Counted from the first letter of the stretch, positions 1-64,000 are shown. The stretch is 64,000 nucleotides of DNA from Flaccisagitta enflata (GCA_965153355.1 OZ231126.1:23126001-23190000); one strand, 5' to 3'. The notes: a model not told the origin generated them from the letters alone. Numbers and translations are program-made.

Positions 1-149
1 TGAAATTGGACTTTGCCTTGATCAAAGCGAGCGGCAAAAAGCGGCCGAAACGCCAAAGCGGCCGACGCGGCCAGGACGATGTCACCGACCGCGGGACGTC
101 TTAGAACCATACATAAATCTCGTCCTCCTTAGATGAGAGAGAGAGAGAA

Positions 150-212
<63 letters not shown>

Positions 213-2010
213 ATACAGTAAAAGATGGGCAGAAGCTTTTAAGAGGAAGAACGGAGAATGAATGGCTTTGATTACTTTGAAGGGCAATCTTAAGTTTGCA
301 TTCAGACTATCATCACAGATGTGCAAGATTCTGTCAAAGTGCAATAAGTTGGTTTATACAGCGCAAACCATTTTAGTCACGTTATGGCCACCAATCGAAA
401 TTATTGATATAAAAACAGAAGTTGTTTACTGTTGTCGTAGCAAAAATCTCGTCTGTCACGTCCTCAAACTTTTGCCGGCTCTTACATTAAAATTTTGTTT
501 AAGCAGTTTTTACTTATCTAAACATTTACACAATGCCCAGGGGCATATGGAAAAGCCAACGGAAACTGACAAAAGTCAACGGACAATCAAAACAAGGCCG
601 TATACACGGCTACTGAAGTCGCGTGCGGGTGGGCAGGGTCCATATTTGAGGTCACTAGACCATTTGGGCAGAGGGCAGATACACGGCAAGAGAGTCGCGG
701 ACGGTTGGGCAGGGGCGGTGATGCAAAAATCGCTCAAAATTCAGAAATATTTGTAACCGACCTACTAACGTACCGACCTACCGACCGACAGGCCACTTTC
801 AGTGTCCATTCGATTCCAAGTATTCGCCTATTAAAGGGTCCATAAAACACCTCTATTTATTACAGGCGCGCGCTTCGCCTTGATTGAGGTGTTATAGAGT
901 TGATGCAAATTTCTGTCAATGCCAAAATGAAAAAAAAAATGTATTGAAATGAGATGAAGTGACTAAAGTTTTTTTGGTCTGTTTTATGCAACTTTTCGTC
1001 GCTCTTGGATCTGTTATAGCGGCGTGTGACTAAATGAAATTAGCGCAGTGCATGCCACGAATGAACCAGCTAATCTTCGATGCTCTTTCATTTGCAGCTT
1101 TATTGCAGCAGGAGGGAGTTTCAAGCGACGAGAAATGGTGTATGAATAAAACGTGCGTTGTCGCCATTTTAATGGCGTCTGAGTCTTTCCGGCGAAAACG
1201 GCGGCGTCGTCCTCTCATCTTTCATCGACGGCGCCTCGTATTTTTTCTCTCCCAATGGCGCCGGTTTTTGGGCAGCGGCCCCGAAGAGGACGAAGTCCTG
1301 TTGTTGTTGTTATAGCCAAAAGAAATCCAGTGATTAATTGTCAGCGATTAGTCATTTATTTATTCATCCCCCCCCCAGGCCCTCTCAAGCCTGAAATCTT
1401 CCCTCTCAAGCCTTGAATCTGCCCTCTCAGGCATAAAATCTGCCACTCTCAGGCCTGAAATTTTTCCTCTCAGATTCGAGGCCTGAGAGGGCAGATTTCA
1501 GGCCTGAAAGGGCCTGGAGGAGACAGACGGATGGACAGACAAATGAATAAACAAACAAACAAAAGTCCCCATGAGTTCTACATGACTTCGTCCCCTTCGG
1601 GCAATTGCGCAATTGCAATTGCACAAATACACAATTGTGCAATTACACAATGGCACAATGGCACAATTGCGCAATTACACAATTACGCAAGGCAGGGCAA
1701 TGGGTATCGCTGACCACATATTGTCCTTGGGCGACCTGTTGCGCTTCATACAACTCTACTTTTCGCCTTTTCCGGCGTCGGTCTCTGCCTCCGAGATGGC
1801 ACTTTGATTGAAAATAATCGCCACTTCTTCAGTCTCGCATACAGCCTTTAAAACCCGCTCAACGAGCCGTTGAAACTCAGTTTTAGTTTCCATTGTTGTC
1901 TAACGCCCATATTAAATCCCATTTTTTCCTCTTTCAAAGTTATTTGATCATTCTAAGAAATTTACGACCGTCTTCTTCTTCTTCTTCTTCTTCTTCGTCT
2001 TCTTCTTCTC

Positions 2011-2116
<106 letters not shown>

Positions 2117-3059
2117 TCTCTCTAGTTTACCAGTCTCCCGGTTCCAAATATGGCTTCAAAATTGTCGTATCTCTTAATAATCTGACGTAACCTCTCAGGC
2201 AAGATCGAGCTCCGTAATATTTCGTCGATTTGGTAGATTTGCGGTGTTAAACTTTTTTTTTCTTTTTAAATTCTTCTTTTCAAAAGTCCTTTCTTCTCGT
2301 CCGCTAATTCGCCCTGTAAATTAGTCCTTCGACTCAGAGGGTTGTCATTAGGCCATCCTTTATAAATTCTAAAAGGTTTTTGATCCTGCGCGCATTGGCC
2401 ACCCAAGATGACAAAAAGGAAAAAAAAAGAAACACCCAAGATGACAAAAAGGAAAAAAAAAGAAACTTCTTAGAACTTCTAGGTGACCTCCATGCTGTTC
2501 TTTAAACAAAGTTTTTAGTCGCGTGAACGCGACTCTACTACCCGCTCTGTCCGTCGGTCCGTCGGTCGGACAGTCCGTCTATCAGTAACGCTTAGCTTTT
2601 TTGGCGTTTACGGGCAGTTTTGGGGTTACTGCTCCTGCCCCATTGCTTGGATGGTCTATTTCTTCACTGCCCCTGCCCACCCGCACGCGTCTTAGGTAGC
2701 CGTATATCCGGCCTTTGAAATTGGCTGGTAAAAGCAGAAAGTTTGAAATATTTCTTTGTCTATTCAGTTTCAAAAGAACAAGAGCTATATATTGGGCACG
2801 ATCGCAAACAGAAAAAAACGAATAAAAAATGCGTTTTGTAAAAAAGAGAAAAATTTAAAAAAAACACTCAATCGCATATATGACCAAAGACTATTAAATT
2901 CAAAAGGGAATTTATGAGAAAAAGAATTTGTTGAGGGTCTTTTGGGTGATTTGGCCAACAGTTGGCTCCGCTTATGAACGCTTATTTTGACAGAAATGAC
3001 CTTAAAAATGGAAATAAATGAAAAGGGAAAAATATGAGCCGGAGAGAATGGGAGATGGG

Positions 3060-3151
<92 letters not shown>

Positions 3152-4560
3152 ACTGGGACAAAAACATTCTCATGAGACAGGAGCACACAAACGAGCACAC
3201 AAATACAGACAGACTGGAAAACTGAAAAAAAGAATAAAGATGGACAGCAGGACAGATATACGACGAACAGATAAACAAATACACAAACATGAGTATGACA
3301 TGGTGACCTTTCTGACTTCTTTTATTTATTTCTGGGCATTCGGCAACCAACTTTTTTCAACTACGAAAGTTTTTGTTTAAACAAGGCCAACAACTATAAG
3401 TCGCGTGCACACACACACACACACACACATACACACAAAATGAATGAATGAAATGAGGAGAAAGAAAAAACTGAAAAAAACAAAAACAATTTTACGATTT
3501 TTTTTCCGGTCGGCGAGAAGCCGCCTTTACTGGTATCTTACATCGAGAGAGGATGCATCTATTGGTCATCTCTTGGCCTTGTTTTGTTCTAATCTATTAA
3601 AAAAATCCCTCCAAACAAACTTTAGGGGGTAATAGTTGCAAAAGCGTTAGATGGTAAGCGGTACCCGTGCCCTGCCTAAGTTGGTTGTGGTTGAAGTTGG
3701 GGGGGGGGAGCAGGGCAGCGGCGAAGTCGATGGCCTATGCTTTCACACATATAGGGTTTTCTCCTCCTCTCTCACCTCCGTCCCCCCTCCAAATCCCAGT
3801 CCGGACCAAATCCCGTGTGAGGCTCAAGTCCAGCCTCAAGGCCCAAATCCTAGCCTCAAGGCCTAAATCCTAGCCTGGAGGCTGAGATTTGGGGGTTCCA
3901 GGCCAGGATCTGGGCCTCTTGGCTGAGATTTTGAAGCTCAGGCTGAGTTGGGCTTCACGGCTGAAATCTGGGCCTCCAGGCTAGGATCTGAAGCCTTGAG
4001 GCTAGTTGCAACTTGTGTTGTTGGGCCTTGAGGCTGGGATTTGGGCCTCAAGATTAGGATTTGGGCCTCCGGACTGGGATTTGAGGGGGGGGGACGTAGG
4101 AGGAGGAGGGAGGAGGAGAGAAAATCCCCATATGTGTGAAAGCATGGGTCATGTTGCCCCTTCGGGGCCGCTGCCCAAAAGCAATTGAACAACAACTGTA
4201 GCCACATATATTTTTGAAGTTATAAATACAATTTGACTTTAAAAACACAAAAAAAAGAAATTTTGCCATTGTCAAACGATTTATTCCATATTTTTTTTCA
4301 TCTCTGCCATTAATTTGTAGCAAATGTGTCAGAAAAGATATTTCACCAGGCCAGAAGTCTTGACAATTTTAGACGGCGTGAGCAGAAAGGCAGTGGCTGC
4401 AAGTAGCGTCTTCTCAGTAATTGATAAACAGGTGTCTTTTAAAGCAACAAGGATATAAGTGATGATTTAAAACCACTATCATACAAAATGATGGACATCA
4501 TACAGGGTGTTCAGCATTTGCTCATTTAATTCCTTATGTGGAATGTCACACAGGCCATAC

Positions 4561-4633
4561 CTCTGACAGAAACGTTTGAGCTGCTTTTTGCGCCCCGACA
4601 TGGAGAAGGTATTCGTAGACGTACAATGCCAAT
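4561..4633 (-). CDS. Ssdp: Single-stranded DNA-binding protein Ssdp/SSBP2-4 family, LisH-domain internal exon (partial gene; downstream exons lie left of the window)
   Basis: Minus strand ttccag|A TTG GCA TTG TAC GTC TAC GAA TAC CTT CTC CAT GTC GGG GCG CAA AAA GCA GCT CAA ACG TTT CTG TCA GAG|gtatgg translates as (K/R)[24 protein letters not shown], the near-invariant Ssdp LisH segment. 73-nt exon with AG/GT borders. The next exon (IRWEKNITLG...) was not found in 1-4560. Confidence 0.93.
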
Positions 4634-4757
4634 CTGGAATTGGAAAAGAATGAAAGTCAATTGCTATGAATCCTACAAAGAAAAAAAAACAAGGACGAAA
4701 ACATGGCTTCCTAGTCACGAGCGGGTGGGCAGGGGCAGTTTGCTTAAAAACTCATAA

Positions 4758-5068
4758 AACAGCGTGCCCACGAAGGCAACATTTCGAGTGTAAACTTGGG
4801 TCAAAATGAACAATATGTAAGAGTGAAAAAAAAAATAAATGAATAAAAGTGTTTGAGACAAGACATACATGATATATGGCAGCAAATTTTGCATCCATTT
4901 AGCAAGAAACTCGGATTTGGCACAAATCATTGAAGAAGATTGACTGAAAATTTCTACAAATTTCTTTTTTTGTCCACTGGTCAAAATAGAAATTTGCATA
5001 GAAAATGAAGAAATGAAAAAAACGAAGAACGAAGTTCTCTTCCCAAATCGTTTTTCGAGAGAACTACA
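4758..5068. repeat. Dispersed repeat with an inverted second copy at about 18980-19300
   Basis: AGCGTGCCCACGAAGGCAACATTT...TCTTCCCAAATCGTTTT matches the reverse complement of 18996-19300. Confidence 0.65.
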
Positions 5069-6570
5069 GTTAAATCCCACTTCAACGGAATTCAGGGGAC
5101 TAACAAATTTGATTTTTTATAGGCGGAATTTAGTTATAGCCAATCAAAAAAAAAAAAAAAAAAAAAAAAAAACTGGTTGAAGGGTCAAAGAAATAGTATC
5201 TGATAAAGGCAGAATTCCGTTAGAAATGTGTTTGTTGGAGCGAAGTTCTACGGAACGTTTCTGAAAATACAAAATTTTTCTCTGTGTGGCTCTTCTACAA
5301 TTTTGATCCTGGAAAGCAGAATTTCACTAAAAACCTGTATTTTCCTTCCTTTTTCCATGAGAATTGCTTAACATTGCTGAATATAGGGCATGATACACAT
5401 GGTATAACCTTGCTCCAACGTACCTGCTTCTAACGGAATTCCGCCTAATCAAATTTGTTGATCACTTGAATTCCGTTGAATGACGTCACTTGAATGACGT
5501 CATACATCAAAACAAGGTCATTAGACCTAAGTCGCGTGCGTCGGCACTTTCGAAAAAAGTCAGGCAGACAGACAGACAGACACATAGACATTTTTTTCAA
5601 AAATACATTTGAAACAGCTGTTTAACTCTTGAAGTTTCTTTTCTACTATTCAGAGACTAAAAAAACGCAATAAAAAACCTTTAAAACCTTTTTGTGACGG
5701 ACCGGTCTGCGTCGGGGGTGGTTTTTAGCCACGGTGATGGTGGTACTAACTGACCGACTGAAAAGTGAAAAGGTTATAGAGTCGCGTAGCACGCGACTTT
5801 AAAAAGTGAAAAACGACCCTAATCGACTACATGAAATAATAGGGCCTTGGATACACGGCTACAAAGTCGCGTGCGGGTGGGCAGGGGCCATAATAAAGGT
5901 CTTTTTAACAACTGGGCAGGAGCAGTACGCAAAAACCGCCCGTAAACGCCAAAAAAGCTAACGGAGACGGACCGACCGACCGACCGACATAGCGGTTCAT
6001 GGAGTCGCGTAGCACGCGACTAAAGAGTCGCGTAACACGCGACTGAAAAAAAAGACGCACCTTTCTATAATTTGATGAAACATACACAAAAATTTATTTG
6101 ATCCTTTATCAGAAGTGATTTTGAAGATTTCCATGTGACTGCAAAAGCAAATTTGGCAATGTTTTGATTCAACACAATGCCAAACAAAAAAGATAGAAAT
6201 ACCATGTTGGCGCCTAATGAAATGAATTTTGGGCTTTCTAAGAGCCTAAGAGTTTCGTATTTCATTTTGCCGCACAACATCAGTCAAAGTAAAAGTCCTT
6301 TGATGGGAGAGGTGTGTAACAGCACATCATAAGTTTAAAGAGAATGCTATGAAGATTTATTTCAGCAATACTATTGGTAATGAGAATCGAGAAAAATTCA
6401 TCTTGTACCGAGGTACACCAAAACGTTCTTGCAAACACGCAAAAGCGAATGTTTATTTAGCTGAGATTGCGCTTTTGTTTGTGCTTAGAAGAAATCATGA
6501 TGCGCGCAAAATCTTCAGTAAACTTATTCGAATTGCGCGCGTTAATGGAAATAGAAAGTAGAAATTGTAG

Positions 6571-6850
6571 CAGGGGCGTAGGGGAAGGTACTGCCACTAC
6601 TGCCATTGCAGTACCTTTTGTTGGGACACCAAAGTTGTCGGACACTAATTTCTTCTAGAAAAAAAAAAGAGCAGGTAGAAGGAAATAAAAAAATGAAAAA
6701 AAAAAAGAAACAAAAAAGAGAAAAAAGGGAGAGAGAAAGCAAAATCAAGTTATTTGTTGTGAAACAATGGCAGTAATTATTGTTTTTTACAGTTTTAGGA
6801 CATAAGATACCGGTTAAGTTTCTGTTGGGACACTAGATTTGTTAGACACA
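6571..6850. mobile_element. Probable hAT element left-end fragment
   Basis: Starts CAGGGGCGTA like the hAT at 49466 and carries TTGGGACAC/TCGGACAC subterminal motifs. No matching right end was found. It abuts the truncated left arm of the palindrome. Confidence 0.4.
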
Positions 6851-7218
6851 GATTGGAGGGTGGCAATATGTGAATTCCTTGATGAGAGGTGTTTTGCCCA
6901 TTTGAATGCTGAGAAGGTATTTGGTAAAAGATTTTTTGACCAAATCCAGATCATTGTTGATGTTTCCAGACCATTCATCATCTACCATTCCATCAATGAA
7001 GTTGACCAGTGTTTTTTTTCTGTGTTGGTTGTTTTCTTCTCCATCATCTGAACCACAGACTTCACTATCATTTTCTTCATCTCCAGTTTCATCCTCGTCC
7101 TCCTCCTCCTCCTCCTCCTCCTCAATATCATCCATTGTTTTCCACTCTTGACTTTTTTGGTAGCATGTTGTTTGTGGGACGTTCTTGGATGTAAATGGAC
7201 GTTAGAGTAATGTCACTC

Positions 7219-8586
7219 CTATTTATAGTGAAAATGTTGCAACAAATCCGGGATCAAATCGGCATATTTGAGGAAAATTGGCTTCATCTTTAGCAATATG
7301 ACCTGCTCCATTTCACTGAATAGATTTTGAACACGAGCCATTCTTTTAGGATTCTTTTTAGCACTTTGATGTGATCTGTCAATGTCCAACGGAGCTTGAC
7401 ATGATGGTTGGCTGACATGCAGATTATTCATCAAATTGATCATACGTGCCAAAGACATCAATGTGAAAGAATTAGAGCTATTTTTTAACCAAGCCTTGAT
7501 GTCATTCTCTTGAAGAAATTGAGCCAATTGACAGGACTGCCAATCAATATCAATTGGCTCTCTTTCATCCGCACAACGAGTGGCATCTTTTCTTCGCAAG
7601 AAGTTTTCCGGAAGGAAGAAGTAGAAGGGCCATGAACCGCGTGTCATTTCTTGAGAGTCATCTTGCGATTGGATAGATTGCTGATTTTGATCCATGGCAT
7701 CTACAGTATGATTGTTTTCGTTTGTAACATTTCATGACGACATAATTCTTAAAGTAAGTGAAATAATTGAATTCTGAAAAAAGACTAAAAGACTATGAAA
7801 ATACATTTTATAACATATCGATCAAAGGATCTATTTAGAAAAATCTGATTCTCTTGTGAAAAAAATGAACTACAGGACCAACTTGACAAGTTGTAAAATT
7901 GAAAAATTTGAGAAAATTTAACAGATGGACTGTTTACCTTTAAATTGTTCTCATTTCTAAACGGTTTGAGCTACACATGCCAGATTGGTCTCAAATTAAA
8001 GATAATTTGATCTAGTTTTAAGGTTTTTCTGATGAATGCTTTGATTTGATGTTTTGGTCTGATTTATTAACTATAGACACATGCTTTTTTTTGTTAAATT
8101 TAAATATGATCTCTCATTTCTTTAATGTTTTGTATGATATGTGTTTCCAAACAGGTTTCTTTCTTTTTATTTTCTAAAACTACTTCAAATTATCTTTCAT
8201 TTGAGACCAACCTGGTATTTGTGGGTCAAATCGTTTAGAAATAAGAGCAATCCAAAGAAAAAAAGTTTATTTCAAAAACACAAAAAACAGTTTATTTTAG
8301 CCAAATATGCCTTACAACTAATAGTAAGAAATCTGGATCAAAATTTTGTTGAAAAGTCTTGGGATTTTGATATCATTAAATGTATTTTAAATATCTTTCA
8401 CTACCTTTTTTCAGAATATGATTATCTCAACAAGTTTTCAAGTTATGTCGTCATGAAATGTTACAAACGAAAACAATCATACTGTATTTGCCCACCATAG
8501 TGTTGAGTTAGTTCACCATGTTTGTATTTGATATGTTTGTCGAGCCTTACATAGAACTTGTTGCATTCTATACAATGGCCCTTCAT
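7219..8586 (-). pseudogene. ORF2 of the palindromic element, zinc finger plus unknown domain, interrupted by a MITE
   Basis: Removing 7704-8484 plus one TA joins 8586-8485 (MKGHCIECNKFYVRLDKHIKYKHGELTQHYGGQI) in frame to 7701-7219 (DAMDQNQQ...QHFHYK*), giving 194 aa. The TAG aligns with TGG in the right-arm copy, so the ancestral ORF probably continued into the acidic 6842-7135 frame. Confidence 0.65.
7704..8484. mobile_element. Tc1/mariner-type MITE
   Basis: ~42-bp TIR CAGTATGATTGTTTTCGTTTGTAACATTTCATGACGACATAA, TA on both sides; the empty site is visible in the right arm (gcaaaTAgatacc, about 10431-10443). Confidence 0.92.
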
Positions 8587-8762
8587 GATTTTTGCTGTTT
8601 TTCCAAGTATGAAACAAAAGTCTTCAAATGGGTAATAAGGGCAATTTCACAAGGTGTTGGCCTTTTGGCTTTCGTGCATGAATTGTTTCCGTGAATTCTG
8701 CGAATATGGCGGTCCAGACGAGCAAAATATTTATTTTCACAATGGGGGCAAGATCCTTTCAT
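8583..8762 (-). CDS. 59-aa ORF1 with C2H2-type zinc finger (element-encoded)
   Basis: MKGSCPHCENKYFARLDRHIRRIH...KQQKS*, CxxC-x10-H-x4-H. TATAAAA about 46 nt upstream (8808-8814). Its TGA overlaps the ATG of ORF2 (ATGA, 8586-8583). Confidence 0.55.
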   Translation of the reverse strand: MKGSCPHCENKYFARLDRHIRRIHGNNSCTKAKRPTPCEIALITHLKTFVSYLEKQQKS

Positions 8763-8849
8763 GTTTTCTTCAAAATAGTGAATGTTAAAATTCTCAATGT
8801 TTGACCATTTTATACCCTGAAAAAATTTTGATGGGGCAATCGGTGCGCA

Positions 8850-10065
8850 ATCCAAGGAAAAATGGAAATATCCAGGGAAAAGTTTAAATATCCAAGGAAA
8901 AATGGAAATATCCAGGGAAAAGTGGAAATATCCAGGGAAAAATGGAAATATCCAGGTGGAAAAATGGAAATATCCAGGTGGAAAAGTGGAAATATCCAGG
9001 TGGAAAAGTGGAAATATCCAACGGAAAAGTGGAAATATCCAAGGGAAAAGTGGAAATATCCAGGTGGAAAAGTGGAAATATCCAGGTGGAAAAGTGGAAA
9101 TATCCAAGGGAAAAGTGGAAATATCCAGGAAAGTGAAATGTCCAGGAGGAAAAATGGAAATATCCAGGGAAGAGTGGAAGTATCCTGGGAAGAATTGGAA
9201 ATGGTGGAAATATCCACTATTTCACTTTCAGAAAAATGAAATATCAGTGGAAAAGTTGAAATATCTAAGGGAAAAGTGGAAATATCCAAGGGAAAAGTAT
9301 GGAAATATCCATGGGAAAAGTGGAAATAGTGGAAATATCCACTATTTCCACTTTTCCTGGGAAAAGTGGAAATATCCAAGGGAAAAGTAGGAAATATCCA
9401 GGTGGAAAGTGGAAATATCCAGGTGGAAAGTACGATAATAAGGGAAAGTGGATGCTCCACCTGGATATTTCCACTTTTCTACCTGGATATTTCCACTTTG
9501 AAATGGATATTTCCACTTTTCCCATGGATAGTTCCACTATTTCCACTTTTCCCATGGATATTTCCACTGTTCCACTTGGATATTTCCATTTTCCCTGGAT
9601 ATTTCCAATTTTCCACCTGGATACGTCGACATTTCCCTGGATATTTGCACTTTTCCCATGGATATTTCCACTTTTCCCTGGATATTTCCACTATTTCCAC
9701 TTTTCCCATGGATATTTCCACTTTTCCTGGAAAAGTGGAAATAGTGGATAATTCTACTATTTCCACTTTTCCCATGAATATTTCCACTTTTCCCATGGAT
9801 ATTTCCTGTTCCACTTTGTGAATAACACTTTTCCACCTGGATATTTCCTTTTCCTTGGATATTTCCACTTTTCCGCTTGGATAATTTCACTTTTCCACCT
9901 GGATATTTCCACTTTTCCCTTGGATATTTCCTTTTTCCCCTTGGTCTTTCCACTTTTCCACCTGGATATTTCCACTTTTCCCATGGATATTTCATTTTCC
10001 ACCTGGATATTTCCATTTTCCTTAGATATTTCCACTTTTCCCTGGATATTTCCATTTTCCTTGGA
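8850..10065. repeat. Inverted minisatellite core, ~21-22-bp unit GGAAAAGTGGAAATATCCAG(GT/G)
   Basis: Dozens of units on + from 8850-9430 and their reverse complements from 9456-10065, with local nested hairpins at about 9315-9360 and 9700-9770. Confidence 0.95.
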
Positions 10066-10159
10066 TTGCGCACCGATTGCCCATCAAAATTTTTAGCAGG
10101 GTATAAAATGGTCAAACATTGAGAATTTTAACATTTAATATTTTGAAGAAAAAGAAAAC

Positions 10160-11574
10160 ATGAAAGGATCTTGCCCCCATTGTGAAAATAAATATTTTGC
10201 TCGTCTGGACCGCCATATTCGCAGAATTCACGGAAACAATTCATGCATGAAAGCCAAAAGGCCAACACCTTGTGAAATTGCCCTTATTACCCATTTGAAG
10301 ACTTTTGTTTCATGCTAGGAAAAACAGCAAAAATCATGAAGGGCCATTGTATAGAATGCAACAAGTTCTATGTAAAGCTCGACAAACATATCAAATACAA
10401 GCCTTATGAACTAACTCCACACTATGGTGAGCAAATAGATACCATGGATCAAGATCAGCAATCTATCCAATAACAAGATGACTCTCAAGAAATGACTCGC
10501 GGTTCATGGCCATTCTACTTCTAACTTCTAGAAAACTTCTTGCGAAGAAAAGATGCCACTAGATGTGCGAATGAAAGAGAGCCAATTGATATTGATTGGC
10601 AGTCCTATCAATTGGCTAAATTTCTTCAAGAGAGAGGCAGACATCAGGCAGTTAAAAAACAATTCTTTCATTGATGTCTTTGGCACGTATGATCAATTTG
10701 ATGAATAATCTGCATGTCAGCCAACCATCAGTCGAAACTCGTTGGACATGTGATCACATCAGAAGTGCTAAATCTAAAATGGCTCGTTTTCAAAATCTGA
10801 CCATTGAGTGGAGGCAGGTCTGGCTGCAAAGATGGCCAATTTTCCTCAAATGCTGATTGTCGATTTCACAGCATTTCACTATAAGTGGGGTGCTCAACGT
10901 CCGTACATCCACAAGCTCACGGCTGCATGCTACCAAAGTCAGAGTGAAAACAATAAGGATATTGAGGAAGGAAGAGGGAAGAGAAGGAAGGAAGTGAAGG
11001 ATGGAGGCTGGAGATGAAAATGATAGTGAACTGTGGTTAGTGGAGAAAAGGCAACCAGCACAGAAAACAGGCATAGTCAGCTTCATTGATGGAATGTGGT
11101 AGATGACAATGGTCTGGAAACATCAGCAATGATCTGGATTTTGATCAACTTTATCTGTCTCAGCATTCAAATAGACAAACCCTACTCATCAGGGCCACCA
11201 ACGTAATCTGAGAAAATCAGTGATGAAATGTGCAAAGCTTAGCTGACTAATGTGGAAAGAATGAAGATGAGATCCAAGAAGCGGCCTTTGAAACAACATT
11301 TGAATCCTTTGAACAACGATTAGAAGATGTGGTTCGTGAAATCTATCGACAGCGTCAAATGGAAGAAGATGAAAGCCAAGAGGAGGAAAACCCAGAAAAT
11401 GCTAATGGACAAGCAGGAAATGGCCTATGGAAAAGAAAACACAATAAGAAAAAAAGTCATAAGCCCTGCAGAGAGCAGAAAGTTCTTCGACCTTTGACAG
11501 AATTGGAGTTGTATCAATCTCACCTAGCACTTAATAAAACTTTCAAACAAATTTCATTGTTAACTTTTTTGTAA
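10160..11574 (+). pseudogene. Degenerate right-arm copy of ORF1/ORF2 plus extra 3' sequence
   Basis: ATG at 10160 and ATGA at 10336-10339. Premature TAG in ORF1, TAA in ORF2, then many small indels. Continues past the point where the left arm is truncated. TATAAAA at 10102-10108 and AATAAA at about 11646. Confidence 0.6.
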
Positions 11575-11861
11575 CTTTGTACCTTCATTGTCAAGATATA
11601 AGAATTTCATTATTTTTTGTTAACTGTTACTGCAACATAATATGAAATAAATAAGAATTTGTTTAATCCATGCCCTTTTTTTTTTTGCTTTACTCATTTG
11701 TAAATGTAGATAAAACCGATAGCTATGTACTTAACCCAGCAAAGAAGTTCTGTCTGCCCAAAGCAAATTTTATTGCTCTATCAAAAAGGTGTCAAAACTG
11801 GAGAGTCTTTTGTTTTAGTCTTGAAGAACAGGATGCATCGGACTCACAATCTTTTTACGAC

Positions 11862-11926
<65 letters not shown>

Positions 11927-11964
11927 ATCTATATACAACATTGAGATCGACAGAGAGAGAGAGA

Positions 11965-12027
<63 letters not shown>

Positions 12028-12834
12028 GAGCAGAGACAGAGAGTTAAAGAGTTTGGTAGAAAAAGTAAAAGAGGGAGAAACAAGGCCGGATACACGGCTA
12101 CCCCAGTCGCGTGCGGGTGGGCAGGGGCCATAATTGAGGTCAGTGGAGCATTTGGGCAGGAGCAGTAAGGCCAAAAACCCCATTAACGCCGAAAAAGTAA
12201 AGTGTGACGGACGGACGGACCGACGGACGGACGGAGAGAGAGAGTTAAAGAGTTTGGTAGAAAAAGTAAAAGAGGGAGAAAAAAAAAAACATCCTTTTCC
12301 TCTTCCCCTCTATCAAAACGCAGTGGGAATACCCAGCCAATAGAATGTACCATTGCATTGCCTGGGCATTCCTTCACTGCTAACAATTAAGCAACATTTA
12401 ACCAACAATTAGCTAACATTACGGAATAAGGTCACACAGGTCACGGGAATAAGGTTACATTAAGTAGGTCATGGGCAATTAGGGGGTCATTAGGGGCAAT
12501 TAGCGGAGTCATTAGGGTCAATTAGGGGATCATTAAAGGCAATTAAGGGTCATTAACTAGGTCATTAATCTATTAGTTAATGACCTAATTAGGTCACGGG
12601 GTCAACTGTTTCAGGATGCCCCTTTCCCCATCTCTATTGAACATTGCGGAATATTTTGGAGCATTGTGGAACATTTTGGAGCATTATGGAACATTGCGGA
12701 ACATTTTGGAACATTGTGAAGCATTGTGAAAATTGTGTTGTGAAAATTGAGTTGTGGAAATTGTGTTGTGGAAATTGCGTTGTGGAATGTAAGATAGGAA
12801 AGAAAGGAGGGAGGAAGGAAGAAAGGAAACAGCA

Positions 12835-14640
12835 GTATGTATGTATGTATGTAAGTATGTAAGTAAGTAAGTAAGTATGTAAGTATGTAAGTAAGTATGT
12901 AAGTATGTAAGTAAGTATGTAAGTATGTAAGTATGTATGTAAGTAAGTATGTATGTAAGTATGTAAGTATGTAGTATGTATGTAAGTATGTAAGTAACTA
13001 TGTATGTATGCATGTAAGTATGTAAGTATGTGATTATGTAAGTATGTAAGTATGTAAGTATGTAAGTATGTAAGTAAGTATGTAAGTATGTAGTAAATAA
13101 GTATGTAGTATGTTAAGTATGTAGTATGAAGTTATGTAAGTATGTAAGTATGTAAGTATGTATGTATGTAAGTATGTATGTATGTATGTATGTAAGTATG
13201 TATGTATGTATGTATGTATGTAAGTATGTAAGTATGTAAGTAAGTATGTAAGTAAGTATGTAAGTAAGTATGTAAGTAAGTATGTATGTAAGTATGTAAA
13301 TATGTAAGTATGTAAGTAAGTTAGTTGGTAAGTATGTAAGTAAGTATGTATGTATGTATGTATGTATGCATGTATGTATGTAAGTATGTAAGTAAGTATG
13401 TATGTAAGTATGTATGTATGTTTGTACGTATGTATGTACGTATGTAAGTATGTATGTATGTACATATGTATGTAAGTAAGTATTACTAAGTAAGTATGTA
13501 TGTAAGTATGTAAGTATGTAAGTATGTAAGTATGTAAGTATGTAAGTAAGTAAGTATGTAAGTATGTAAGTATGTAAGTATGTAGGTAAGTATGTATGTA
13601 AGTATGTAAGTATGTAGTATGTATGTAAGTATGTAAGTAGATATGTAAGTATGTATGTATGTAAGTATGTAAGTAGATATGTAAGTATGTATGTATGTAA
13701 GTATGTAAGTATGTAATTATGTAAGTATGTAAGTACCGGGTGGACATAAAAAAAGTAGTCACTTTATCTCAATAATATAAAGATGATTCTTAATTGCCTA
13801 TTATGTGATCATTCAAAATAAATAAGCCTTTTAATTTGTGTACATGAATATAATATACAAATTCAAATTATGTTTGGTGAATCAAAAAAAATTTTCAGGG
13901 CATTATTGCCTATTTATAACATAAAATGATGATTGATGATTGATAATCACTAGGGTTTTGGAAAGAATTTGTTTTTTTATTAAAAAAAAATTGATGCTTA
14001 TACTTTCCTAAGACCTACTTTTAATCAACTATTGCAATTCAAAAGCAAACTTTTGAGAGAACACTATTTTATACTCAATTTCAAGCAAAATTGTTCAAGT
14101 GGTTCCTAATTCAATTAAGCTTTTAGTCGCTGCCTAAGCAACTCTATAAGAGGGTGTGTCCCTGGGTCTGTCTGTCTGTCTGTCCGTTACGCGAAAATTT
14201 TGATGACGCAAAATTGATTGAAAAACGTATTTCTGACTATCACATCTCCTGCCTGGCGTCAATACAGCCCCCGCCCACTAATATACTGCCCCTGCCCACT
14301 CGCATTACTGCCCCTGCCCACCAGCAGCGACTACGGATTGGTCGTGTATCCAGCCTTGTTTTAAGATAACTTGAAAAATATTGATCTTCATAAAAAATAT
14401 CCATAATGGAACATGATGTGCACGATCATATCTAAATAACTAAAAAAAAGTTTTTACTTGGGAGAAATTTTATAAGTGATATAAAGAAATTAAAAGTTAC
14501 TTTTTTAAAGTCCACCCGTTATGTAAGTATGTAAGTATGTATGTAAGTATGTAAGTATGTAAGTAAGTATGTAAGTATGTAGTAAGTAAGTATGTAGTAT
14601 GTTAAGTATGTAGTATGAAATTATGTAGTTGTCTGTAGTA
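12835..14640. repeat. Compound (TATG/TAAG)n microsatellite, the central repeat of a HINE-like element whose 3' end is at about 14698
   Basis: Array 12835-13735 resumes at 14520 after a MITE. It is followed by CACGCGACT-gtt-GGCC tgtt GGGC-TTGTTT, resembling the HINE 3' end. Confidence 0.85.
13736..14519. mobile_element. Tc1/mariner-type MITE inserted in the microsatellite, containing a nested HINE (about 14120-14362)
   Basis: TA-CCGGGTGGACATAAAAAAAGTA ... TACTTTTTTAAAGTCCACCCGT-TA. Confidence 0.8.
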
Positions 14641-15268
14641 TGAAGTTGTGTAGTTTTGTGTAACTTAGCACGCGACTGTTGGCCTGTTGGGCTTGTTTAC
14701 TTCAAAAGTACTATGCTGATTCAATTTTTGGTGTTTCACTTATTTTTGGCCATTTTTGAAAATTTGCACGTAAATCTTATTTGTGGTTTTATATTTTTCA
14801 CTTATACAGTCAGCACTCTAACAAACATGTCTGTAAGGAAATTTACCTCTGAAAATAAAAGATTGCAGAATGTTCAAAACAAAATATTATGTAAGTCCCT
14901 TGAAGTTTGCTAGAATTCTTTTTAGATATAACTCACAAGTTTCCTTTGATAGATTAATGAAATTTAAACCCAACTTCTACTTTGCTCATAGACCCATTTT
15001 CTATTGCTTTTTTGAAAGAAGATTACAAATTTTGCTAATTTTCAGTTTTAGGCGTCTTTTAGGCGTCTAATGAAAATATCAAAATAAACACTGTTTTGAG
15101 AGCAAAAAAGGGATTTTCAGTACAAGGTCAGATACATGGCTACCCCAGTGACGTGCAGGTGGGCAGGGGCCACATTTGAGGTCACCAGAGCCTTTGGGCA
15201 GGAGCAGTGAGGTCAAAGAATTAAACAAGTGACGCAAGGTCACAAGATCATTGAGGATGGGTGGGCAG

Positions 15269-17236
15269 TAGCATGGGGGATCATGGCAAAAAATGGTCAG
15301 AGCCTTTATGTTCAGGAGATGTGCGCACCATTTCATGGTATAATGCACCAAAAATAATTTGGAGGTCGTCCGATGTTTGAAAGATGGCGCCGTCACCCCC
15401 CCCCCCCGAGTAAATTGGTGGTGGTGGTACAAATTTTGTTGTTTAAGGTCATTTTGACCTCAAAATTGGGCCACTTTGCCTTAAGAAAATGACAATAAAT
15501 CCATGAGATTATAAAAGTAGAGCTCAAGAGCTAACCAGTGGTGCAATCTGCATGTTTATATCGTAACCGGCTAAACCAGCCTACCACCCAACCATCCTAC
15601 CAGCCTGAAAGTGAAAAATGTGCATAATTATGTCGTTTTTCAACCGATTTGGTTAAAACTTGGTATGTGGTCTCTGACTGGAAGGACTCCACATATGAAT
15701 TCGATTTATAAAGATTTTAGCATGCTAACCATCCAAACCAGCCTACCACCCAACCAGTCTATCAGCCTAAAAGTGAAAAACGTGCATGACTTCAGCATTT
15801 TTCAATTGACATGGTTGAAAATTGGTATGTAGTCTCTGAATGGAAGGACTCAACATATGAATTTGATTCATAAAGATTTTAACATGCTAACCGGCCAAAC
15901 CAGACCACCACCCAACCAGCCTACCAGCCTAAAAGTGAAAAACATGCATAACTTTGTTATTTTTCAATTGATTTTGGTTGAAACTTAGTATAAAGTCTCA
16001 AAATGGAAAGACTCATCATATGTGTTAGATTTGTTAAGATTTTAGCATGCTTACCGACCAAATCGGCCTACCACCTAATCAGCCTACCAGCCTAAAAATG
16101 AAAAACCTGCATAACTTAAGCATTTTCAACAAATTTGGTTGAGACTTGGTATGTAGTCTCTAGATGGAAGGACTCAACATATGAATTTGATTTAAAAAGA
16201 TTCTAGCATGCTAACCCGCCTACCACCCAACCAACCTACCACCTTGTTCAAATTATGCACATTTATCACTTTGAAGGTGGTAGGTTGGTTGAGTGGTAGG
16301 CCGGTTAGCATGCTTAAATCTTTTTAAATCAAATTCATATATTGATTTCTTCTTTATAGAGAGCACATACCAAGTTTCAACCAAATTGGTTGAAAAATGC
16401 CAAAGTTATGCTCGTTTTTCACTTGTAGGCTTGTTGGGTGGTAAACCGGTTTGATCAGTTAGCATGCGAAAATCTTAACAAATCAAATACATATGTTGAG
16501 TCCTTCCATTTCAAGACTTTATACTAAGTTTCAACCAAATCAATTGAAAAATTACAAAGTTATGCACGTTTTTCACTGTTAGGCTGGTAGACTGATTGTG
16601 TGGTAGTCCAATTTGGCCGGTTAGTATGCTAAAATCTTTATAAATCAAATTCTTATGTTGAGTCCTTCCATTCAGAGACTACATACCAAGTTTCAAGCAA
16701 ATCAATAGAAAAATGCCAAAGTTATACACATTTTTCACTTTTAGGCTGGTAGGCTGGTTGGGTGTTAGGCTGGCTTGGCCGGTTAACATGTTAAAATCTT
16801 TATAAATCATATTCATATGTTGAGTCCCTCCATTCAGAGACCACATACCAAGTTTCAACCAAATCGTTTAAAAAATGCCAAAGTTATGCATGTTTTTCAC
16901 TTTTAGACTGGTAGGCTGGTTGGGTGGTGGGCTGGTTTGGCCGGTTTTGATAAAAACATGCAGATTGCACCACTGGTTAGCTCTTGAGCTCTAGTTTTAT
17001 AATCTCATAGATTTTTTGTCATTTTTCTAAGGCAAAGTGGCCCAATTATGAGGGGAAGATGATCTTAAACAACAAGATTTATACCACTTTACTCAGGGGG
17101 GGGGGGGGGTGGCGGCGCCATCTTCCCGACATCGGGCGACCTCCAAATTTTTTTTGGTGCATTATACCATGAAATGGTGCGCACATCTCCTGAACATAAA
17201 GGCTCCAACCATTTTTTGCCATGAACCCCCGTGCTA
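15269..17236. mobile_element. Non-autonomous hAT-like foldback element with ~162-bp internal subrepeats
   Basis: Termini TAGCATGGGGGATCATGGCAAAAAATGG / CCATTTTTTGCCATGAACCCCCGTGCTA, 8-bp TSD GTGGGCAG / GTGGGCAA. The whole element is palindromic about position 16258, with about four 162-bp units per arm. Confidence 0.88.
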
Positions 17237-20200
17237 GTGGGCAAGGGGTAGCCAATCCTCATCCACACCCAACGCCCCTCTTAACCCCCTTTCAACGCAG
17301 TCACTTACACAAAAAGCTTCTACAACACTCGTTTCCCCACTTTTCGACTCACACTCAAGGACCGTTGGACCAATGGACGGGCTGATGGCCCAATGGGCGG
17401 ACAAAGCCTCTTCTAAAGTTGCATGTCTGCAACTATAAACAAGAAAAATGTGACTGACTGAGAGACCAACCAATCAACCAGCTGATGTTTTTGATTTTAT
17501 TGGCCAATGATTGACTAACATATACTACAACTTTTTAAGGACCCCTCTGAAAAAAAATTGGGACGGGTGTTTTTTTTTTTTTTTTTTTTTTGTTTTTCGT
17601 TTTTTTTTTTTTTTTTTTTGGTTTTGAGATATTTTCAAATTTGCTACAAATTTACAAATGCATGTATTGACAAAAAATACAGTTCATTCTGCAATGGTCT
17701 CTTTTCTTCTTTTTCTTCTTCTTTTTTCTTTTTTGCAATCTTCTCGTTTCTTGTCCCAATATCTGTTACCTTTTACTCGCAAGCGGACCGGTGACTTTTT
17801 GCGTTGCTGTGCTGGTTGGTGGCTTGGTGCTGTTGTTGTTGATCTATCAGTGAGCTAGTTAGCGGCTTTATCATCCGATTCTTAACAAACGTTATCTTCT
17901 ATGGATTGAAGAAGCGGCAAATTTTGATGCAAGGAGTTAAATATTCTTGATCAAGAGTTAATGGCATTGTTTCTAAATGAGAGAGGGATCAGTTAAAAAG
18001 GAACAAGATACTAATAATAGGGCTGTACAATAAAATCACGTGCGCCCTCGAATCTCTGTAAGGCGGTGTGTTAGTCTGAAGGTCCATAAGACCATCACGC
18101 AAGTCAACACCCAACAATTATGCGGAAAAACATAGCACCCGCGATAGTTAATTCTAACTAGCCAGTAAAATAGTCAAAATTATCAAAATCCTGACAGTTA
18201 ACTCCAGGACAACAGCTAGTTAAACCAGGGAAAATGAGTAAAAATCACCAATTTTTCCTCAAATACGGAAACTTAAAAAGTACTGCAAGAAAGAGAAAAT
18301 CTATCATGAAAATACTTATTTTTAAAAGCATTGCTTGAAAGAAAAAATCATTCTACCAAAACGTTGCCATCGAGTAAATGAAAATTTTGACTATCATATC
18401 AATTTACAAGCGGAAATGACAAGTAGCTATTGACTAGTTGATCATGGGTAGGCACTGGGAGAATTGTGTTACGCAACTAATAACTAGTATGCTGAATGAA
18501 AAAAAGCCAAAATGCCAAAAGATATACTTCACTGACAAATATTTACATAAAAACTAAAAAGCTCATAGCTATGATGAGACGCTTCATAAAAAAAAAAAAG
18601 AAGTTACACGGGGTCACAATATCGGTACGGACGGGTGGGCAGGGGCATCCAACCCCCGTCCACAACCCATGCCCCCCCACCAACACATATACGACGTCAA
18701 ATCTGCCAGGGAAAAATTAACTGCTTCACCCCACTTTTGCATCAATAATGGACTAATCATCCATCCACAAATGGTTTCATTGCTCAAGTTGTCACTGGAT
18801 ACACTTGTTATGCCTGTCTGTTTCAGATTTTACGCTTTCAGTTGCCTTTTGATAAGCAATTCTCACGGCAAACGGCAAGAAACTGAAGATTTTTGGTAAA
18901 ATTTCGTTGACATTTTTTTCTATTTTCTGAGGTCGAAATTATAAGGAAGCCACAACCAAAAAAAATTTTGCATTTTCAAAAACATAGTCTCTCTAAAAAG
19001 GATTTGGGAAGAGAACTATGTTCTTTGTTTTTTCATTTTTTCATTGTCTATGCAAACTTATAATTTCGACCAACCCCCTGTCAGTGACAAAAAAGAAATT
19101 TGTCTAAATTTTCACTAAATCTTCCTCAATAACATAGGCGAAATCTTAGTCTCTTGCTGAATGGATGCAAAATATGCTTTCAAATATCATGCATGTCTTA
19201 TCTCAATCATTTTTATTCACTTGATTTTCTATTTTCACTCATTTATGTTTTCTATTTTGACCCATTTTGATACCCTAAATGTTGGCTTCGTGGGCACGCT
19301 TTCATTCCCAGACAGGTCGCCTAAGGGCGATATATCGTCAGCGATACCCGTTGCCCTGCTCTGCATGATAGTGAAATGGATCGAGAGGAAGCAGGACAGC
19401 GGCCCCAAAGGGGACGAAGTCCAGTAGAACACAAGGGACTTTCGTTCGTTTGTTCGTTCGTTTGTCCGTCTGTCCGTTCCCCCCAGGCCCTCTCAGGCCT
19501 TAAATCTACCCTCCCAGGCCTGAAATCTAACCTTTCAGGCCTGAAATTTACCCTCTCAGGCCTCGAGAGGGCAGATTTGATGAACTTTTTAATCCTTTGA
19601 TATACAGACTTGGGATTGGTCTAGAATGAAAGATAATTCAAAAATCTTCAAAATTACTTTGTTTGATAATCGCCCATGAGATTATTTTAAGCCATTTCAT
19701 TAGATACAGAAATGATACAATAGTTTTCCAAATTAGTATTTTATCATGTGGTCTAAATAGTGGTTGACTGTGACAGACTGCAACTTTTAAACGGTTTGAG
19801 ATACAGACATGGGATTGGTCTCGAATGATGGAAAATTCAAAAATCTTCAAAATCATTTTAATGGAGAACAGTTTTAACAATTTTTTTTCAGTCATTTCTA
19901 TCAACCATTGATGAGGTGTGTTTTTTTTCGCGTAGTATCATTATTGTTGAAATAGCTCTCGATATCACATGAGTACCTCATAATCAGGAAGCTCTACCCT
20001 GTCGTCAGAACCCGGCCTATTCACAAAACGCACGATGGTCGATTTGATTTTTTCTTTGTTTCTTCGATAAGTCACCCCAGTGACGACTATGAGTAAAAGG
20101 ACAATGGCACTAATGAATCCCAGCAGATTCCTTGGGAAAGAATCTAAGGGAGCGCAACTGTAATCATATTTGGTATAATTTTCCCCCTGTTTTTCCTGCA

Positions 20201-20934
20201 TCGGAACAATATTTCCATTACTGCACCAGACGTGTATTGTTTTTAGGCCCTCTATCATTTCATATCCACTTTTGCAACTTTTTTTTGCATTTTGATTCTA
20301 TTTCGTTGACCCTCTCGCATTTCCACGCAACGTTGGCATCCACATCCGTAGGTGGACACGGAGTGCGGATCGCACATCTGTGTTCCTCACGCCATTTTCC
20401 AGTTTTGTCGCATTGGAAGACAGACTTTGCATTCGATCCTTCGAGACATGGTCGAGAACACTCAGCGTTGAAGTGATAACCTGAACAGTTCCAAAAGGGA
20501 CTGGTTCCGTTTTCTTTTCTACCGGCATTGAGATCTGAGCATGAAATTGATGAAGAGCTGGGGGAAAAGAAAAAAAAACAAGTCGTTATTTTCTAATGAT
20601 TTCCAGAAACAAAGGATTTCGTGTTAAACAACCAGGTAATTCGCTCCGTGCTTTGAATCGTTACAACACTTGTGTTATCCAAAATGTTGTAACTGTTGGT
20701 ATGCCTGTGTTACATAACAACTTAAAAATGCCTTAATGACACCCTTGGGGGTTTCATGAAGTGTGTTTATGGGCGTTACGAAACGCAGGCATACCAGCTG
20801 TTACGTAAAGTCTGTAAATTGGCCTAATAAAAGGGTCCTAAGGATACCATGATGGAAGCTAGACTTACACATCCATTGCTTGATTTATTATTTAGTCAAT
20901 CATAGATACACGCCATCATATCATAAATGGCAAT

Positions 20935-21255
20935 TTTAGCTGTGTCAACACACTGTTTATTGGCTGTGTCAACACCACTACTTATGGTTGTATTAACACT
21001 TGGTCATCTTAAAACCTCTTTGGAATTGTGTCAATACACCAATTTTTGTAAGTGTCAACACGCCCATTTTTGTAAGTGTCAACATGCCCATTTTTGTAAG
21101 CGTCAACACAACCGTTTTTGTAAGTGGCAACACACCCATTTTTCCTTGTGTCAACACATTCATTTGTAGTTGCTTCATCGACTACAATTTTGATTGTGTT
21201 GAAGCGCCCTTTCTTACTAGTGTCAACAGGCCCCATTTCAGTAGTGTCAACATGC
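20935..21255. repeat. 24-bp minisatellite GTGTCAACACACCCATTTTTGTAA
   Basis: GTGTCAA-like starts at 21028, 21052, 21076, 21100, 21124 and 21148, plus degenerate flanking units. Confidence 0.8.
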
Positions 21256-22659
21256 TCTTTTTGGGCAGCTGCTTCAAACCTGGTCTTTCAGACCTCAAAC
21301 CAGCCATCTAAGCCCCTATTTTATGCCTCATGTCAGCCCTCTCAAGCTTCCAATTGGCATTCTCAGGCCTTACATCAGCCTTCTTAGACCTCAGTTTAGG
21401 CTCTTGAAGGCCTTCAGTCAGCCCTCTATAGCATCTCATCCACTTCAGGCAAGTCCCCCTGTGTTCTACAGGACTTCGTCCCCTTTTGGGCTGCTGCCCT
21501 GCTTCCCCTCACTCCAATTCACAATCACGCAAAGCAGGTCAACACGTATCAATGACCATATATTGCCCTTGGGCGACCTGTTGTTTGTCCGTGCGTCCCC
21601 CCAAGGCCTTCTCAGCCCTGAAATCAGCTCTCTCAGAACTAAAATCTACCCTCTCAGGCCTGAAATCTGCCCTCTCAGGCCTTGAATCTGCCCTCTCAGG
21701 CCTGAAATCAGTCAACTTAGGCCGAAAATCTTCCCTCTCAGACTCTAGGTCTGAGAGGGAAGATTTCAGGCCTGAGAGGGTAGATTTAAGGCCTGAGAGG
21801 GCGGAGTTCAGGGCTGAGAGGGTCTGAGGGGCGGACAGACAGATGGACGAAAGAATGGACGCACAAATGAAAGTCCCCCTGTATTCCAAAGGACTTTGTC
21901 TCCTTCAGGGCCGCTGCCCTGCTTCCCCCATTCCAATTCAGAATCATGCAAAGCAGGGCAACGGGTATCGCTGACCAGATATTGCCCTACATATTGCCCT
22001 TGACCATGCAGAAGCCCTCTGGGCCCCCTGAGGCCCAGGCTCCTATAATTTGTATAGGGTGTATAGGCCTCTACAGGCCTCTGCTGCTCTCACTCTACTT
22101 CTTCAGCTGATCACAATACACAACAGGTATCGCTGACCATATGCAATCGTTGGATGACTTGCTTATTGCTGCCCCTGCCCACCAGCACGCAACTAGGTAG
22201 CTATGTCTCTGGCCTTATTCTTAAGCATAATAAGGATTCATCGCATTCCTCCTCTGGAGTATGCTAGTGGTTTTCAGTCGCATGCTACGCAACTCTACAA
22301 CCCTGTCTATCCATCCAACTATGGGGCTTTTGGGCGTGCCGCTCCTGCCCAAATGCTCCCCTGACCTCAAATATGGCCCCTGATCAGCCACACGCAACTG
22401 GAGGTAGTTGAGGATTGGCTTCTCTAAAAAAGGCTTTGTCCATCCATCTGTCTGTCCATCAGTCTGTGTGCACAAGTGGAGAAAACAGGCATTTCCGCTC
22501 CTGCCCACCCGTCTGCGACATGCATTGGTTGTGTATCCAGCTTTGTTTTTTTTCTTTGTCAAAACAAATCCATTTCTTGACAATACAAGAATGGGTGCTT
22601 CAAGAACAATCTTTTTTTGCATTTACCAAACGCTAATAAGTGGTGTTTCCTTACTTCAC

Positions 22660-22895
22660 ATTTTGGTGTTTATGAAATGCCAAACATTGTGTTTCTGAAA
22701 TGCCAAAAACGGTGTTTTTGAAATGCCAAAAATGGCCTTTCTGAAATGCAAAAAATGGCATTTCTGAAACGCCTAAAATGGCGTAATTGAAACACTAAAA
22801 ATGATGTAAATGAAACGCCAAAAATGGTATTTCTAAAATGCCAAAAGTGCCGTTTCTGAAACGCCAAAAAGGGGGTTTCTGAAACACTAAATGCT
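22660..22895. repeat. ~22-bp minisatellite TTTCTGAAAYGCCAAAAATGGC
   Basis: About 10 degenerate units; a further unit follows the MITE at about 23390. Confidence 0.75.
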
Positions 22896-22918
22896 GTTGT
22901 TGCATAACTTAACATTTA

Positions 22919-23385
22919 CAGTAGATTTTGTCTAGACTTAGAAATACGGGGGAGCTCATAACCTGAGTATTAGTAAAGTGAGGGGGCTGATATTTTGCAG
23001 ATGTAATGTGTAAACCCTAAAGGATTGACGATGGGGTATGATATCCCCCTACGGCTTATCTTAGGAAAAAGACTTTTAGTATAAAACTATAGGAACAATC
23101 ATTTTTTTTGCAGAATTTCAGCTTCATCTATTTGCTGGAATAGTAAAACCAGCCGTGGATTTAAACCTTAAATTAAAAGATCAGTAACTGATAAATCTGA
23201 TGTCAAGTGAGTTAACCACTAGACCAACTTCTGAAGCTGATTTTATGACGAAAATTTGATTGAGTGTATTAAAGGGAGTTTTCCATCCACAGAGCTGCCA
23301 TACCCCATCGTCAACCCTTCAGGTCATAAGCATTATACATACACAGTTTCAGCCCTGTATTTCTAAGTCTAGACAACATCTACTG
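22919..23385. mobile_element. Tc1/mariner-type MITE (same family as 43056-45723)
   Basis: TA-CAGTAGATTTTGTCTAGACTTAGAAATAC ... GTATTTCTAAGTCTAGACAACATCTACTG-TA. Confidence 0.9.
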
Positions 23386-24396
23386 TATGCCTTTCAGAAA
23401 CGCAAAAAGCGGGCCTTTTGATACAAGAAAATAGTAGCTACATTTAGTTTTTTTAGCACCGGTATGCCAGCTGTATGAAACGCCCCCAAAAACGTGTTTC
23501 AAAACTGCAGCATGCCATGAGTGTTGTAACACCAAAAAAAGATCGTTTTGTAACGGCCCTTAATGGCTGTGTCATAACGATATTTTTCATGGGTTAATGA
23601 CAGATTTTCTGTGTCACTAGCTTCAAAAATGGCCGTTTTGAGACAACCCCAAAGCACGTGACGGACTATCTCGCACTTGTACAAGTGCATTAGGAGTTAG
23701 GATTTTTTAGTCGCGGACACGCGACTCTACACCTTGCCGTGTCGGTCGGTCGGTAGGTCGGTAGGTCGGTCCGTCCGTCCGTCCGTCCGTCACATTTTTG
23801 AATTCCGAGCGGTTTTCGCATTACTGCTCCTGCCCAACCGTCCGCGACTGGATTGCCGTGTATCCGGCCTTGTTTTCTTTAGACCACCACGATAATGGAA
23901 TCTTATGAAAAGAAAATAGCCAGCACGTTTTAATAACACTCTCAGTATTAGTGTCCTCAAAAAAGGATACCTGACACATTTTTCATGGGGATAAATCCAG
24001 CTACCGTCATCAGAGCAAGTTGCCAGAATTTCCTTCTTTGCGATAAATTTTTGGTGGCAAATCAATTTACATTGGTATCCGGTTAGAATCCCTTCCGATC
24101 CGCACTGACACCTCCAATAACCGTTCTTTCCTACAACTGTGGCAGCCTGAGAAAATATGATTTTTTTAGCAAGTTAGTGCAGGAATTTCGAATTATATTT
24201 CCTATTTAGCAAAGATTTGGTGCAGATGGACACTGTCCATTGGACAGGGGGAGTGTAGCAGAAAGAGTACTTGAGATTAATGTAGGGACAGTGATGGCAA
24301 AACTACCTAAAATGTAGTGGAATTTGTTTGGCCAGATGGACAGATGGACGAATGTGAGTAATAGAAATACTGTCATAGGTGAGAGGCAAGAGAATT

Positions 24397-25616
24397 TAGT
24401 GTTCGCAAAAGCAGTGGATTTTATTTCTGCTAGCAGAAAGCAGAAAAGATATTTTCCTGCTAGCACTGCTAGCAATAAAGAGCAGTACTATGCATATATA
24501 TAAACTTACCGTTATGCCCTTTTACCATCCAAAAATGGGTAAAAACTACCAAAGAAGAGAAAGTGTAATGGACTTTTAACACATTTGCATTAAATGAGGC
24601 AACAACAAGGCCAGCAACAAGACCAGATATATGACACCACTATATTGGGTGGCTGGGCACTGTCATTACAATGCAAAAAAAAAACCACAAACAATTTAAG
24701 TGTTACAAACCGACGGAGCAACTGTCCAACAGACAAGGAGTCCTATGTCTGCAAAAACAGAATTAAACATAAAAATGTGTGTTTCAGGAAGGAGAAAGTT
24801 TCAGTGTCTTGCCATCGTAAGTATTAGAGGAGCATGAGAAGGTGCCTATATGGATACGTTCTTTATCGCGACATCATATTCATCTGGTGTTTTCTTGTGG
24901 TCTGCATATCTCAGAAATAGACAGGAATTGGTTACCCGTTTAAAAATAGCACATTACTTTTTGGTATCTCAAGATAATCTGTGCAGTGGGAGTATTTTCT
25001 GAAAAAGGATAGTACTTAGTAAAGGGTCCAGATTTAACACCATTAAGAGCTCTAAAGGCTCAGGTCTTTTTACTAGGTAGTTTTGGTGGTAATGTTATCC
25101 AACTTTCACAACAATCACCTGGTTTTCAATGAATAATGATGGAGGAAGCCAACACTTTTAGATGGCATATTGTATGAATTACTTTATCAGCAATCGTCGC
25201 AATAAGCATCTCAGCTGCACTAGATGCACATTCTTCCTCTTCCTCTTCTAGAGTTCAGCTGAAAAGGTATTTTTTGTAGTCTTGAGTCCAATAAATATTT
25301 CCAATTTAGCATGTCTTTCTGATTCTGGATGTATCCCATCAGTTCAAGGTAATTGTCATGAACAGCCTTTACATATTTATGTATAAAATTATCATTTTCT
25401 GAAGATTTTTTCAACATTGACATAAAAAAAGAGAACAGAAGAAATCTTTGTAGATATTTTATTTGAATTTTTACCAGAAAATGGACGGGGAAGTCTCAAA
25501 ACATTAGAATTTTCACTGCTACTTACTGCTAGCAGCTGAAAATTTTCTGCTAGCAGAGCAGTTTCAAATTACTGCTAGCAGCTCTGCTAGCAGATTGCCT
25601 GCTCGTGCGAACACTA
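24397..25616. mobile_element. hAT-like non-autonomous element with TGCTAGCA subterminal repeats
   Basis: TIR TAGTGTTCGCA / TGCGAACACTA; imperfect flanking duplication caagagaat / caagagat; clustered TGCTAGCA at both ends. Internal 24830-25130 is homologous to 55370-55680. Confidence 0.65.
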
Positions 25617-26477
25617 CAAGAGATCAGAGGTCTGATATAAGATTAAACCTCGGGGGTCGCTCAGGGTTTTCCCAGATTGGTTGAGGTTGCAATCCCCAAG
25701 CAACCCCAAATGAACGAAAGGCAACCCTAAGGCAATCCCGAGGCAACCCCAGGCAACGATGAGAAATTCCCAGAGTACAAACATAACAGACAAACCTCAA
25801 GACAATATTCTAAGAAAAACAATGAATATAATATAATTATAACAAGGCCGGATACACGGCTACCCTAGTAGCGTGCGGGTGGGCAGGAGCAGTGCTAGAG
25901 AAGGTAACTAGGGCATCTGGGCAGGAGCCATATGCTCAGAAAGCTCAAAAAAGCCGAAAAAATTAATAGTCGCAAAAGCGTTAGATGATCAGCGGTACCT
26001 GTGCCCTGCTTAAGTAGGTTGTGGTAGAAGTTGAGTGGGGAGCAGGTCCCAAAGGGGTCGATGACCTGTACTTTCACACATATGGGGAATTTATTTCTCC
26101 TTCTCCTTCTTCTTCTCCTTCTCCTTCTCCTTCTCCTCCTCCGCACCCCCTCTCCCCCAAGCCTCAAGGCCCATATCTCAGCCTCGAGGCTCATATCCCA
26201 GCATCAAGGCCCAAATCCCAGTCTTGAGGCCCAAATCCCTTGAGGCTGGAATTAGGGCCTTAGGGTTGGGATTTGGGCCTCAAGACTGGGATCTGGGCCC
26301 AGGAGGCTGGGATATGGGCCTCGAGGTTGAGAAATGGGCCTCGAGGCTTGGGGAGGTACAGGAGGAGGAAGGAGGAGAAGAAGAAGGAGAAGGAAGGAAA
26401 TTCATGTGTGGCATAGGTCATCGACCTGGGGCTGCTGCCCAAAAGGGACCAACCAACCGACCAACCCACAACCCACC

Positions 26478-27010
26478 CACTATGACTCAGATCAGCCCAG
26501 CTAAAGAAAATTCCCATACCCAGCCTCTAACCACCCAGCAACCACCCCAAAAGGCTCAAACCGCCTTCACTATGACTCAGATCAGCCCAGCTAAAGAAAA
26601 TTCCCATACCCAGCCTCTAACCACCCAGCAACCACCCCAAAAGGCTCAAACCGCCTTCACTATGACTCAGATCAGCCCAGCTAAAGAAAATTCCCATACC
26701 CAGCCTCTAACCACCCAGCAACCACCCCAAAAGGCTCAAACCGCCTTCACTATGACTCAGATCAGCCCAGCTAAAGAAAATTCCCATACCCAGCCTCTAA
26801 CCACCCAGCAACCACCCCAAAAGGCTCAAACCGCCTTCACTATGACTCAGATCAGCCCAGCTAAAGAAAATTCCCATACCCAGCCTCTAACCACCCAGCA
26901 ACCACCCCAAAAGGCTCAAACCGCCTTCACTATGACTCAGATCAGCCCAGCTAAAGAAAATTCCCATACCCAGCCTCTAACCACCCAGCAACCACCCCAA
27001 AAGGCTCAAA
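26478..27010. repeat. Perfect 90-bp tandem repeat, ~5.9 copies
   Basis: TATGACTCAG at 26481, 26571, 26661, 26751, 26841 and 26931; the units appear identical. Confidence 0.97.
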
Positions 27011-27769
27011 ATGCTTATTTTACATTAGATATTGTGCGGACTCCTTCAAGCAAATCAATGCGATGTTCTTCTCTGTTGCTCTTCTTTTGGTCTTTATCTT
27101 TTTACAATGTCTGGTAATTGCTAGAGCTGTGGAGCAAGTGAGCGGAGCGAGTGGTGCGAGCGAACAAATGCCGTGAGTGACTAAGTGGCCCATTAAAACG
27201 CTTGTCTGTGAGTGAAAACACACCCTCTCTCTCTGGCTATCTCTCTCATGTTTTTCAATGTTATTCAATGGGAATCATGCAATTTTTCACCTTTTTGTTA
27301 ATTTTCTATGTTTTTCAATGGGAAGTTTGTATTTTGTCAATTTCCCAATTTCCCAAGTTATTCATTGGGAACTTGAGGCTTGAGAAGCGGGGGGGGGGAG
27401 ACATACGTATGGACGGACGTACGGACGTCTTAAAATTCACCCCTGTGTCCTAAAGGAAATCGGCCCTTTGGGGCCGCTGCCCAAAAAGGGGACCAACCAA
27501 CCGACCGACCGACCGACCGACCAACATAGCGGGGTATAGAGTCGCGTAGCACGCGACTAAAAAAACGGACAATAACATGACTACAAATTCGGGAACAAAT
27601 GAACGCACGAACGAACATATGAAACAAGGCCGGAAATATGGCAGGACAGTCGCGGACGGTTGGGCAGGGGCTGTAAAACGACAGCCGCTCGCAATTCAAA
27701 AAAATTTGAGATGAAAACAAAAAACTAATGAACGATGAATCAAGTAGAAAATTGACAATGGTGGTTGTT

Positions 27770-27849
27770 TTCCTTGACATTGTTGCTGTTGTTGTTGTTC
27801 TCACTTACTCTAGTTGTTTTTGTTGTTGTTTTTGTTGTTGTTTTCGTAG

Positions 27850-27944
<95 letters not shown>

Positions 27945-28200
27945 GGCGTTGGCGTTGTGGGCATTTTTGTTGTTGTTGTTGGCGTTGTTGTTGTTGTTGT
28001 TGTTGGCGTTGTTGTTGTTGGCGTTGTTGTTGTTGTTGTTGTTGTTGTTGTTGGCATTGTTGGCGGCGTTGTTGTTGTTGTTTGCATTGGCGTTGTTGTT
28101 GTTGGTGGCGTTGTTGTTGACATTGGCGTTGGCATAATTGGCGTTGTTGGCGTATTTTTTGTAGTTCTTGTTCTTGTTGTTATTGTTGTTGTTTTCTTTT
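27770..28200. repeat. (TTG)n microsatellite with TGGCG interruptions
   Basis: Direct reading. Confidence 0.95.
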
Positions 28201-29570
28201 TTTAATATCATTTTCTTATTGTCATTTTCGTTTTTGTTCTAGCATTTGAAAGTTACACTGTTGTTGTCGTTAATATTGTCTTTGTCGTTGTCCTCGTTAT
28301 CGTTGAGCACTGTCCATTTGATCATCTTTGTTATTGTAGTTGTTGTCGTTGTTGTCAACCTGTTGTTGTTGTCATCGTTATCGTTGTTACCTAAGGTCTT
28401 GGCCGTCACTGCATAATTCATGTGTATCCTTCTTTTTCCCTCAGTCGATTCGGTTGTTGTTAATTTGGACGCTTTCTTCGTTGTTATTGTTTTTGTTTTT
28501 GTTTTTTTTTGTCGTTATTTCCGTTGAATTAAATTCCCGGCATCAATACTGATCAAAACTTCTACGGCAAGAGCAGTTGCAACGTTGCATAATGAAAGCA
28601 GTCATAGTCCCACTACACATAATGCACAGACCAGCTCTAAAACGTTTGTGATTAGTGTAACCATGGTTACGTGATAACAAACACAACCATTGACTGACTT
28701 GAGCCAAGAAAAGAGCATTAGGTTGGCGACAAAAGCTGTTGGATTGGAAATACAAAAGTCGCGATATAGGACAAACCAGAAACTTTCCCACCTTCCCCCT
28801 TTAATACAATAAACTTGACATTGGTGGGAATCAATCAAGGCCAACGGGAGGTAGGTGGTGGTCTAATCTTGTCTGATCTAGCCCAAAACGTCTGAAAAAA
28901 CAACAAAAATTGATATTTTGGACAAATGGACAGTCTCACGGTCATGCCCCATCTATGGTGGCAACAAGGAATTGCAACGAATCAGAAAGAGCCCTCGTTT
29001 GATAGTTTGACCCTTAATCTTAGCTAATCTTGGCAAAAATGAGTTTCTCTAATTTGGTGGTTTTTGTGGCGCTGAGGGTGACCGAGTTTGGTTGACACAA
29101 TGGCACTTGGGTCAGAGCCTCAAAAGGTGAGCTACTAATAGAAAATAATCGGTTTGTCATTGGGAAACGAGGTTAGGGCCGAGAAATATTTAGTTAGCAC
29201 GAAACATCGTGCCACCAACCAACCGACCGACTGACTGACGGACCAACATAGCGGGGTGTAGAGTCGCGTAGCACGCGACTAACAACTGCAAAATCAAAAA
29301 CAGTAACGTCAACTCCAAGCAACTCCGAGGTAACCCCGAGGTAATCCGGAGGCAGCCCCTTGAGTAGCCGAGTAGTCCGAGACAACCCGAGCAATCCTGA
29401 GAGTTGCGGGCCGAGATAACCCAAAGCAACCCCGAGCAATCCCGAGACAACCCAGAGCAACCCCAAGCAATCTGGAGCAACCCCCGGGTTTTATCTTGAA
29501 GTTATATACTACGCGTTTCCCAGTGTCACACAGGTTTGAAAGTATCAACTATTGTATTTTCCCTTGAGTA

Positions 29571-30489
29571 GGGTGAAGTGGGGTAAAATGGGTCACTTTT
29601 TCGAATGTTTTTTTAATATCGCGTAATTTATTGACAAAATGACGAATTTTACGGATGGTTATGGACAATGTGTGTTTCCTCTATTTCCACGAAAAAGGAA
29701 ATTGCCTCCAAAAAGATCTGTGTAGGGGGCAGCCCTCCTTTTTGTGAACAGGTAAGTGACCCATTTTACCCCACCCAGGTGGGGTAAAGTGGGTCACCTA
29801 CTTTTCTCTCAATGATATCCACAATTTCTTTATCTAAAGTGATCAATTCTTACGTATTAGTAGAAAAAGAATAGTTTTATACTTCAGTAGAGCCAAAAGT
29901 ATTATCAAACAGCAAATGTTGTTGAGTTTTGATTAAAATGATATGCAAATGATGTTTTGACATCAAATAAACAATTTTCATTAAAAAACTTCGAAAAAGG
30001 GTGGAAAAATATGGAAACGGGAAAAATGAGCTTTATATCACATACTTTCACCCATGAGCAGGGATAGCAAGCTTTTTGCTGAAAATTTGGTGATTTTTGC
30101 AGGGTGACCCATTTTACCCCACATTACTAAAAATTAATTTTTTAGCTAAGTATAGATAAAAACTGAAAAACATCACTTTCCACGTTTGACCACCCATCCG
30201 TAGTATGTAGGCGATGGGCAATGATTTTCTTCCTCCATTTGGTCTCCACGGCAACCAGAAGTTAGTTTCATGACCAGCGACCCCGAAATTATTTCATTTG
30301 TAAATATTATTGTATTACGCATCAGTGCATTTAAGAATTGGGGCAAATGTTCGTCTTGGAGTACTACAAGGCATCCTTCTTTTCAAAACAGATGAAAAAT
30401 TCGCTTCATTTCACTAGATTATTTCAGAATTAAAAAAAAAGTCAAGTGACCCATTTTACCCCGCTGACCCATTTTACCCCACTCTACCC
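29571..30489. mobile_element. TA-targeting MITE (Tc1/mariner/pogo class)
   Basis: TA-GGGTGAAGTGGGGTAAAATGGGTCA ... TGACCCATTTTACCCCACTCTACCC-TA; the motif is repeated internally at about 29757-29797, 30105-30122 and 30447-30462. Confidence 0.88.
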
Positions 30490-30889
30490 TAAACAAAGAA
30501 TTTTACTGTACTTAATGTAATGATTTTCGTTTCCTTTTATCATTCTTCTATCTTCTACTTATGATTTCATAAGAATGCAATCACCGGTGGCATTTTGCAG
30601 GTTACGATTTCACAGTTTTCTTTCGGTTCGGACCATATCCGGTTGGCTTGACACGTCCGAGATATGTCTCCTGTTCTCCTATGAATTCCTCTCCAAGGGG
30701 GGCAAATCTACGAACAATTGGATTTGAATTTGTTATCTTGCGTACAAGAGGAATTGGCCGGTATCTCATTGGCAGGACAGGATACTGGTTTGCAGACTAC
30801 GTCCGTTGAAGTCCATGTCCGATTCGATTGACAGAAGCTGTTGCAGTAAAAACTAAAAAGTCATTGCGATTCTTGCACAGTGCACAAAA

Positions 30890-31080
<191 letters not shown>

Positions 31081-32661
31081 GCTTCTGCGCCAATATGTAC
31101 GTATGTTTACCTTTCAGAAATTGTTCCATTTGGCAAAAAATATCCATCGTCGCATTTGAATTTGCAAGTTGTGTTGATCAGGAAAGTTGTATTGACCAGG
31201 GAAGTAGTGTTGATCAGGGAAGTAGTGTTGATCAGGACATGTTCGTTGGTGCAATTCCACTGTCCGTTGGAAACAGGAAACGCTTGTCCAATTTCTACGC
31301 ATACATCCCAATCACCTTAAGTCACAATTAAGGAGAAAGATATCTCTGTGTTCGATATTTGTCTCTACTGTGTCAGAGACATAAATCAGATTGTTATTGA
31401 GTCCTGCGGAGAAAAACGGATTTCCCTTTGTTTTATGAGGCGTTTGAGGAAGTTTGAGGGCAGAACTAGACTACGCATGAAATTAATAGCTAAGAAAGAG
31501 CTAATTCTCTTCTTTCAGATGACGCCACGCAGAATTCTGTGTGACCGATAGTTTTGGAGCTATGATTTTTTAAATCTTTTTTTATTTTTTCACATTTTCC
31601 CCAAAAACAAGGAATCAAGTAAGCTGAAGTCTTTGAACTTTGATAAGTCCAAGGTGATGATTGTGCATCCTGACAGCCCAGTCACTCTCATTTAAACTCT
31701 GGACTCTATGAGAGGCTTTGTCCGTCAGTCTATCCATTGGTCTGTTGGTCCGTCCGTCCGTCCAAGTGGAAAAGTGGAAAAACAAGCAGTCTAGATGCTT
31801 GTGTGGGGGGGTTGGGGTTGGGGTGTGGATGGGGGTTGGATGCCTCTGTCCACCTGTCCGCAACAATATTGTAACCCCGTGTTACATGAGAGAAGGAGGA
31901 CAGAGAGAGAGAGAAGGGGAGAGAGAAAATGAGAATGGGAGAGAGAAAGAGAGAGAAGAAAAAGAGAAAAAGAGACAGGCAAACAAAAAACAAATAGAGA
32001 AAGACATTTAGAGAGTGGAACGAGCCAAAAGATGCCCGGTGAATGAAGAAGGTTGGATACACGGCTACCGAAGTCGTATGGGGGTGGGCAGGGGCCATAT
32101 ATGCATATTTGAGGTCACTAGAACACTAGGCAGGAGCAGTGAGGTCAAAGAAATGAAATCATAAAAAAAAGTAAAATGGGGACCAACCAGAAACCGACCA
32201 ACCGACCGACCAACTGACCGACCGACCAACCGACCGACTGACCAACAGACAGAGCAGGTTGTAGAGTTGCGTGCATGCAACTGAAAAGGCATCACAAAAA
32301 ATTCCAAAGGCATCACAAAAAATTCCAAAACCTTTTTTCCTTCGGCGAGAGCCGCCTTTATTGAAAAAAATTTTGCTTGGGGCATTTTGAAAACGTTGAG
32401 TCACGACTAGGCTCGCATGCGGCTGGGGTTGAAATTGTTACAGGGTGAAAATGAGAACCTTCTAGAACAGAGCAGAGCACTTGCTAAATCAGTGAGGCTT
32501 AACGATTTTTTTTTCGGTAGTCGAATTCTGACCACGCAATGGGTCCTCTATTCACCAAAGAATCAGCAGCATATGAGAAGGGACATCAGGGACGTCATAG
32601 ACGTCAGCTGAGATCCCTGTTGTTGGACACTACTTGCTGTCGGACACAAATTTGATGAGAA

Positions 32662-33170
32662 ACAGGTCGCCCAAGGGCAATATGTGGTCAGCGATACCCG
32701 TTGCCCTGCTTTGCATGATTGTGAATTGGAGTGAGAGGAAGCAGGGCAGCGGCCCGGAAGGGGACTAAGTCCTGTAGATCACAGGGGGACATTTGTTTGT
32801 CCATCCACCCTCCGCCAAGCCCTTACAGGCCTGAAAACTGTCCTCTCAGGCCTGAAATATGCCCTCTCAGGCCTGGGAGGACAGGTTTTAGGTCTGAGAG
32901 GGCATATTTCAGGCCTGAGAGGGCAGATTCAAGGCCTGAGAGGCCAGATTACAGGTATGAGAGGGCAGATTTCCGGCCTGAGAGGGCAGATTCAAGGCCT
33001 GAGAGGGCAGATTTCTGGCCTGAGAGGGAAGATTTCAGGTCTGAGAGGGCAGATTTTAGGCCTGAAAGTGCCTGGGGGGATAAACAGACGGACGAAAGGA
33101 CGGAAGGACAAACAAAATTCGCCCTGTGTTCTACAGGACTTCGTCCCCTTTGGGGCCGCTGCCCAAAAAG
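32662..33170 (-). mobile_element. HINE-like family B with inverted 21-bp arrays (AGGCCTGAGAGGGCAGATTTC)
   Basis: TTGGGCAGCGGCCCCAAAGGGGACGAAGTCCTGTAGAACACAGGG ends plus a one-sided tail ...GGGTATCGCTGACCACATATTGCCCTTGGGCGACCTGTT. Other copies at about 1267-1740, 19311-19580 and 21258-21990 (tandem/composite). Confidence 0.75.
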
Positions 33171-33719
33171 GAAACAAAATGGAAAAAGAAATTACAATTT
33201 ATGTGGGGTTTGATGGGTATGAGTGATAAAAAAATCTCCTTGAGGAGGGAAAAAGAATCGTTTCAATTATTTGAAAAAATGATCCAAAATTTTTTCTTGT
33301 TTACTGAAGACGCGCCAAATGTACAAAGAAATGGTATCAAGATGGATGAGTTAAGGCTTACATTTCCTCAAGATAGGCGACAAATTAAAAATCTGTGTTC
33401 ATGATGATTGAACTAATATGCGTACTGAGGGTCTCTCTTTCAATTTTCAACTGTATAGCACAAGCCTGACCCAAATTACAAAGCAAAAACAAAATCAAGA
33501 ATGCTTTGGTTAAGTGAAGGGGAAAAAATAAAAATTCTAAAATTATTAGTGCCGGATATGAACAACAGACTAAAGGGGGCTGTCTGTCTTTCCTTAATCA
33601 CAAATTCTTCTTCCAATGTCAATGTTTCAAGAAATTGATTTCTATTCTCACCTTGCGCACTATCTCAGTGCTCATGTTAGACGATCTACTCACTAGCCAC
33701 AGACGCTGACTGCTTTCAT

Positions 33720-34257
33720 GAATTTGTGCTTTAAAACTGATAGTTAGGGAGGCTAAAAAAGAGTTGATGAAAAAAATCGTTCATGAATTGTATCTTTACC
33801 GTGTATTTTCTTTTGATTTTCACTTAAATGAATGACAAAATGATGGTAATTTTCTAGACGTTCGCTAGCCTGACTGGGGCAACGTAGGAAGCTGAAATTT
33901 TTACTGAAGATAGAGTAGACATGTGGCCAGGGTAGACCTGGAACAAATTTCTAAAAAAGCTACTACCCTCCATATGGTTACATTTTACAGATTTCTTCGT
34001 GGATTTATTGTATGTAAAATAATAAAATTTAAATTTTTTTGACAGGTCTACCCTGGCCACATGTCTTGTCAATCTTCAGAAAAAATTTCAGCTTCCTCCG
34101 TTGCCCCAGTCAGGCTAGCGAGCGTCTGAAAAATTGCCTATATTTGGATTTTTTCAATTTTCTGAAATTTTTTGAAGGGGTTTCTCACACTAGTATTTGA
34201 TATTCTATAAAAGAAAAAACAATTTCGGGGTAACTTCATTTTAAAGCAACGATAGCC
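33720..34257. mobile_element. Probable TTAA-targeting (Kolobok-like) MITE with ~95-bp internal inverted repeat
   Basis: 33848-33941 pairs with 34043-34137. Right end ...TTTTAAAGCAACGATAGCC-TTAA; left end degenerate (TGCTTTAAAAC). Confidence 0.5.
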
Positions 34258-34288
34258 TTAAGCTCTTTCCGGGTTTGCGTGGACCAAA

Positions 34289-34487
34289 CCAGTTGAGAAC
34301 TTGTGGAGTCAAACAAATAACCTGCAGCAACACAAGGAAACAACCTCAAAAGACAGGCTGTAAAAAATTGTGTGAAACTTTGAGAACAACATCACTCCAG
34401 ACTGCTTCCAATCTCTCTACAACTACAAGTCAATGCCACAGCGTGTGCAGGTGGCGCTGGATGCCCAAGACAGTGTTGCATAGTATA
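34289..34487 (+). pseudogene. Tc1-family DDE transposase C-terminal relic
   Basis: PVENLWSQ...KETTSKDRL*KIV*NFENNITPDCFQSLYNYKSMPQRVQVALDAQDSVA*Y matches the Tc1 pattern PIENLW...SMPRR..AVI.AKG..TKY, with in-frame stops. Confidence 0.8.
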
Positions 34488-35941
34488 AGATGCATTTTGA
34501 CATGTTTACTGTCCACTTAAGTCAACAAATAAACATGGACACCTGCTGTCTGTATATCTATAGGCCAAGATGGTATAAGACAGTTTGTCCGAAGGAAGGA
34601 GGGAATAAGGGAAGGAAGGGAGGAAGGAAGGAAGGAAGGAAGGAAGGAAGGTCCAAAGATCTGTAACGTGAAAATTTGGATGACGTAAATTCGGCTGAAA
34701 TGACGATTTTTGAGCATTATGGCTCCTGTCCAGCCACCCACATACTGCCCCTGCCCACTCATATTACTGCCCCTGTCTACCCGCAATCAACTACTTATTA
34801 GCCATGATTTTTATTCGTGTGCAACGCGACTCTATAACCCGCTATGTCCGTCGGTCGGTCCATTGGTCGGTCAGTTACCATTAACTTTTTTGGCGTGTTC
34901 AGGCGTTTTTTTACATTACAGCGCCTTCCCAAACTTTCAAGTTAGCCTTTTAATCACCACCCCTGCGGCCCTGCCTACCCGCACGCGACTTCGTTAGCCG
35001 TGTATCCAGCCTTGTTTTTCATCAAACCTATGCTATTTCTGAACGAATAAAGCTACAATAACCAGCAACGTCGCATTCGGAAGATTTTTCGCAGAGCTTA
35101 CAACCAACCATTCATCTTACTTCAATGTGACTCACCTGCTGTCAGTGAAAACGCTGAAAGGACAAAAACACAATGAAGGACGAAATTCTTTGTGGGTATC
35201 ATTTTGGTTCTCCCACGTGATTCCTTGCGATGCCTGTCCTATTTTGTGTACCTTTTGTAGATTTTTGTATTTGATATTTATTTATCAATTAGGATACGTT
35301 CAGTTCCCGCACAAAATTCGACTATGAATCGTCATCAATCCGTCATCGTTGTGGAGATAATAGGAAGTAGCTTTTTTGTCGCTTGCTCAGCGACTCTTTA
35401 AGAGGGTCCCTAGGTAGGTCTGTCTGCCTGTCCGGAATGCGAAAATCTAGATGACGCGAAATTGGCCGGAAAAGCGATTTCTTAGCATTACTGCCCGCCG
35501 ACTCACAAACAGCCCCTGCCAACCTGTATCACTGCTCCTGCCCAACTGCAAGTGACTACATATTGGCCGTGTATCCGGCCTTGTTTATACCGTGTACCCG
35601 TGGGAATTCCTCCAGCGAATATGACGTTGGAACGAGTTTTCCACGAGATATAACGATCGCTCGTGGACGATCGTGCGATTCGCATCCAAACGTTATTGGA
35701 TGAAAATGATGTAATCCTGAATCTTCATTGGATATGAAAACGGCCTGATCCTGACTCACAATCGAATAGCACACCGATTCCATGATGAATGGTAATTTTT
35801 GTTAACGATGAAGTGACGAAAAGCACGAATCTGTCAGCGTTGAGCTAAATGTTCAAATAATTATGAGTTTCATGACTTTTCTGACGCCTCAATTGAATTT
35901 CTGACGACTCAATTAAAGAATTCTGACGCCTCAGGAGAAAA

Positions 35942-36176
35942 AACAAGTAACCCGGGTCACAATAAATATCGTTGCGGACGGGTGGGCAGGGGCGTGCTAC
36001 ACCCCCCCTTTAAAACCCCCTCCTCCATACATGCGCGGCCTCTCAAATGCGCGTTTTGCCACTTTTCGACTTTTCCGTTATGGATCAAGGAACGGACCAA
36101 CAAACCTATGCACCGTTGCGTTGGACGGATGGACAGACGGACCAAGCCTCTAAAAGAGTTACTTGTCCGCAACTAA
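35942..36176 (-). mobile_element. HINE-like family D
   Basis: AAACAAG...ATATCGTTGCGGACGGGTGGGCAGGGGC...GACGGACAAAGCCTC..AGAGTTGCGTGTCCGCAACTAA consensus. Other copies at about 36746-36929, 31720-31880, 18600-18700 and 15250-15268/17237-17440 (split by the hAT foldback). Confidence 0.7.
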
Positions 36177-36180
36177 CAAA

Positions 36181-36252
<72 letters not shown>

Positions 36253-36934
36253 CAGAGAGAGAGAGAAAGAGAACGAAAACGCGAAAACTTCCTACACAGT
36301 CCATCAAATCCCACCCTGAAAGGAAACGAGGCCGGATACACGGCTACCTCAGTCGCGTGCGGGTGGGCAGGGGCAGTAATTGAGTTACTAGAGCATTTGG
36401 GCAAGCGCGGTGAGGCCAAAGACCGCAAAAACATAAAAAAGTAAAATGGGAACCGACTGACCAACCGACCGACCGACCGACTGACCGACCAACCGACCGA
36501 CCGACCGATAAAGCGGGGTGTAGATGGCGTAGCACCCGACTAAAAAACCTAACGCCACTTTATCCCACTAAACCCTCCTACACAGGCCATCGAATCCCAC
36601 TCTGATGGGAAAAAACACCTTGCGCCATTTTGTCGCACTCAACCCACCTATTCTATTTACATCTACAGACACAGAAAAACGGAAAGCAAGACAGCGTGAC
36701 AAACAGAGAGAGCAACTAGCAATGAAGAAAAAAAAAGAAAGAAGGAAAACAAGTGACGCGGGGTTAAAATATCGTTGCGGACGGGTGGGCAGGGGCATCT
36801 AACCTCCATCCACCTCTCACCTCCTACACACACAAAACGCTCCATTTCCCACTTTTCGACTCGATCATTACGGACCGACGGACCGACGGACAAAGCCTCA
36901 TATAGAGTTGCGTGTCCGCAACTAAAAAAGAGTG

Positions 36935-37420
<486 letters not shown>

Positions 37421-39312
37421 GGAAGCCGTGGGAGGGCTGCCGAAACTTGTATAAACTTGACTCATTTGATCGACTCTTTAATCGCTCGACTCAAATTGAT
37501 TCATGATAGTGAAAAGAAAAGAGAGATACTGCTAGACGGACAGACGGGCAAGCACACAGGGAGACAGACAGACAAACAGAGGAATACAGAGCTATACAGC
37601 TACTTTATTTCATAGTTGTCATTTCTACACAAATTGAGCTGAATTGCTGGGCTTGGTCTAGAATTCGAGATAATTTAATGTAGATTATGATGTAAGGAAA
37701 AAATGTTCTCACTGATTTTAATTTTAATTTGAACAATTTGCAGATATTTTTTCAAAAATTTTCCAAAATCTTGGTGTTTTGGGGTCAAAATCAATCATTA
37801 CTGCATCACAAAAGTCAAATCTTTTAGTATTTTTAACAAAACTTCATTATTCCTCATAACCAACACTGTAGGACCACTCTTGTTGAAAAAAAGACGCACT
37901 GCTGCCATCTAACCTCATTTCTTCCATGAAAAAAGACCATTTTTGGCTGAAATCGACTAATTTTTGTCATGAAATTTAGAGCAAATATATCAACACTGAG
38001 GCTTTAATCATTTTTTTTTGTAACAAAACCTAATCAAATTGTCTACCACAGAGAAAAAGAATCAAGTAGTTGTCTTAAGTATTTTATGAGTAATATATCT
38101 TCTTTTCGCGACAGTCCAATCTAAAAGCGGTGTAGTTTGAGCTGAATCATAAACAAGGCCGGATACACGGCAGGACAATCGCGGACGATTGGGCTGGGGC
38201 GGTAATGCAAAAACCGCTCGCAATTCAGAAATGTCACGGATGGACGGACCGACGGACAGACCGACGGACCAATTGACATGGCAGGGTGTAGAGTCGCGTG
38301 TCCGCGACTAAAAATGAAGGTTTTCAGTGAAATGACGTGGCGACTATGGGCTTGTCCGAGACTACAGTATCGAGTTTTTGCGCGCGGGATTTCATGCGTT
38401 TAAAGAGACTTTCACAATGGACAAACAACATACATCTATCCGTGCATGCGCTTGATTGATCCTGGACGGGACGCTTAGAAAAGCCCAGATTTAAAAAAAC
38501 GATTGCACTGGTCCCGATTATCAGATGAACAGCTTCTCGCTATTGACCAGCAAGACTTAGGTAGACAGAGAAAGTGAAGGTTTTCATGGGTTCAAATCCT
38601 GCTTTTTCAGCAAGTACAAAACTAAAAGCCGCTAATAGCCGCTGCCTAAAAGTTGCTGTTTGGTAATGATTTGTGTTCAGCAACTTCATAGCTACATTGT
38701 ATAAAAAGTTACAAATCATAACGCCATCAGATCTATATCACTGACAAATGATACACGGCAATCCAGTCGCGGACGGTTGGGCAGGTGCAGTAATGCGAAA
38801 ACCGCTCGCAATTCAAAAATGTACCGACGGACCAACGGACCGACGGACCCACGGACTGACTGACACGGCAAGGTGTAGAGTCGCGTGTCCGCGACTAAAA
38901 ACTGACTTGAAACTCACTTTCTCTCGCTAACTTAGGTTTGTTTTTTAACCACTGTAACTTCGTTTTCTACTGTAGCTTAAGCGCTAATATTTTTAGCTCT
39001 AACACTCTGGAATGATGAGAGAAAAGGCTAAGCCACTTGACTGAGTATTGTTTACAAAAAAGAAATGGCTCACGGTAGAGGAGAGATGAGAAACGGAGAG
39101 ATGTTAGGATACACATCTTAAACCTGTGAAATTGAAACCAATCAAAATGGTTTTCCTCATCTTAAAACAAGGCTGGATACACTGCTACCCTAGTCGAGTG
39201 CGGGTCGGCGGAATTTGAGTTTTAAGAACATTTGGGCAGGAGCAGTGAGGCCGAAGACCACAGAGGCATAAAAAAAAGTAAAATGGGGGCCAACCGACCA
39301 ACCGACCACTGG

Positions 39313-39425
39313 ATGGACATGGCCGCCACCCCCTTATTTTCCATAAGAAATGTACAGGAAGGATTTTAACCCTCAATGTTTCCTACACTTTATAATGGGA
39401 ATAAGGCAGGGTAGCGGCCATGAGC
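39313..39425. mobile_element. Small palindromic element (~110 bp)
   Basis: CATGGCCGCCACCCCTTATTTTCCATAA...TTATAATGGGAATAAGGCAGGGTAGCGGCCATG forms an imperfect hairpin. Confidence 0.5.
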
Positions 39426-40699
39426 AGACTTTATCCAATCACCCCCAAATTTTGGACTATTCATCCATGTGGGAAATGGTCACATTTTCGCCGTGGGCAT
39501 CATAAGATTTGACTATGAGCCCACTTTAGGCCACCCTAATACCAAGGCTTTCTGTGTTTTAGTTTCTACCAACTTAGATCCATTTAAAACAGTTGTGCAA
39601 AATCGAGTCTTCTTGCACAATTGGCACAGTAATTGGTAAACAGGCGTTAGGTTACGGCATTAGTGGGGTGGGATGAAAACAAAAAGAAATTTACCATTAT
39701 CTTTATTTCATTTCCGAATCACATGATTTAGGTTACGCAATATTGTCACCAGACGCTCAGGTGCCCCTCACCAGTTTCCATTTGAATGTATTAGTGGGAG
39801 GGTCCGTAAAAAAATTGAAAAAAAATAGAAAATTCGCATTTTGTACAGTGGGGTTTGTGCCAAATACGCTGAAAGAACATTAGTATCTTCTGTAAGAAAT
39901 AGCTCGTTTGACCATTGGCATTGCTAGGGAGCATCATTTAATTGTTGCTAGATATGACGCTCCCTAGTAAGTGGTTCACAATCAATGTTTTTACCGTCCA
40001 TACTAAGGGAAAGTTATAGCAAACTTCATTCTGAGCAATGTTCCTTCTGCAAATATTTTCAAAAGATTGTTTTTTTAGCAATTATGAAGGATCAAAAAAA
40101 TGTTGGTTTCCATGGCAACCAACAAAGTCAGGCACACAAGTATCAATTGAGCACCTAAATTTCAAATATACAGTTAGTCAAATTAAATTGAGATACTTAA
40201 ATAGCTTCATCCAGTTTAGGGTATTAATGCACTTACCCCACTGTATGCATCAAGATACCAGTTCAATTCACAAGACACTTTCTTGTCACTACTCACTACA
40301 CAGGCCAATATTGTTATCAAATTCCTCACCCAAAAAAGTGACAATGGCAAACAAGAGTAATTTGAGATGTTTAAAAGCGGCGAAAGTTTTAAGAGCACCA
40401 AAGCTGGGTTCAAAATAAGTCATTGCCAATTATAAAAGGGTAGCATTGAATGAAGGAATGCATTCTATTTACAAGACAAATATGACATAGTAAGACATAC
40501 GAGTTGTAACTTCTTGCCCGCGAAAGTTTTTGAAAAGCCACTTTTTTCTCAACAGGATTCTTTTGAATATTTCACATACATTGATTTTAAAAAAATCAGA
40601 ATTTTTCTTTCTTTCTTTTTTTTCTTTCTTTCTTTCTTTCTTTCTTTTTTTTTTTTCTTTTTTTGGACCAACAATATTCATCCACTTTTCCACGGGGTC

Positions 40700-41953
40700 T
40701 TAAACGTGATTTCCGCTGACTGCCTCGTCATAGTTGGGTGGTAGGTCCACGTCACCCGCGTCAATTACGTCACCGACCATCGCGCCATGTTCGGAGACGA
40801 CAGGAACGCCACCGATGGCGCAGCCGCCGGCTTGATCATTTTTGAACGCTGGCGTCGCTGATGAAGTGACAAAATAGATTTCGTCGGTGCGGTCGTCATC
40901 GTCGTGAGCGCAGCAGCAACCGCCGCAGCAACTGCAAGCGTCGTCTTGACGAATGGCGATGGAAGCGGCGACGATGCCCCAAATGGAAAAGCAGAAGTGA
41001 AGCGCGGCGGTAGTGGTCACGAGGAAGTGGAATGCAAACAACGATCCATCGTATCCTACGTATCCATCATCAAAGCGAGCATTCACAAGGGCAGCGGCGG
41101 AGATAGCCAATTCCGTTGAACATAGCGCGAGTTGAAGGATGTTTAGAACCAAGAAAGAGATCAGCGATGAGTTTTCGCCGAATCTCCACGCGCGAAAACC
41201 GCAAAAGGCGGCGAGCAGATAAACTGGTGCGCACCACAATGACATCCCCATTCGCTGTAGATGGAGCGAACGGTGATCGTCATCGTCGCTTTGCACGCCA
41301 TAAGCGACGATGAAGAGAATGATGCAAGCGGCGACGGCGGAAACGATTGTCGACGCCAGCTGACTGATCCAATTGAAGCGCAGGGAATTGTTGCGAGCCT
41401 TGACGTTGCTGTGGACTTCCGGCAGCGTTGTGGCTTTGACACTGTCGCCGCATCCTTCACGATGAAGCGCCTGGGAAGTGATGACGATAGCCCAAACGAC
41501 GGCAAAAAGCTCGGCGAACGCGGCGAGAATCGAAGCGGACAACATGAATACCGCGATTCGATAATCGCTCTCGGAGCAAACTGGTGTGACGTGGTACCCG
41601 CAGCGATAAATGTGCTCTTTTACAGCATACTCAAAGATGACGAAGTAAAAAAATGCTGCGCCGAAGGTGACGTTGAGGACGGCGAGAACCAATGCGCCGA
41701 TGGTGCAACAAAAGTTGCGTTTGTATCCGGCAATAAACATGACGATGCCGCCGGTGACGAAAAGCATGCCACACCACCCGCCGGGACAAAAGGCTAACAA
41801 AGCGGAATTGTGCCATTTTTCGGCATGAAATACGGAGAGGCCGATGCCAAATGCCATGGCAATCACTCCAGCGACAATCTGGATGATGCCATTGATAATG
41901 GCAGCCTTTGAGCTCAGAGCCATGTAAGGAACGCCACAACTCCCACTACACAT
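40700..41953 (-). CDS. Intronless 417-aa multi-pass membrane protein with two tandem MS4A/CD20-like 4-TM units
   Basis: Long GC-richer ORF with about 8 hydrophobic segments. Unit 1: GIIQIVAG...GGWCGMLFVTGG...LVLAVLN. Unit 2: QLASTIVS...SLWCAPVYLLAAFCG...FLVLNIL. Juxtamembrane CSCCGGCCC and C-terminal LPPNYDEAV (PPxY). Confidence 0.88.
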   Translation of the reverse strand: MCSGSCGVPYMALSSKAAIINGIIQIVAGVIAMAFGIGLSVFHAEKWHNSALLAFCPGGWCGMLFVTGGIVMFIAGYKRNFCCTIGALVLAVLNVTFGAAFFYFVIFEYAVKEHIYRCGYHVTPVCSESDYRIAVFMLSASILAAFAELFAVVWAIVITSQALHREGCGDSVKATTLPEVHSNVKARNNSLRFNWISQLASTIVSAVAACIILFIVAYGVQSDDDDHRSLHLQRMGMSLWCAPVYLLAAFCGFRAWRFGENSSLISFLVLNILQLALCSTELAISAAALVNARFDDGYVGYDGSLFAFHFLVTTTAALHFCFSIWGIVAASIAIRQDDACSCCGGCCCAHDDDDRTDEIYFVTSSATPAFKNDQAGGCAIGGVPVVSEHGAMVGDVIDAGDVDLPPNYDEAVSGNHV

Positions 41954-43320
41954 CTTCTTGCCGTCTTAGTTTTTCATGATTGTTTAAGGATGATATGATT
42001 TTAGTTAGTCTTTATTTTGCTTGATTTCTTTCTCTTTTTGTTTAGTGGTAGAACAGTCGTTTTTGCCTTGAAATAAATGAGTATGGGATATGAGGAATTC
42101 AATTTGATATTTGGATTTAGTGACTAAACTTTTTCAGTTCCCTTGAGGTCGTTAAATCGGGTTTCCCGCTGTACTTTAATTCCTTATTACGACGAGTTTA
42201 CAACCCCTGACCATGCCAAAGATTTTCTTTTTTTTTGTTTGAATTTCATGAAAATCGAATGATCGAAATGGTAATTCAAAAAGACGTAGACTAACATGTT
42301 TGACGGCTTTGTGTTGAGATCAAAATTTTTAGTTGCGGACACGCAAATCTATAGGAGGATTTGTCCGTCCATCAGTCCGTGCGTCGATCCGTTGGTCCAT
42401 CCTTGATGATTTAGTCGAAAAGTGGAACAGGTCACCAAAGGGCATTTCCTCTGTCTGTTCGTCCATGTGTCTCTCCATATATGTTGCATGTTAAGCGCCA
42501 TACACACAGACACAGTCCGGATGCATCGTTGCCTGGTCGGGCTGGTTTATCTGATAACTAAATCGGGTTCTAATTTGGCATACTTTTATCCACCTTGCAT
42601 AAATATAGTTTGTCCAAGTCAAGACATCTACTATATTGATCTTCTACACTGTCTTTAAATCGGTTTGACTTTTAGTAAACCTTCATAACTTGAAAGCTAT
42701 CATAAGAAAAGTCTTCAAATTTTCAGTGTATGTAGGAGTATGCTCTATTTTACTTCCTTATTCTAAATGATTGAGGATACATAAAGCAAATTACGCTCAT
42801 CTTGTAGATTTTTAGTCAAGTGGACCCAACTCTGTAACCTACTATTTCCATTGGATAGATGGTGGGTAGCTTTACTGTTTCAACGTTTATGGGCGTTTTT
42901 TGCACAACTGCCCCTGCCCAAATGCGCAGCTAGCCTTTTATAGAAATCATTAATGTAATCATTGATTAAAAAACACCTCATCTGATATTTAACGATTCCC
43001 CATACAATAATTCATTGAATATCTAGTTGATAAAATATTTCATACCACAGGTATACAGTAGATGTCGTCTATACTTGGAAATACGGGGGCCCTCATATCC
43101 TAATTGCCATTTGTGCAAATGAAATGAAACTATGTGTGTATAATGCTTATGTCCCATGAGGTTGACGATGGGGTATTGCAGCTCTGTTAATAGAAAATTC
43201 TTTTGAATTTACTAAATCAAATTCGCTTGACATTCAGTCTCTGGAATTGGTCTAGTAGTTAACTCACTTGACTTCAGGTTTATCTTGATCAGTTTATTTA
43301 GTCAAGGGTTCCAGGTTTAA

Positions 43321-45474
43321 CAGTGGGCGCCATGCTGATGGTAGAAATCATTTCTATAACGAAATCATTTCTATAAAGGAATCTTTTCTATCTAGAAAAG
43401 AATTCTATAGCCGAATCTTTTCTTATCATGAATCTCTCAGGTATAGGAGATAAAATGACGTAGATGATGATTCGCTATGGCAGTTGGGCTATTGCTTATA
43501 ATGACTCATTTGGTGTGTCTCCATTGACAACAATCGCGGTTAATCCCAGGCGTCGCGTCGCCTTAAAATCGTGAACACATTTTCAATCATTAATATTAAT
43601 CATCTTATGAGAGATTGAGGGGGTGAGCAAAGTGACTTAGTGAGCCAGGGAATGAAAAGAATCAATAGACAGAATCAAGATTGAACAGATAGAATCGCGA
43701 TATGCAATTGAACAGACAGAAATTGGATTAAAGCATCAAAATCGGGATTGAACGGACAAAATTGTTATTAGGCAAACAGAAACAGCAGACGGAATCATAA
43801 GTTAACAGAAATAATCAGGAGTTAACAGAAGTAATCAGGAGTTAACAGACAGTCAGGAGTCAACAGACAAAATCGTAAGTCAGACGGAATTGTGAATCAT
43901 CAGACAGAATCAGGAGTCTACGGACGGAATCGCGAGTCTACAGACGGAATCGCGAGTCTACAGACAGAATCGGAAGTCTACAGACGGAATCGCGAGTCTA
44001 CAGATGGAATCGCGAGTCTACAGACAGAATCGCGAGTCTACAGACAGAATCGCGAGTCTACAGACGGAATCGCGAGTCTACAGACGCAATCGCGAGTCTA
44101 CAGACGCAATCGCGAGTCTACAGACGGAATTGCGAGTCTACAGACGCAATCGCGAGTCTACAGACGGAATCGCGAGTCTACAGACGGATTCGCGAGTCTA
44201 CAGACGGATTTGCGAGTCTACAGACGGAATCGCGAGTCTACAGACGGAATCGCAAGTCTACAGACGGAATCGCAGTCTACAGCGGAATCGCGAGTCTACA
44301 GATCGCGAGTCTGACGGAATCGCGAGTCTACAGACGGATCGCGAGTCTACAGACGGAATCGCGAGTCTACAGACGGAATTGCGAGTCTACAGACGGAGTC
44401 GCAAGTGTACAGACGGAATCGCGAGTGTACAGACGGAATCGCGAGTGTACAGACGGAATCGCGAGTGTACAGACGGAATCGCGAGTGTACAGACGGAATC
44501 GCGAGTCTACAGACGGAATCGCGAGTCTACAGACGGAATCGCGAGTCTACAGACGGAATCGCGAGTCTACAGACGGAATCGCGAGTCTACAGACGGAATC
44601 TTGAGTCTACAGACGGAATCGTGAGTCTACAGACGGAATCGCGAGTCTACAGACGGAATCGCGAGTCTACAGACGGAATCGCGAGTCTACAGACGGAATC
44701 GCGAGTCTACAGACGGAATCGCGAGTCTACAGACGGAATCGCGAGTCTACAGACGGAATCGCGAGTCTACAGACGGAATTGCGAGTCTACAGACAGAATC
44801 GCGAGTCTACAGACGGAATCGCGAGTCTACAGACGGAATCGCGAGTCTACAGACGGAATCGCGAGTCTACAGACGGAATCGCGAGTCTACAGACGGAATT
44901 GCGAGTTTACAGACGGAATCGCGAGTCTACAGATGGAATCGCGAGTCTACAGATGGAATCGCGAGTCTACAGATGGAATCGCGAGTCTACAGATGGAATC
45001 GCGAGTCTACAGATGGAATCGCGAGTCTACAGATGGAATCGCGAGTCTACAGATGGAATCGCGAGTCTACAGATGGAATCGCGAGTCTACAGATGGAATC
45101 GCGAGTCTACAGATGGAATTGCGAGTCTACAGACAACCCGACAGCCATAACGAATCATCAATGAGTAGCGTGCAGATATTAAGCGTTCTTTACGTAATCT
45201 TAGAATATCACCTGCGCTATTGTTGCATCCTTTAAACACGATCATTTCATTTCCGCTACATAATCCTGTGAGTTCCCCCTTCCAACTGAGTCAAGTCATG
45301 CAATAGCCTAACAGCGATAACAAATCATTGTCTACGTCATTATATCTCCTACAACTGAGAGATTCATGATGTGAAGAGACTTGGCCATAGAAATCTTTCC
45401 TAGATAGAAAAGTTTTGTTAATGGAAGTGATTTCGCTATGGAAAAGATTTCTACCATTAGCATGCCACCCACTG
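43321..45474. mobile_element. TTAA-targeting non-autonomous DNA transposon with ~190-bp imperfect TIRs carrying a minisatellite
   Basis: ttaa-CAGTGGGCGCCATGCTGATGGTAGAAATC ... GATTTCTACCATTAGCATGCCACCCACTG-ttga. The empty site GGT[TTAA]ATCC is seen in the sister MITE at about 23157-23167. Confidence 0.8.
43880..45135. repeat. 20-bp minisatellite ACAGACGGAATCGCGAGTCT, roughly 60 units
   Basis: Direct reading; no spacers between units. Confidence 0.97.
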
Positions 45475-45924
45475 TTGAATCCCGGACTGGTTTTGCACTT
45501 TAAGCAAATAGATGAAGCTGAAATTCTGCAAAAAAAGTGATTGATCCTAAAATCTTATACTTAAAGTTTTTTTTTTTCTATGGTAAGTCGTAGGGGGATG
45601 CCATACCCTATCGTCAGCCTCATAGGGTCTATACATTATATCAGCAAAATATGAGTCCCCTCACTATACTGATGCTCAGGTTATGAGCTCCCCCGTCTTT
45701 CCAAGTCTAGACGACATCTACTGTATATGAACTTTTTTACAAGGTAGTAGATAGTATCACATGCGCATGTGGAAATTCTTAGAAGCTCCACAAAAGAATT
45801 TCTACTATTCAGGGTGATATTCAATATGTATAATTGGATGGAAATAAAGTGCTTCGCTCCCCTCATCCAATCATCATTCGTTATTTGACTTCTTTTAGTC
45901 AATCTGTAAAAAGTAACCACATTA

Positions 45925-47172
45925 GGAATGAAGTCAACCTCCGAAATGACAACTAGGACCTTGACATTTTTTTAACCAGATTTGCAATTGAGGCTCATGG
46001 CTCAATCCAAATGAAAGGTCTCTGGGTTAGTTAAAAACTTCGTTTTTTTAATGAAATCATCAAATTGAGTCATTTTCTAAGGTCTAAGGTTTAAGGTCTA
46101 AGGTTTCTAAGGTCAGCAGTGATTCAGCTCTTGAAAGGCGATTTCTGGTACGTAGGACGTACGTACGCACACTGGAAAATAAGGCATGCTGACCCGTCTG
46201 TACCATCTGTTTGGAGTCTGTGAGCGCAATGGTTCACATTTTTGTACATAGAGGCCGCCTCTTTTGATTACAAGAAAGTGCAATGAAAACAAAAAACTCT
46301 TACTCCCCTGCAGATTCTCCTGCCTGTCAGCTGTCTCTGCTGTTGCCCTGCTGCTTTTTGGTCCCGTTTTTTGAGTGAAAAAATCGATGAAAGATGGGAT
46401 GATGGATTTCCATCTTGCAATGAACAGATATTGCAACTATTTTCCATGTGCTATAACTCTTAAAGTGATAAAAAGTGTATCTTCAGATTTTAAACCTAGG
46501 ATCGTTATTGCCATAGCAACAGGTAGAGCCTAATCTTTCCATGGCAAAAGGCGGCAATAGATTTTTTTCTGTCTCAGTAATGACATAAAGAGGAAAACAA
46601 TACTTAAAGTTACTTTCTGGGCAATACAAGATAATGAATTGTTGGAAACTGGTGTGGATCGCTTTCCATAAGGCCTATCTATAGATCTATCAATCAAAAA
46701 AAGAAATAAAAAATTCATTATTTATTCGCCATATCACTAAGAAAACGACCTTAGTGGTACGTACGTAGGACTTTTGTCGCAGTTAAGAGATCTTACATTT
46801 CAAGAAAATTCAAGAAAATTGAGCCATAATTTAGTTTTAGTTGAATTATGTAAAAACGATGAATCTCAGAAAAAAATGAAAAATCAGATTTTATTCAGTG
46901 CGCATGGAACGTGATACCTAACATATTTCTGACGATAGAAAAGGCCTCTGGTTTTACCAACCTTTTAAAACAACTCAATGCTGAGACACTATAGCTGATA
47001 ACTGGTCTTGCAGAAGGGAACCTTTGAAAAAATAGATGACTTTTTCCAGCAAAAACTGACAAAAACATTTTTACTTCACTCTTAGTAATTTTCAAAAGTC
47101 TTTCACAATCATCAGATAAAAACTAAAAAGTGTCTTGGTGCCAAGTGTCATTTCGGAGGTTGACTTCATACC
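45925..47172. mobile_element. Non-autonomous DNA transposon (possibly Kolobok-like)
   Basis: TIR GGAATGAAGTCAACCTCCGAAATGACA / TGTCATTTCGGAGGTTGACTTCATACC; the TSD is degenerate. Confidence 0.75.
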
Positions 47173-47618
47173 AGTAAATCGAACCACTCTTGAGTAGTCT
47201 GCGTAATTGGCTTGAGGTAGCAAGTCATGAGTTTCGCGGAGAGTTTCCTGGTAAGTGGAGTCGTATCTGGACTTCGCGGAGAGATGCCTGCGCCTGTTTA
47301 GTCACGTCATATTTGGAATTGATACGCATAAGACGTACAAATCAGACGATCTGGATTTCAGCTATCTCTTAGGATGAATCATCAAACCTCCTTTATTGCT
47401 CTCTCAAAGTCGAGCATCATTGGACAATAAGGCCTTGCGGGTTTGGCCGTGAGAAGGCCGAGGCTCGGTTTTGAGGCTAAACCCAAAATTCGGTTTTGCT
47501 TACAAAACCGACCTTTCTTTCTAAGAATTTTTACTTCTATATTAATCTTTCATTCTACCATTCATCAAACTATTTTCTTTTTTTTCTCACCTTTATGATC
47601 AAATTATGTGTTTATATG

Positions 47619-47673
<55 letters not shown>

Positions 47674-47679
47674 GTCTCT

Positions 47680-47771
<92 letters not shown>

Positions 47772-49465
47772 CTCTCTTTCGCTCTCTCTCTTTTCTTCTA
47801 TTCTCTCTCTCTTTATACTTGCATTTATTTCTTTATTTTTTTCTTATTATGTTGTCCAAACAAATTTTTTTCCCTTTTTGCTCATATCTTTTTTCTGTTT
47901 TTTTTTTTTTTTTTTTTTTTGCTGTTTCACTATGTATGTGTGTGTTTGTTCATTACATTTTTAAAAAACTGATTTTCTTTTTTTCTCTATTTTTTTTTCT
48001 ATCTACTTTTTTACTAACTAAACCCGACATAAACCCGAGGAAAGGTTTTGGGGTATTCCGAACCCGAACCGAAACCGCGGAAAAAAAACGCCATACGCAA
48101 GGCGACAAAGGGGACAAAAACGGCTAAATACAGTACACCAACTAAAACGATCTTTAAGGTGTTTTTAGAGTTTGATGATTCTTTTCGAAATCTGTCTGTC
48201 CCTCTTCATGTCACACATGAACACCGCGAAATTCAGTATACATAGTGACACAGTCAGTAAGCGTCGTTGCCCCATCGGGCGAGTTTATTTATTCATCAGT
48301 ACATTAGTGGAAAGCATTTGCGACTTGGTGTTGATTGCATCAAACCCAACACACGACAACAGTCGCCGATGGTTGGACAATGGGCAGGGGCAGTGATGCT
48401 AAAACCGCTCGCAAATTATTAGTTCATACATGATAACAAAACATGACGAGCACACACCAAGGTATGTCTTGAGTAAATTGTATGTCCCAATACATACCAA
48501 AAAAGGCGGCTATCGCCAACCAGAAAAAATTCGTAAACCTGGGATGTTTTTTCCCTGACAAGTCTCCTGACAAGTCTCCTGTCCCCTTTTGGGCAGCGGC
48601 CCCGAAGGGGCCGATGACCTATGCTTTCACACATAGGGGAAATTTTTCCTTCTTCTCCTTCTTCTCCGTCCACCCCCATCGAAGCTCATATCCTGGCCTT
48701 GGGGCCCAAATCCTAGTCTTGAGGCCCAAATCTTAGCCTTTAGGCCCAAATCACAGCCTCATGGCTCAAATCACAGCCTAAAGCCTCAAATCACAGCCTC
48801 AAGCCTCAAATCACAGCCATAAGGCTCAAATGACAGCCATGAGGCTCAAATGACAGCCTCCTGGGTCAAATCACAGCCTAGAGACTCAAATCCCAGCCTC
48901 GAGGCTCATATTCCAGCCTAAAGCCTCAAATCCCAGCCTCAAGCTTCAAATCCCAGCCTTGAGGCTCAAATCACAGCCTTGAGGCTCAAATTGCAGCCTC
49001 AGACTCAAATCACAGCCTCGAGGCTCAAATCACAGTCTTGAGGCTCAAATCCCCTTATTGATGCTCAAATTCAATCCTAGAACTCCAAAACTTACTAAGC
49101 ATAGGTCATCGGCCCCTTTGGGGCCGCTGCCCCTCTCACCATCACACACCTACATATACTCACATAGGGGCAACGGGTACCGCTGACCATCTAACGCTTT
49201 TGCGACTATTTTATTTAGACAAGCAAAAATTCCCTCCATGACATGCTTCGAGACTTTTGTTCTTGCAGGCAAGCTCAGTCAAATCAGTCAAAAAAGTCAT
49301 TTTTCAGTTGTTTTCTGACAAGTTTTTGGTCAGTTTTGATAAAGTTTCAGGCCATGTAAGCAGGCCTGCATCTTTTTAAAACCCACTGGTGCACTTATTT
49401 TGTACAAACTTACTAGCATGAACAATCATTACCTGGGACATTTCATAGTCCATGTATACTTCAAC

Positions 49466-49981
49466 CAGGGGCGTATTTGAGCCCAAATTTTTGGGGCAGC
49501 AAGCCAAAATCTGTGTCCCAACAAGTTTTGTGTTCCAATGATTTTTCTATTACCTATGTAGCTAATTATGCAACTAATTTTACTTATTAGTATTGCTTTT
49601 TAATGTCACTGTTGTTTTATCAAAGGAAGTCTTGCTTTACTACAGTGTAAAATGTTTACTATCTAAAACATAAACAAGCTAAAGGATGATGTTTTGTCAT
49701 ATGACGTGAAGAATAGTTATTATCAAAGATTTTGTAACATTTTGAGCATTGTACTTTTCGCCTCTTGGGTGGAAGCAGAATCGTTTTCCATCCAACATTT
49801 TTAAAAAGAATTTCGATTTTTTGGTGAAAACTTGGAAAAGAAAAATGATTCAGATCAATTTGGCTGCTGAAGAAGGTCAAGGGCATCAACCTAGACAACT
49901 AAATGAATGGCCAAGGGGATGAATAGGCTCTGTAGATCAATCCCATAAAACCGCATTGTATTACAGCTAGAAACATTTATG

Positions 49982-50057
<76 letters not shown>

Positions 50058-50133
50058 GTGTCCCAATGGGGTTTGTGCCCCAACAAAAAAGGCAGAAGCT
50101 GCTGCCCCTGACGCCCCGTCAAATACGCCCCTG
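49466..50133 (-). mobile_element. Internally deleted hAT element with a zinc-finger coding remnant
   Basis: TIR CAGGGGCGTATTTGA / TCAAATACGCCCCTG and perfect 8-bp TSD ACTTCAAC. Minus-strand frame PPKRRKVQCSKCYKIFDNNYSSRHMTKHHP. Confidence 0.92.
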
Positions 50134-51136
50134 ACTTCAACTAACTCAATATCTCATTTTCGGGAAAAATACGAAAAACGCCATTTGAAAGAAAAAAATC
50201 TGCTCTTCCTTAGCTGTGAATGTAAAAAAATGTAAACTCCCGGTTGGGTAATGGCTCAACTTTCCCAAATTGCCATACGTTTCAAAAAGTCGAATTAGAT
50301 AAAAAAAATGACAGACCAAACGACTGACAGACGAACCGGATCAGTAACGTAAAGAGTCGTGTGTCCGCGACTAAAAAAAGGCTATACAGATAAAAGTAGA
50401 TTTGTGGTAACAACCTACTCAAAATGTTGCACCCCCCCCCCAACAGGTAAGACTAGAGAAACCAGTAGCGTTTTTCTAGGGTAGCTGTATACTCATGACA
50501 TTATAAATGGCACCACCAAGACAATATTTGAATTTTCCCTTAAGTCAGGAGTTCTGATTTTATGAGAGGGTAAAATCTTTTCTTTTCCAATCTCTTAAAA
50601 AACAGATTTTGTATTTTTTATGGGCTATCATATGACTTGGAGAACCAAATTCAAAAATTGCCGTTGAGACGCCACATCTATTGATATAAACTTTCAGCCA
50701 TTACCCCAAAAATCCTTTTTGCATTGATAATCTGGGCAGCAGGTGGGAGTGCAACGGTTTTGAGGGGACTCTAACGTTGTTTTTCCCTAATGAAAATATC
50801 AGTAAGTCTTTTGACAGGAAACAAGGCCGGATACATGGCAATCCAGTCGCGGACGGTTGGGCAGGAGCAGTAATGCAAAAACCGCTCGGAATTCAAAAAT
50901 GTGACGGACCTACCGACCTACCGACCGACCGACCGACCGACACGGCAAGGTGTAGAGTCGCGTGTCCGCGACTAAAAATTTGATACCGTACAGGATTTTA
51001 AGAAATGACTCAATTATCATGAAGACGTGGGAGGGCTGTTGAAACATTTATGATTATGACCTTTTTTAATCGGTCTACTAAAATTGATTCATGAAAGTGA
51101 TAGGAAAAGAAAAGAAAAGAAAAGAGAGAGGGGAAG

Positions 51137-51210
<74 letters not shown>

Positions 51211-51349
51211 ACAGGCTGTCAATGCCTAATCAAATATGAAAAGAAAAAAAATCATGATTTAATCATGTTTTCATGTGATTCAAATGTTGATTGGTATCTA
51301 TATTTATCCTCATTACTACTTCACTTCTTCGCGTATATTTCAATAATAA

Positions 51350-51830
51350 TCTTCGTTGGCAAGATGGATTGTCCAGAAAGCTGTGTACAAAACTGAATTG
51401 AGACTCATCATATTATGTATGACTACTGCGTAGTCTTGCTCCACCATGAAGCAGGGGTCTTCTTGTGGGTGCCTCTTCTAATCTTTCTACATCTATCCTT
51501 CTCAAGAACACCTGGCTCTGACATCGCCTCATCAGACTTGAAGAAAAGGAACATCCAATAACCAACATCCAACATCCAACACCCTTCTGAATCCCAAATA
51601 CTCGTAACCTAGTATTTTTAACTATTTATTGTTATATGGTAGCATATAGCCATATACCATCTTGTTTAATTGTTTATTCAACTTTTTTTTGTTAATTTTC
51701 TCTATCTACTTGTAAGTTTTTGTCATGTATATTTTTTGTATTCTCTTCTTTTTTTGAAGAATACTTACTAATGAAACTCTTGCACTAAAAGGGCTAGCTA
51801 GAGCAAGCCCGTCGTATATTTGAAGAAAAC
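51350..51830 (+). mobile_element. Possible 3' relic of a non-LTR retrotransposon
   Basis: DCPESCVQN*IETHHIMYD resembles a C-terminal CxxC..ET..H..C knuckle, followed by a T-rich UTR-like tract and a GGGCT...AGCCC hairpin. Weak. Confidence 0.3.
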
Positions 51831-52968
51831 AAATTTTGTGACAAAAATAGACTTAGACGTTTGAGGCTTAGTCATAGTCCTCCCCGACAAAACATTTTAT
51901 TCCATGATGGTAACCGCTGTTTGATTTGATTTGACTTGAGATAAGAAAAAGTTGCCTTTTTACATTTTAATAAGTCTGTCTAAGTAAAAGTCCTCAATTC
52001 TTTACACAGTGCAGGAACACACAAAAAAAAACAAGCAGGAATAATGATAACCAAATCACCAATTTGAACATGCATAAAGCAAATGGGAATCAACGGAAAT
52101 TTATCAGTAACAGATGGGAACATGCATTACGTATGCAAGAAAGAGCAATATCGCCTCATTATTAGGAGCATTCAAGATATGTACAGGAACATATTAGTTA
52201 TAGACGGAAACATACACAAAGCAATTGGGAATGAGCAGAAACCTATCAGGACTTGACTGGAAAATGTACAAAACTAATGGGAATGAGCAGGAACACATTA
52301 GAAATATGCAGGGCATACATAAAACAAGTGGGAATGAGCATAGACATATCAGATTCGGACACCATTATCTTCATTTTCAATCAAGTTTTAAGTCATTGAT
52401 TAGAATTCATTTGATAAGGCTCTTTCTATAATCTTACAAAAAATAATCTTAAATTCATGAATATTATTTGATAAAACAATAGGAAAAGATATTTTTTTTT
52501 TAACAAGTGAGGACAGCTATCGCCGACCGATAAAAATACATAAAGAATGTGATTTGTTTTCTTCCACTTCCAGTTATTTGTTCTCATTGAATGAATGAAT
52601 GAATGAATGAATGAATGAATGAATGAATGAATGAATGAATGAATCTATTTACGATTACAGTCAGAAATTTCAAAACACAAATTATTGTTAAAATTCCCGC
52701 TCTGAGGGATAGCTAATGAAAGTCGATTATGACTTTTTAGGTGCGCAAACGCGCCCCTATAACTGGCTGTGTTGGTCAGTCGGTTGGTCGGTCGGTTCGT
52801 TGGTTGGTCTGTCGGTCGGTAAAGAAAACGTTTGACGATAAGCCAACTTGGCCTTGTTTCCAAAAGGATCCCCTATTTTCACAAATCCAATTTAGACCAA
52901 ATCGATCAAAAAATACATATCAATGAAATCAGGTAAAAAATGTGTTGTAGATTCATATTTGATACTTG

Positions 52969-53580
52969 TTGGGCAGCGGCCCGAAGGGGTCAATGACATA
53001 TGCTTTCACACATATGGGGGATTTTCTCCTCCTTCTTTGTCCGTCCGTCCGTCCCCCCAGTCTTGAGGCCTAAATCCCAGTCCTGAGACCAAAATCCCAG
53101 TCTCGTGGCCCAAATCCTATCCAAAAGGACCAAATCCTAGCCTCAAGGCCCAAATTTTAGCCAAGAGACCCAAATCCCAGCCTTGGGGCCAAAATATCAT
53201 CCTTTAGGCTCAAATCCAAGCCGTGAGGCCCAAATCTAAGCCTCAAGGCTCATATCCCAGCCTCAAGGATGAGATTTGGGTCTCAAGGCTGGGATTTGGG
53301 CCTCCAGGCTAGGATTTGGGCCTTGAGGCTAGGATTTGGTCTTTTTGGATAGGATTTGGGCAACGAGACTGGGATTTGGGTCTTGAGATTAGGATTTGGG
53401 CCTTGAGACTGGGGGGGTGGGTGGGCGGGTGGTGGAGGAGGAGAAAATCCCCCATATGTGTGAAAGCATAGGTCATCGACCCCTTCGGGGCCCCTGCCCT
53501 ACTTCCCCTTCAACTTCAAGCACAACTTACTAGGGCAGGGCACGGGTACCGCTGACCAGCTAGCGCTTTTGCGACTATTA
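52969..53580 (+). mobile_element. HINE-like family C with inverted 20-bp arrays (GAGGCCCAAATCCCAGCCTY)
   Basis: TTGGGCAGCGGCCCGAAGGGGTCRATGACMTATGCTTTCACACATATGGGG inverted ends plus tail ...GGGTACCGCTGACCA..GCGCTTTTGCGACTATT. Other copies at about 3630-4180, 25965-26444 and 48586-49211. Confidence 0.75.
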
Positions 53581-53897
53581 GGATTTAATTGATTGACTTC
53601 CGGAGACCCGATCCATACACTTCGGACCTTATTCCTTGCCGACTTTAGCGCCATTTTGGTTGTTGTTGTTGTTATTTGCCGGGGAGTCTTACCCGGAAGG
53701 AGGGTGTACAGATTTGGCTTCTTCGAGAGGCTATACGGCCACCACATTGGGCTCATGTACTTTGGCCTGTTTGTATTTAGACTCCAAATTCAGGTGTGTC
53801 AGGGTGTCATTGTGTTGTCTTGTATTGTCCTACGGCCTACCCTCCCCTCTGTGCTAGCTATTTTCATTATTCGCCATTTTGGTCGCCGTCGTCGTCT

Positions 53898-54969
<1,072 letters not shown>

Positions 54970-55054
54970 TGTTCCGTTTCATGCTAATCTGAGGCTTTAT
55001 CGGATATTATATATGATATATAATTCATATCTATCTCGTGGAAAAACTAAGCTA

Positions 55055-55835
55055 CACTTTTTTTTTAATAAGAGACCAGTTTATAAGAGACATGAGCCTG
55101 AGATTTGCCGAAATTTTTAGAACAAAATAAGAGAATGCCCAGGCTGAGATTCAGCTTTGGCCATTTTCGAAAACAATTTTATTCAAGTTTCTTATCTAAA
55201 AAATGAATTTTATTCAATTTTTTTCAGAAATATAGGTTGTTTATCTTTAAGAATAATTTTCTCTCTTGGTTTGCCTATGAAATCAGGCATTATATTGGGG
55301 TTGACATAGGATTTTTGAGAGGGTTGTTTCAGGAGGAAGAGAGTTTCTTGCTATATTTGGTATATGAGGAGTATAAGAAGGTGCCCAGATGGATATGGTC
55401 TCTTCATATGGTCGCCATATTTATCAAGTGTTTTCTTGTGGTCTGCATATCTCATGTATAGAAAGAAATTGGTTGCCCTTTTCTAAATGTTGCATAACCT
55501 TTGACAAGTCCTATGATAATTTCTGAAGAGGGAATATTTTTTCAGAAATTTATAGGATAGTTGTGATGGGTCCGGATTAAACAACAGTTAGAGCTCCAAA
55601 GGCTCTTGTCCTTATTTTAGATATTGTTGAGTAGTAATGTTGTCCAACTTTCATAACAATTATCAAGTTTCAGATACAACTGCTCTAAATGAGGTATTTT
55701 TTTACAATTTAGACATTTATGAACATTAAACAAATTAAGAAAACTTTAAGAGAATTTCAGGCTGAAAACAGACAAAAATTTAAGAAAACCCAGGCTGAGT
55801 TAAAAAAAGCTGTCTCTTATATAAAAAAAAAAGTG
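55055..55835. mobile_element. TA-flanked MITE with CAGGCTGAG subterminal motifs
   Basis: TA-CACTTTTTTTTTAATAAGAGAC ... GTCTCTTATATAAAAAAAAAAGTG-TA. Confidence 0.75.
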
Positions 55836-56869
55836 TATCAGTGATTTTGTGGATGAGCCGCAGCTCCATAGACGTACTGCAAATTCGGCACTCAGTGTCG
55901 TTTCAATTTTCCCGACTTTCCAATTTATAAAAATGGATCCTAAAATGTGATGATGAATATGAATGTGATTAGATTTTTTCATCTTTTAAAGAATCTAGAA
56001 TGTTCAGCGTATAAAAAAAGTTATACCTTAAAAAGATTCATTTACACATCTAGCTTTACCTGCCCTCTATGGTCTCAGATAGTAGCGTCGCCCCTGTCTA
56101 CCAATGTGTCAAAAGACTAGATCAAAAAAATGTTGATTGATTTCAAATCTTTGTCATGCCCTCTGGTCAGTGGGATCGGGAAGTGATGTCAGGGACGTCA
56201 GCTTGTAAACTCCCTTGTTGTCGGACACTACTTGCTGTTGGATATTAATTCAATTATGAAAGAATAAGAAAAAAACAGAAGAAAAAAAAAAAGGAAAATC
56301 CGAGTCACTCGGATGATCCTTTTCATTTTGCCCCCTAGGGCCCTACGAAATAGGCATTTTTAACTTTAATGATTAGAAACTACAGACAGACTGAAAAGGT
56401 GTGGAGGCACATTGAGATGATTGGAAAAGAATTGGCTGTCGATCAAATTGACATAATTACCACATGCAAAAATGACATGTAAATATCATTTATGACATAC
56501 GTAATCTTACCCAGAAAGTACGCTTGGCAAGTGCATAATTGACAAATGCATACCTATTCACATTCACATACTTGATTTGCGAAAACATGGCATCAACGTA
56601 CTTATCATTTACATGCTTGCTATGCACACACTATTTTACATCACATGAACATAATCGACTTAGGCATACTTAACGCATACATAGATGGTATTTATATGCT
56701 TGACATGCCATTCTGTCTGCCATACAAAAGTACAAATGGACAGAAAACGATCTTTATGAATAAAAGATATTTACTCCGTATTGACCTAAAAATGCAAAAA
56801 AGCTCATCTTTAGATATTCGACCGATGGTCTGACTCTGACACCGACAGAGGATAGTAAGACATGGACAA

Positions 56870-57065
56870 TTTTTAGTCGCGTGCTACGCGACTCTACATC
56901 CCGCTTTGTCGGTCCGTCGGTCCGTCCGTCCGTTCGTCACACTTTACTTTTTTGTTTTTTTTGCGGTTTATGGCCTCACCGCTCCTGCCCAAATGATCAA
57001 GTGACCTCAAATATAGCCCCTGCCCACCCGCACGCGACTGGGGTAGCCGTGTATCCGGCCTTGTT
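56870..57065 (+). mobile_element. Helentron-associated (HINE/DINE-1-like) element, family A, representative copy
   Basis: TTTTT-AGTCGCGTG-cta-CGCGACT 5' palindrome, (GTCS)n central repeat, 3' CACGCGACT subTIR, GCCG-tgtat-CCGGC hairpin, TTGTT end, no TSD. Other copies at about 590-790, 2512-2716, 5845-6052, 12078-12235, 14120-14362, 15123-15225, 22270-22410, 23703-23876, 25840-25965, 27490-27700, 32050-32287, 34810-35020, 35375-35586, 36325-36547, 38151-38314, 38748-38901, 39165-39310, 50818-50978 and 54157-54371. Confidence 0.8.
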
Positions 57066-57392
57066 ACTAAGAATAGCTAAAGAGAATGAATATCTTAGCG
57101 ATCTTAGCGATCTTAGTGATTTAAGAAAAATTGGACTACATCTTCTAAGAAGAAATATCATGAGTTGATAGGTCTCTATGAGGGGTAAAGTAAACTTATC
57201 CATATAAAAATGATAACAAGTAACAGAATGTAATATGTGACAGAATGCCCTCATTAGTTTTCATCAAAAAGTTTTTACACCATGACGCCTGCGAAAATGC
57301 CAGCGTAATCATGAACTATAGGATGAGTTTCGGGTTGAATGGTTTCAAACTTTGCCCTCAGAAAAAGTACCTACTCTTAGACCTCTTCCATC

Positions 57393-60300
57393 TCAGTTTA
57401 TCCTCAGGAAGGATTCTTTACCCATCTTGGAGCTGATCCAGCTTCTGAACTGAGAGACTTCGGTGAAGACTCCTGGTCCTCCGTTGCAATCCCTGGGACC
57501 GTATGAAACGATACCAACGATGGTTCCTCCACATGCCAGGGGACCACCAGAATCACCCTACATTGTTTGAGGGAGATAAAAAGTATCTTAAAAATATCGT
57601 TGAAAAAATGTTGAAAATTGTGTTGATTTGGGAAGACAACATTCTTTGTTAATTTTGTCTTAGAATCCACTCGCTGATTAAACCAAGCGTGATGGTAATA
57701 TCTGTTGGGGAATTACTTTTTGAAATGATACGCATTCTGTTTGTAATTTCTTTCGTAGGATTACCTTGCTTAGACCAATATGGTCGAAAATGAGCGATAG
57801 GATTAACATAGAATCGAAAGGAATTTTTAAGTTTCCTTCTATTTTTGTCTAATATAGTAAATGAACAAAACAAAAATCAGATGAGATCATCATCGTGCAA
57901 TGTTTACCATGCAAGCAGACCATCTTCCGGGTTGTCCAAAGGCGACCGTGTTATTGGGTTTGCCCCAAACGGACTGCGCTTGGGAGCGGGTCCAAATTTG
58001 GCCAGATACCTGTGAAAAAGAAAATTCTGTCATTCCTCAAGAGCTCGTCGCAAAATGAGGTAAAGATGTATGACAAGTGGAACAATATTCCTCACTACAC
58101 CCAAGCTGAACTAAATGGAAGAGGGCCTTGAAAACCCTCACTGACTAGTCAATAAAACAGAATCTGAAAAACATTTTCTCAATCTAAATGCAAACCATGA
58201 ATCGGTTCATCGTTTTTTTGGCGATTTCTCACAAGTCTGTCGGGAGCTTCTGTTTTTTTCCTGAATCCTCCGCCAAAGCGAAGCTTTGATTCGAGCAGAT
58301 TCAGGCAGTAAAGAGTAAAACCAAACCCACCCCTGGCCCTTACGCCAACCCTATCCTAACCTTAACCCTAAAACCATTCCCATCCCCAACCATAACCCCC
58401 ACCTAACCATGGCAAAAAAAAAAAAAGAGATAAATTGTTTTTCAATGTTTCACATTAATCCAATAAGAAAAACATAGCAAAATCCATGACTGTTTTAAAG
58501 ATCTTCAAAAAATCTTTTAAAATGGGACCATGCTGGTTGTTATAGCTTTATTCGTTTAGAAATGATAAAGGGATAAAGAGTAGATGGTCAAGACTGTAAA
58601 AGCCAAGTTGAAAAAGCTTTACTTTTTGGTTAGTTCAGAAAAAAAAAAACAGAGAAAAAGAAAATTTTGAACTTTTTCTTTAAGGTATTTTCAAAGATTT
58701 TTGAATTTTCTTTCATTCAAGACCAGTCCCAGATCTGTAACTCAAACCGTTTAGAAGTTAGAGCTTGTCAAAGTGAATTACTTCTTTTCAAAACCTTTTG
58801 AATACAGTTGAATTGCAAAATTGAATATGGCAATGTTTTCATTCATTTTTGTGCCATTTCTAAACGAAAAAAGCTAGAACTACCAGCAATGTCGCGTTTG
58901 AAAGATCTTTTGCAGATCTTTCAAATCTTTCAAATCTTTCAAATCTTTTTTATATTTCATATCGTTAACTCAGCAGAAATAAGCTAGATAAGTTGTCTCT
59001 TTTTTTTTTGCCATGGTTATAACCCTAATTTAAAATAAAACGCATAGACTTATAAACATAAGACGTCAAAGATTTTTTTGAGAATACCGGTTCGGTTTTA
59101 TCTCGTTTCTTAACACACTCATTTGGTTGCATTTGATATTGATTGATCACGTGAATTTTATGAGGCCCACGGCCATGGTCATTTACTTTTTGCAATTGAT
59201 CGGCGTCTTGTTCGGGATTTGTTCTTACTAGTCCCCATCCAGACAAAGTGCAGGTTTGGCCACGGTAATCAGCTCCCGGGGATGGCAGAGAGGCAGTGCC
59301 AACACCTGCGCCTATTTGCGTGTTGGGGAAGAAAGGATCGTTAACACAATTGAAAAAGAATACGTAAAATTTCATCAAGTTGCTTTATATATCGTTTGAT
59401 GATGCCACTAAACTAAAGATGCCAATTTACTAAAGAAATCGTTCCATAATGGCCGTTCTTTAAAAGGAGGTTCTATATAAAACAAAGGCACATCTCTTCG
59501 TCTACAGGGTGTTGCGCGCCGACTTTGACCAAAGAAAACGATGTAATTCTGCATTGGAAAATGATAAATTGAATAAAAAAAAAACTGTTTTAAAGCTCTG
59601 TAAAAGCAATTTTATCTTATTCTGATTGGTTTCAACCTTCTATGTTTTTTGCCCCTCTTTAAAATGCATTAAAAAAAAACCTTCATTTTAAAAAAATTCA
59701 TTTTTGCAATTTTTGCATTATTAAAGCAGTTGAACCTTTCATCTTTAATTCAGGGTAATTTCGAAACAAATTGAGCTAAATCAGTGGGATTGGACTCATA
59801 TCGAAGCTAATTTGATGAATTTCATGAAAATGGTGGAACAGACCTAATCAAAGCATATCCTTTAAAAAAACATGTTTTTTCTTTGCCACTTTCAAAGAGT
59901 TGCTTTAAAAAGATGATTCTTTTTAGGCGCCTAAACTGGTCCAAATGCTTATATCTGAAAAAAAAATTGAGCACATCTAAAATCTACACTGAATTGGCAT
60001 TAGTTTAAGCCCAAGTTCATTATTTTTTCTAAATTCTCTGAAAGGATATAAAGGTGAGAAGTGCAAAAACCTTAAAAATTATTAATTTTCTTCTGAAATA
60101 TGGAAAAAAGCTTTTTGATCTTGACAAAAAGTAATCATTCCGCATAGACTGTGAACAAAATCGCAAAAAATTGTTTTTAAATGGCTTTCTGGAACTGTTT
60201 TCAAATTCTATTTACCATTTCTAGAAGCATTATTGCGTCGTTTTCTTTTGTCACAGTCGGCGCGCAACACCCTGTATTACCACTTACCACTGGCGGGGCG

Positions 60301-61604
60301 TGCCAATTGCAAGAGGGCGATATCATTCTGGAACAGTTGAGGACTGTTGTATGAAGCGTGAACGTGGATGGCTCTCACGGGAAGATCTTGTTCAGTTCCG
60401 TCTCTAGAATTCAAGTGCCATTCTCCAACGCGGACCTGAAATGATGATGTCATAGATTTATTAGGATCGTTTGGGATCGTTTGAATATTCTTGACAAGAT
60501 GACCGCGAAACAAAATTTCAAAATGGATATGTCGATCCATGAGTAGCTGATGGTTACAAAAATGGACGAATGTGATAAGATGAATGAACAAATGAATAAA
60601 TGCTTGAATGAATGTATGAATGAATGAATGAATGAATGAATGAATGAATGAATGAATGAATGAATGAATGAATGAATGAATGAATGAGTGGTCTAATGAA
60701 GGACGGAAAAATACAGAAAAGAATCGACGGATGAATGATAGAGTTAATGAATGGACTGATGGATATTTGGGGAAAAGTTAATTTGTGATGATGCAATGCT
60801 CACTCTGTACGTGGAAGGGCTACTGTCAATGCAATGAGCGGCGCAAAGGACCCACGTGCTGCTGATCAGAGTTCCGCCGCAAATGTGCTCACTACCGCTT
60901 CCATTGACCATTTGAAGAGAAATCTGAAATACAAGGAGACTCTCAGAGAAACAACAAAAACAGATATCGTAGGCGTTAGGTGACAAGCATGCCTTTTTTG
61001 CCAGGTGACACGATCTTTTCAATTTGTTGCATCTTTTCGCATGGGGTTTTATGTTTGGATATTTCAACCTCAATAGACACGCCAGTAACCTGATACATCA
61101 GCTATGACAGACAAAGAATCGACCTGGTAAGGGATTTCGCCTTTGCCGGCCGGTTGGCCTCCGATGATGTAGGAAGAGTCATCGGCCCCGCGCTCCTCGA
61201 TTTCTAGATAATGATAGAAAAGGTATGTTAATATATTTTGTGGTATGTATTGGTTCGCAGTTTTTTTAATTGTCCACTATTAGGCAGCCATTTTGTAATT
61301 GATGCTCTTTGTATCTTTCTCCCATCTTTTTCACCTAACTAAATTGGTTCCACTTAGTTATTGCACTGGGAAAGATGCATAACCGTATACACTCTTTTTT
61401 TTCATAAGAACCAAGTTTAACCACATGGGTTTCTTTTTGTTATTGCACTGACAACGATGTGCAGGTGGGTTGAGTGAGATAAAGTGGCGTTAGGTGTTTT
61501 TTTCCCATCGGAGTGGGATTTGATGGACTGTGCTTACCTAATGTCCATGAAATCGTAATCATGACAAAAACAAAACGAAAGGCACCATTTTTTGTGAGTT
61601 TCAT
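57393..61604 (-). CDS. Secreted chymotrypsin-like serine protease (peptidase S1A), 7 coding exons
   Basis: Exons 61604-61538 (signal MKLTKNGAFRFVFVMITISWTL), 61203-61124 (..DDSSY-IIGGQPAGKGEIPYQ), 60923-60804 (HICGG..CAAHC), 60435-60288 (NDIALL), 59311-59187 (CTLSGWG), 58009-57908 (SACM), 57557-57393 (GDSGGPL...GVFTEVSQFRSWI...*). All AG/GT and in phase; H-D-S triad intact; Ser189/Gly216/Gly226 pocket. Confidence 0.95.
59505..60274. mobile_element. Tc1/mariner-type MITE in a protease intron
   Basis: TA-CAGGGTGTTGCGCGCCGACTTTGACCAAAGAAAACGA ... TCGTTTTCTTTTGTCACAGTCGGCGCGCAACACCCTG-TA. Confidence 0.92.
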
Positions 61605-62179
61605 ATTGGTTTCGCTACGGGATTACTTTCGATGTGTAATTGGTGACTTCGTACTTGGAAACTATATTGTTCAAGAAAATTTCAAAGAATTTTTTCGTGG
61701 AAATTCTACGCTAATGAAAGCCAGTATTTAACTTGCCTCAACACGTTGCGTCGACAATTAATCGCGATCGCGCGACATCGCATCGCGCGATGCACTCCTG
61801 GAATAAAACACCTTAAAGAGGCTCGATTATTTTCTACTGAACGGTTATTGTGCTGGTGAGGTGCCGCCACAACGAATAAGCCCGTAGTGGATCGTGCGGT
61901 TTTTGCAAGCGTCGACGTCATTCGATATCAAAATTAACCATCCAATATCTACAGAATAAGGTGATCATTTTAGTAAATGGGAACCAATAAATCAGGAAGC
62001 CATAGGAAGGCGGTTGAAACTTGTGTAATTGATTATGACTCATTTCGCACCTCTCTTTAATCGAACCATTTAAATCATTTCATATATAAGTGGAAAGAGA
62101 GAGAGATTGAAAGGAGGAAAGGAAGAGACTGAGAAAGAAAGAATGAGAGAACGAAAAAAGACGGGGAAAAAGAACAAAT

Positions 62180-62190
62180 GTAAGAAAAGA

Positions 62191-62221
<31 letters not shown>

Positions 62222-62228
62222 AAATGAC

Positions 62229-62293
<65 letters not shown>

Positions 62294-62351
62294 GAAAGAA
62301 AGAATGAGAGAACGACAAAAGATGGGAAAAAAGAACAAATGTTAGAAAGGA

Positions 62352-62408
<57 letters not shown>

Positions 62409-62420
62409 GAGAAAAAATGA

Positions 62421-62516
<96 letters not shown>

Positions 62517-62528
62517 AAAAAAGAAAAA

Positions 62529-62596
<68 letters not shown>

Positions 62597-62600
62597 AAAA
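62180..62600. repeat. (AAAG)n microsatellite
   Basis: Direct reading. Confidence 0.95.
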
Positions 62601-62941
62601 AAAAACAGAAAGAAAGAAACGAAACAAACAAACAAAAACAAACAAATACAAGAACAAAAAACAAAAGCAAGAAAAAAAATGACGTCGCTGATCTACCATC
62701 TCTATAAGTTGAAGTCATTAACAAGTGATGACGTCAGCATCCTTGCAAAGGGTCAGTCGCAGAATAAGTCGATAGACGATGATGACAACCACGATGGCAA
62801 CTACATGTACGACGTTGACGACGTCGACGACGAAGACGAAAGAGGTGGAAATAACGACGATAACGATGCTGACAGCAATGACGACGGTGGGGATGATGAC
62901 CGCGGTGATGAAGATGACAATGAATTTGACGAAGAAGATGA

Positions 62942-63227
<286 letters not shown>

Positions 63228-63366
63228 GATGCAAGCTCCATGACTGTCTGTTGCGTTGTTGAAACTGGGCGACGGTCGGGCCGGGCGGGACTCTCGTTAC
63301 TGCAACGATTCTTTTTACGACAATAAACGCGGGGCAAAGAGAAAAAGAGGCGGCCCCTTTCCGAGG

Positions 63367-63498
<132 letters not shown>

Positions 63499-63792
63499 GT
63501 AAAAGAGGATCAGAGAAACCAGTAATGATAATAGTAAAATGTCGAGTAATGATAATAATAAAACGATAATAGAAAAAGATGCGAAAGGCCTAAAGGTACG
63601 AGACGGAGGCTTGATTTTAGGCGTGAGCCGGTCGACGTGCATGCATCGCATCATTTTTGTATTCCATGCGTCTTATGGAATCCTCCGTGATGGTTTTGCC
63701 TGAGAAAAGAGGATGAACGAGACAACGCGTAACGCATTGATGGCCAAGACGTGTTCGCCGATAACAACAACAACAACAACAACAACAACAGC

Positions 63793-63833
<41 letters not shown>

Positions 63834-64000
63834 AAACGACAGCAAGGACAACGGACAACAACAACATCGCATCAACAACAGCAAAAACATCGACAACAAC
63901 AGCAACAACAGCAGCAACATGCAACAACAACAGCAACAACAACAGCAACAGCAAACAACAGCAGCGACAACAACAACAACGACGAGGACGACGACGTCGA

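Follow-up and report, generated by a model that had tools for sequence, protein, structure and literature searches.

A probable inverted duplication of an apparently undescribed compact cassette in a marine animal genome

The 64-kb stretch of DNA analysed here (the window) holds, as assembled, a palindromic locus in which two arms, 6877–8856 and 10056–11194, surround a 1.2-kb array of 21–22-bp repeats, and we think, with limited confidence, that here one member of a compact, high-copy cassette, not described before and belonging to the genome of a marine animal, was probably duplicated in inverted, head-to-head orientation. Read outward, the unit consists of the array, a TATA box, ORF1, ORF2, a second TATA box that overlaps the ORF2 stop, ORF3 and an AATAAA signal, and both copies of it are broken. 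An earlier note on this DNA had described a palindrome built of head-to-head copies; the palindrome is present in the assembled sequence, both as inverted repeats and as blastn matches between the arms, and both arms carry the unit, but they are unequal, with a MITE (below) and an end at 6869 found only on the left and a 3′ tail only on the right. The paired segments include 8485–8770 with 10152–10437 (286 nt, 97%), 7506–7703 with 10436–10633 (198 nt, 92%) and 7402–7463 with 10669–10730 (62 nt, 100%). By blastn the arms are 94.5% identical close to the centre and 78.9% identical farther outward, and no third arm copy was found by the same method within the 64-kb window. The neighbouring DNA is of a repeat-rich animal type (a trypsin exon, a CD20-like ORF, SINEs and microsatellites), and the window also contains, at 15266–17239, a distinct foldback-like element of 2 kb.

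The left arm (6869–8860, minus strand) is one copy of the unit and is about 99% like the abundant sequence of the family; it is broken by three lesions, a 783-bp MITE, a one-base insertion at 7148 and a 3′ truncation at 6869. Its first TATA box (8808–8814, minus strand) is about 50 nt upstream of the ATG of ORF1 (8583–8762, minus strand), which encodes 59 aa with a zinc finger (MKGSCPHCENKYFARLDRHIRRIH...) and no C-terminal domain; this finger is of the same type as that of ORF2, and the ORF1 stop overlaps the ORF2 start (ATGA). The N-terminal zinc finger of ORF2 (MKGHCIECNKFYVRLDKHIKYKH...; 8485–8586, minus strand) is 91% identical to residues 1–34 of the family protein P0019, and the part beyond the MITE (7219–7701, minus strand; 86% identity to P0019) is a linker and a helical C-terminal domain ending in HFHYK and the stop. 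The second TATA box (TATAAATA; 7220–7227, minus strand) overlaps these end codons and the stop (Y-K-stop) and, standing 61 nt upstream of the ORF3 ATG, is a putative ORF3 promoter. The zinc finger that the earlier note had placed in ORF2 is there, but the acidic tract that it had also placed there lies outside and opens the separate, conserved ORF3. On this arm ORF3 is a remnant (6842–7166, minus strand) that begins at the ATG at 7166 (MLPKKS...), after which come the acidic tract and the FIDGMVDDEWSG...LIKEFT region; its frame is shifted by the extra base at 7148, which is absent from all other contigs that cover this position. The remnant is 86% identical to P0061 over 7045–6869 (tblastn), and family homology ends at 6869, beyond which loose contig ends continue as ...RKYEKEIKLM.

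The 783-bp insertion in the ORF2 linker (7702–8484, no strand assigned) has terminal inverted repeats (CAGTATGATTG...; 88 nt, 84%), is flanked by a TA duplication (7700–7701 and 8485–8486), and has no transposase ORF, its largest ORFs being 37 and 42 aa. These are the features of a Tc1/mariner-type MITE, the TA duplication being what assigns it to Tc1/mariner. The empty site, a joint from 7701 to 8485 that skips the 783 bases, is present in contigs of runs X2, X1 and X11; the contigs used here came from four runs, on other samples than the assembled individual. Contigs of the same three runs match the left arm with few differences (X1 record 1, for example, has six differences and one gap over 7134–7701 and one difference over 8485–8861). 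A 974-nt contig from X1 and a 1520-nt contig from metatranscriptome run X11 both carry the left-arm unit without the MITE, and the latter extends into the tail that the right arm also has.

The right arm (10056–11800, plus strand) is a second and more decayed copy of the unit that retains the full 3′ tail, as judged by the alignments and by the contig match on the tail. It has a first TATA box at 10102–10108; this TATAAAA and its reverse complement at 8808 both stand as described earlier, as does the AATAAA polyadenylation-type signal at 11646–11651, which is accompanied by another at 11533 (all but the 8808 box on the plus strand). ORF1 (10160–10318, plus strand) ends earlier than its left counterpart, so that the length of 59 aa given for it previously applies to the left arm and not to the right, where it is 52 aa. 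The ORF2 pseudogene (10336–10885, plus strand) has two in-frame stops in 10336–10632 and then changes frame (tblastn), mutation has turned the second TATA box into TATAAGTG, and the ORF3 pseudogene (10927–11574, plus strand), which is 63% identical to P0111 over 11053–11532 (tblastn), has stops and frameshifts in its first half and an open C-terminal part (11269–11574). The tail at 11256–11497 differs from the X11 contig at 9 of 242 bases (96% family-like), and the middle of the arm is only about 75% like the left arm. In these alignments the right arm is thus a mosaic of family-like tail and diverged middle, which would not be expected if one copy had simply been duplicated and had then decayed.

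Between the arms, the central array (8856–10066) has a period of 20–22 and is made of a half with forward monomers (8856–9427, plus strand; consensus GGAAAAGTGGAAATATCCAGG, about 23 copies), a non-palindromic spacer of about 28 nt (9428–9455, located by a DNA fold of 9380–9530) and a half with reverse monomers (9456–10066, plus strand; about 25 copies). A 12-mer search found 23 forward and 25 reverse monomers at ≤2 mismatches; at ≤1 mismatch it found 20 forward and 19 reverse in the whole window, with a single match, at 61057, outside 8800–10100. The array of ~22-bp repeats reported previously is thus confirmed as one of 21–22 bp whose orientation switches at the spacer; the small hairpin GTGGAtgcTCCAC reported at its centre does occur, but the palindrome has the unpaired spacer as its axis. 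The 151-nt centre folds at −46.5 kcal/mol (z = −11.3). The forward half contains small local flips of orientation (for example 9314–9357), and the order of variants in the reverse half mirrors that in the forward half (inverted repeats I3, I5 and I12), an internal flip included (9300–9364 pairs with 9722–9786, 92%).

This mirror-image collinearity bears on whether the two arms are independent cassette copies that came to lie head to head by double insertion or by recombination between array-bearing copies, which we regard as unlikely. The arms do carry different lesions and are 1–25% apart, the left one is close to the abundant form of the family, the right one is a mosaic whose tail is nearer the family consensus than its middle, and, if every copy shared one internal array order, the mirrored order would be mimicked. 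Against this, identity between the arms peaks beside the array and declines outward, from 98–99% (10155–10354 of the right arm) through 91–92% (10355–10554) to about 70–77% (10741–11163), a pattern consistent with conversion between the arms of a true palindrome; the two halves of the array are collinear down to the internal flip; and the locus showed neither a target-site duplication nor clear element ends. The earlier proposal of an inverted duplication or a head-to-head double insertion fits, and the unit is real, compact, multi-copy and without a match to any described family.

How might a single duplication have made this structure? Palindromes arise at short inverted repeats, and the monomer core GGAAATATCC nearly equals its own reverse complement. 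A broken or stalled end may have folded onto itself, or changed template, at short inverted repeats of the array, with the near-palindromic core and the local flips offering places for the fold-back, and the spacer of about 28 nt would be what remains of the turn. Conversion between the arms could later have held their centre-proximal parts 97–99% alike while the outer parts eroded. In the intact cassette the array and TATA promoter would drive ORF1 and ORF2, and the second TATA box would drive ORF3; the locus itself presumably does nothing now, because both of its copies are pseudogenes.

An artefact of assembly or library also seems improbable to us; on that reading the head-to-head junction would stem from a long read that was chimeric or folded back, or from a wrong join within the array, and part of the right arm would be unpolished sequence. 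The axis is crossed by no contig of the four runs, depth in the bin around it (9384–9557) is low (295 in X2, 0.14 in X1 and 0 in X11), the right-arm stretch 10428–11123 has no contig at ≥95% in any run, and none of the locus-specific junctions (the MITE ends in ORF2, the break at 6869 and the axis) was seen independently in the contigs. When 12.2 million raw reads of polyA RNA from organism A (X24, about 6% of the run) were compared with the stretch, none fell on it, which does not count as a test. The patch 10633–11199 has 56 indel runs (39 deletions and 17 insertions), or about one per 10 bases, with sharp borders, as against 3 in 10056–10632; its mismatches are about as numerous as its indels, a ratio unusual for plain decay that could mean poor consensus sequence or a mosaic origin, and 29 of the 48 mismatches in 10701–11260 are exchanges of A and G. 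Such an indel density, mostly of deletions, and such an A–G excess may resemble raw long-read error; the A–G excess is, however, explicable by base composition, because the region is a purine-only acidic tract. Other observations argue that the palindrome is not an artefact: the arms are not one locus copied, since the MITE is on the left only and the tail on the right only; the indel-free stretch 10355–10554 differs between the arms by 8–9%; several deletions measure 5–8 nt (in the MAFFT alignment they reach 19 nt) and one lies between short direct repeats, a pattern that looks natural; and other parts of the window contain long ORFs that are intact (such as a 421-aa ORF at 40700–41965).

What the unit encodes is seen best in its intact relatives, in which ORF2 is 194 aa (e.g., P0073 and P0078) and ORF3 about 214 aa. 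Among 1,835,955,588 representative proteins, 13 are relatives of ORF2 at E ≤ 0.001; all 13 are short (≤369 aa), nine are full-length with ORF2-like ends (seven of them in YK), four are fragments, and no functional name is attached to any of the 10 for which the cluster was examined. The ORF3 family has 22 proteins at the same threshold. P0066, an intact 194-aa form of ORF2, is the head of a cluster that has 129 members at 90% identity, and P0111 (214 aa), an ORF3 protein, heads a cluster of 137; contigs bearing members listed for both clusters are about 2.0 kb at most. The members found of either family are all ORFs of marine metagenome or transcriptome contigs, and searches of Pfam, PDB and viral sequences gave no match to either. 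In a more distant relative, contig L001 (34% identity), the order ORF2–ORF3 is kept, and 15-bp repeats with a 19-nt box are present in inverted orientation at 279–372 and 4497–4601, flanking four ORFs; the contig ends within the right-hand array. The best reading of these data is a cassette of about 1.8–2 kb that is compact, high-copy, undescribed and resident in a marine animal genome.

In the ORF2 proteins, an acidic linker connects a C2H2-like finger to a helical domain of about 130 aa. The ligands C5, C8, H18 and H23 of the finger are nearly invariant in the 13 family members and form a Cys-X2-Cys...His-X4-His set, and AlphaFold2 predicts a beta-beta-alpha fold (strands 3–5 and 10–12, helix 15–23; block pLDDT 82–85). 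The spacing from Cys to His is 9 residues, below the 12 of classical C2H2 fingers, and the finger does not reach the Pfam zf-C2H2 threshold (zf-C2H2_4, E = 0.61 and 11.4 bits against a cut-off of 27; zf-POGZ, E = 0.1). ORF3 is an acidic, helical protein. Fold searches gave no match above noise. In the intact family, DNA binding would be the most likely role of ORF2, the repeat array would be the obvious candidate site, and ORF3 would be the acidic partner of ORF2.

Could the locus instead be the fossil of a terminal (hairpin-end) junction from a virus-like linear replicon, or of some other endogenous viral element? We consider this very unlikely, and the integrated junction that the earlier note had suggested found no support. 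The tight packing of ORFs without introns, the overlapping stop and start (ATGA), the TATA box within a stop region and the inverted short-repeat arrays on both sides of the four ORFs of L001 would speak for it, as would the repeat array between divergent promoters, an arrangement that resembles viral enhancer or origin regions. However, a profile scan found an ORF2 relative encoded by none of 53 IMG/VR pattern matches; an 18-mer of the array occurs in three viral contigs, in single copies and not as an array; Foldseek gave no BFVD match at E ≤ 0.001 (best 0.36), which is weak evidence because the model was only of moderate quality (pLDDT 63.8); the ORF2 relatives are, as noted, all short and, where looked up, nameless; and the flanking DNA consists of ordinary animal repeats. 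The scanned ORFs of the window and of L001 showed no viral hallmark domain, and the domain searches likewise found no transposase, RT or Rep, as previously stated. Open frames of ≥130 aa in 1–27117, simple-repeat and array frames aside, are 262–756, 4715–5116, ORF2, 21245–21685, 21432–21827, 22221–22622 and 26065–27117; these, apart from the overlapping pair at 21245–21827, gave no Pfam match at E ≤ 0.01, and the same holds for ORF1, for ORF3 and for an ORF of 70 aa at 6349–6558. The three L001 ORFs scanned gave no Pfam match either, and the L001 homologue of ORF2 was covered through its near-identical relative P0059 in alignment A2.

Among known systems, the hr regions of baculoviruses with their IE genes are enhancer and origin repeats flanked by divergent early genes. 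The locus is similar in having an array of imperfect palindromes between outward TATA promoters for small zinc-finger and acidic proteins; it differs in that no sequence or fold relation to viral proteins was found and in that it lies in a repeat-rich animal chromosome. Foldback-type transposons (Drosophila FB, Galileo and Tetris) may be compared with L001, where inverted arrays flank ORFs; at the locus, in contrast, the arrays are central and the genes outside, so the arrays are not terminal repeats, and neither ends nor target-site duplications are defined (the left side is truncated at 6869). No Pfam transposase domain (P/THAP, MULE or other DDE) was found in ORF1–3, P0066, P0067, P0111, P0104 or the three L001 ORFs. 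Transposons of this type have long inverted repeats made of short tandem repeats, and their arrays can seed satellite-like DNA, as described for Tetris (PMC4079207). The palindromes of primate Y chromosomes, an example of palindromic ampliconic gene families, are alike in holding a multi-copy gene family in inverted duplication with apparent arm-to-arm conversion (PMC4772468). Their arms measure tens to thousands of kb, whereas those of the locus are about 2 kb and 75–99% identical, both of its copies are dead, and its axis lies within a short-repeat array. Tetrahymena rDNA is a palindrome formed at short inverted repeats. Palindromes from fold-back or hairpin-capped breaks in yeast, E. coli and tumours (PMC4981268, PMC3315005, PMC10164571) are head-to-head dimers with a short non-palindromic centre and adjoining short inverted repeats, and it is from this same anatomy at our locus that we infer a similar mechanism.

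The inverted repeat that the earlier note claimed is present in the assembled sequence, where an inverted-repeat search and Blastn both recover a left arm (6869–8860, minus strand) and a right arm (10056–11800, plus strand) on either side of a central array (8856–10066). The arms pair at 8485–8770 with 10152–10437 (286 nt, 97%), at 7506–7703 with 10436–10633 (198 nt, 92%) and at 7402–7463 with 10669–10730 (62 nt, 100%). Each arm's sole Blastn match in the 64-kb window is its partner, with an identity of 94.5% across the 379 bases closest to the centre and 78.9% across the outer 844. The 1.2-kb array that separates them is built of 20–22-bp repeats, and a 12-mer search with ≤2 mismatches displays it as 23 forward monomers (8862–9409) followed by 25 reverse monomers (mostly 9463–10044), with a few local orientation flips; with ≤1 mismatch the whole window gives 20 forward and 19 reverse 12-mer matches, just one of which (61057) lies outside 8800–10100. 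When 9380–9530 is folded as DNA, the array halves pair as far as an unpaired spacer of ~28 nt (9428–9455), at -46.5 kcal/mol (z = -11.3), a value equalled by 0 of 200 shuffles. The GTGGAtgcTCCAC hairpin that had been placed at the centre exists, but it sits at the edge of this spacer, and the spacer itself is the axis.

Reading outward from the array, one unit begins with a first TATA box (TATAAAA; 10102 in the right arm and, as its reverse complement, 8808 in the left arm), about 50 nt beyond which lies ORF1 (59 aa in the left arm, 52 aa in the right), and ORF2 opens with an ATG that overlaps the stop codon of ORF1 (ATGA). A finger of one type, MKGxCxxC...RLDxHxxxxH, occurs in ORF1 and again at the start of ORF2. 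The acidic tract that the earlier note included in ORF2 lies outside it, since ORF2 stops at HFHYK* (7219), before the tract; the YK terminus is also found in seven of nine full-length ORF2 relatives. The last ORF2 codons and the stop make up a second TATA box, TATAAATAG, 61 nt upstream of a third ORF (ORF3) that begins MLPKKSEWKTMDD and encodes a conserved protein in its own right, about 214 aa long in intact forms, acidic at its N-terminus, helical in its core (FIDGMVDDEWSG...LIKEFTRKY...FEQRLEDVVREIYRQ) and basic over a C-terminal stretch. An AATAAA follows ORF3 at 11646. Judged from position alone, both TATA boxes are putative promoters.

Words of the stretch recur in runs of organism A and in marine-metagenome runs from several studies, with no single run containing more than 0.30 of the sampled words, and the cassette itself occurs in marine metagenome and metatranscriptome runs of several studies. 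Four runs were compared with the stretch: X1, X2 and X24 (both from organism A) and X11 (a metatranscriptome). A 1520-nt X11 contig runs from 8874 to 8485, skips the 783-bp MITE that lies in the left-arm ORF2, continues from 7701 to 6869 and then into sequence like 11256–11497; it is thus a complete unit, including the tail that is missing from the left arm. This contig extends upstream of the TATA box at a depth of 9.3, comparable to that of the X11 MITE contigs (7.9–35), and, metatranscriptomic as it is, it does not prove transcription. Of 12.2 million raw polyA RNA reads of X24, 0 fall on the stretch, a count that is no test of expression. A 974-nt X1 contig joins 7134–7701 to 8485–8861. 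Word depths in X2 are 6148–8002 for unit contigs as against 85–326 for single MITE-variant contigs, so that the unit is a high-copy repeat in that run when measured against MITE-variant contigs rather than single-copy DNA; the corresponding ratio in X1 is about 1:1 (47 vs 10–57).

Both arm copies of the unit are dead. In the left arm the MITE (7702–8484, with 88-nt inverted ends and TA on either side) interrupts the ORF2 linker, and its empty site, the joint of 7701 to 8485, is present in contigs of three runs. Removal of the MITE by splicing was considered and rejected, as the candidate GT..AG sites, judged by eye, shift the frame by one base. The MITE family is very abundant, since many different X2, X1 and X11 contigs match it (summed depth up to 252,875, in X2), and a partial second copy lies in the window at 58704–58762. 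The left arm also has an extra base at 7148 that is missing from all other covering contigs (four from X2 and one each from X1 and X11), and its family homology ends at 6869, where other copies continue ...RKYEKEIKLM. A 35-nt direct repeat (6616–6650 and 6820–6854, 77% identity) adjoins this break and may be part of whatever truncated the arm.

The right-arm ORF2 has two in-frame stops inside 10336–10632 and then a frame change, and stops and frame changes are found in its ORF3 as well. Pairwise identity between the arms is 98–99% in 10155–10354, 91–92% in 10355–10554 and about 70–77% in 10741–11163, and 56 indel runs (39 deletions, 17 insertions) lie in 10633–11199 as against 3 in 10056–10632. 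After this indel-rich middle the right-arm tail (11256–11497) is again 96% like the family, gap-free and differing at 9 of 242 bases, which makes the right arm a mosaic; other family copies may have been additional donors in conversion, or the patch may be poorly sequenced. No contig of the four runs covers 10428–11123 at 95% or more. In the right arm an apparent A>G excess of ADAR type (19 A>G vs 3 T>C in 10701–11260) was discarded, as it falls in a purine-only acidic tract with a gap-filled alignment.

In kind the palindrome is an ordinary structure, an inverted duplication of a repeat that has since decayed. We prefer, at somewhat better than even odds, an origin by inverted duplication of a single member of an undescribed high-copy cassette. 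The short inverted repeats of the array itself could have promoted fold-back or template switching and so given rise to the inverted duplication, after which the arms would have decayed, with arm-to-arm conversion possibly continuing near the centre, a step proposed because the identity gradient fits it. Two independent copies joined head to head are a rival that we regard as unlikely. Equally unlikely in our judgement is an artefact of assembly or library. Under the rule that the shorter side of a bridge be ≥31 nt, no contig of the four runs bridges the axis, the MITE junctions in the left-arm ORF2 or the 6869 break, and the head-to-head junction is therefore one seen in the assembly. One X2 contig does link array monomers of opposite orientation (9401, forward, to 9659, reverse; depth 1168), with a shorter side of 22 nt that leaves it uncounted by this rule.

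The earlier note had offered, as one possible reading of the palindrome, the integrated terminal junction of a virus-like element, and the protein searches bear on that reading. With phmmer the ORF2 core has 13 matches at E ≤ 0.001 among 1,835,955,588 representative proteins (12 at 1e-10 and 4 at 1e-30), with lengths of 97–369 aa. Their clusters, looked up for 10 of the 13, come from ENA, Logan, MGnify or JGI assemblies, with one NCBI member, and the cluster look-ups attach no functional name to any of them; the contigs that bear them are mostly 0.5–6 kb long, with one truncated 53-aa member on a 25.8-kb contig. A profile search adds an intact 194-aa ORF2 form (P0066) that heads a 90%-identity cluster of 129 members and a 201-aa form (P0067) with 35. 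The 12 members listed for the P0066 cluster are all full-length except for one 187-aa form, and differ from the window's left arm by a few residues. The ORF3 profile finds 22 proteins at E ≤ 0.001, among them P0111, the leader of a cluster of 137 members; among the members listed for the P0066 and P0111 clusters the longest contigs are about 2.0 kb. Scans of JGI metagenomes with the single ORF2-family protein P0019 (73 pattern matches) and of prokaryote genome contigs with P0066 (16 pattern matches) gave no relatives, and an array 18-mer occurs in three IMG/VR contigs as a single copy each, with no array. In the ESM Atlas the clusters nearest to P0066 consist of hypothetical proteins with no name, found most often in Arthropoda or Chordata (scores 0.91–0.93), which we take as a lead only.

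Pfam gave nothing at its thresholds for the proteins of these families that were scanned, and the ORF2 profile matched 0 of 177,635 PDB sequences at E ≤ 1. The ORF2 model is of moderate quality (pLDDT 63.8, pTM 0.45), in which the beta-beta-alpha finger is confident, the linker disordered and the C-terminal domain predicted to have five helices; Foldseek found no match to it at E ≤ 0.001 in PDB (best E = 0.85) or BFVD (best E = 0.36), and a wide VIA-align search found 0 of 48,161 chains at Z ≥ 5. The highest-scoring chain is a LuxR-type helix-turn-helix domain (Z = 4.2, rmsd 4.7, 59 residues aligned), and the other top rows (Z = 3–4) are mostly helix-turn-helix DNA-binding domains or regulators, all a lead only at values below the tool's noise level. 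A SAM-like core-binding domain of a Crypton-like tyrosine recombinase was considered for the ORF2 C-terminal domain and dropped, as the Pfam and fold searches give it no support. For ORF3, whose model is poorer (pLDDT 59.4), the fold search gave 0 chains at Z ≥ 8, with a best Z of 6.5 that is within noise for helical models; the ORF2–ORF3 complex prediction returned a score of 0.00, "no answer", which is evidence neither way. ORF2 and ORF3 each represent a conserved family that is unnamed, has no Pfam domain and matches none of the solved and viral structures searched. The searches made gave neither a viral relative nor a hallmark gene, and we consider the viral terminal junction very improbable, compact as the unit is.

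A profile scan of JGI metagenomes gave, among 294 pattern matches, a single relative, the 4.6-kb contig L001. It encodes on one strand an ORF2 homologue of 388 aa, 34% identical across the conserved domain, and after it an ORF3 homologue of 244 aa; two more ORFs (179 and 132 aa) come next, neither of which contains a Pfam family. The spacer between the two homologues (1749–2022) holds two 141-bp repeats with a CTATAAAAGG box in each, and by this layout the ORF3 promoter region appears to be duplicated. ORF2 is preceded by a 15-bp repeat (TTGGAATATTTTCCT) in three copies and by a 19-nt box, both of which recur reverse-complemented at the other end of the contig (279–372 vs 4497–4601, 91–97% complementary), and the monomers are alike (GGAATATTTTCC in L001, GGATATTTCC in the window). 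From this arrangement it follows that ORF2 and ORF3 have long been paired in the family, and that its link to inverted short-repeat arrays is likewise old.

The window around the palindrome is ordinary repeat-rich animal DNA, with SINE-like repeats and many microsatellites and satellites; Rfam gave 0 matches across its whole length. The only clear host genes seen in it are a 421-aa single-exon ORF (40700–41965, minus strand), in which two stretches are CD20-like (Pfam E = 1e-6), and an exon with a trypsin domain (60277–60777, minus strand; Pfam E = 1.4e-8). Two SINE-like repeats, each about 150 bp long and tailed by (GACG/GACC)n, lie at 5865–6012 and 12085–12235, the latter between direct repeats of about 44 bp (12040–12083 and 12240–12284), and translated motifs like theirs recur across the window. 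A 90-bp tandem repeat (26478–27010; 5.9 copies, 100% identity) lies within a 350-aa open frame (26065–27117, plus strand) without a Pfam family, and a 20-bp satellite (CAGACGGAATCGCGAGTCTA) makes up 43881–45134 (about 63 copies, 93% matches). A second palindrome of about 2 kb (15266–17239), unrelated to the main one, has unique outer ends (15266–15407 vs 17098–17239, 92%), a 162-bp tandem repeat four times in each arm, a 28-nt spacer (16246–16273) and ends CAGTAGCATGGGGG...; in appearance it is a classical non-autonomous element of foldback type.

What the main palindrome exposes is less ordinary: a compact cassette of two putative promoters and three ORFs, whose ORFs populate marine metagenome protein catalogues unexplained and whose compactness can mimic a viral look. 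The repeats lie directly upstream of the cassette's own promoter, and on the simplest hypothesis ORF2, with its C2H2-like finger and helical domain, would bind the array and the acidic, helical ORF3 would act with it, a hypothesis that is easily put to the test whether the cassette is selfish or a host gene. The family may be a mobile element without a known enzyme, a set of tandem host genes or the non-autonomous part of something larger. More speculatively, and with a small chance of being right, the cassette might be a new kind of self-propagating element. ORF2 would then recognise the 21–22-bp repeats as its own cis site (an origin, an enhancer or a recombination end) with ORF3 as its acidic partner, amplification would proceed without a known transposase, reverse transcriptase or Rep protein, and the head-to-head junction would be a fossil intermediate of replication or recombination rather than a chance rearrangement. 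Were the cassette selfish, it would be an element devoid of all known mobility enzymes, and were it instead a family of host genes, its copy number and array-linked promoters would deserve explanation. Keyword searches of the literature, made without the organism's name, found no such cassette, which does not imply its absence from print. The cassette and its two protein families are nameless in the libraries searched, and the inverted duplication of a repeat that brought them to view is of a known kind.
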